IMG/VR virus record: IMGVR_UViG_3300020045_006040
Coordinates: 1 to 29,877 of that record
From: a virus
Taxonomy: Duplodnaviria > Caudoviricetes
Reading direction: 5' to 3' (one strand)
Length of the DNA stretch: 29,877 nucleotides
Part shown: piece by piece, positions 1-29,877 of the stretch
Position numbering within the stretch: position 1 is the first letter of the stretch
How the letters are laid out: every line of letters starts with the position of its first letter
Program-made: the position numbers and the translations under genes
Notes under the pieces: model-generated
What the model saw: the letters and a program-made list of their open reading frames with translations, nothing else
What the model was told of the DNA's origin: nothing
The model's database searches: none

Positions 1-197
1 GATTTGTCGATGAATCAATTAACGAAACAATGAAGCAATTATTTTTAAGCGAAAGAGTTTGGCAGTTCGATGGAACAAATTATATTCCTTTGAAACTTGG
101 ATCTAAATCTTTGGAGTACAAAACCAGAATGAAAGACCGATTAATTAATTATGAGGTAGAGTTTGAGTATGCTTTTAACGAAATAAACAATCAATAA
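1..197 (+). CDS. Partial (5'-truncated) virion/tail structural protein
   Basis: Open frame from position 3 (FVDESINETMKQLFLSERVW...YAFNEINNQ*); TAA 195-197 overlaps the next ATG; lies in the structural module. Confidence 0.7.
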   Translation, partial: FVDESINETMKQLFLSERVWQFDGTNYIPLKLGSKSLEYKTRMKDRLINYEVEFEYAFNEINNQ

Positions 198-2449
198 TGT
201 TTGCAAGTTTATATATCGGAAATGATAAATTGGATTTATTCAAAGATGAGTCTGTAGAACTTTCATCGAGTGTGGCTAACATAAACGACATTACAAAAAA
301 TATGACTGATTATTCAAAGTCATTCACTGTTCCTGCAACGCATAACAACAATATAATTTTCAAACATTACTACAACGCCAACATTGACAATGCTTTTGAT
401 GCAAGGATAAAACACTCAGGCCGTATTGAGCTATATGGATTTCCTTTTAAAACTGGTAAATGGACATTGAATAAAGTAAGTGTTAAGCAAGGCAAACCGA
501 GTTCATACACTATTAATTTCGTGGGAAATTTAGTTTCGTTGAAAGACAAATTGAAAAATTACGAATTAAAAGACCTTGACTTGTCAGCATACAATCACGG
601 TTACAGTCCATCAAATGTAAAAACAGGATTAACTTCATCTTTATTTAGTGGTGCAATAGTTTATAATTTATTTGTAAAAAAACAATTATATTACAGATAT
701 GGAAGCGAAAATATAAATACGGCAACGCTTGCAAACATAGCTTATACAGGTGGTGCGAATACCGGTGTTAATTGGGATCTGTTGAAGCCGTCAATCCAGT
801 TAATAAAAATAATTGAAGCGATTGAGAATGATTTTAATATAACATTTTCACGTGATTTTTTTGGAACAGCACAATTTCAAAAGATTTATTTGTGGGCAAA
901 TAATTCCACTTCATTAGCTAATAGCAACGAGGTGAGAATTGATTTTACAAACATCGGATCTATTGGAAGCAATGGAGGCACTTTGGATTTAGTAGAAGAT
1001 ACATTTGTGGCTAATGGTAAAAGAATTTATGGGTTAATGAAAATTGTACCGAGCGCAGGATATGAAACAGTACCATACAAGATTGAAAGAAAATTAGATG
1101 GAAATCCTTGGGGGGCTTATTCAGATTTAACCGGTACTACTGAAACTTTTTATGCAATTGATAGAAACAGTCCAGCCAAACATAGTTGGTACGTAACGGC
1201 TAATGATGAATTTAAATTTACTTCAAGGCTAACAATTGAATTTTATTATGAGTCTTATAATGGCGTGGCATCGTTTCCAGAACAAACAGTTTCAGGGCAG
1301 TTCAATGTATCAATGAACTTTCCTAAACTTAAACTAATTGACTTTTTAAATGGATTATTCAAGATGTTTAAATTGGTAGTTATTGCAGACGATTATGATA
1401 ATATTTATATCGATACCTTCAATAATTATTACGCGCAAGGAAGTGTTTATAATGTTTCAAAGTATGTTAAAACAGATAGTTTAGAAGTGTCACGCGGCAA
1501 CTTATTAAATGAAATTAACTTTTCGTTTAAAGAACCAAAGACATTATTAAACTCTCAATTCAAAATAAACACAGGGCAAGGCTACGGAGATGAGGCAACT
1601 TTATTAACCGATAATGGAACGCCAAGCGGAATACCATTGGAGGGGGACAGTTTAGGCATAGAAGTGCCTTTCGAACAAATTATTTACGAAAGATTAATTG
1701 ATTTAAATGGAAACGCGCTTACTAATATAATGTATGGAGGAATATTTAACGACAAAATAGAACCAGTTAGTCCAGACGTGCATATATTTTATAATATTAA
1801 TACGGCGATAGGAAGTAAAACAATTGGGTTTATAGACGATTTAGGAGTTAGAACTCAATTGAATGGTAACATAAACACACCTTCGCATTCAGTTGACTTT
1901 GTTTTACCAGACTATAATTTGAATTTTGGCATAGAGAATAACGAATGGAATAATATTGCAAGCGAAAAAACGCTGTATTCTAACTATTATAAGAACTATA
2001 TTGAATCAATATTTAATATTAAAAGGCGTTCATTCCCGTTTAAAGCAATCTTACCGTTAAGAATATTGTTAAAATTACAATTGAATGACGTTTTGGAAAT
2101 AAAAAAAAATTATTATCGAATAGACAATAATACTTTAAATTTATTGACACGTGAAGTTTCTTTGAATCTTATAAACTCTTTTGATTTGGTACTTGGCGCA
2201 ATGACAACGGAAGTAACTAATTTGTTTGCTGACAATACCGAGCAAGTACAATCTGTTTACGTTAATAATTTAGGCAATCCATTGTTTGATGTTGATGGTG
2301 TTTTGTGGTTGTCGTTGACTTATGAAGGTAATAACGTTTATTATTCTTTTTTAGAAAATTTAACAGGATTAGATAGAGCAACCAATACAACCATTACCAA
2401 CACAGAAACATTGGAAATGATTGAAATTTTAGTAACACAATACGCTTAA
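197..2449 (+). CDS. Large tail/baseplate structural protein (750 aa)
   Basis: N-terminal LDLFKDE...YSKSFTVP...N..IF motif typical of Bacteroidetes siphophage tail proteins; adjacent to tape measure. Confidence 0.6.
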   Translation: MFASLYIGNDKLDLFKDESVELSSSVANINDITKNMTDYSKSFTVPATHNNNIIFKHYYNANIDNAFDARIKHSGRIELYGFPFKTGKWTLNKVSVKQGKPSSYTINFVGNLVSLKDKLKNYELKDLDLSAYNHGYSPSNVKTGLTSSLFSGAIVYNLFVKKQLYYRYGSENINTATLANIAYTGGANTGVNWDLLKPSIQLIKIIEAIENDFNITFSRDFFGTAQFQKIYLWANNSTSLANSNEVRIDFTNIGSIGSNGGTLDLVEDTFVANGKRIYGLMKIVPSAGYETVPYKIERKLDGNPWGAYSDLTGTTETFYAIDRNSPAKHSWYVTANDEFKFTSRLTIEFYYESYNGVASFPEQTVSGQFNVSMNFPKLKLIDFLNGLFKMFKLVVIADDYDNIYIDTFNNYYAQGSVYNVSKYVKTDSLEVSRGNLLNEINFSFKEPKTLLNSQFKINTGQGYGDEATLLTDNGTPSGIPLEGDSLGIEVPFEQIIYERLIDLNGNALTNIMYGGIFNDKIEPVSPDVHIFYNINTAIGSKTIGFIDDLGVRTQLNGNINTPSHSVDFVLPDYNLNFGIENNEWNNIASEKTLYSNYYKNYIESIFNIKRRSFPFKAILPLRILLKLQLNDVLEIKKNYYRIDNNTLNLLTREVSLNLINSFDLVLGAMTTEVTNLFADNTEQVQSVYVNNLGNPLFDVDGVLWLSLTYEGNNVYYSFLENLTGLDRATNTTITNTETLEMIEILVTQYA

Positions 2450-2451
2450 TT

Positions 2452-2592
2452 ATGATAGCCGACATTATAAAATTACTGCAATCAAATCCGTTTTATGGAG
2501 CTGGTAAATTTACCGAAATTGCAAAAGGACAAAATGAAATTGATAATTATTTTAGAAAAATATATAGAAAATGGCAATCGAAAAACAAATAA
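2452..2592 (+). CDS. Small hypothetical protein (46 aa, MIADIIKLLQSNPF...), not in ORF track
   Basis: AATTATG start fills the gap and overlaps the tape measure start. Confidence 0.55.
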   Translation: MIADIIKLLQSNPFYGAGKFTEIAKGQNEIDNYFRKIYRKWQSKNK

Positions 2593-4124
2593 ATATTGTC
2601 GTTAAAGAGATAGGACTTGATCAAGTTCAAAAACAAGTTAACAAACTCGATGCATCTTTAGAAAATCTTAGCGATACTAATAAAGATGTTGTTAATTCAA
2701 TGGGGGCAAGTTCTCAATCTGTTTTAGATAATGGTGGGGCAATGGGATTGCTCAACGACGCTACAGGCGGTTTAGCTATGACAGTTAAAGATGCAGTTGA
2801 AGCTTCGTGGTTGTTTACCAAAAGTCAAAAGGCAGCTTCTATAATGACCGCTATTCAAACTACCGTTGTAGGCACGTCTACAGGCGCAATGAAAGCCTTT
2901 AGAATAGCTTTGGCCGCCACTGGAATTGGTTTGATAGTAATTGGATTAGGTTTGTTGATTGCAAACTTCGACAAAGTTAAAAAAGCTGTAATGGCTTTTA
3001 TTCCGGGACTTGCAGTTGTTGGAGAAATATTTACAAAATTAGTCCAAACAGTTACGGATTTTGTAGGAGCTACTTCGGACGCTTCACGTGAATTAGACAA
3101 GTTAGGCAAACAAGCAGAAACAACTTTGACAAAAAATAAATTTGCCTTAGATGCTTATGGCGATACATACGACCAATACACAAAAAGAAAAATTGAAGCA
3201 AATACAAAGTATGCCCAACACGTTAAGGATATAAACGAAGATGAAACTTTAAGCGAAAAACAAAAACTTGAAAGATTAAAAATCCTTAGAGAAACAGCTA
3301 ACAGAGAAATAAATAAAGCTGAACAGGATAGGCTTGATGAAAGAAATAAAAAAGCAAAAGAAGCGCAGGATAAAATTGACGAAGCAAATAAAACAGCATC
3401 AGAAAAAGCAAAACAAGCTAAACTGAAAGCGGATGAAGACGCAAAAAAAGCACTTGATGAAAAAATAAAAGCGGATGCACAAAAAGCCTTTGATATTGAC
3501 CAACAAGCTAAACAGGCAGCTTCGGATATTACAGAGTTTAGAAATGCAGAAATAGAAAAGCGAGAGGAAAAAGAAATTGAGGCAGGAACTAACACTATGG
3601 CACGTATTCAAGGCGAGTATGACGCAGAGAAAAAAGCTAGTGATGATAAAATATTTTTAGACAATGAGGTAAAAAATGCAAAGGTAGATATTGCAATGCA
3701 AACACTATCGTTGATTTCTGAAATAGCGGGACAGGGTTCGAAAGTAGCAAAAGCAATAGCAATAACACAAGCGACTATATCAGGAGTTCAAGGAGTTCAA
3801 AACGCATTTACTACAGCAAGCGCTTCACCTGTTACTACATTTTTTCCTGCGTATCCATTTATACAAGCTGGACTTGCTGGGGCATTTAGTGCTTTGCAAA
3901 TATCCAAGATAGCCAAAGGAGAAAAAGCTGGTAGCAATTCGGCAGGTGGTGGTAGTAGTTCAACACCTAGCGCACCGTCATTTAATTTAGTACAAGGCAC
4001 TAATTCAAATCAAATAGCACAATCAATTAATACGCAACAACCTATCGAAGCTTTTGTCGTTTCTAAAAACGTTTCAACAGGACAGGAACTTGATAGAAAT
4101 ATTATTAAGAGTGCAAGTTTGTAA
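2571..4124 (+). CDS. Tape measure protein
   Basis: Ala/Gly-rich hydrophobic segments (ALAATGIGLIVIGLGLLIANF) plus long K/E/A coiled coil. Confidence 0.7.
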   Translation: MAIEKQINIVVKEIGLDQVQKQVNKLDASLENLSDTNKDVVNSMGASSQSVLDNGGAMGLLNDATGGLAMTVKDAVEASWLFTKSQKAASIMTAIQTTVVGTSTGAMKAFRIALAATGIGLIVIGLGLLIANFDKVKKAVMAFIPGLAVVGEIFTKLVQTVTDFVGATSDASRELDKLGKQAETTLTKNKFALDAYGDTYDQYTKRKIEANTKYAQHVKDINEDETLSEKQKLERLKILRETANREINKAEQDRLDERNKKAKEAQDKIDEANKTASEKAKQAKLKADEDAKKALDEKIKADAQKAFDIDQQAKQAASDITEFRNAEIEKREEKEIEAGTNTMARIQGEYDAEKKASDDKIFLDNEVKNAKVDIAMQTLSLISEIAGQGSKVAKAIAITQATISGVQGVQNAFTTASASPVTTFFPAYPFIQAGLAGAFSALQISKIAKGEKAGSNSAGGGSSSTPSAPSFNLVQGTNSNQIAQSINTQQPIEAFVVSKNVSTGQELDRNIIKSASL

Positions 4125-4149
4125 CAATACATTAACAATTTAGTTTAAT
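4121..4149 (+). promoter_or_regulatory. Candidate late-promoter motif GTAACAA-N15-GTTTAAT, copy 1
   Basis: Same motif and spacing at 7248-7276; both precede structural gene blocks. Confidence 0.4.
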
Positions 4150-4167
4150 TATAAATAACAATCAATT

Positions 4168-4494
4168 ATGAAAGTAGAAGAAATAAAATTAGCGTTTGAA
4201 ACAAATGTTCAATTTGCAATTTCAGAAGATTTAAAAGTTTTTGGGGGCGGTGTGAAAAACAGAACTATTGCTTTACAAAAACTAATAACGGCTTATGAAA
4301 ATGCGTATGTTCAGATGAAAAATGCAAGTTCGGAAGTAATTAAAAACAATCCAATTTTAGGAAAAGTTTTAGTAAATGCAGAAAACGGAGCGAAAGACTT
4401 AGGTGTTGCCGTCGGTTCTATCCCCGGATACAATGATGCTTTACAATCTTGGAAGGAAGCTGAAACCGCTATTGCTAAATATAATTCGTTTTAA
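4168..4494 (+). CDS. Helical hypothetical protein, possible internal head protein
   Basis: 108 aa ORF coupled to the protease gene. Confidence 0.55.
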   Translation: MKVEEIKLAFETNVQFAISEDLKVFGGGVKNRTIALQKLITAYENAYVQMKNASSEVIKNNPILGKVLVNAENGAKDLGVAVGSIPGYNDALQSWKEAETAIAKYNSF

Positions 4495-5738
4495 TGAAAA
4501 CCTACGAAGCAAAATATGACCCGTTAAAAAACAAAGGAGTTTATGGAATTTCTTTAGTTGAGAATCCTGCAATGGAGGGTTTATTTATTGCGTTGTCGAA
4601 AAACGAGCCTTTGCAATTAAAAGAAGTTGATAAAGAGCAACGTATTTTAATGGGTTTAGTTTTAGAGCCTAACAAACCGATTTATAGAAATCAAAACGGA
4701 GAGGAATTCAATATCGTGTTTAACGAGGAAACCATTAAAGATTTGTCTTATGGTTTTTTTAAAAACAATTCTCATTCAAATTCCACAATCGAACACGACA
4801 TAGACCAAAATATTAAAGGCGTTACGTTTACAGAAAGTTGGATAGTTGAAAATCCAACCAACGACAAAAGTAATAATTTTGGATTTAGTTATCCAAAAGG
4901 TAGTTGGGTTGCGGTTATGAAAGTAGATAGTGACGAGGTTTGGAATGATTATGTTAAGACTGGAAAAGTACAAGGCTTTTCAATCGATGCGATGTTATCA
5001 CTTGAAGAAGTAAAATTATCAAAAAACAAAACGACAAGCGGTTTAGATATTTGGTTTAAAGATGCAATGATTACAAGAGGTTGCAACGTTCAAACATTAG
5101 ACGGTAAAGATTTACCTGATGGAAAATATGAGTTAATGACTAATATTGAAATCGAAGTAAAAAATGGGGAAGTATTAAATTTAACAGAAATAAAAATGAG
5201 TAAAGAAATTAGTTTATTAGAGCGAATTCTTTTAGCGTTGACACCAAAGCAAAACGAGGTTAAACTTGGTTCTATGAAGCTTATGGATGGAAGTGTTACT
5301 ATTGAATTTGAAGGCGAAGAAATGAAAGTCGGTGACGCTATTTGGGTAACCGCTGACGATGGAACAAAAGTTCCTGTTCCTGTTGGAGAGCACCCAATGG
5401 AAGATGGAACTATTTTAGTTGTAACAGTAGAAGGCATAGTTGGAGAAATTAAGCCAGCAGCAACCGAAGAAGAACCAGCTCCAGTAGTTGAAGCTGGCGA
5501 AGATGGTAAAGTTTCAAACGATGCTAAAATTGCAAGCGAAATCGAAAGTGCAATTAAATCAATTTTGATTAAATACACAGCGCAAGAAACAAAAATTTCA
5601 GACTTGGAAAACCAAATTGCAGAATTAGGAAAACAACCAGCTAGCAAACCAATTCAAGGCACGCCTGTGCAAGTTGACTTTTCAAAAATGACAAAACAAG
5701 AAAGAATTTTTTTAACAATTAATAAAAACAAAAATTAG
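4494..5738 (+). CDS. Prohead protease (XkdF-like) fused to scaffold
   Basis: RILMGLVLEP, STIEHD, ESWIVE, GSW, W..VKTGKVQGFSI motifs; acidic/coiled-coil C-terminus; directly upstream of capsid gene. Confidence 0.75.
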   Translation: MKTYEAKYDPLKNKGVYGISLVENPAMEGLFIALSKNEPLQLKEVDKEQRILMGLVLEPNKPIYRNQNGEEFNIVFNEETIKDLSYGFFKNNSHSNSTIEHDIDQNIKGVTFTESWIVENPTNDKSNNFGFSYPKGSWVAVMKVDSDEVWNDYVKTGKVQGFSIDAMLSLEEVKLSKNKTTSGLDIWFKDAMITRGCNVQTLDGKDLPDGKYELMTNIEIEVKNGEVLNLTEIKMSKEISLLERILLALTPKQNEVKLGSMKLMDGSVTIEFEGEEMKVGDAIWVTADDGTKVPVPVGEHPMEDGTILVVTVEGIVGEIKPAATEEEPAPVVEAGEDGKVSNDAKIASEIESAIKSILIKYTAQETKISDLENQIAELGKQPASKPIQGTPVQVDFSKMTKQERIFLTINKNKN

Positions 5739-5740
5739 AT

Positions 5741-6649
5741 ATGGCAACTACAGTAACAGTTACTTCTAACTACGCGGGCAAAGAAGCTGGCGAAATAGTT
5801 GGGCAAGCATTTAAGGAAGCGGACACAATCGCAAAAGGATTTGTAACCGTTTTTCCTAACGTAAATTTCAAATTGAATTTGCGTAAAATCGTATTAACAG
5901 GCGGTAAAAGAGAGTACACTTGTGGACACGTTCCAGCAGGCGCAATCACTTTGAGCGAAAAAGTTTTAGAGCCTAAAAAATTCAAGGACGACTGGGAAGT
6001 TTGCAAGGAAGACTTTAGAGCGCAATGGAGCGAAGAGTCTATGGGAGCAAGCGCACACAACGACAGCGCACCAAAAGACATTATGGATGCAATCCTTGTT
6101 GAAAAATTAGGACAAACAGCCGAGGAATTGGACGATAATATTTGGAACGGTGACGGAACAAATGCAGACGAGTTCGACGGTTTCTTGAAATTGTTTTTGG
6201 CAGATGCAACGGTTATCGATGTTGATGTTGATGCAATCACAGAAGCAAATGTAGAGGCATCATTGAAATTGGCTTTGGCAGCTATCCCTGTAGACATTCG
6301 CAGACGCACGTTGAAAATTGGGGTTTCTCCAGACGTGTTTATGTACTACGGTTTTTATCTTGCATCAAAAGGAATCGCCAACGGATTGGGTGGAGATGCG
6401 AACACTACGCCAAAATTCGGAAAATATACTTTGGAAGAAGTTAACGGATTGCCAGCAAGCACAATTGTAATTGCAGAGCCTAAAAATTTGATCTTCGCAA
6501 CTGGTTTGTTAGCAGACCACAACGAAGTTAGAATGGTTGACCAAGACGAAACATTATTGAACGGTAAGATTATCGGTACAATGGTTTACAATGCCGCAGT
6601 AGGGTACTACAACGGTGCTGAAATCGTTTGGGCAAGACCTATCGCATAG
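5741..6649 (+). CDS. Major capsid protein
   Basis: 302 aa; IWNGDG...FDGF motif of HK97-fold capsids; follows protease, followed by terminator. Confidence 0.85.
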   Translation: MATTVTVTSNYAGKEAGEIVGQAFKEADTIAKGFVTVFPNVNFKLNLRKIVLTGGKREYTCGHVPAGAITLSEKVLEPKKFKDDWEVCKEDFRAQWSEESMGASAHNDSAPKDIMDAILVEKLGQTAEELDDNIWNGDGTNADEFDGFLKLFLADATVIDVDVDAITEANVEASLKLALAAIPVDIRRRTLKIGVSPDVFMYYGFYLASKGIANGLGGDANTTPKFGKYTLEEVNGLPASTIVIAEPKNLIFATGLLADHNEVRMVDQDETLLNGKIIGTMVYNAAVGYYNGAEIVWARPIA

Positions 6650-6662
6650 TTAAATTAGAAAC

Positions 6663-6686
6663 AAAGGGGGATTAGTTTCCCCTTTA
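6663..6686 (+). terminator. Hairpin terminator after capsid gene
   Basis: AAAGGGGGA-ttagt-TTCCCCTTT inverted repeat. Confidence 0.6.
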
Positions 6687-6704
6687 AATAATACATATAT
6701 AATT

Positions 6705-7214
6705 ATGGCTTGTGATTTAACAGCAGGACGTTTAAAAGCGTGTAAGCAATCTTTAGGAGGTGTTTCTACTTTGTATCTTTTTAATTTTGTCGAAGACCCG
6801 TTTACGGTAGCGGCAGGAATTGCGACAGCAATTAACCCTTTGCTTACTGCGGTTTTTGAATACGAATTAGAAGGTGACGGAAACAACATTTCTGAAAGTA
6901 TGCCGAGCGACAGGAACACGGGGACTTCGGTAAATACCCAAACGAGTACTTTTGTATTAAAAAAAGTTGATGCAACCACATCCGCACAAATGAACTTACT
7001 CGCTTATGGGTTTCCTATGGCAGTAGTAAAAGACAGAAACGGAATTTATCACGCAATCGGAATTGATGACGGTATTGATTTTACGGTGGTTCAGTCTACT
7101 GGAGGAGCGAAAACAGAATTGAATGGATATACTTTGACGGGTGTATCTACAACAGGGAGCTTGTCGCCTAAATTAGACACTGCAACAGCGGCAGCATTTT
7201 TGGCTTTGGTTTAG
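6705..7214 (+). CDS. Major tail (tube) protein, putative
   Basis: MACDLTAGR..CK.S.GG N-terminus typical of flavobacterial phage structural proteins; flanked by terminators. Confidence 0.6.
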   Translation: MACDLTAGRLKACKQSLGGVSTLYLFNFVEDPFTVAAGIATAINPLLTAVFEYELEGDGNNISESMPSDRNTGTSVNTQTSTFVLKKVDATTSAQMNLLAYGFPMAVVKDRNGIYHAIGIDDGIDFTVVQSTGGAKTELNGYTLTGVSTTGSLSPKLDTATAAAFLALV

Positions 7215-7235
7215 ATATTTTTTGGATTAGTAATT

Positions 7236-7269
7236 AAAACCCTGTTTGTAACAAAATGGGGTTTTTTTT
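7236..7269 (+). terminator. Intrinsic terminator
   Basis: AAAACCC...GGGTTTTTTTT. Confidence 0.6.
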
Positions 7270-7276
7270 GTTTAAT
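7248..7276 (+). promoter_or_regulatory. Candidate late-promoter motif GTAACAA-N15-GTTTAAT, copy 2
   Basis: Matches 4121-4149 in both boxes and spacing. Confidence 0.4.
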
Positions 7277-7279
7277 AGT

Positions 7280-7585
7280 ATGATAGTTTTATTACCAACA
7301 AACACGACACACGGCTTTAATTTTATCCCTCGATTTATTCCATCGGGCGAATTAGCTTTAGAGCTGTACGATGAAACATTACAGACTAAACAAACAATTG
7401 ATAATCTATATGTTTTTGCAAATGGATTGGCTACAATGACATTCGATTTGGTATGCATAGAGAATCAAAAGTTTAAATTAAAAATATCAGAAGGTACAGA
7501 CGTAATTTACCGAGATAAAATATTTGTAACCTCACAAAATACACAAGAATTTAAAGCAACAAAAGACCATTACTATTATGAGTAA
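7280..7585 (+). CDS. Hypothetical structural protein
   Basis: ORF track 7256; ATG 7280 preferred because the upstream part is the terminator. Confidence 0.6.
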   Translation: MIVLLPTNTTHGFNFIPRFIPSGELALELYDETLQTKQTIDNLYVFANGLATMTFDLVCIENQKFKLKISEGTDVIYRDKIFVTSQNTQEFKATKDHYYYE

Positions 7586-9227
7586 CGATATAAGATTATT
7601 TCAGCTAAGCAACTATGTAAGGCCTAAATTACAAGAAAACAAAGCAAAGAATTGGGTTTTGAATGGAAAGAATAATGAATTTTATCAATACATTATAGAC
7701 CGTTTCAATGGTTCACCAACGAACGCTGCAATTGTAGACAGTTATGCCAATCTTATTTACGGTAATGGGTTACGTTGTAGAAACAATAATACAAGTGCGT
7801 GGGTTAATTTCCTGTCGATTTTAAGACCAAAGGAAGTTCGTAAAATAGTTTCAGATTTTGAATTATTTGGAGAGGCTTCTTTTCAAGTTATAAAAGCAAA
7901 AGATAAAAAAAGTTTAGGCTCAATTTATCACATACCAAAACAACAAATTGTACCGTCATTGGAAAACGAGGATGGTGTCATTGAAACTTACTGGCATTCT
8001 AAAGACTGGAGCAATACCCAAAAATATACGCCTGTTCCATATCCGTCATTTGGAACTTCAAACGAAAACATTGAAATCTATTGTATAAAACCATACAAGG
8101 CAGGAAAAAACTATTTTAGTGATCCTGATTATTTGAGCGCCTTGCCTTATGCTGAAATGGAGGAAGAGCTTGCTAATTTTTACATTAATTCTATTAAAAA
8201 AGGATTGTCTGCGGGTTATATTATTCAAGTGCCGGACGGAGGTACAAGAACTCCAGAAGATAAAGACGAGTTCGAAAGAAAAATAAAATCAAAAGTAACA
8301 GGGTCTCCAAATGCAAACAGCTTTATTTTAGATTTTTATGGAGGCGACAAACCTATAACAGTTGTTCCTTTCCCAGTTAATGACGCTCAACACAAACAAT
8401 GGGAGTATTTAACAGGCGAAAGCAGACAGCAAATTATGACGGGTCATAAAGTTGTGAGTCCTAAGTTATTTGGCATTATGTCGGATGGTGGTTTCGGAAA
8501 CAATGCCAACGAATTAGACGAAGCCGAGGCGCAATTAATGAAGCGTGTTATACAACCTAAACAAACGCCAATTATAGAAGCTTTTGAGGAAGTAATTAAT
8601 TTTTACGGCATAATGTTGGATTTGTATTTTGCACCGCTTACCGAGCCTAAAACGGTTCAATTACATTCTCACGATGAAAAAAAAAAGAGTGATTTAGATG
8701 AGTTTATCGAATTAGGAGAAGTTGAGGATTTAAGCGAATATGATTTAATCGATGTTGAAAAGTATGATGAAAATTCAGTTCCTTTAAATTTAGCAAGTGT
8801 GCCAAGTAATTTACCACTTGCGCCAAGTGAAATAGATAACGATACTTTTAAAGTTCGTTTCGAATATGCAGGGAGTCTAAACCCAGAAAGGGAATTTTGT
8901 AAAAAAATGATAACGGCTGGAAGGGTTTTTAGACAAGAAGATATTGAATTAGCGAGTAAAAAAGCCGTTAACCCGGGTTGGGGACCAGAAGGCGCAAACA
9001 CATACGATATTTTAAAATATAAAGGCGGTGGGGATTGCCATCATTTTTGGCAAAGAAAAGTATATTTGAAAAAATCAAATAAATACATCACAATAGAACA
9101 GGCTCAAAAAATGATTCGTGGTTTAAAAGAATTAGGAATTAAAACCGAAATACCAAAAAGCACCGAGCCATTAAGTACAGTTAAACCAATGGATATGCCT
9201 AACAACGGATTTTTAAAGAAAAGATAA
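7578..9227 (+). CDS. Portal protein with C-terminal MuF-like extension
   Basis: Portal-like core (YF..PDY..AL, HKV.SP.LFGI, VIQPKQ..I) of about 365 aa, then acidic linker and REFC..M...GG.DCHHFW motif. Confidence 0.8.
   Translation: MSNDIRLFQLSNYVRPKLQENKAKNWVLNGKNNEFYQYIIDRFNGSPTNAAIVDSYANLIYGNGLRCRNNNTSAWVNFLSILRPKEVRKIVSDFELFGEASFQVIKAKDKKSLGSIYHIPKQQIVPSLENEDGVIETYWHSKDWSNTQKYTPVPYPSFGTSNENIEIYCIKPYKAGKNYFSDPDYLSALPYAEMEEELANFYINSIKKGLSAGYIIQVPDGGTRTPEDKDEFERKIKSKVTGSPNANSFILDFYGGDKPITVVPFPVNDAQHKQWEYLTGESRQQIMTGHKVVSPKLFGIMSDGGFGNNANELDEAEAQLMKRVIQPKQTPIIEAFEEVINFYGIMLDLYFAPLTEPKTVQLHSHDEKKKSDLDEFIELGEVEDLSEYDLIDVEKYDENSVPLNLASVPSNLPLAPSEIDNDTFKVRFEYAGSLNPEREFCKKMITAGRVFRQEDIELASKKAVNPGWGPEGANTYDILKYKGGGDCHHFWQRKVYLKKSNKYITIEQAQKMIRGLKELGIKTEIPKSTEPLSTVKPMDMPNNGFLKKR
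8677..8692 (+). other. A10 tract / A-AAA-AAG slippery site with -1 frame TGA
   Basis: GAA AAA AAA AAG AGT GA in frame at the portal/extension junction. Confidence 0.5.
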
Positions 9228-9228
9228 A

Positions 9229-9720
9229 ATGGCTGAATTACTTTTTATAACACCCGAAGAAATGACCAGTTCCACTATTTTAAGCGGAAACACGGACACG
9301 GACAAATATATTTTTTGCATTGCAGACGCTCAAATATCGGTTATCGAACCGTTATTAGGATCGATACTATATAATAAAATAAAAGCAGATAAAGAAAACG
9401 ATACTTTATCCGGCTTGTATTTGGAATTATACACTGATTTAATTAAACCAATAACTAAAAATGAAGCTGTAGCACAGTACATTGAGATTGCGTCTTATAC
9501 GGTAGATAACGGGGGAGTTGTAAAACATACAGGCGATAAAATAGAAGTGGTTTCAAAAGAGGAATGCCAATATTTAGCTGGTAAATATCACAACTTGGCA
9601 CAAATGTATATCGGGCGTTTCAATAAGTGGATTTGTAAAAACTCATTGACCGAATATCAACAATGTCAGGATGAAGTAGATGCTCAAAAAATAAAAGTTT
9701 CTTTCGGATGGAAATTGTAA
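9229..9720 (+). CDS. Head-tail adaptor/connector, putative
   Basis: Follows portal; AQ...IEPLLG..LY motif. Confidence 0.55.
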   Translation: MAELLFITPEEMTSSTILSGNTDTDKYIFCIADAQISVIEPLLGSILYNKIKADKENDTLSGLYLELYTDLIKPITKNEAVAQYIEIASYTVDNGGVVKHTGDKIEVVSKEECQYLAGKYHNLAQMYIGRFNKWICKNSLTEYQQCQDEVDAQKIKVSFGWKL

Positions 9721-10283
9721 ACGGATATAATAGGAAATGTAAAGACAGCGTCGGAGGTGTTCGAAAAGTTTGGCTATGTAAATATGTGAAATATTCTCGA
9801 AGCCAAATTTTAACAGACGGCAATATATTAGTTTCTTTTCCTGATACTTTCATTTATTCGTTTCATAGCGTGGAGGCTTCGAATGCTTCTGAATCAATGG
9901 AGCAAACAGATGGGGGTAAGTTTTTTAATCAAAGTATTTCAGTAGCTTTTCAAGGAGCAGACCCTAAAGAGATTGAGTTGTTGCAAAATATAGATTTTAG
10001 AATTTTATATTTAGACAATAACGGAATTTATAAGATTTTTGGTTTACATAATGGAATGGAGGCGGGAACTATTGTATATGAAACCGGTTTTTCTAAATCT
10101 TCTTTAAACGGGTTTAGAATAAACTTTACAGGAAAAGAAAAAGAAGAAGCTATTTTTGTGGTAGATTTAGAAACAGTTGGGTTTATTAAAGAAGATACGG
10201 TAGTCGAACATTATTTACTATTGCAAAATTTAGACTTTTTTATATTGGAAAATAATGATAATTTAATTTTACAAAATGGCTAA
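9708..10283 (+). CDS. Tail-tube-like structural protein (paralog of 6705-7214)
   Basis: Shared CK.S.GGV, D.NGIY...G...G, TG..K..LNG motifs. Confidence 0.55.
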   Translation: MEIVNGYNRKCKDSVGGVRKVWLCKYVKYSRSQILTDGNILVSFPDTFIYSFHSVEASNASESMEQTDGGKFFNQSISVAFQGADPKEIELLQNIDFRILYLDNNGIYKIFGLHNGMEAGTIVYETGFSKSSLNGFRINFTGKEKEEAIFVVDLETVGFIKEDTVVEHYLLLQNLDFFILENNDNLILQNG

Positions 10284-10674
10284 TAGAAAATTAACAGCAC
10301 TACCTGAATTAACTGCATTAGATGATAATGACTGGGATTACGCTGTAGATATATCTGATATTTCGGAAAGTACACAAGGGACAAGTAAGAAAGTAAGGAA
10401 ATCTACTCTATGGGAGTATATACGTATAAAAACAGATGCCAGATATGGTACAGTTATAGCAATTATAAATCAAAGATATCCGGGAGCAGGACAAAGCTAT
10501 ATATTGCCAAATGGTGCAATTGCGATAGAAGCACATATAAACGAAGCGGTTCAGTTTCTAGAAGACCCATCATATGCATCTGACTTGAATACATTTACAC
10601 AAACAGGAATAACGGTAACGTTTAAAAAAACAATAACAGCAGGGCAAAGAATTAGGATTAAATATTATCTTTAA
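10276..10674 (+). CDS. Fibre-attachment/structural protein
   Basis: MANRKLTALPEL N-terminus resembles the KISELP-type start of phage fibre proteins. Confidence 0.45.
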   Translation: MANRKLTALPELTALDDNDWDYAVDISDISESTQGTSKKVRKSTLWEYIRIKTDARYGTVIAIINQRYPGAGQSYILPNGAIAIEAHINEAVQFLEDPSYASDLNTFTQTGITVTFKKTITAGQRIRIKYYL

Positions 10675-10705
10675 CAAGTCTAAATACAAATAATAAATTA
10701 CACCA

Positions 10706-12466
10706 ATGAAAAAAATACTTTTATTTTTACTTTTATCGATTGCGGGATACGGGCAAGTAAGTACAGGGCAAGAACAGGAATTTGACTACGGAATAAAAAA
10801 CAATTCTACGCAAACCATCACAAACCCAAACACGTTAGTAACTCAAGGTGCAGACGGTACTTATGGAAAAGCATCGGTAAACAACATCCCTATTTCAATT
10901 CCGGTTCAAGATAGTTTAAATAAAAAACTAAACTTACCTACTGGATTTCTACAAGGATTGCAATTATCGGTAAATGTAGACCCTACAAAGTTTAATATCG
11001 CAGCAGGTTATTACGTGGTTACTGATTTTTCAACCTTGACTCAACCAGTTGTTAAAATTATATCTTATGCGGGTGCAACGGGATTAAGCCCTGCTTACCT
11101 ATTAACGGCAAATAGTACTTATGTAGCGTTAGACATTAATGGAGCTTTGGTGTCGAGCGCATCTCCTTTTACAGACGCTCAAAGGCGTACATTAGCTTTA
11201 GTTGGTAATGTAGTACATCCAAATCACACCACAATAAATAATACCAATGAGATAAAAGCTCCGATAGTTGCAATTGGAAATCAACTGCACGATTTTATGA
11301 AGGCTATTGGCTTCTTGAATGAAAACGGCAATATTTACAGTGCGAACGGCGCAAATTTAATGTTGAATAAGTCGTCAGGAGATATTTTCGGAATGGGTAT
11401 AAATTCAGCAGATTATTTAAACCCACATAAATTAACAATACCCGCTCAAACCGCTATAACTTTTGCGTATAGGTTTCAAAATGGAGTTCAAACAGCAGAC
11501 ACACAAAACATTAATCCTAATATTTATGATGTTGGCGGAGTTTCAACAGCCGTGCCAGTTGGCAGTCGTTGGACAGTTCAAAGGATTAATTTATTTCAAT
11601 CAGGAATAGCACGCATACAACCGGGGCAAACTGTTTATACGTCATTTAATGACGCTGTCATGTCTTTACCTACTCAACCATTTGTAACTGAACAAAATAT
11701 TGCTGATAATGCTGTGTTTAGATGTTATTTAATAGTTCAACAAGGTACAACTAATTTAGCAAGTGCGGTTGCAGGTGGTACAGCTCAATTCGTGCCAGTT
11801 GATAAATTTGGAAATATTATTGGTAATGGTAGTGTTGCTTTGACTTATAGTAATATCGTGGCGGCTTTAGGATATACGCCGGCAAATGATGTTGATGTAG
11901 TTAAATTAGCAGGAGATCAAACGCTTACAGGATTGAAAACATTAGACAACGGAGAGATTAAATTTAAAAGTTTAACAACAGGCACTTACAACAGTATATA
12001 TTTTTCAGATGATGAATTTTCAACTAAAATATATGCAGATGCTACCCCGTCATTTTCTGTAAAAGCAGGTAATTTAAATTTATTGAATAGTGCGAAAACT
12101 TTTTTTACAACTTTTCAGAACCCTGATTTAATAGGAAACGTTACGATTAATACTCCTACGGAAAGCGGAAAACTGGCATTGACAAAATTAATCGTCCGTA
12201 AAATATCAACAAATACAACACTTGCAAATACCGATAACGGGACTATAATATTATTAACCGCATCGTGTACGGTAACTTTGCCTAATGGCCTAATGAGTGG
12301 TTTTAATTGTTCTTTTTCTACTCAAACAGGCGTCACAATGACATACGCATTAGGAGGTTCAGTAGTTTTAATAAATAATACAGGGACAACAATGGCAGAA
12401 AAATTAAGCCATACAATAGTAAATACAGGAGTTTCTAACGAATATTTAACAGCAGGTTCATTATGA
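10706..12466 (+). CDS. Tail fibre-like protein with signal-peptide-like N-terminus
   Basis: Thr/Asn/Gly-rich; ALGYTPAND and GDQTLTGLKT fibre motifs; MKKILLFLLLSIAGYG-Q. Confidence 0.6.
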   Translation: MKKILLFLLLSIAGYGQVSTGQEQEFDYGIKNNSTQTITNPNTLVTQGADGTYGKASVNNIPISIPVQDSLNKKLNLPTGFLQGLQLSVNVDPTKFNIAAGYYVVTDFSTLTQPVVKIISYAGATGLSPAYLLTANSTYVALDINGALVSSASPFTDAQRRTLALVGNVVHPNHTTINNTNEIKAPIVAIGNQLHDFMKAIGFLNENGNIYSANGANLMLNKSSGDIFGMGINSADYLNPHKLTIPAQTAITFAYRFQNGVQTADTQNINPNIYDVGGVSTAVPVGSRWTVQRINLFQSGIARIQPGQTVYTSFNDAVMSLPTQPFVTEQNIADNAVFRCYLIVQQGTTNLASAVAGGTAQFVPVDKFGNIIGNGSVALTYSNIVAALGYTPANDVDVVKLAGDQTLTGLKTLDNGEIKFKSLTTGTYNSIYFSDDEFSTKIYADATPSFSVKAGNLNLLNSAKTFFTTFQNPDLIGNVTINTPTESGKLALTKLIVRKISTNTTLANTDNGTIILLTASCTVTLPNGLMSGFNCSFSTQTGVTMTYALGGSVVLINNTGTTMAEKLSHTIVNTGVSNEYLTAGSL

Positions 12467-13188
12467 GAAAGTATATAATTTTATTACTGCTTTGTGGTTT
12501 TATTGGAAACGCACAATATAATTTATTTGCAAGACAAAATTTTGCAAAAAAAACAAGTATATCTACATTATGGGATGGGTTAGTTTCATTATATAAATTA
12601 GATGAGATAACAGGCACTTTAGCGAATGATAGTTATGGAGCTGCTCACCTAACAAACACAGGAATAACAATAAATCAAACGGGTAAGTTAGGAACTTCAT
12701 ACGCCTCAACATCTGCGGGTCAAAATCTAAATGCGACAGGAGTTGCGGCTATTACAGGTAATTTTACAATGAACGTATGGTGTTATAGAATGGGCAATAC
12801 AACTGTAGATAACATATCTATATTCGAACAAGGAGATTACGGCGCCGGTTTTGGTATATGGCTAAAAAGCAATAACTACGTAGGGTGGTTTATAAATACA
12901 AATTATAATAACTACATTTTATCCAACCCCCTACCTTTGAATGACTGGGTTATGATAACCATAACGTATGACGGAACCTATGTGAAATTATATCAAAACG
13001 GCGCTTTGATGAATGCATGGGCTTTTTCAACAAATCCATTATCAGCAACTACTAGAAGGATGTTTAACAGGACATCAAACACAGATGCGTATATAGGTAG
13101 ATTAGATAACGCATCTGTATTTAATAGAGCATTGACGTTAAGCGAAATAGCTAGCCATTATAACGGGGGATCAGGCATAACTTTATAA
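12463..13188 (+). CDS. LamG/concanavalin A-like lectin domain protein with signal-peptide-like N-terminus
   Basis: GLVSLYKLDE, FT..VW, W..ITITYDG...KLY.NG, G.LD...VFNRAL...EI...YN. Confidence 0.8.
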   Translation: MRKYIILLLLCGFIGNAQYNLFARQNFAKKTSISTLWDGLVSLYKLDEITGTLANDSYGAAHLTNTGITINQTGKLGTSYASTSAGQNLNATGVAAITGNFTMNVWCYRMGNTTVDNISIFEQGDYGAGFGIWLKSNNYVGWFINTNYNNYILSNPLPLNDWVMITITYDGTYVKLYQNGALMNAWAFSTNPLSATTRRMFNRTSNTDAYIGRLDNASVFNRALTLSEIASHYNGGSGITL

Positions 13189-13199
13189 AACAGAATAAC

Positions 13200-13580
13200 A
13201 TGAAAGTAATATCTAAAACAAAAGCAATTCTAGTAAATGACCGTGAGGGAAAACTAGAGGAATTTATTCAAATCAGAATTAAACAAACTGACAGAAATTC
13301 AGAAACACGTGAGTTTACATTTGAGACTAAGGATATTTTAGTTTTAAATAAAGGATTAGAAAATGAAAGTTTTCAAGTTCATAAGAATAGAAATGGCGAT
13401 GAGTGTATTTACTATCATAAAAAAACTTTTGCTCAATACAAACAGCAAAAAGCAGCTTTAAAATTATTATATCCTACGACATTAACAGGTGATGATTTAG
13501 ACGATTATTTACTGCAATTGGTATTATTAGACGACGTGACAAAAGCGGGTTATTACGGTGTTGAATTTGAAAAAATGTAA
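13200..13580 (+). CDS. Hypothetical protein
   Basis: 126 aa ORF in operon. Confidence 0.6.
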   Translation: MKVISKTKAILVNDREGKLEEFIQIRIKQTDRNSETREFTFETKDILVLNKGLENESFQVHKNRNGDECIYYHKKTFAQYKQQKAALKLLYPTTLTGDDLDDYLLQLVLLDDVTKAGYYGVEFEKM

Positions 13581-13599
13581 CTTTAAAATTAAATATAAT

Positions 13600-13833
13600 A
13601 TGAAAACAAGATTAATTACATGGCTCATTACATTGAGCGCGCTTTTAGATACTCTTTACGGGGTATTGGCTGAAAATTCAGGATTATTGGCAGAATTGGG
13701 TATTTCTCCAAAAGTAACTAAAGTTATTTTAGTTGTAGGTTTGATTTGGACAGCTTTTAGTAAAAAATTGGAGTTGACTAAACCAACTGATACTCAAAGT
13801 ATTCTTGGAACAGACAGGCCAAATGATAGATAA
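13600..13833 (+). CDS. Small membrane protein, holin candidate
   Basis: Two hydrophobic segments; lysis region; ATG 13600 preferred. Confidence 0.5.
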   Translation: MKTRLITWLITLSALLDTLYGVLAENSGLLAELGISPKVTKVILVVGLIWTAFSKKLELTKPTDTQSILGTDRPNDR

Positions 13834-14110
13834 TAAATTAATATTATATCTATCTTTAGTATTTGCCGTGGCCGCCGATATGGTTCACGGCTTTTATTAT
13901 ATTGGCACGGCTTTATTTTTTATGTTAATTTCTTTGTATATTTTCATTGGTGATAAGTATAGTTTCGTTAAATTTGTGTTATTATGGCTTTCGGTTTGGA
14001 ACTTATTCAAAGAATTATTTTTAGACCCGTTGCATTTTGACGCTAAAGAAATGGCTATAATTATTTCGGTAATAATAGTTAGATTATTTTACAAACAAAA
14101 AACCTACTAA
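13823..14110 (+). CDS. Multi-pass membrane protein (lysis region)
   Basis: 3-4 hydrophobic helices; ATG 13823. Confidence 0.55.
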   Translation: MIDNKLILYLSLVFAVAADMVHGFYYIGTALFFMLISLYIFIGDKYSFVKFVLLWLSVWNLFKELFLDPLHFDAKEMAIIISVIIVRLFYKQKTY

Positions 14111-14115
14111 TACGC

Positions 14116-14427
14116 ATGGAAGATTTAAAAGCAATTAAATACGACGTTGAAAAATTAACTAGACATTTAACACGACAAGAACAATCTACAGCAGAAAACC
14201 AACAATTATTACTAGAAATAAAGCATACTTTAGTAGGTAATACTATAAATGGAAATGATGGACTTGTTCAAGATGTTAGTAGAACAATAAGCAAAGTTGA
14301 TTCTTTAGAAAAGATAGTCTTAAATTTAGTTGAATTAAGTCTTTTTATAAAATGGTTTTTTGGAATATTAGGAGCGTCTGGAATTGGTTTCTTGGTAGTT
14401 AAATTACTTGAAATAAAACAGCATTGA
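14116..14427 (+). CDS. Coiled-coil protein with C-terminal TM helix, holin/antiholin candidate
   Basis: Immediately upstream of endolysin; C-terminal hydrophobic segment. Confidence 0.5.
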   Translation: MEDLKAIKYDVEKLTRHLTRQEQSTAENQQLLLEIKHTLVGNTINGNDGLVQDVSRTISKVDSLEKIVLNLVELSLFIKWFFGILGASGIGFLVVKLLEIKQH

Positions 14428-14429
14428 TT

Positions 14430-14969
14430 ATGATAACCGAAAACGAATACAAAAATTTAGCCAAAGAGTTTGATATTTCAGTCTCAAAAGTAAAATCAAT
14501 AGATAGCGTAGAAAGTAATGGAGAAGGATTTGATCCAAAAACACATAAAATAATTATACAGTTTGAACCTCGTTATTTTAAAAGAATAAGCCGGTTAATT
14601 TCTGGAATTTGGTCATTAAACAAAGTTGACATACAAAGGCAAGAATGGAAATCATTTAATGATGCTTTTGCTAAAAATCCAACCGCCGCAATGGAAAGTA
14701 CTTCAATTGGCCGCATGCAGGTTATGGGGGAACATTGGAAAAGATTAGGCTTTAAAGACGTAAATCAAATGTGGGATTTTGCCAAAGATTCTGAAATGAA
14801 CCAACTTTGGTTAGGATTGAAATTTATTGAAACAGATAAAAAATTATTTGAAGCGGTTAAAATTTGGGACACAAAAAAAGTTGCTTATTATTATAACGGA
14901 AAAAATTACTGGATTAAAGGCTACGATAAAAAACTAGAATCGGCCGAAATTAAATATAGGATTATATGA
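14430..14969 (+). CDS. Endolysin, N-acetylmuramidase (DUF3380/PF11860-like)
   Basis: VES.G.GF, I.FE..YF, A..STS.G..QVMG.HW..LG, YNG..Y...YD.KL motifs. Confidence 0.85.
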   Translation: MITENEYKNLAKEFDISVSKVKSIDSVESNGEGFDPKTHKIIIQFEPRYFKRISRLISGIWSLNKVDIQRQEWKSFNDAFAKNPTAAMESTSIGRMQVMGEHWKRLGFKDVNQMWDFAKDSEMNQLWLGLKFIETDKKLFEAVKIWDTKKVAYYYNGKNYWIKGYDKKLESAEIKYRII

Positions 14970-15373
14970 GACTACTAATTTCCACTATTTTAGCAATTAT
15001 TATTTTATCTTTTCTATTTGGATGCGGAACTAGGAAAACAGATACCCAACAATTAGAAAACATAGCAATCGAAAATAAATACGATACAGGCTCGAAAATA
15101 GTATTAGGCAATACTTTTACGTATAAGCCTTTTGACCCGTTGAAAGTTATGGTTATTGAAGGAAAAACGTATAGTAATGCGATTGTTAGTAATGATAAAT
15201 CTATTGTAAAAGAAGTATGGAAACGAGAAACTAAATATAAAACAATTACCATTGAAAAAACAAAAGCCACAATTCGAGAGAATCATGATTTTCTATACAT
15301 CGGTTTATTTTTAGTATTAGTATTTGGCGTTTTAGCTTGGTTTAAATTGCCTAGTTTTAGAAAGGGCATTTAG
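14966..15373 (+). CDS. Unimolecular spanin candidate
   Basis: Lipoprotein signal (LFGC) plus C-terminal TM helix, directly after endolysin. Confidence 0.65.
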   Translation: MRLLISTILAIIILSFLFGCGTRKTDTQQLENIAIENKYDTGSKIVLGNTFTYKPFDPLKVMVIEGKTYSNAIVSNDKSIVKEVWKRETKYKTITIEKTKATIRENHDFLYIGLFLVLVFGVLAWFKLPSFRKGI

Positions 15374-15536
15374 ATTTAACTTTTGGAATTAGACTATCAT
15401 ATTCCATTTTTATTTTTTCCGCTATTGCATCACGAATAAATTTACCAACATCAACGTTATACGACTTCATTTTTTGAAGTGTTTTTAATTGACTTTCTGA
15501 AATACGCACAACCTTTGTTTTAGTGTAAAATTTCAT
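15357..15536 (-). CDS. Ribbon-helix-helix-like DNA-binding protein (59 aa), not in ORF track
   Basis: MKFYTKTKVVRISESQLKTLQKMKSYNVDVGKFIRDAIAEKIKMEYDSLIPKVKSKCPF: strand-helix-helix pattern. Confidence 0.7.
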   Translation of the reverse strand: MKFYTKTKVVRISESQLKTLQKMKSYNVDVGKFIRDAIAEKIKMEYDSLIPKVKSKCPF

Positions 15537-15539
15537 AAT

Positions 15540-15578
15540 TGTAATACATTTGTAGCTGTTAGCGAGTAGTTATAAGGC
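15540..15578 (+). other. attI-like left boundary of the cassette array
   Basis: GTTATAAGGC at 15569 matches the cassette-1 right end but has no preceding hairpin; second GTTAG at 15558. Confidence 0.45.
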
Positions 15579-15581
15579 AGT

Positions 15582-16064
15582 TTACGAAAGACGTACATAA
15601 CGACCTTTAATGTCACAATTTTTAAGGATTTCAGCGTTTTCTTCGCCATAAGCAATTAACACACTTGGCGCACCTGCTGTCCCTCCTTTTTCTCCTGTAA
15701 CGTGGTAAAAACTCAATCTGCCTTTTATAAATAATATTGCGGTTGCTTTTTCCCAAACGCATCTAAAAAACATTTTCGTTTCAGTTCTAGCAAAAGTCAA
15801 AGCAATACAATTTCCGTGCATTGATGCTTTTTCTAAAAAATGTTCTGCATACTTTCCGTATGGTGGATTACACCAAACCCTACCTTCCCAATTTTGCATT
15901 AAGCCATTATCGTTTATATTGAAATGCTTTTTTGCCGTGTCCCAAGGTCTATTTATTGGAGAACACGGATCTAAATCAAACTCTCCTAGACTTTTAATAA
16001 TTTGCGGTGGCGTTAGCCATTCGTCTTTTCCTGTTGCTGTATTCCCTTCAAAAGTTACATCCAT
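15582..16064 (-). CDS. Cassette 1: phage DNA N6-adenine methyltransferase (Dam-like, PF05869 type)
   Basis: DEWLTP, FDLDPCS, VWCNPPY motifs. Confidence 0.85.
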   Translation of the reverse strand: MDVTFEGNTATGKDEWLTPPQIIKSLGEFDLDPCSPINRPWDTAKKHFNINDNGLMQNWEGRVWCNPPYGKYAEHFLEKASMHGNCIALTFARTETKMFFRCVWEKATAILFIKGRLSFYHVTGEKGGTAGAPSVLIAYGEENAEILKNCDIKGRYVRLS

Positions 16065-16088
16065 CGTATTTGGTGTTAAAAAACCGCC

Positions 16089-16218
16089 TTATAACAATTG
16101 CTATAAAACAGTTGGGTATTGTGATTAATTTAAACATTTGGACTATCCGAATGCTTGGGTCTTGGCTCGAAGTTTGGGGAATTTCTATCCCAACCGTCTT
16201 ATAGCAAAAACGTTAGCG
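16089..16218 (+). repeat. attC-like site 1 (long class)
   Basis: TAAC 16092...GTTA 16212; arms TTGCTATAAAACAGTTGGG / CCCAACCGTCTTATAGCAA. Confidence 0.8.
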
Positions 16219-16224
16219 GTCAGT

Positions 16225-16521
16225 TTAGTGAGAAGCATTGTAATAACCACTCCAAATCTTCTCTTTGCACTCAAATAAATTTGACAATTGCTTGCTTAAA
16301 TTATATTCACGCATTGGATTTCTACAAGTATCTATTTCTTTTTCTAAGTCTTTAATTCTTTGCTCAACCATTTGCTCAAACATTTCAGGAATATTATCTT
16401 GAATTTCTTTTATTATTTCATTTTGAAACTTTGCTAAATCTTCTAATTCTTTACGTTTTGGAATACCTAACATAAATTTAGTAGTTAGTTTTAATAATTT
16501 ATTTGTTACTTTTTTTGACAT
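16225..16521 (-). CDS. Cassette 2: hypothetical helical protein
   Basis: 98 aa ORF filling the cassette. Confidence 0.7.
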   Translation of the reverse strand: MSKKVTNKLLKLTTKFMLGIPKRKELEDLAKFQNEIIKEIQDNIPEMFEQMVEQRIKDLEKEIDTCRNPMREYNLSKQLSNLFECKEKIWSGYYNASH

Positions 16522-16546
16522 AATATTTGGTGTTATAAAACCGAAC

Positions 16547-16678
16547 CGCTAACAATGCATAACACTAATTACGGTTTCTGTCTTGAATTTATAGTTTAGT
16601 TTGTATCAGTGATACGGTTTTTGTATTTATAGTTTCGGCTTACTTAACCCGTAACTAGAGTTATGCTCAACGTTATGG
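16547..16678 (+). repeat. attC-like site 2 (long)
   Basis: TAAC 16550...GTTA 16672; arms GCATAACACTAATTACGG / CCGTAACTAGAGTTATGC. Confidence 0.8.
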
Positions 16679-16708
16679 TGCATTGCTCGATTATCATTCA
16701 TAAGAACT

Positions 16709-17242
16709 TTATTTCACGTATGAAGTAAATTCCGTTCCTCTATCACAAAACGAATTTACCATTGAGCAAACAAGTCCAAATGACATTCCTGAATGACCTT
16801 GATTTTCAATAAGCGGTTTTACTTTTTCAAGTTCTTCGCCTTTGTTTAATTGTTCAACTATTTCAAGGCAATTTCCTAATTCCATTCCTTGATATAAATC
16901 TCCTAATCTAATCGGAACACATTTTACCCATAATTCAAGATATTTTTCATCCAATATCTCTTTTCCTTTTTCAATCCATTGTTTTGTTAGTTCAGGAATT
17001 GCTTCTTCGTGCTTTCTTTTTTGTTCTTGGTATTCCTCGCTTCTTTTTCTTTCTGCTTCATCACATTCAGCTTTTGTTTTACCTGTAATTTTTACATAAG
17101 CAGAATCTAAATCATCAATATCGGAATATAATTTTTGTCCATTAAATATACCAAAAACCAATTCTTTATGGCTTTTCAATTCTTTTACCGCTGATTCGAT
17201 ATTTCCGAATCCAAATTCAATTTCTTTGTACACTTTTTTCAT
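16709..17242 (-). CDS. Cassette 3: hypothetical protein (177 aa, MKKVYKEIEF...)
   Basis: Start revised to ATG 17242; the ORF-track extension reads through site 3. Confidence 0.75.
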   Translation of the reverse strand: MKKVYKEIEFGFGNIESAVKELKSHKELVFGIFNGQKLYSDIDDLDSAYVKITGKTKAECDEAERKRSEEYQEQKRKHEEAIPELTKQWIEKGKEILDEKYLELWVKCVPIRLGDLYQGMELGNCLEIVEQLNKGEELEKVKPLIENQGHSGMSFGLVCSMVNSFCDRGTEFTSYVK

Positions 17243-17274
17243 AATAACATTTAGTTTTAGCAACCCACAACGCA

Positions 17275-17404
17275 CCATAACAGTCGTTTGTAGCAAGACT
17301 GCATTGTCTTGTGTTTGAGTGGTCGGGTTTAATTTATAAATTAGTTTTTGCTTGTATGATTTGTCTTGAATCAACGTCCTGCTACAAGCGACAGAGCGTT
17401 ATGC
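17275..17404 (+). repeat. attC-like site 3 (long)
   Basis: TAAC 17278...GTTA 17398; arms GTCGTTTGTAGCAAGAC / GTCCTGCTACAAGCGAC. Confidence 0.8.
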
Positions 17405-17410
17405 CTAATA

Positions 17411-17635
17411 CTACGATTCTGACTCGTAGGTATTTAAGCAATTTAAGTTATAATTTATTGGCAGGTTGTTTTTAGAATTATAAACTTTTTGCAATTGCTT
17501 TCTAACTCTTTCCTCTCCTGTTCCATCACAAGCTCCGCAACTTTTTCCGAAATAACCTCCAGTACCTTCGCAGTAATGACAATTTTGTAAATTTGGCTGG
17601 CTTTCTCCGTTTTTTATTCCTTTTTTCCTTCCCAT
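17411..17635 (-). CDS. Cassette 4: DnaJ-type zinc-finger small protein
   Basis: CHYCEGTG and CGACDGTG (CxxCxGxG x2). Confidence 0.7.
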   Translation of the reverse strand: MGRKKGIKNGESQPNLQNCHYCEGTGGYFGKSCGACDGTGEERVRKQLQKVYNSKNNLPINYNLNCLNTYESES

Positions 17636-17671
17636 ATTTTTTATTATTAATATTTACTTTTGCCGTACTAG

Positions 17672-17750
17672 GCATAACACTTGCTACAAGCTACCAGCCG
17701 AATATACGCAACCGCATAGGCTGGCATCTTGTAGCAAGAGAACGTTATAA
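17672..17750 (+). repeat. attC-like site 4 (short)
   Basis: TAAC 17675...GTTA 17744; arms CTTGCTACAAGCTACCAGCC / GGCTGGCATCTTGTAGCAAG. Confidence 0.8.
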
Positions 17751-17754
17751 ACAA

Positions 17755-18054
17755 TTAATCCAAAACAGAGCAATATTCTGGATGAGATAAATTATTTTCT
17801 AACCATTTTTTCACTTCTTCTGTAGTTCCTTCTTCTGATGAATATCCGTAAAATGATGCTCCTCTAAAAGTTCTTCCGTCACAATCACCCTCAAGTTCTT
17901 CTTCAATTTTTCTTTCTATATCTCCTGTGTAATCCTCTATTGAATTACATAAAACCATAGCTTTATTTAATCTTTCTGAGTAATCATAAGCCCAGTTTCC
18001 TCTTAAATCGTTTAATAACTGCCCTAAGCAAGTTTTTAATTCTTCTTGTGTCAT
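17755..18054 (-). CDS. Cassette 5: acidic hypothetical protein
   Basis: 99 aa ORF filling the cassette. Confidence 0.7.
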   Translation of the reverse strand: MTQEELKTCLGQLLNDLRGNWAYDYSERLNKAMVLCNSIEDYTGDIERKIEEELEGDCDGRTFRGASFYGYSSEEGTTEEVKKWLENNLSHPEYCSVLD

Positions 18055-18065
18055 AATTTAACTGT

Positions 18066-18196
18066 TTATAACATCGGTTTTGCTCTATTGCGGTTTAGTG
18101 CTTTACCGATATTCGGTTTGTGTTTGTTAATTTTGTTTTTTAATCTAAACTTTTGGCTTACTTTTCCGCAACAAAGCAAGCCGAGAAACGTTATAA
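18066..18196 (+). repeat. attC-like site 5 (long)
   Basis: TAAC 18069...GTTA 18190; arms TCGGTTTTGCTCTATTGCGG / CCGCAACAAAGCAAGCCGA. Confidence 0.8.
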
Positions 18197-18218
18197 GCTA
18201 GTTTGCCTAAACGACAAC

Positions 18219-18485
18219 TTATCGTTTTTTAAAGTTGTTTCTAGGTTTGTCAAAATATTTATTTCTAGGAATATCATTTATTTTTGGTTCAAACCATTCT
18301 TTATTAAAATTATGTATTTGAATTGGTTCGGGTTCAAACGCTTTATTTTGCATTTCTTCAATTTGTTTTTTATCATTAGCAATTACAATTTCAATTTGTT
18401 GCTTATGAATTTGTTGAATACTTTGCAATGCAAATGCGAGTCCAAGACTGTTACCACATCCTACTAAAACTATTTTTTGTCGCAT
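18219..18485 (-). CDS. Cassette 6: hypothetical protein
   Basis: 88 aa; N-terminus KIVLVGCGNSLG resembles a Rossmann beta-alpha fragment. Confidence 0.65.
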   Translation of the reverse strand: MRQKIVLVGCGNSLGLAFALQSIQQIHKQQIEIVIANDKKQIEEMQNKAFEPEPIQIHNFNKEWFEPKINDIPRNKYFDKPRNNFKKR

Positions 18486-18496
18486 AAAAAACCAGC

Positions 18497-18633
18497 TTAT
18501 AACAGTGGCTACATTTCAGCTTTCGCACTGTTGATTAATTTAAAAATTTGTTTGTACTTGTATTGTTTAGGCAATTCCGAAAGATGGTTTCTTTATCCCA
18601 TCAAGCCGAAACTGTAGCCACGAAACGTTATCA
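18497..18633 (+). repeat. attC-like site 6 (long)
   Basis: TAAC 18500...GTTA 18627; arms GTGGCTACATTTCAGCTT / AAGCCGAAACTGTAGCCAC. Confidence 0.8.
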
Positions 18634-18634
18634 C

Positions 18635-18784
18635 TCAGCTTGAGTGTAACTGCTTAAATTCGTGTGCGGGGGCGTAATACTCTCGACCACCGTCTAATCG
18701 TATCATAATTGCACGCCCATAATAATTATTAAACTCTTTTACAAAAGTTCCTACTTTTCCAGTTAAAACGTGAACATATTTCAT
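18635..18784 (-). CDS. Cassette 7 second gene: 49 aa beta-rich protein, not in ORF track
   Basis: MKYVHVLTGKVGTFVKEFNNYYGRAIMIRLDGGREYYAPAHEFKQLHSS; ATGA overlap with the upstream gene. Confidence 0.65.
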   Translation of the reverse strand: MKYVHVLTGKVGTFVKEFNNYYGRAIMIRLDGGREYYAPAHEFKQLHSS

Positions 18785-19041
18785 AATATTTTAATTTTTT
18801 CAATTTCTTCCTTTAATATTTTTTCTTCATCAATTAATATTTGTATTAATGCAGGATATAGTTTTTCACTAAATTCAATTCCTTTAGACTTCAATTCAAA
18901 TAACAATTCTCTTAAAGAATGATATTCATTTTGAACACAAAAAATAGCATTTTTTTTTGATTTTTCTAAACATAAATTAGAATTGTAATCTGACAACGCA
19001 AATTCTTGAACTAATCTATATGCTTTTTCTTTTAATATCAT
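18781..19041 (-). CDS. Cassette 7 first gene: hypothetical protein, paralog of cassette 9 gene
   Basis: NEY..LRE.LFEL...LI.EEK shared. Confidence 0.7.
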   Translation of the reverse strand: MILKEKAYRLVQEFALSDYNSNLCLEKSKKNAIFCVQNEYHSLRELLFELKSKGIEFSEKLYPALIQILIDEEKILKEEIEKIKIL

Positions 19042-19067
19042 AATATTTGCATTTTAAAAAGCCGAAG

Positions 19068-19197
19068 TGATAACATACGTTAACCGCTATTCAGGCTTTA
19101 GGTTTAATTTAATTGTCGTTTTGTGTCTGTAAGATTTGTGATTACTCGAAATTCAGTTCTTACTTTTCCTGAACATCGGTTAGCTTTTCCGTTAGTG
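19068..19197 (+). repeat. attC-like site 7 (long)
   Basis: TAAC 19071...GTTA 19191; arms GTTAACCGCTATTCAGG / CCTGAACATCGGTTAGC. Confidence 0.8.
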
Positions 19198-19203
19198 ACA
19201 AGA

Positions 19204-19452
19204 CTACGAGTTATATTCAAACCACATATAAACATCGTCGTAAAATGGTATTAAAAACTCACCTCGCCCACAATCTTCATCATAAATTTCACTCCAATTG
19301 TATTCGTGATTAAAGCTTTGTTCTTCTACATCTTGTTTTTTGAATTTATTAGGGTCAATATCTCCATATTCCACAACTCCAATCATTGCTACATAAGATA
19401 AATCTTCTCTCAAATAATCAAATGCTTCTGTAATTTTTTCTTGTATTGTCAT
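19204..19452 (-). CDS. Cassette 8: acidic hypothetical protein (82 aa, MTIQEKITEAF...)
   Basis: Start revised to ATG 19452. Confidence 0.7.
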   Translation of the reverse strand: MTIQEKITEAFDYLREDLSYVAMIGVVEYGDIDPNKFKKQDVEEQSFNHEYNWSEIYDEDCGRGEFLIPFYDDVYMWFEYNS

Positions 19453-19499
19453 TTCGTTTAGTTTTATAATTAATATTTGTTTTAAAATTGCCGTCCAGC

Positions 19500-19576
19500 T
19501 ACTAACAATCACTATACAGCAGTTGCCGAATCTACGCAACCGAATAGGCAACCGCAGTATAGTTTTAACGTTATGT
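19500..19576 (+). repeat. attC-like site 8 (short)
   Basis: TAAC 19503...GTTA 19570; arms ACTATACAGCAGTTGCC / GGCAACCGCAGTATAGT. Confidence 0.8.
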
Positions 19577-19583
19577 GAGATTG

Positions 19584-19877
19584 TTACGAGTAATCTTCAA
19601 AAGAAAATATATCTAAAAAATCAAGTATTCTTTTTTCCTCGTTTATCAAAGCATCCAGTCTAGCTAAATACACTCTCCCATTTTCAATTGTATGACAAGC
19701 TCTTAATTCAAAAAGCATTTCTCTCAACCAATAATATTCGTTTTTCACGTTAATTCTTGCACATTCTTTTGCGTTTTTAAACATTTTTTCTTGTTCAGAA
19801 AGAATATCATCACCTTCATAATCTACATAAGGAGAAAAGTCAAGTATTAATTTTTCTATTTTTTCTTTAACGTTCAT
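19584..19877 (-). CDS. Cassette 9: hypothetical protein (97 aa, MNVKEKIEKL...)
   Basis: Start revised to ATG 19877; paralog of 18781-19041. Confidence 0.7.
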   Translation of the reverse strand: MNVKEKIEKLILDFSPYVDYEGDDILSEQEKMFKNAKECARINVKNEYYWLREMLFELRACHTIENGRVYLARLDALINEEKRILDFLDIFSFEDYS

Positions 19878-19906
19878 AACAAATTCAGTTTTAAGAACCG
19901 CACTAC

Positions 19907-20038
19907 TGGTAACATATGCTACACAATAGCTGGGTTTCGGGTTAAATTTAAAGTTTGTTTTGCGCCTTTTTAATCTGTCATTATCCGAAGTCTGGGTGTG
20001 TGCTTTTCCCAGCCATCGTGTAGCATCCGCCGTTAGTG
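19907..20038 (+). repeat. attC-like site 9 (long)
   Basis: TAAC 19910...GTTA 20032; arms ATGCTACACAATAGCTGGG / CCCAGCCATCGTGTAGCAT. Confidence 0.8.
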
Positions 20039-20047
20039 GCAAGACTA

Positions 20048-20266
20048 CTAAACATCCGTATAATTAAGCCACCAGTTACGATGCCACATAATGCCACAAT
20101 TATTTTTTAAAGTAATCCAGAAATATCTAGTATTCCGTTGGTACATTCCAGAGCTTCCAGAATCCCAATAACCATTGTATCTGCATTCTCTAGGTATTGC
20201 CCATCTAATAAATGTCTTGCCTATTTTTAAATATTTTCTTTCAAATTCATCGACTACTATTTTCAT
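20048..20266 (-). CDS. Cassette 10: Trp-rich hypothetical protein
   Basis: 72 aa ORF filling the cassette. Confidence 0.7.
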   Translation of the reverse strand: MKIVVDEFERKYLKIGKTFIRWAIPRECRYNGYWDSGSSGMYQRNTRYFWITLKNNCGIMWHRNWWLNYTDV

Positions 20267-20313
20267 CTTGTTTTATTTTTTTTATTAATGTTTATCGCTT
20301 GTTGCCGTCCTGC

Positions 20314-20393
20314 CACTAACAGCGGTTACATTTCAGCAGCCGAAATCTCGTAGCTGGATAGGCTGCCGAAATTGTAGCCGCAGGACGTTATAA
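20314..20393 (+). repeat. attC-like site 10 (short)
   Basis: TAAC 20317...GTTA 20387; arms GCGGTTACATTTCAGCAGCC / GGCTGCCGAAATTGTAGCCGC. Confidence 0.8.
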
Positions 20394-20399
20394 CTCAGC

Positions 20400-20570
20400 T
20401 TATTTTTTATCCATTTCCTCAATTAATTCATCTTGCCATTCTAAAAGCTTATTTTTTTCTGAAATATTTACTTTTAGATCAAAAATTTCCTCTTCTTGCC
20501 GGATTACTTTTCTGGCAAGGATTATGCATAAAATCAGTAATAATGCTATTGATATTATAAGTGCTGCCAT
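20400..20570 (-). CDS. 56 aa membrane-anchored coiled-coil protein, not in ORF track
   Basis: MAALIISIALLLILCIILARKVIRQEEEIFDLK... Confidence 0.6.
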   Translation of the reverse strand: MAALIISIALLLILCIILARKVIRQEEEIFDLKVNISEKNKLLEWQDELIEEMDKK

Positions 20571-20571
20571 G

Positions 20572-20853
20572 TTATTTTGTTATTTTGGTTAATAGTTGTT
20601 CGATTTCTAAAGCACTAACTTCGTCCATATAGTATTCTAGTCTATCTTTTAATTCTTTCAACATTTCAAACATTTCTGGAGCTGATTCTATCAATTTAAG
20701 ATTAGACTGTGCCTCGTTTTTAAAAACGTGATAGAACTCATAAGCGACTACCCGAGCTATTATTTTTGTTCCACACATAATTTCAACAGGCGATGTATTA
20801 TTTAAAATATTCCCGTCCCTTTTCCACTTCCCTTTTGTTCCTTTAAATTCCAT
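20572..20853 (-). CDS. Phage hypothetical protein
   Basis: MEFKGTKGKW...N.KLI..APEM.E.L motif common in phage early genes. Confidence 0.75.
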   Translation of the reverse strand: MEFKGTKGKWKRDGNILNNTSPVEIMCGTKIIARVVAYEFYHVFKNEAQSNLKLIESAPEMFEMLKELKDRLEYYMDEVSALEIEQLLTKITK

Positions 20854-20855
20854 AA

Positions 20856-21038
20856 TTAATTTACTTTTACAATTGAATAATCTACTTCGATTTCTGACAA
20901 TGGTTTATCGAAATTTACATCGCTTAAACGTACTTTAAAAGCACAATTTTTAACAGTGCGTAATTCGTCATTTAATCGTTTATTTTCGTTCTCTAACGCT
21001 TCGATACGTTGCATTAGGAATTGGTTTTGTTCTTTCAT
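20856..21038 (-). CDS. Hypothetical coiled-coil protein
   Basis: Tightly packed operon. Confidence 0.65.
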   Translation of the reverse strand: MKEQNQFLMQRIEALENENKRLNDELRTVKNCAFKVRLSDVNFDKPLSEIEVDYSIVKVN

Positions 21039-21241
21039 AATGTTTTTTTATAAATTTCTAAAAGTTCTTTTGTTGTGTATCTATTGAATTTACCATCTAC
21101 ATACTTAACCCAAGTAGTTCTATCTAATCCATAATTACTATTACACCATTCTGCAAACCCAATAGCAAAATTTTCTGCTATTTCAACGCAAAATGAAATA
21201 TTGTCATCTACGTAAATACTAAATTCATTTTCTAATCCCAT
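21035..21241 (-). CDS. Phage hypothetical protein
   Basis: FAIGFAEW...TTKELLEIYK. Confidence 0.7.
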   Translation of the reverse strand: MGLENEFSIYVDDNISFCVEIAENFAIGFAEWCNSNYGLDRTTWVKYVDGKFNRYTTKELLEIYKKTL

Positions 21242-21314
21242 AACTATCTAAATATTAAATTAAGAATAAAATAAACCCCGACAATTGCAAGGAATATTAT
21301 TTGAGGTTTTTGTT

Positions 21315-21563
21315 TCATTTTGATTGTTTTAAAAGTTCGATAAATTCTTGCTCTGTGATTTCAGTTAAATTTTCATAATTGCATTTATAATTGCAGAATT
21401 CTCCATCGTAAAAATAAAAACAATCATAATTTGTTTGCGTCGGAACAGGTTTAAAGTCAAAATCGCGCCAATATGGTAACCCATTATCAATACATAATTG
21501 TTTCATTTTATCACATTGCTCTTGTGATTCCATTATTACAAATGTGTTGTATATTGTTTTCAT
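21315..21563 (-). CDS. Hypothetical protein
   Basis: ATGA overlap with neighbour. Confidence 0.7.
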   Translation of the reverse strand: MKTIYNTFVIMESQEQCDKMKQLCIDNGLPYWRDFDFKPVPTQTNYDCFYFYDGEFCNYKCNYENLTEITEQEFIELLKQSK

Positions 21564-21802
21564 TTTGATATTTTTGAAATTATAGTTTCTAATTCGTCAA
21601 GTCTATTTATCACATTCAAAATAGTAGTTGAGCCGTGCAAATCTTTTTGAATAAACGCGTTTAAGCATGTTTTAAGGTTTGGATAGTAATATCTATCAGT
21701 AGATATATAATCGCCTTTCTTTTCGCTGTTTTTCTTTTCTGTAAACACTAATATAGCGTTGTTTTCGTCGAACTCAATTGAGTAATTCTCTGTTAGTTTC
21801 AT
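21560..21802 (-). CDS. Hypothetical protein
   Basis: Operon packing. Confidence 0.7.
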   Translation of the reverse strand: MKLTENYSIEFDENNAILVFTEKKNSEKKGDYISTDRYYYPNLKTCLNAFIQKDLHGSTTILNVINRLDELETIISKISK

Positions 21803-21808
21803 TTCTCT

Positions 21809-21961
21809 TTATTTTTTAAACGTTTGTGATACATTAAGATAAGGCTCTAATAACTCATCGATTTGCTTTTCGGCAATAATCGGAATACGTTTCAATTTTG
21901 TTGGAGAATTGTATTTTTGTTTTCTCCCAGCGTTACGCTCGTTATTTGTTAGTTTTTTCAT
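21809..21961 (-). CDS. 50 aa basic putative DNA-binding protein, not in ORF track
   Basis: MKKLTNNERNAGRKQKYNSPTKLKRIP... Confidence 0.6.
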   Translation of the reverse strand: MKKLTNNERNAGRKQKYNSPTKLKRIPIIAEKQIDELLEPYLNVSQTFKK

Positions 21962-21963
21962 AT

Positions 21964-22128
21964 TTAATTAGCTTTTAAAATTACATTTTCAATTTTTATC
22001 CAAGTTTTCATATATCCTCTAGGCCATTTAACCTGAATCCTGTTTCTAAATAAGTCAATATCTAAAACATTACCTTCAACACCTTTTTTATCTCCTATTA
22101 TCGCTATTATTGTATCGTTGATTTTCAT
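21964..22128 (-). CDS. 54 aa KOW/SH3-like protein, not in ORF track
   Basis: D.I.AI.GDKKGVEG.VL.ID..RNRI.V resembles a KOW motif. Confidence 0.6.
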   Translation of the reverse strand: MKINDTIIAIIGDKKGVEGNVLDIDLFRNRIQVKWPRGYMKTWIKIENVILKAN

Positions 22129-22151
22129 ATTGTTCGTTGTTTTTATTTCTA

Positions 22152-22181
22152 CAAATGTACACCTTTTTATTTAATTACAAA
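22152..22181 (-). promoter_or_regulatory. Leftward Bacteroidetes-type promoter
   Basis: TTTG-N18-TACATTTG on minus strand. Confidence 0.65.
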
Positions 22182-22225
22182 ATTAATTATGTTATATAGA
22201 TTTAATATAAATAACGTTTTTAATA

Positions 22226-22255
22226 TTGTTTATTCAATTAATAGTCATATATTTG
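22226..22255 (+). promoter_or_regulatory. Rightward Bacteroidetes-type promoter
   Basis: TTG-N19-TATATTTG. Confidence 0.65.
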
Positions 22256-22276
22256 CTGAACTAAAATATAGAAATT

Positions 22277-22513
22277 ATGAGCCTAGACACATACAACGAA
22301 CACAATCATATTAATCCAATTAATCAAAAGGAAAATGAACCATTAACAGAATTAGAACAACAACAAGACTGGAATCAAGATTTATTAAAACGTATCCAGT
22401 CGCAAAAATCGGATCTGATTAAGTTAAAAGAAATTGAAGAAAGTTTTAAAACTTTTGGTTTTTTGAGTTATGAAGAAAGTACAGAAAAAAATAACATTTT
22501 AAATAAATATTAA
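22277..22513 (+). CDS. Hypothetical protein
   Basis: First gene of the rightward operon. Confidence 0.7.
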   Translation: MSLDTYNEHNHINPINQKENEPLTELEQQQDWNQDLLKRIQSQKSDLIKLKEIEESFKTFGFLSYEESTEKNNILNKY

Positions 22514-22515
22514 TT

Positions 22516-22722
22516 ATGAAAGCCGGGGAAAAAGCATCAAAGAATTTTATATTAAAAAAACAAATAGAAACTTTAGACGAATTTTGGCAAGTTATAAATA
22601 ATGATAAAAGTATATTTTGGAGATCTAGAACAAATTCAAGTGCTTTTTATTTTAGCTGGACAATTAAAACAATTAAACAATCTATTGATTTAGGTTTGTT
22701 TTGGAGTGTAGAAAAAAAATAA
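22516..22722 (+). CDS. Hypothetical protein
   Basis: Operon packing. Confidence 0.65.
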   Translation: MKAGEKASKNFILKKQIETLDEFWQVINNDKSIFWRSRTNSSAFYFSWTIKTIKQSIDLGLFWSVEKK

Positions 22723-22741
22723 CAAATAAAAACAATTAATT

Positions 22742-23470
22742 ATGAAAAACGAGATTACAACAACAGAACAAGTTAGCGACAAAGTACTTATTGAGTACTT
22801 AGATGTTATGGGAATCGCTCCAAAATTAGACGAAAAAGAGAAATTACAATTTCTTAATATCTCAAAAACGTTTGGTTTAAATCCTTTTAAACGTGAAATA
22901 TTTTGTACGGTTTATGGAGAGGGTCAATATAAACAATTTGCCATTATTACAGGTTATGAGGTTTATATTAAAAGAGCTGAAAGATCAGGACAATTAGACG
23001 GATGGAATGCGACTACGTCCGGAACAGTTGAAAATGGAGATTTAAAAGCAACTGTTACTATATTCAGAAAAGACCGTCAACATCCATTTATTTGGGAAGT
23101 TTTTTATAATGAATGTGTGCAAAAAACTAAAGCCGGAGCGGTTACTAAATTTTGGGAAAAAGCAAACTTTATGACTAAAAAAGTAGGTATCTCACAGGCT
23201 TTTAGATTGTGTTTTTCTGACGAATTAGGAGGTATGCCATACACAAGTGACGAAATGCCACAACAAGAAATTACTCAAGATATTCCGCACGTTGAAATTG
23301 TCGAAAATGTACCTACAATGAATAATTCTCAACACAAAAAACTAATTGACACGGCAACCGTTGAAAGATTAGGCGAGGTTTTGAATATGATTGAAGAAGG
23401 AAAATTGAACGCTACAAGTGCGCATGTTTTGACGTTAGAGGAAAAATTAATTGAATTAAAAACAGTATAA
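22742..23470 (+). CDS. bet: Single-strand annealing recombinase (Bet/RecT family)
   Basis: FL......GLNPF.REI, I..G...Y...AERSGQLDG, M..KV...QA.R..F...LGG.YT.DEM. Confidence 0.8.
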   Translation: MKNEITTTEQVSDKVLIEYLDVMGIAPKLDEKEKLQFLNISKTFGLNPFKREIFCTVYGEGQYKQFAIITGYEVYIKRAERSGQLDGWNATTSGTVENGDLKATVTIFRKDRQHPFIWEVFYNECVQKTKAGAVTKFWEKANFMTKKVGISQAFRLCFSDELGGMPYTSDEMPQQEITQDIPHVEIVENVPTMNNSQHKKLIDTATVERLGEVLNMIEEGKLNATSAHVLTLEEKLIELKTV

Positions 23471-23472
23471 TT

Positions 23473-24534
23473 ATGAGCAAAGATTTAGCAGAACAGCAAA
23501 CAGAATGGGATTTACACGAAAATCAAGAAACATTTATCCCGTTAGAATTTACGGAAGAAATAAAGCCTGAAACGTTCGGGCTTGAAATTGCAAAAGCAAC
23601 TGAAATGGTAAGCGGTTTATCTGTAACATTGGCCGAAAGGAAAGTATTGAAAAACGCATACATCGATGTTATTGAATTACCAATTAACGCAGAAACTTTG
23701 CCTATATTTAAAGAATTGCGTTTAAAAATTGTAAAGAATAGAACGCAGGGTATTGAGAAATGGCACAAAACAAATAAAGCATTTTATTTGGCTGGAGGTC
23801 GTTTTGTTGATGCCGTAAAAAACAAAGAAGTTTTGATTAATGAGGAAATGGAATCTAAACTTTTGGAAGGAGAAAAGTATTTTGAGAACTTGGAAAAAGA
23901 AGCAAAAGCGAAGCTTAACGCTAAACGTATTGAAATTATATGTCTGTACGTTGATGATGTTGCTGGTTTGGATTTTTCAGATTTTAACGATGAAGATTTT
24001 GACGATTACGTTTTAGGTAAAAAAACACGTTACAATGAAAGAATCGAAGCCGAAAAACAGGAAGCGATCAGGATTGAAAATGAGCGTTTAGTTGAAATTG
24101 AAAAACAACGTTTAGCAGAAATTGAAAACAAAAAAATACGTGTTGAAAATGAGCGTTTACAAAAAGAAGCTGAATTAAAAGAAGCTGAACTACAAAAAGA
24201 ACGTAAATTACAAGCCGAGAAAGAAGCTAAAATTAAGACTGAAAATGATGCAAAATTAGAAGTTGAAAGAATTGCACGTGAAAAATTAGAATCCGAATTA
24301 CAAGCTAAAAAAGATGCTGAAACCAAAGCCGAAAATGAACGTTTAGCAAAGATTGAAGCGGACAAAAAAGCGGCTATTTTAGCGGCCAAAGCACCCGTTA
24401 AAAAACAATTATCCATTTGGGTAGAGTCTTTTGAATTGCCAACTACAACAGTAAATAATGAAACTACTTTGGATATTATAGCAAAATTCGAAGCGTTTAA
24501 AAAATGGTCACAAACACAAGTAAATAATCTATAA
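23473..24534 (+). CDS. Long coiled-coil protein
   Basis: E/K/A/R-rich; next to recombinase. Confidence 0.7.
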   Translation: MSKDLAEQQTEWDLHENQETFIPLEFTEEIKPETFGLEIAKATEMVSGLSVTLAERKVLKNAYIDVIELPINAETLPIFKELRLKIVKNRTQGIEKWHKTNKAFYLAGGRFVDAVKNKEVLINEEMESKLLEGEKYFENLEKEAKAKLNAKRIEIICLYVDDVAGLDFSDFNDEDFDDYVLGKKTRYNERIEAEKQEAIRIENERLVEIEKQRLAEIENKKIRVENERLQKEAELKEAELQKERKLQAEKEAKIKTENDAKLEVERIAREKLESELQAKKDAETKAENERLAKIEADKKAAILAAKAPVKKQLSIWVESFELPTTTVNNETTLDIIAKFEAFKKWSQTQVNNL

Positions 24535-24546
24535 ACAACAAACATT

Positions 24547-24831
24547 ATGATCTTAGAAGGAAAAATTGAAGTAATTCAAGAAGTAGAAGAAAAAGGAACT
24601 TTCAAAAAACAGTCGTTAATATTGCAAACTGAATTGAGTAGTCAATATCCACAATTTGTAAATATTGAATTTCAACAAAACAATTGTGATTTATTAAATG
24701 CGGTTGTAGTTGGTGACGATGTTAAAGTATCAATTAATATCGCTGGCCGGAAGTGGGTAAATCCAGAAGGCAAAGATATTTATTTCAATACTATTAAGGG
24801 TTGGAAAATTGAAAAGACAAGTACATTCTAA
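24547..24831 (+). CDS. DUF3127-like OB-fold single-stranded DNA-binding protein
   Basis: F.K...L.T...QYPQ...IEF.Q...GD.V.VSIN..GR.W...YFN.I.GWKIE. Confidence 0.8.
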   Translation: MILEGKIEVIQEVEEKGTFKKQSLILQTELSSQYPQFVNIEFQQNNCDLLNAVVVGDDVKVSINIAGRKWVNPEGKDIYFNTIKGWKIEKTSTF

Positions 24832-24840
24832 AACCCCACA

Positions 24841-24870
24841 AAAACCCATTTCGAAAGATTTGGGTTTTTT
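24841..24870 (+). terminator. Intrinsic terminator
   Basis: AAAACCCA...TGGGTTTTTT. Confidence 0.65.
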
Positions 24871-24892
24871 ATTTAACAAAACTTTAACATAT

Positions 24893-24928
24893 TAAATACA
24901 CGCACAATGTGTTTATTGTGTATCTTTG
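24893..24928 (+). promoter_or_regulatory. Promoter -7 box with overlapping inverted repeat (possible operator)
   Basis: TATCTTTG 24921-24928 preceded by CACAAT-N6-ATTGTG. Confidence 0.45.
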
Positions 24929-24959
24929 AATATTGAAAATCACTAAAAAAATATAAATT

Positions 24960-25211
24960 ATGAAAAAAGCAATTTTAATAGAAAGAATTACAAAAACACT
25001 TTATTTTGAAAATGGGTTACTTTTAAATTTGATTACTCCGTCTGAAAAATTACAGCATACTATTTTTGGAGAAACAAAAGTGATGATTGAAGAAACCGAA
25101 ATAGATACGTTTTTTTATAAAAATAAAAAAGATGTAGAATTGATGTTTTGGAACTATATGAATGAAAAAAAATTAAATGCTGACAATTATTATGTAATTT
25201 ATTTAAAATAA
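24960..25211 (+). CDS. Hypothetical protein
   Basis: ORF after promoter. Confidence 0.65.
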   Translation: MKKAILIERITKTLYFENGLLLNLITPSEKLQHTIFGETKVMIEETEIDTFFYKNKKDVELMFWNYMNEKKLNADNYYVIYLK

Positions 25212-25212
25212 T

Positions 25213-25419
25213 ATGACAAAACAACAAACTATCCGCAATCTAATACAATTATCAGGTTGCGGAACTATCAAAGAATTTGCATCACGTCACGAAATACCAT
25301 ACCAGCGAGTTAGTGAATGGCAAAGAGGAATTAGAAACATTTGTAACGAAAAATTACAAGAAATCGCAAACAAAGAAGGGTATAAATTAACAATTGAATT
25401 TAAACTTGAAAAGATATGA
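25213..25419 (+). CDS. Cro/XRE-like helix-turn-helix regulator
   Basis: TIKEFASRHEIPYQRVSEWQRG. Confidence 0.7.
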   Translation: MTKQQTIRNLIQLSGCGTIKEFASRHEIPYQRVSEWQRGIRNICNEKLQEIANKEGYKLTIEFKLEKI

Positions 25420-25946
25420 TTGAAATTTGGAAAAATATTGAAGGTTTTGAATATTATCAGGTTAGTAATTTTGGCAACGTTAAATCTTTAGAAAGAAATA
25501 TTATTCAAAAAAATGGTAAGAATTATAAAGTTACTGAAAAATTATTAAAACCAAGTATTAATAATTTTGGATATTATTTTGTTTGCTTGTACAAAAAAAC
25601 ACAATGCTCTAAAAGCAAAACAATTCATCAATTGGTATCAATTGCATTTTTAGAACATAAACCAAGTGGATACAATTTAGTTATAAATCATAAAGATTTT
25701 AATAAACTTAATAATCACGAAAGTAATTTAGAAATTGTTTCAGCTAGAGAAAATACAAATCGAAAACATATAAAAAGCACTTCAAAATACGTAGGCGTGT
25801 GTTTAGATAAAAAACTAAATAAGTGGTGTGCTAAAATAAGAGAAAATGGAACTCAAAAATATTTAGGATTATATATAAACGAAATTGATGCGCATAATGC
25901 TTATCAAAAAGCATTAAAAGAAATAACTAAAAATACAATATTATGA
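25416..25946 (+). CDS. NUMOD4-HNH-AP2 homing endonuclease
   Basis: EIWK.IEGFE.YQVSN.G.VKSL; INHKD.NKLNN..SNLE; SKY.GV...KW.A.I. Confidence 0.9.
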   Translation: MIEIWKNIEGFEYYQVSNFGNVKSLERNIIQKNGKNYKVTEKLLKPSINNFGYYFVCLYKKTQCSKSKTIHQLVSIAFLEHKPSGYNLVINHKDFNKLNNHESNLEIVSARENTNRKHIKSTSKYVGVCLDKKLNKWCAKIRENGTQKYLGLYINEIDAHNAYQKALKEITKNTIL

Positions 25947-26452
25947 ACAACAACACAAAATTCTGGCTAATTGTAGCGATAGTTACAATAGCAATAACAT
26001 GTAAAAGCAATGCTCAAAGTAATTTTAGATTGAATCGAGTTGACTCGTTTAGCTTTGCGGTTGTAATTGATCCAAGCGCGTCAATTCAGGAGAACGGATT
26101 TAACGCGGGAATTGAGATTGAGTATGTTGGACTTGTGTATACACGCGCTTCCATAACATCATTTGCGGCTTTAGAGGGTGGATATGTAGATTTTATTGGT
26201 GCGGCCGGTTTGAATTTTACTTCCGGGATGTGGGAACAAATAAGATATTATGCCGGGTTGCGCGCGGGTATTATTTCGCGTGGTGGTAATGGATATCCAA
26301 CGCTTGGAACTGAAATAGGAATTGATTATGTTATTGGTTCGTTAGTGCTTGGTATTCGAATGACACGGGATAAAAGAGGTGACTTTGAATTTTATGGAGA
26401 GTCTAGTGAAATGCGAAATAGTGGATTTGTTAAAATAGGGGTGAAGTTATGA
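25943..26452 (+). CDS. Outer-membrane beta-barrel-like protein with signal peptide
   Basis: Signal ending SNA-Q; alternating hydrophobic Gly-rich strands; C-terminal GFVKIGVKL. Confidence 0.6.
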   Translation: MNNNTKFWLIVAIVTIAITCKSNAQSNFRLNRVDSFSFAVVIDPSASIQENGFNAGIEIEYVGLVYTRASITSFAALEGGYVDFIGAAGLNFTSGMWEQIRYYAGLRAGIISRGGNGYPTLGTEIGIDYVIGSLVLGIRMTRDKRGDFEFYGESSEMRNSGFVKIGVKL

Positions 26453-26640
26453 CGGCTAAACAAAAACTTCGCTCAATTGAAAAAAAATTAGAGCGTTTAC
26501 AGAAAAACAATCCAAACATAGATTTAAAAAATGCAAGTCGATATTTTGGAGACGTTGAACGATATTTTAAATTAGAACGCGAGCACTTCTTTTTGAAGTT
26601 TGAAATTGAACACTGTAAAACTTGTGGGAATAAATTATGA
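26449..26640 (+). CDS. Hypothetical protein with C-terminal CxxC
   Basis: ATGA overlaps. Confidence 0.65.
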   Translation: MTAKQKLRSIEKKLERLQKNNPNIDLKNASRYFGDVERYFKLEREHFFLKFEIEHCKTCGNKL

Positions 26641-26900
26641 AGTCAACCAATACATACACAGTTAAGCAAATCGCAGCTATTACAGGATTTAGTTCCGTTA
26701 CGGTTTACGATAAAATAAGGACCTTAAAATTAAGTCCAGAAAGCACAAAAAAAGGCTTAAATTACTATAACGAAAAATCGTTTAATCTAATATTAAAATT
26801 ATTTGAAACTTCGCAAAAAGAAAAATCATTTACTAAATATTATCCAATGAAAACAATTGAAACGTATTATATTTATGAAAGTAAAATGAATCAATCATGA
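26637..26900 (+). CDS. HTH DNA-binding protein
   Basis: YTVKQIAAITGFSSVTVYDKIR. Confidence 0.65.
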   Translation: MKSTNTYTVKQIAAITGFSSVTVYDKIRTLKLSPESTKKGLNYYNEKSFNLILKLFETSQKEKSFTKYYPMKTIETYYIYESKMNQS

Positions 26901-27118
26901 CTCTAAAAAAAACAGGACTTCCAATAAAACCGCAAACAATTTATTATGTTAAATTTAGCGCGTTGGGTCACGAACAATTAAAATGCACATCGACAAATAC
27001 ATATATGAAAGATGCAGGTATATTTGCAGCACAATTTAAGAAAGTAAAGGATGTTGCGGTTGTGATGGAAGTATTGAAAGAATTAACAAAAGAACATAGT
27101 AGTTATGAAACAAACTAA
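26897..27118 (+). CDS. Hypothetical protein
   Basis: Operon packing. Confidence 0.6.
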   Translation: MTLKKTGLPIKPQTIYYVKFSALGHEQLKCTSTNTYMKDAGIFAAQFKKVKDVAVVMEVLKELTKEHSSYETN

Positions 27119-27311
27119 ACACAAAAGCTTAATCGAGAGCATAATACAAACCATTATAGGTCTTGGAACATCGATATTAATACAGATTATTTTATACCCA
27201 ATGATGGGTATTCCTGTAACATTTTCGCAAAACTTAATTATTACTTTGGTATTCTTTTTAGTATCAATTGTAAGGGGTTATTTTGTGAGAAGAATATTTG
27301 AGAAATTATGA
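27105..27311 (+). CDS. Small two-TM phage membrane protein
   Basis: Q.K..SLIES...F..VSIVRGYFVRRIF motif. Confidence 0.7.
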   Translation: MKQTKHKSLIESIIQTIIGLGTSILIQIILYPMMGIPVTFSQNLIITLVFFLVSIVRGYFVRRIFEKL

Positions 27312-27817
27312 ATGATATATTAAAATTATTCGAAGCAAATGTTTTAGAAGGCGATGTAGTTTATACGCCTGATTATGTTTCTAAAAATATAATTGAATTT
27401 CTAAAACCTGCAGGCAAATGTTTAGATCCCTGTAAAGGTGATGGAGCGTTTTTAAAATTTATGCCAATTGATTCTGATTATTGTGAACTTCAGGAAAATA
27501 AAGATTTTTTGCATTACGAAAAAAAAGTAGATTGGATAATTGGAAACCCGCCTTATTCTATTTTTGAAGATTTTTTAAGACATTCATTTCAAATATCAGA
27601 TAATGTTTCTTTTTTAGTCCCTACAAATAAAGTATTTCAACGTCAATTAATTATGGATATGATTAATAATTATGGAGGAATAAAAAGCATTATTATTTAC
27701 GGAAGCGGAAATTTAATTGGTTTTCCATTTGGTTTTAGTGTTGGAAACTTTCATTTTGAAAAAGGATATAAAGGAAAAACTGAGTTAATAATAGGAATGA
27801 AAAATATATTTAATTAG
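27308..27817 (+). CDS. DNA amino (N6-adenine) methyltransferase
   Basis: D.VYTP, LDPCKGDGAF, IIGNPPYS. Confidence 0.8.
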   Translation: MNDILKLFEANVLEGDVVYTPDYVSKNIIEFLKPAGKCLDPCKGDGAFLKFMPIDSDYCELQENKDFLHYEKKVDWIIGNPPYSIFEDFLRHSFQISDNVSFLVPTNKVFQRQLIMDMINNYGGIKSIIIYGSGNLIGFPFGFSVGNFHFEKGYKGKTELIIGMKNIFN

Positions 27818-27857
27818 AGTTTATTAGAGATTTATTAAAGAATTAATTAGAGAAATT

Positions 27858-28187
27858 ATGGGATGTTATATGTACATTACTGATGAAGACAGAAAAAGTA
27901 AAAGAGTCGTAAAAGATAAAGAAATAAATAATTTACTTAAAGAAGCTTTACAGTGTGATAAATCTTTAATGATTTCATCACATAATTATTATGAAAGAAA
28001 ATCAATATTTCATAAGAAAAAAGAAGTTAAATTTTACACTTTATTTCACGAAGTATTAGATAAAAATGGAAACTCTCATTATCAAGCAAGACAGCAATTT
28101 TCAGCAAGTGGTAAAAAAGAGGTGGTAATAGCATATTTATATGGAATTATTAATGGATATCACGTTGCGCAACAAAAATTATTTTAA
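27858..28187 (+). CDS. Hypothetical protein
   Basis: 109 aa ORF, AAATTATG start. Confidence 0.7.
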   Translation: MGCYMYITDEDRKSKRVVKDKEINNLLKEALQCDKSLMISSHNYYERKSIFHKKKEVKFYTLFHEVLDKNGNSHYQARQQFSASGKKEVVIAYLYGIINGYHVAQQKLF

Positions 28188-28189
28188 TT

Positions 28190-28531
28190 ATGAAAAACCC
28201 ACTAAAAAATGGAATTTAATTAACGTTCCAACTACAAGTTTTATGCGAATTTATCGATCAATACCCGATAAAACGCGAAATAAAACAAGCTGCAAACGCA
28301 TTAAGAAAAGCATCTGAAAAAGACCCCTCAATGGAATACAACAAAATCTATAAAATAGACCCAGAAATGTCAATAAACATTTGTCAAAAAACTGCTGAAT
28401 TAGCTGAAACTATTGGCAAAATGGATATATCTGAATTGGTTTTGTTTAGTGATTTTGCTAAGCGGTTTTATGATAATAAAGAAATTGTTAAAGAAAAAGG
28501 AATGAGTTTTTTTAATAAGATATTGATGTAG
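28190..28531 (+). pseudogene. Hypothetical gene interrupted by in-frame TAA at 28217
   Basis: ATG 28190 is in frame with ORF 28331-28531; single stop at codon 10. Confidence 0.55.
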
Positions 28532-28547
28532 ATTGGAATAAAATTGT

Positions 28548-28555
28548 TATATTTG
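28548..28555 (+). promoter_or_regulatory. Promoter -7 box TATATTTG
   Basis: Bacteroidetes consensus upstream of structured leader. Confidence 0.55.
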
Positions 28556-28561
28556 CTTATG

Positions 28562-28649
28562 TAAAAGAGTGGATACTTTTATAAACTAAAAATCTTTAAC
28601 CCATAATCGGGAGGCGTTATCCACTAAAGCCAAACGATTATGGGTTTTT
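28562..28649 (+). ncRNA. Structured leader RNA: two hairpins with complementary loops, second one a terminator
   Basis: Loop AGTGGATA (28568-75) vs TATCCACT (28618-25); stem AACCCATAATCG/CGATTATGGGTT plus T run. Confidence 0.55.
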
Positions 28650-28671
28650 CAATTTAATTTATTTATACATT

Positions 28672-28926
28672 ATGAAAATTTTTATTACCAACAAGGATTA
28701 CTTTGACCAAGTTTTTGACAATGAACCGTCAGAAAATTACAAAAATTCAAGCCAACTACACAAAGCATTATTCAATAAAATTAATACTGATTTATCGGTA
28801 AACAATAAAATTGAAATAAATGTAATGATTCCTTATTCTGATATTTTTGAAGGTGAAGCTTGCTTTGAATTTATTGGAAAAAACAAAGATGTATTTTTCT
28901 ATACATTTAATGGAACTATTAAATAA
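28672..28926 (+). CDS. Hypothetical protein
   Basis: 84 aa; coupled to primase gene. Confidence 0.65.
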   Translation: MKIFITNKDYFDQVFDNEPSENYKNSSQLHKALFNKINTDLSVNNKIEINVMIPYSDIFEGEACFEFIGKNKDVFFYTFNGTIK

Positions 28927-29877
28927 TGGAAAAGCATTATTTAAAAAAGTTAGCTGAAAACGGCTTTTCGGTTATCCCTTGTGCAGAAAATAAAGCACCT
29001 ATTGGGGCTTGGAAAAACGCACAAACAACAGCAAGAACCCCAGAGGAAATTGAACAATTAACCAGCCCTAAATTTGGACTTGTGACTGGATATAATAACC
29101 TCGAGGTTATAGATATCGACTGCAAAACTTTGTCAACTTTAAAAGAACAAAAAGAATTTTGGGATGAGTATTTAGGATTTTTAACTGATAATATTGATGA
29201 CTTTGAAAAGAAATTTGTAATTAAAAAAACCTTAAACAAAGGCTATCATATTCTTTATCGATGCAAAACGTTAAAAGGAAATACTAAGATAGCCAAACTT
29301 AAAGGCAACCCAGAAGCATTAATAGAAAGCCGTGGTATTGGAGGAATGGTTATCGCTTATGATGACACTTTGTCAAAAATAAATTATCACGAAATCAAAG
29401 AAATTTCAGAAGAAGACAGAGAAATTTTATGGAGTTGCTCAAGAACTTACAACTATGTAAATGAATTACCTATTGAGCCAGTAAAGAAAAAACAAGAATA
29501 CCAAGAAAATGAAATAGCGTGCTGGGATGACTTTAATCAAAAAACTGATATTTTTGAAATTATAGGTAGTGATTTTTCAATAGTTGCAAACCATAATAAA
29601 AAGTACGTAATAAAAAGACACGGTTCAGAAAGCCCGCATTCTGGTTATGTTTACAAAGAAGATGGATTAATGTATCTTTTTTCAACTGGAACAATTTATC
29701 CACACGAAAAACAAATAAGCCCTTTTATTGCTTATTGTTGGAAAAATCATAATGGCAATTTATCTGACGGGGCTAAAGATTTATATGCAAAAGGCTTTGG
29801 ATCTCGTTTAAAAAAGATTGTAAATGAGATTAAGCCAAAAATATCAATGCAATCAAATGAAGAAAAACCAAATATAA
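28926..29877 (+). CDS. Bifunctional primase/polymerase (Prim-Pol) domain replication protein, 3'-truncated; not in ORF track
   Basis: MEKHYLKKLAENGFSVIP...K.P...W...GLVTG...LEVIDID...T.NKGYHILY...IESRG.GG; open to window end. Confidence 0.85.
   Translation, partial: MEKHYLKKLAENGFSVIPCAENKAPIGAWKNAQTTARTPEEIEQLTSPKFGLVTGYNNLEVIDIDCKTLSTLKEQKEFWDEYLGFLTDNIDDFEKKFVIKKTLNKGYHILYRCKTLKGNTKIAKLKGNPEALIESRGIGGMVIAYDDTLSKINYHEIKEISEEDREILWSCSRTYNYVNELPIEPVKKKQEYQENEIACWDDFNQKTDIFEIIGSDFSIVANHNKKYVIKRHGSESPHSGYVYKEDGLMYLFSTGTIYPHEKQISPFIAYCWKNHNGNLSDGAKDLYAKGFGSRLKKIVNEIKPKISMQSNEEKPNI

Follow-up and report, generated by a model that had tools for sequence, protein, structure and literature searches.

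A phage array of ten hairpin-bounded units

The window analysed here is a stretch of 29,877 nt from a linear phage record, about 90% complete, whose host is likely to be a Flavobacterium. Its array comprises eleven small genes, all on the minus strand, in ten hairpin-bounded units lying behind an entry site. In the list below all sites are on the plus strand and bounded by TAACA...CGTTA, and the pairing given is that between the two ends of each unit.

15357..15536, minus strand: small gene (59 aa), predicted ribbon-helix-helix-like (RHH-like); terminal gene of the leftward block and fixed neighbour of the entry site
15540..15548, no strand assigned: near-palindrome TGTAATACA, possible operator of the 59-aa protein
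15553..15579, plus strand: entry (attI-like) site, not a hairpin; inverted arm 15553-15563, 5-nt spacer, G^TT core at 15569
15570..16212, plus strand: cassette 1 (643 bp); Dam-family methyltransferase 15582-16064 (minus strand) and site 1 (16092-16215); ends pair over 10 nt
16213..16672, plus strand: cassette 2 (460 bp); ORF 16225-16521 (minus strand) and site 2 (16550-16675); 9 nt
16673..17398, plus strand: cassette 3 (726 bp); ORF 16709-17242 (minus strand) and site 3 (17278-17401); 10 nt
17399..17744, plus strand: cassette 4 (346 bp); ORF 17411-17635 (minus strand) and site 4 (17675-17747, 73 nt); 10 nt
17745..18190, plus strand: cassette 5 (446 bp); ORF 17755-18054 (minus strand) and site 5 (18069-18193); 10 nt
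18191..18627, plus strand: cassette 6 (437 bp); ORF 18219-18485 (minus strand) and site 6 (18500-18630); 10 nt
18628..19191, plus strand: cassette 7 (564 bp); ORFs 18635-18784 and 18781-19041 (minus strand) and site 7 (19071-19194); 9 nt
19192..19570, plus strand: cassette 8 (379 bp); ORF 19204-19452 (minus strand) and site 8 (19503-19573, 71 nt); only 6 nt
19571..20032, plus strand: cassette 9 (462 bp); ORF 19584-19877 (minus strand) and site 9 (19910-20035); a 4-nt run only
20033..20387, plus strand: cassette 10 (355 bp); ORF 20048-20266 (minus strand) and site 10 (20317-20390, 74 nt); 10 nt

A preliminary description, made from the sequence alone, had reported ten hairpins in strict alternation with minus-strand ORFs, one per unit and two in unit 7. 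This arrangement was confirmed: a stem detector located all ten hairpins on the plus strand of 15569-20393, where 200 dinucleotide shuffles produced 0.01 hairpins on average (maximum 1), and made one match in the rest of the window. The detector gives no score to the two canonical attC sites present in a class 1 integron and is therefore specific to the present type of site. Searching for exact repeats as a route to repeat families yielded mostly chance families.

Among the cassettes, only cassette 1 was named by Pfam and PHROGs matches above cut-off, its methyltransferase ORF matching PF05869. BLAST of the ten cassettes against the collected related loci found relatives for cassettes 2 and 10 only; those of cassette 2 (68%, with the same start box) belong to two arrays, L184 and L185, that adjoin a phage recombinase gene. 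Six of 18 viral homologues of cassette 3 lie inside cassettes with different arms and hairpins. The hairpin body of cassette 9 is 98% like that at five other loci, some with different genes, and this cassette, with its mismatched ends, is likely to be a hybrid. Several methyltransferases occur as cassette cargo in the relatives, and such cargo, including the Dam methyltransferase found here, probably modulates how well host restriction is evaded and which hosts can be infected.

Anatomy of the sites and polarity of the genes

Both arms of the sites are 11 nt long and conserve G-Y-T-W-N6-A, with a conserved A11 and a T·G wobble at position 11; the six middle bases vary freely, and C precedes GTT in 98% of sites. 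The proposal that structure rather than sequence is conserved thus holds for the structure, but sequence freedom is limited by this motif. The central spacer is unpaired, with 4 nt opposite 6-8 nt. An extrahelical base in the L'' arm is a feature of integron attC sites (PMC2727003), whereas no bulge was found in the L arm among 236 sites, of which 234, 236 and 230 show ungapped Watson-Crick pairing at L positions 3, 4 and 5, respectively.

As in integron attC sites, the bottom strand is the better-folding one, giving the lower fold in all ten circular forms here and in 220 of the 236 sites of phage loci. Among bacterial sites, in which the bottom strand is non-coding, it does so in 26 of 31. 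The gene of an integron cassette usually lies on the top strand and reads towards its own attC. Bacterial loci carry 24 genes on the top strand and none on the bottom strand, but 221 of the 229 genes of phage loci are reversed (221 bottom, 8 top, with 5 further cassettes lacking an ORF). On a more speculative reading, this inverted polarity would keep host cassettes (those with defence genes, for instance) from being expressed in phage arrays, and phage cassettes from being expressed in host arrays.

Exchange at the cores and a fixed entry site

When circularised at G^TT, eight of the ten units show the extended end pairing (9-10 nt, against 4-7 nt for their own site) that accompanies AAC/GTT cores in circular integron cassettes; pairing of this length requires circularisation at that point. 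Units 8 and 9 pair poorly in the circular form. Block analysis of the genomes of ten cultured phages, including mumin, yielded 31 distinct junctions, 19 of which lie no more than 12 nt from a core, although such bases make up only 5.5%. The remaining 12 junctions, which include 5 at TAAC and 2 within genes, indicate that other recombination acts too. Two Freya phages show deletions within the record, Freya_9 lacking 307 bp and Freya_5 3198 bp, with AAC as the sole shared overlap; the junctions of Freya_1 and Freya_8 fall at record ends. Cassette 1 recurs in another public contig, where 15569-16215 is intact with exact ends and 4 differences. The main prediction of the preliminary description, exchange exactly at G^TT, is borne out by the cultured-phage junctions, the Freya deletions and this second occurrence, and the comparison that it had suggested, of gene gain, loss and reordering in related phages, reveals breakpoints piled onto the cores.

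Where the same hairpin is shared between loci, the gene on its left is retained and the one on its right differs in 18 pairs, and no pair shows the reverse. Genome comparison hence defines the cassette as a gene plus the hairpin on its right, with crossover between G and TT as in integron attC sites; the opposite unit, a hairpin plus the gene on its right exchanged by top-strand crossover, is represented by no pair. No free cassette circle was found in contigs from 4 of 16 sequencing runs; none of the runs contained half of the region, and none of those listed was an RNA run.

The left boundary of the array at 15569 is common to 60 of 71 related loci, which have 36 different first cassettes; the ten cultured phages have 7, and their cassette sharing follows distance (rho 0.82). 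A fixed entry for new cassettes, of attI type, is thereby indicated. This feature had gone unnamed in the preliminary description and extends its reading of the array as a place of exchange. The entry site of an integron adjoins the integrase gene, an arrangement seen only in relatives; here the neighbour is the 59-aa gene, whose product matches phrog_25647 (E 1e-31). Its model has two helices (pLDDT 81.5) with weak fold matches, mostly to RHH proteins and none at E<=1e-3, and the protein is predicted to be RHH-like; a PDB sequence search and the Atlas gave no name. The near-palindrome beside it is a possible operator of this protein, and TGTAATAC was found in 58 of 60 entry sites. The entry-site pattern matched in 8 of 151 host genomes, with no excess over a reversed control.

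Alternatively, the hairpins could be RNA elements, serving processing, termination or translation control, at which genes are swapped by homologous recombination of the RecT type. The better-folding strand in phages is indeed the mRNA strand, a RecT-like gene is present at 22742-23470 of the window, and some junctions lie at TAAC or within sites and genes. Yet the Freya deletions have an overlap of just 3 nt, the strand bias is the same in bacteria on the non-coding strand, and the outer arm pairs only across the whole unit. Terminator-like sites numbered 3 against 2.9 by chance, and an Rfam search gave no match to E 1. We therefore consider this explanation very unlikely. A sigma-70 promoter scan was at chance level. 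On the gene strand, the motif that we take to be the Bacteroidota -7 box occurs within the sites less often than expected (3 against 8.9), and on the other strand mildly more often (33 against 22.6), which lends no support to a promoter for each cassette.

Candidate recombinases

As the preliminary description had it, no integrase is in view: PF00589 detected no tyrosine recombinase in the record. Since the record is some 10% short of a full genome, the phage could have a recombinase of its own. The complete genomes of mumin6-1 and P12002L contain arrays and no PF00589 match. Elsewhere such a gene adjoins the arrays. In all ten phage loci that carry one, the entry site lies about 52 nt upstream of the recombinase start, and in 9 of 18 bacterial loci no more than 200 nt from its stop codon, the other 9 having no entry site. 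Ingeline_1 has a recombinase with GTT upstream but no scored site. Treating the phage recombinase gene itself as a cassette, with a hairpin across its own start, gave scores of 4.5 or less, and this idea was discarded.

In the segment that spans 112 residues in IntI1, the linked recombinase family has 65-71, and so lacks the additional catalytic-domain insertion of IntI integrases. The cut-off of TIGR02249, the model for IntI, was reached in none of 151 Flavobacteriales genomes. A recombinase encoded elsewhere or borrowed from the host had been anticipated; supply by the host is likely, and IntI as the enzyme is not. The enzyme is likely to be a Bacteroidota tyrosine recombinase without the IntI insertion, supplied in trans, its link to the sites being positional.

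Elements of the CTX-phage type and pdif modules exploit XerC/D, and host XerC and XerD could likewise act on the folded sites, the neighbouring recombinase being incidental. The site arms, written T-T-A-N6-A, presumably resemble Xer arms; the IntI insertion would not be required, and the one host checked has both genes. The elements that exploit XerC/D also share with the present system a simple tyrosine recombinase, an arm length of about 11 bp and a possible folded single-stranded substrate. In a dif-like element, however, a 6-bp centre is flanked by conserved arms for XerC and XerD, whereas here the arms are degenerate and symmetric, with the six middle bases (positions 5-10) free to vary in both and 5 nt between the G/C ends of the arms at the entry. 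Moreover, the entry site lies at a fixed distance from a dedicated recombinase gene in 10/10 phage and 9/18 host loci, this recombinase forms a branch apart from XerC/D in a quick tree, and the XerC and XerD loci themselves have no sites. Action of XerC/D is thus distinctly unlikely.

It is most unlikely that the array is an ordinary CALIN, that is, a fragment of a host integron acquired by the phage and served by canonical IntI. AAC/GTT cores, the C before GTT and the bottom-strand bias would fit, and integron tools flagged sites in Polaribacter phage P12002L (PMC9892861). Against it stand the TIGR02249 result, the L arm without a bulge and the opposite polarity of phage and host cassettes. 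Phage CALINs, including that of P12002L, have been published (Qi 2023, PMC9892861), whereas the preliminary description was aware of no such characterisation in Bacteroidetes phages. P12002L has two clusters of sites like the present ones, in which the genes are reversed and the cargo includes methyltransferases; unlike here, its sites were treated as canonical attC, and no entry site, enzyme or turnover was named. The attC1 site of P12002L failed with IntI1 and attC2 worked (PMC9892861). In our reading attC1 is a true site of the present type, the one published example and not recombined by IntI1, and attC2 maps to the array entry region read backwards. A literature search found no description of the present variant, with non-canonical sites, reversed phage genes and a non-IntI recombinase.

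The arrays thus resemble integrons (class 1, Vibrio cholerae superintegron) in their AAC/GTT cores, G^TT crossover, complementary circular-form ends, unpaired central spacer, variable terminal loop, bottom-strand bias and double-stranded entry with a 5-nt spacer, where the newest cassette lies. They differ in the missing extrahelical L base, the spacer (4 against 6-8 nt), the 11-nt arms with A11 and T·G wobble, the shorter insertion-free recombinase, the start of host arrays behind the recombinase stop codon, the reversed phage genes and, here, an RHH-like gene instead of an integrase beside the entry. The sites are attC-like in cores, circular pairing and crossover, and are not canonical attC.

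Proposed mechanism and wider implications

The window very probably contains ten cassettes behind a fixed entry, of a kind exchanged in related phages at G^TT, likely through folded hairpins and a non-IntI recombinase. Sequence comparison establishes the unit, the crossover point, the fixed entry, the newest-first polarity and the anatomy of the sites, and it places a recombinase gene next to arrays of this type in hosts and in some of the phages. If the enzyme works as IntI does, the minus (bottom) strand would fold while single-stranded during replication, and recombinase subunits would recognise the two inverted 11-nt arms flanking the unpaired spacer. A single-strand exchange would follow, with resolution by replication. 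Excision would give a circle with a fully paired outer arm, to be integrated at the double-stranded site at 15569, and position 11 of the arms, with its T·G pair, may select the strand in place of the extrahelical base. Cassette genes would be transcribed with the leftward early block, leaving the newest cassette farthest from the promoter.

Phages are held to carry integrons only rarely, and both single-strand recombination and strand choice to depend centrally on the IntI insertion and on the extrahelical base. Bacteroidota are likewise regarded as almost devoid of integrons, a single complete one, in Salinibacter, being named in passages of 10.1101/2022.02.28.482270. A widespread look-alike with neither the IntI insertion nor the extrahelical base would alter all three views. 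It is tempting to speculate, though we lean slightly towards doubt, that a second integron lineage, so far overlooked, exists in Bacteroidota and their phages, working on folded single strands without the IntI insertion, with an inverted phage pool, one shared enzyme, and hairpin bodies re-used on unrelated ordinary phage genes and joined at TAAC. If so, these joints would expose the making of cassettes and bear on the question of cassette origin. The system would explain mechanistically why flavobacterial phages vary in their early region and in their sets of methyltransferases, and the "integrases" of the cultured phages Freya and Leef, formerly taken as signs of lysogeny, would be reinterpreted. 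Cultured phage-host pairs exist for testing. The same layout is also found in an Acinetobacter plasmid tet(X3) region.

Setting and structure of the array

The window carries a real array of gene cassettes that behaves much as an integron does and is demonstrably mobile. The viral contig, which is the entire record, is linear (29,877 bases) with an estimated completeness of 90%, and is laid out as follows:

+ strand: head, tail and lysis genes
22128 to 15357, − strand: leftward gene block
After the leftward block, + strand: RecT-like, SSB, HNH, methyltransferase and primase genes
25416-25946: HNH endonuclease
27308-27817: another DNA methyltransferase (phrog_799), not part of the array

The gene layout suggests a leftward early promoter near 22130-22280. 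Since 48 of the 52 records matching the array region, among 50,697 phage records, are Flavobacterium phages, the predicted host is likely a flavobacterium. Elsewhere in the window, two genes (6705-7214 and 9708-10283) both match phrog_19091, and likely encode paralogous tail-tube-like proteins.

The ten hairpins of the preliminary description are indeed present at the positions proposed, with lengths of 71-131 nt and every one bounded by TAACA...CGTTA on the + strand. A purpose-written stem detector scored ten + strand stems in 15569-20393 and one in the remainder of the window; across 200 dinucleotide shuffles the average was 0.01. The units hold eleven minus-strand ORFs, and in nine units the stop codon is 11-37 nt away from the core. 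In 8 of 10 units, the 9-10 nt left of TAAC form the reverse complement of the sequence that follows the preceding GTT (units 8 and 9: 6 and 4 nt), but agreement with the unit's own site extends over only 4-7 nt. This is the trace expected from a circle opened at G^TT and then inserted.

Two further structures were noted in the window. An eleventh module at 20387-20570 opens like a typical cassette and holds a 56-aa ORF; lacking an upstream hairpin, it is likely a decayed distal cassette. An isolated hairpin at 13065-13140 (score 18), within gene 12463-13188 and without a partner, is probably due to chance.

Site anatomy

Anatomy was derived from 236 unique sites of the collected loci, chosen for a pairing run of at least 9, so that outer-arm positions 1-9 pair by construction. 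The cassette start has A at position 11 in 97% of sites; at outer-arm position 11 a T·G pair forms on the minus (bottom) strand in 180/236, and pairing extends to position 15. The inner arm begins 4 nt past AAC, with T at position 3 and A at position 11 in 97% (10/10 window sites) and a T·G pair at position 11 in 176/236; the spacer opposite its 4-nt spacer measures 6-8 nt in 228/236. Inner-arm positions 3-5 pair without gaps in 230-236 of the 236 sites, and an extrahelical base is therefore absent. A bottom-strand mismatch at inner position 2 (112/236) counts against a simple anatomy. The bottom strand has the lower folding energy in all ten circular forms from the window and in 220 of the 236 sites.

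Entry site

The left boundary of the array, at 15569, has no hairpin and consists of an inverted arm, 5 nt and G^TT. This attI-like entry lies 33 nt upstream of a 59-aa gene whose product may be an RHH-like protein. Loci with this gene were surveyed in 82 cases (the best 80 of 104 viral loci and 2 of 3 from genomes). Among the 68 with at least 2 kb of upstream DNA, 61 have a hairpin site, and none has sites on the opposite side of the gene. The first cassette begins at a fixed position in 60 of 71 site-bearing loci, with 36 different starts. One phage (L091:3104-10183) has two back-to-back arrays, with 7 and 6 sites; one terminates at the RHH-like gene, the other at a 266-aa recombinase.

Cassette turnover in cultured phages

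The expectation that related phages gain, lose and reorder cassettes at G^TT was confirmed by core-placed junctions, altered order and AAC-only deletions, and units almost certainly move at this point. Ten cultured Baltic Flavobacterium phages, taken from the array-region matches (with mumin6-2 added, its region having the gene layout of mumin6-1), have 10-15 sites each, 34 cassette types and 7 different first cassettes, in altered order; cassette sharing increases away from the entry (rho 0.82). Of the distinct contexts of junctions between shared blocks, 19/31 are no more than 12 nt from a core, a zone that makes up 5.5% of bases (binomial P 7e-17, counting as independent related phages that are not). 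Of the remaining 12, five fall at TAAC, three inside or next to a site and two within genes; one more is 13 nt from a core, and the last is at a core missed by the detector. Homologous recombination probably contributes off-core junctions as noise, as well as the hybrid unit 9. The difference between mumin6-1 and mumin6-3 is one 506-bp unit at AACGTTA.

Five of ten isolates of the Polaribacter phage Freya were compared with Freya_10 as reference. Freya_9 lacks exactly the first cassette (307 bp), and Freya_5 is missing the 3198 bp between the entry and a later core, both with only AAC shared and the junction inside the record. Freya_6 has a different unit of ~470 bp at the entry (L244:465-933), found among the 50,697 phage records only in Freya_6 and Freya_7, with a 71-aa ORF located within the 295-nt site loop. 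Freya_1, lacking ~4.94 kb between cores, and Freya_8, beginning at a core, are weaker cases because both lie at record ends.

Moving unit and cargo

Among pairs of sites with the same hairpin, the left gene was kept and the right gene changed in 18, and the reverse in 0; the moving unit is therefore a gene with its right-hand hairpin. In a further 33 pairs, from 20 hairpin families, both flanks differ, and identity climbs steeply at TAAC, so that hairpins are re-used with other genes as well. Comparison of window cassettes with public sequencing runs (4 of 16 runs, likeness 85) recovered cassette 1 in run X2, as 15569-16215 with 4 differences within a contig of 1,798 nt, and a match starting at 15569 in run X3; run contigs have loose ends at 17401, 17747 and 20390. 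Cassette genes 3 and 1 have homologues that are cassette-borne in only 6/18 and 2/18 viral loci, so the cargo was seemingly recruited from ordinary genes. At one locus (L195:1-3519) a cassette-3 gene homologue lies between two scored sites of opposite orientation.

Candidate recombinase

A PF00589 profile search of the record, ~90% complete, found no tyrosine recombinase. The enzyme is likely not IntI, the IntI model reaching its cut-off in 0/151 Flavobacteriales genomes. For a related tyrosine recombinase (PF00589 + PF13495), 84 of these genomes have a match with E of 1e-50 or below. At 20 loci from this set, chosen with preference for long contigs, 30 sites lie downstream of the recombinase gene on the same strand, 2 upstream and 3 opposite, and a cassette starts within 200 nt of the recombinase stop in 9/18 loci with enough DNA (one mis-framed locus being scored as a miss). 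Bacterial sites have the lengths of phage sites, with A11 in 31/31 starts and 27/31 inner arms, and one host entry (L168) closely resembles the phage entry in sequence. Their genes are on the top strand (24/24), whereas 123 phage loci have 221 on the bottom strand, 8 on the top and 5 without an ORF. The bottom-strand folding bias (26/31 bacterial sites) thus stays on the non-coding strand in hosts, and is therefore not a property of mRNA.

Some phages encode a 266-aa member of the family (12 loci found). GTT lies ~52 nt before its start in 10/10 loci with upstream DNA, which have 8 distinct first cassettes; the arrangement recurs in cultured Leef_1 and Freya_10. The family keeps the catalytic motifs, spans 65-71 residues in the stretch for which IntI1 has 112 and XerC/D 74-78, and separates from XerC/D in a quick tree (34 rows, long branches). 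Its position suggests that it is the active enzyme. Because the complete mumin6-1 and P12002L genomes carry arrays without a PF00589 match, the recombinase is likely supplied in trans for such phages.

Two other loci bear family members. At the start of a contig of genome G001 (L032:1-140), a recombinase gene fragment runs directly into a cassette start, as if the array had inserted into, or truncated, the gene. In an Acinetobacter plasmid (NZ_CP104735.1; L192:2967-5117), the shortened recombinase gene beside tet(X3) is a family member (48% to L116); its stop is followed by an entry-like site, tet(X3) on the top strand and the beginning of a hairpin site, the flank of which agrees with the entry at 11/15 positions. 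tet(X3) appears to have once been a cassette in the host-type system.

Relation to integrons

Sequence comparison shows the unit, crossover point, entry, polarity and anatomy of the system, and it differs from integrons in three defining features: the IntI insertion, the extrahelical base and gene polarity. By analogy with IntI, the bottom strand of the site would fold, one strand exchange would occur there, and replicative resolution would follow; we consider this mechanism quite likely. Removal of extrahelical bases reportedly relaxes strand choice without abolishing attC recombination (PMC2727003), and the conserved T·G pairs may substitute for them in strand choice.

A literature search, mostly of abstracts with few subscription papers, yielded no published description of a window-type system. 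In Nilsson 2020 (PMC7077304), host range was tied to methyltransferase differences, and the portion available has no mention of an integrase; neither "integron" nor "cassette" occurs in that of Bartlau 2021 (PMC8776804). Qi et al. 2023 reported 17 phage CALINs (attC clusters without an integrase), P12002L among them, of which attC1 failed with IntI1 and attC2 worked (PMC9892861). In our comparison P12002L contains window-type sites, attC1 being one (30008-30056, partner at 29237); attC2 maps immediately before the first cassette start, on the opposite strand, and again at 37247.

Follow-up and report, generated by a model that had tools for sequence, protein, structure and literature searches.

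An array of ten mobile gene cassettes in a Flavobacterium-type phage and a candidate Xer-like recombinase acting in trans

The window analysed here, 29,877 nucleotides of a Caudoviricetes genome, carries a series of short genes separated by hairpins, which raises the question of how such units enter and leave a phage genome. An earlier note on this DNA had proposed that the two ends of each cassette are private reverse complements matching over 9-15 bp, and that the units were inserted singly as circles.

Results

Judged by sequence comparison, ten mobile gene cassettes follow one another in the region 15569-20387 of this Flavobacterium-type phage, forming an array that runs from G|TT to G|TT (Table 1). 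On the plus strand each unit reads TT-body-AAC-hairpin-G. As in integrons, all ten sites are R''-L''-VTS-L'-R' imperfect palindromes with an AAC/GTT core that are hybrid within the array; they score 19-25, compared with at most 14.x in five shuffles. The site detector ignores the R arm beyond TAAC/GTTA and misses some sites, so that array sizes are lower bounds; cassette counts refer to unique bodies, with L090 left out as it is the same contig as L006. The array escaped a generic repeat finder, and Rfam covariance models gave no match at E<=1 in 15000-22500.

Table 1. Features of the cassette array and its surroundings (End match, perfect run of own start and end counted from GTT)
Feature	Position	Strand	Start G	End C	Hairpin	End match (nt)	Remarks
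RHH/RelB-like small DNA-binding gene	15357..15536	-					59 aa; fixed anchor beside docking site
Imperfect palindrome TGTAATACA	15540..15548	.					just upstream of RHH-like ATG
attI-like docking site	15549..15583	+					15-bp left arm 15549-15563, 5-bp spacer, crossover G15569|TT
Cassette 1	15570..16212	+	15569	16095	16096-16211	10	
Cassette 1 ORF	15582-16064	-					Dam-like N6-adenine methyltransferase
Cassette 2	16213..16672	+	16212	16553	16554-16671	9	
Cassette 2 ORF	16225-16521	-					98 aa
Cassette 3	16673..17398	+	16672	17281	17282-17397	10	
Cassette 3 ORF	16709-17245	-					
Cassette 4	17399..17744	+	17398	17678	17679-17743	10	short hairpin
Cassette 4 ORF	17411-17635	-					74 aa, Cys-rich
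Cassette 5	17745..18190	+	17744	18072	18073-18189	10	
Cassette 5 ORF	17755-18054	-					99 aa
Cassette 6	18191..18627	+	18190	18503	18504-18626	10	
Cassette 6 ORF	18219-18485	-					88 aa
Cassette 7	18628..19191	+	18627	19074	19075-19190	9	
Cassette 7 ORFs (two)	18635-18784, 18781-19041	-					
Cassette 8	19192..19570	+	19191	19506	19507-19569	6 only	short hairpin
Cassette 8 ORF	19204-19452	-					
Cassette 9	19571..20032	+	19570	19913	19914-20031	4 (unmatched)	
Cassette 9 ORF	19584-19877	-					
Cassette 10	20033..20387	+	20032	20320	20321-20386	10	short hairpin
Cassette 10 ORF	20048-20266	-					72 aa
Array tail	20388..20570	+					right-arm-like start, then backbone ORF 20400-20570 (-), without matching end
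Promoter candidate	22152..22185	-					two TAnnTTTG motifs
RecT family gene	22742-23470						

The left border of the array was compared across 85 phage loci anchored on the gene for the 59-aa protein. This protein matches phrog_25647 (E=1e-31), and below-cut-off matches to DUF6290 and RelB antitoxins suggest an RHH-like identity. A fixed attI-like half-site adjoins the gene in 78 of the 85 loci, and the sequence switches exactly at G|TT: the left half is conserved, including a T at 15553, whereas the right half, here supplied by cassette 1, comprises 56 distinct 15-mers in the 78 loci. A fixed attI-type site with a G|TT crossover, as in integrons, is thus seen by comparison of loci only. The left arm has the position-11 base of the cassette arms in 86% of 59 distinct halves. 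No hairpin lies upstream of the docking site. The palindrome TGTAATACA, with a per-position conservation of 83-100% in the 78 loci, is a possible operator. At the other border, the tail has no complementary end within 1.5 kb, and the homologous tail in L018 differs in its first 15 nt; it probably represents the right half that the docking site had at first.

Phage cassette ORFs lie on the minus strand in 185 of 190 cases, co-oriented with the leftward operon of the phage, unlike integron ORFs, which are read on the top strand from an attI promoter. Within 15300-22300, only two minus-strand matches were found to TAnnTTTG, which we take to be the Bacteroidota -7 promoter element consensus. They likely form the promoter of a leftward operon that reads through the array; minus-strand promoters within the hairpins were not found (2/182 versus 5.6 in shuffled sequence).

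All eight end pairs listed in the earlier note are present in the sequence, and the proposed match across the gene, rather than with the hairpin partner, was borne out: at positions 5-15 of the ten window cassettes, start and end of the same cassette are complementary at 80 of 110 positions, compared with 32 for the hybrid partner and a permutation mean of 36.6 (p<=5e-6, 200,000 permutations). Perfect runs with the hybrid partner reach 4-7 nt only, and positions 16-20 are at background (13/50, p=0.72). The ends do pair over 15 bp, but by a rule in which 10 bp precede and 4 bp follow position 11, which is fixed as non-Watson-Crick (G·T on the minus strand); what the note had written as a lower-case mismatch is this position. 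It is Watson-Crick in none of the ten cassettes (A/G in eight, A/C in two). Among 207 unique phage cassettes, positions 5-9 match the own end in 92-95% and the hybrid partner in 24-41%. Position 11 has A at the start in 99% and G, C or A at the partner in 74%, 18% and 1%, respectively; positions 12-15 match in 65-86%, and background begins at position 16.

The rule did not extend to each cassette, since it holds for eight of ten; cassettes 8 and 9, omitted from the earlier list, do not fit. The start of cassette 8 pairs better with the end of cassette 10 (9/12) than with its own (7/12), and its end is identical (20/20) to that of an end family from which its start departs at 2/18, so that this start may be drifted or chimeric. 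Cassette 9, with a start like L074/L083 (16/18) and an end like L041 (20/20), is by these similarities a chimera of two end families. As unmatched ends occur in 2/10 window cassettes and 31/255 overall, other routes (homologous recombination) also act. The end match declines with distance from attI, from 57/63 to 25/36 (p=0.007).

Nor are the ends private: besides the better fit of cassette 8 to cassette 10, they are common to unrelated genes across phages. Pairs of cassettes sharing a start carry unrelated genes in 218 of 229 cases; the end pair of cassette 4 also encloses three unrelated ORFs elsewhere. Conversely, the genes of cassettes 1 and 3 have homologs with other end pairs or none (three other pairs for cassette 3), and the same gene was found bare and within several different arm pairs, with sharp borders. 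The expectation that homologous cassettes keep their ends and change neighbours held for near-identical cassettes, which also keep the hairpin. Cassette 1 recurs in another sample (run X1), where an attC-type end precedes it and the boundaries fall at 15569 and 16215; the start of cassette 3 is the first after attI in L030; L060 and L061 differ by one cassette, and phage 6H has a duplicate. Gain, loss and reordering were precise at G|TT in these sequence comparisons. We rejected the reverse polarity, which would assign the hairpin to the body on its right: hairpins move together with the body on their left, and L arms resemble the end family of their own cassette in 28% of 155 cases versus 1.4% of 142 for the family of the next cassette. 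Arm pair, hairpin and ORF appear to behave as separately exchanged modules, and therefore new cassettes likely arise by placing a new ORF between an existing arm pair.

The inner arm (L) of the hairpin repeats the rule of the outer arm (R), so that position 11 is fixed as non-Watson-Crick in both 15-bp arms. Of 255 L arms, 230 pair in ungapped register without a bulge, and 206 of these 230 have A/G at position 11; although the sequence varies widely, pairing is 81-96% at most positions, and the fixed mismatch depends on the strand. A single bulge occurs in each of window sites 5, 6 and 10, on the L' arm in 6 and 10, and the sites thus do not show the two or three extrahelical bases that integron attC sites carry on L''. 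The minus strand folds better than the plus strand in 10/10 window sites and in 221/224 matched-end cassettes (mean -4.4 kcal/mol). When cassettes were circularised in silico, as the earlier note had suggested, the circular sites folded better on the minus strand than the hybrids in 9/10 window and 222/224 matched-end cassettes.

The window, a contig about 90% complete, gave no PF00589 match, though a recombinase gene of its own may lie in the remainder; 11 of 15 near-complete relatives lack a recombinase, and all 11 have sites. Prophage-type integrases of 384-433 aa occur in relatives, away from the arrays. In L093, L094 and L100 a Xer-like recombinase of 266-267 aa lies directly left of arrays and points away from them, a putative enzyme-site link by adjacency only. 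Homologs occur in 64 of 101 Flavobacterium genomes. Among 20 such host genes, three adjoin arrays of the same anatomy (12 cassettes, 11 from one genome; ORFs forward in 11/12), 16 lack a site on the side where one would be expected, and for one the region was not long enough. The attI left arms next to recombinase genes differ from the RHH-adjacent one. On TIGR02249 (cut-off 265) the array-linked enzymes reach 116-146 bits. They are about 48 residues short at the place of the I2 domain of IntI4, a domain regarded as essential for moving cassettes, and are closer to the XerA, XerC and XerD models than to IntI, while falling far below the XerC and XerD cut-offs.

Discussion

We consider it probable that the ten cassettes were inserted singly, as circles, at G15569|TT by a Xer-like recombinase provided in trans by the host or another phage, and the best reading overall is a Bacteroidota integron-like system using folded single-strand circles. 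In a circle, the two cassette ends would meet across the hairpin, and folding of the minus strand would create a pseudo-two-fold site. On the inward-reading strand, either arm would then have T at position 11, in a G·T pair. The plus strand would show C·A there, so that the wobble would select the strand and replace the extrahelical bases of classical attC sites. The double-stranded attI-like site has the same position 11 T in both arms. The 15-bp match of the ends would be explained if good substrates are limited to circles in which the R arm is complete. By analogy with integrons, we assume a single strand exchange followed by replicative resolution. Folding and neighbour comparisons agree with the earlier proposal of single insertion; the circle itself is inferred: the 14 joints listed for the contigs of four runs include no circular junction, contigs drop rare forms, and no run covered half of the stretch.

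As excerpts of PMC4889954, PMC5027507 and PMC4792948 describe them, integrons likewise consist of single-ORF cassettes with G|TT borders, whose sites are hybrid in the array and true in the circle; further shared traits are a better-folding bottom strand with G·T pairs, a recombinase gene left of attI pointing away, and the newest cassette at attI, which the decay gradient of end matches would indicate here. They differ in a 7-bp core where our R arm pairs over 15 bp; in the phages, moreover, G·T is fixed at position 11 of both arms with mostly no extrahelical bases, ORFs are inverted and read from the attI-distal end, the attI-like site adjoins an RHH-like gene with no recombinase in cis, and the recombinase lacks I2. 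By the I2 domain, the extrahelical bases and the ORF orientation, the phage array is not a classical integron. CTXphi, integrated by host XerCD (PMC4792948, in excerpt), is likewise a phage without its own recombinase, with a folded single-stranded site without extrahelical bases and a Xer-type enzyme without I2. Its whole genome enters dif, however, whereas here the units are small cassettes, their target is a GTT-type site carried by the phage, and there is a dedicated recombinase linked to arrays.

Also close are the phage CALINs (Qi et al. 2023, PMC9892861), integrase-less attC-like clusters in phages, often with DNA methyltransferases; the present array likewise has no neighbouring integron integrase. 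It might be an ordinary CALIN of classical attC cassettes moved by a normal IntI in trans, the least improbable of the rival explanations and still very unlikely. The order of the site elements, the GTT/AAC core, the boundary at G|TT and the bias towards the bottom strand are the same, and phage CALINs are published, yet the array-linked enzymes miss the IntI cut-off and the I2 residues, and most L arms pair without a bulge. The one member of the present site family assayed in PMC9892861, P12002L_attC1, was, according to the excerpts of that paper, the sole one of six sites not integrated by IntI1, having been cloned with 7-bp R arms only.

Very little probability attaches to a role in mRNA, in which the 5' and 3' flanks of each gene pair on the minus strand (G·U at position 11) and shuffling occurs by homologous recombination between repeated spacers. 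Exchanges that fall precisely at G|TT, next to an attI-like half-site that is not a repeat, and the missing Rfam match speak against it, as do the host arrays, which keep the minus-strand G·T with ORFs on the plus strand, so that host mRNA would have C·A; the coding strand being the better-folding one in the phage, the RecT family gene and the chimeric cassette 9 would fit it. We regard as the least probable of the three a conventional double-stranded Xer-type recombination at 15-bp-arm sites, with the hairpin as terminator or accessory and no need for single-strand folding. The resemblance of the enzyme to Xer models and of the attI-like site, with its 5-bp spacer, to a simple double-stranded site is countered by R and L half-sites that exist only once the attC-like site is folded, and by L arms that keep their pairing and strand-specific mismatch while their sequence varies.

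Under the preferred reading of folded circles, phages vary early genes, methyltransferases included, through site-specific cassettes. We found no published description of this system in the open-access literature. A broader proposal, which we find equally easy to believe and to doubt, is a second, I2-less kind of integron in Bacteroidota and their phages: a Xer-like recombinase would read T11 of both arms, G·T would select the strand, and the phages would own the docking site, use an enzyme from elsewhere and serve as factories of new cassettes, in which reused arm pairs, often supplying the stop codon, enclose ordinary phage genes. Such a system could be a surviving example of the intermediate that is missing between Xer and IntI. 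Excerpts of PMC4792948 pose a chicken-and-egg problem, in that the I2 domain and attC extrahelical bases each seem to need the other; this is now testable with an I2-less enzyme beside arrays with a symmetric G·T and mostly no such bases. The origin of cassettes, called unknown in excerpts of PMC4889954, becomes testable likewise, given one gene bare or in several arm pairs and one arm pair around unrelated genes.

Most joints in the four runs mentioned above stem from different genomes that have hairpins in common; they were not counted for this phage. Polaribacter phage P12002L carries the same site family, with eight same-strand sites by our detector. The excerpted text of PMC9892861 treats two 'divergent' attCs of this phage as classical and describes no attI, cognate enzyme, inverted-gene rule or extended arms. 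Judged by eye, its attC1 is a further member of the family, and its attC2 lies on the opposite strand, over the left boundary of the array.

Matched ends of the cassettes

The window comprises the entire viral record (29,877 nt; completeness about 90% by CheckV) with portal, capsid-like, endolysin, RecT and SSB genes. Flavobacterium phages account for 48 of the 52 records among its best nucleotide matches. A leftward-oriented block of small genes runs from 22128 to 15357 and has the cassette array at its downstream end; the array consists of ten segments divided by ten hairpins (15569–20387). A site detector that scores the inner stem and TAAC/GTTA alone assigned 19–25 to these ten sites as compared to at most 14.x in five shuffled windows. 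Comparison of the start of each segment with the reverse complement of all ends revealed perfect end-match runs of 10, 9, 10, 10, 10, 10, 9, 6, 4 and 10 nt for cassettes 1–10, respectively. At positions 5–15, starts matched their own ends in 80 of 110 cases; permutations averaged 36.6 matches (p<=5e-6), and the hybrids formed with the in-array hairpin partners gave 32. Positions 16–20 were at background. The matched ends claimed for each cassette in an earlier note are real for eight of the ten and do not extend to cassettes 8 and 9, which that note had left out. Cassette 9 is a chimera of two end families, with a start similar to one of them (16/18) and an end that coincides fully with the other (20/20).

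A lone TAAC...GTT hairpin (13066–13137, detector score 21.8) within a 241-aa ORF (12463–13188) lacked matched ends on its flanks, and none of the first 90 loci contained similar DNA; it is a chance or stray site. Of the two DNA methyltransferase genes in the window, one belongs to the backbone and the other to the newest cassette. The RecT-like protein and DUF3127 SSB of the phage could produce chimeric cassettes or provide single-stranded DNA.

Coordinates of genes in the window and near-identical cassette pairs (L, locus; c, cassette)
Feature	Location
RecT-like annealing protein gene	window 22742-23470
DUF3127 SSB gene	window 24547-24831
DNA methyltransferase gene, backbone copy	window 27308-27817
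DNA methyltransferase gene, newest-cassette copy	window 15582-16064
Near-identical cassette pairs	L005c6/L062c1, L056c3/L076c1, L074c2/L083c2, L050c1/L055c2, L007c5/L010c3

Arm rule and position 11

The observed end match is the visible portion of a stricter rule for arms of 15 bp. With the 59-aa RHH-like gene as anchor, 85 loci (the window among them) yielded 207 unique cassettes, in which the own-end match amounted to 92–95% at positions 5–9 (hybrid 24–41%), 67% at position 10, 1% at position 11 and 65–86% at positions 12–15, followed by background. Position 11, paired in none of the ten window cassettes, has A as start base in 99% of the 207 and G (74%) or C (18%) as partner, so that the minus strand shows either a G·T wobble or a T·C mismatch, and the plus strand C·A. 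The inner arm has A/G at its own position 11 in 206 of the 230 sites (out of 255) that pair ungapped, and the rule is present in all four half-sites. Since the inner arm shares this feature, the folded minus strand of the circular cassette is predicted to be pseudo-two-fold. Of 224 matched-end cassettes, 221 have a minus strand that folds more stably than the plus strand, and in 222 the circular-form site outperforms the in-array hybrid. For classical attC sites, the sections consulted of PMC5027507 give the G:T bias as an average skew and attribute strand choice to extrahelical bases; they contain no fixed symmetric wobble.

Cassette mobility and proposed exchange of modules

The ends had been described as private, which proved incorrect: 218 of 229 pairs with the same first 10 nt enclose non-homologous ORFs, and 113 start 10-mers serve 224 cassettes. 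Homologs of the cassette 3 gene (n=18) comprise six cassettes with three other start families (five self-matching, one not), two decayed traces and ten genes without a site. Two of 18 Dam homologs are cassettes with other ends; the remaining 16 lack a detected site, with arm-like remnants at one or two. Arm-like remnants beside cassette-gene homologs, with no hairpin detected, occur in the flanks of loci L143, L116 and L121 and are possibly decayed, fixed cassettes.

In 157 of 222 cassettes the ORF stop starts within start-arm positions 2–17, with position 14 accounting for 68 of them, and in 66 of 222 the hairpin contains the first ATG, according to longest-ORF calls that may overreach. Inner arms differ in 209 of 272 pairs sharing the end 10-mer, and in such pairs the switch of similarity falls within TAACA. 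Hairpins, too, are thus swapped among cassettes; top-strand recombination at the AAC box would have this effect. We infer that exchange affects arm pair, hairpin and ORF independently of one another; replacement of an ORF between a retained arm pair would be simplest in a circle, in which the hairpin and the two arms form one uninterrupted stretch.

Ends and hairpin are retained in five near-identical cassette pairs whose neighbours differ. Window cassette 1 turns up in sequencing run X1 as well, where it follows an attC-type end; the copy shows 4 differences over 647 nt, and the likeness spans positions 15569 to 16215. No circular junction was present among the 14 joints listed. Phage 6H contains one cassette twice, and locus L060 exceeds L061 by one cassette. 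The hairpin travels with the body to its left; plus is therefore the top strand.

Docking site and transcription

A conserved half-site, part of an attI-like docking site, precedes the 59-aa gene in 78 of 85 loci. A 5-bp spacer follows its left arm, which is similar to an inner attC arm and shares the position-11 base in 86% of 59 distinct halves; the sequence right of G|TT is variable (56 distinct 15-mers). Arrays contain 0 to 11 detected sites, and the end match decreases from 57/63 at the first place to 25/36 from the fifth place onward (p=0.007), the pattern predicted by entry of new cassettes at the docking site. Polaribacter phage P12002S (L193) shares the RHH-like gene, together with its palindrome, at the left array boundary. 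One phage (L066, also G013; 1104-7950) carries two back-to-back arrays, one terminating at the short recombinase described below and the other at the RHH-like gene, and both tails start with an identical 17 nt.

Of 190 phage cassettes with an ORF, 185 have their longest one on the bottom strand; a further 17 cassettes contain none. Only two minus-strand TAnnTTTG motifs, which we take to be the consensus of the Bacteroidota −7 promoter element, were found in 15300–22300, both at 22152–22185, and the array is therefore probably read from its far end by a single leftward transcript. On host chromosomes, 11 of 12 cassettes (11 come from one genome) read forward and follow the same arm rule; the remaining one is a long segment that carries a reverse ORF and whose ends do not match.

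Candidate recombinase

No PF00589 match was found in the window, a record about 90% complete; a match is present in eight of 40 related records and absent from 11 of 15 near-complete relatives, all 11 with sites. In two phages and one prophage-like region, the gene directly left of an array codes for a recombinase of 266–267 aa and is transcribed away from the array, as is integron intI. These array-linked recombinases scored 116–146 bits against TIGR02249 (cut-off 265), and alignment with IntI4 fell into two pieces with about 48 residues skipped. Their adjacency suggests a putative link to the cassette sites. Of 101 sampled Flavobacterium genomes, 64 contain homologs; among 20 host loci, three have sites on the expected side, 16 have none and one is too short. 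For most host homologs in L173–L192 (345–370 aa, with an N-terminal extension), about 13 kb of upstream sequence is free of arrays, and these array-less loci resemble In0 elements.

Comparison with known systems

Integron circles are established, and the parts consulted of PMC4889954 and PMC2674596 define the cassette's own attC as its circular form. Phage CALINs are already published (PMC9892861). We found no published description of a matched-end phage cassette system in a search of open-access literature. The phage system appears to work like an integron, yet is not one as defined, because it is without an I2 enzyme and mostly without extrahelical bases and its genes are inverted. The paradox of I2 and extrahelical bases is posed in PMC4792948, which, in the part consulted, describes CTXphi as using Xer without either.

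Polaribacter phage P12002L, included in PMC9892861, carries the matched-end family with eight same-strand sites according to the site detector. Among six sites tested in PMC9892861, only its attC1, by eye a family member, failed to be integrated by IntI1; its attC2 is on the opposite strand and spans the left boundary of the array. Both P12002L (L194, 29150-40950) and P12002S combine the cassette family with several methyltransferase genes.
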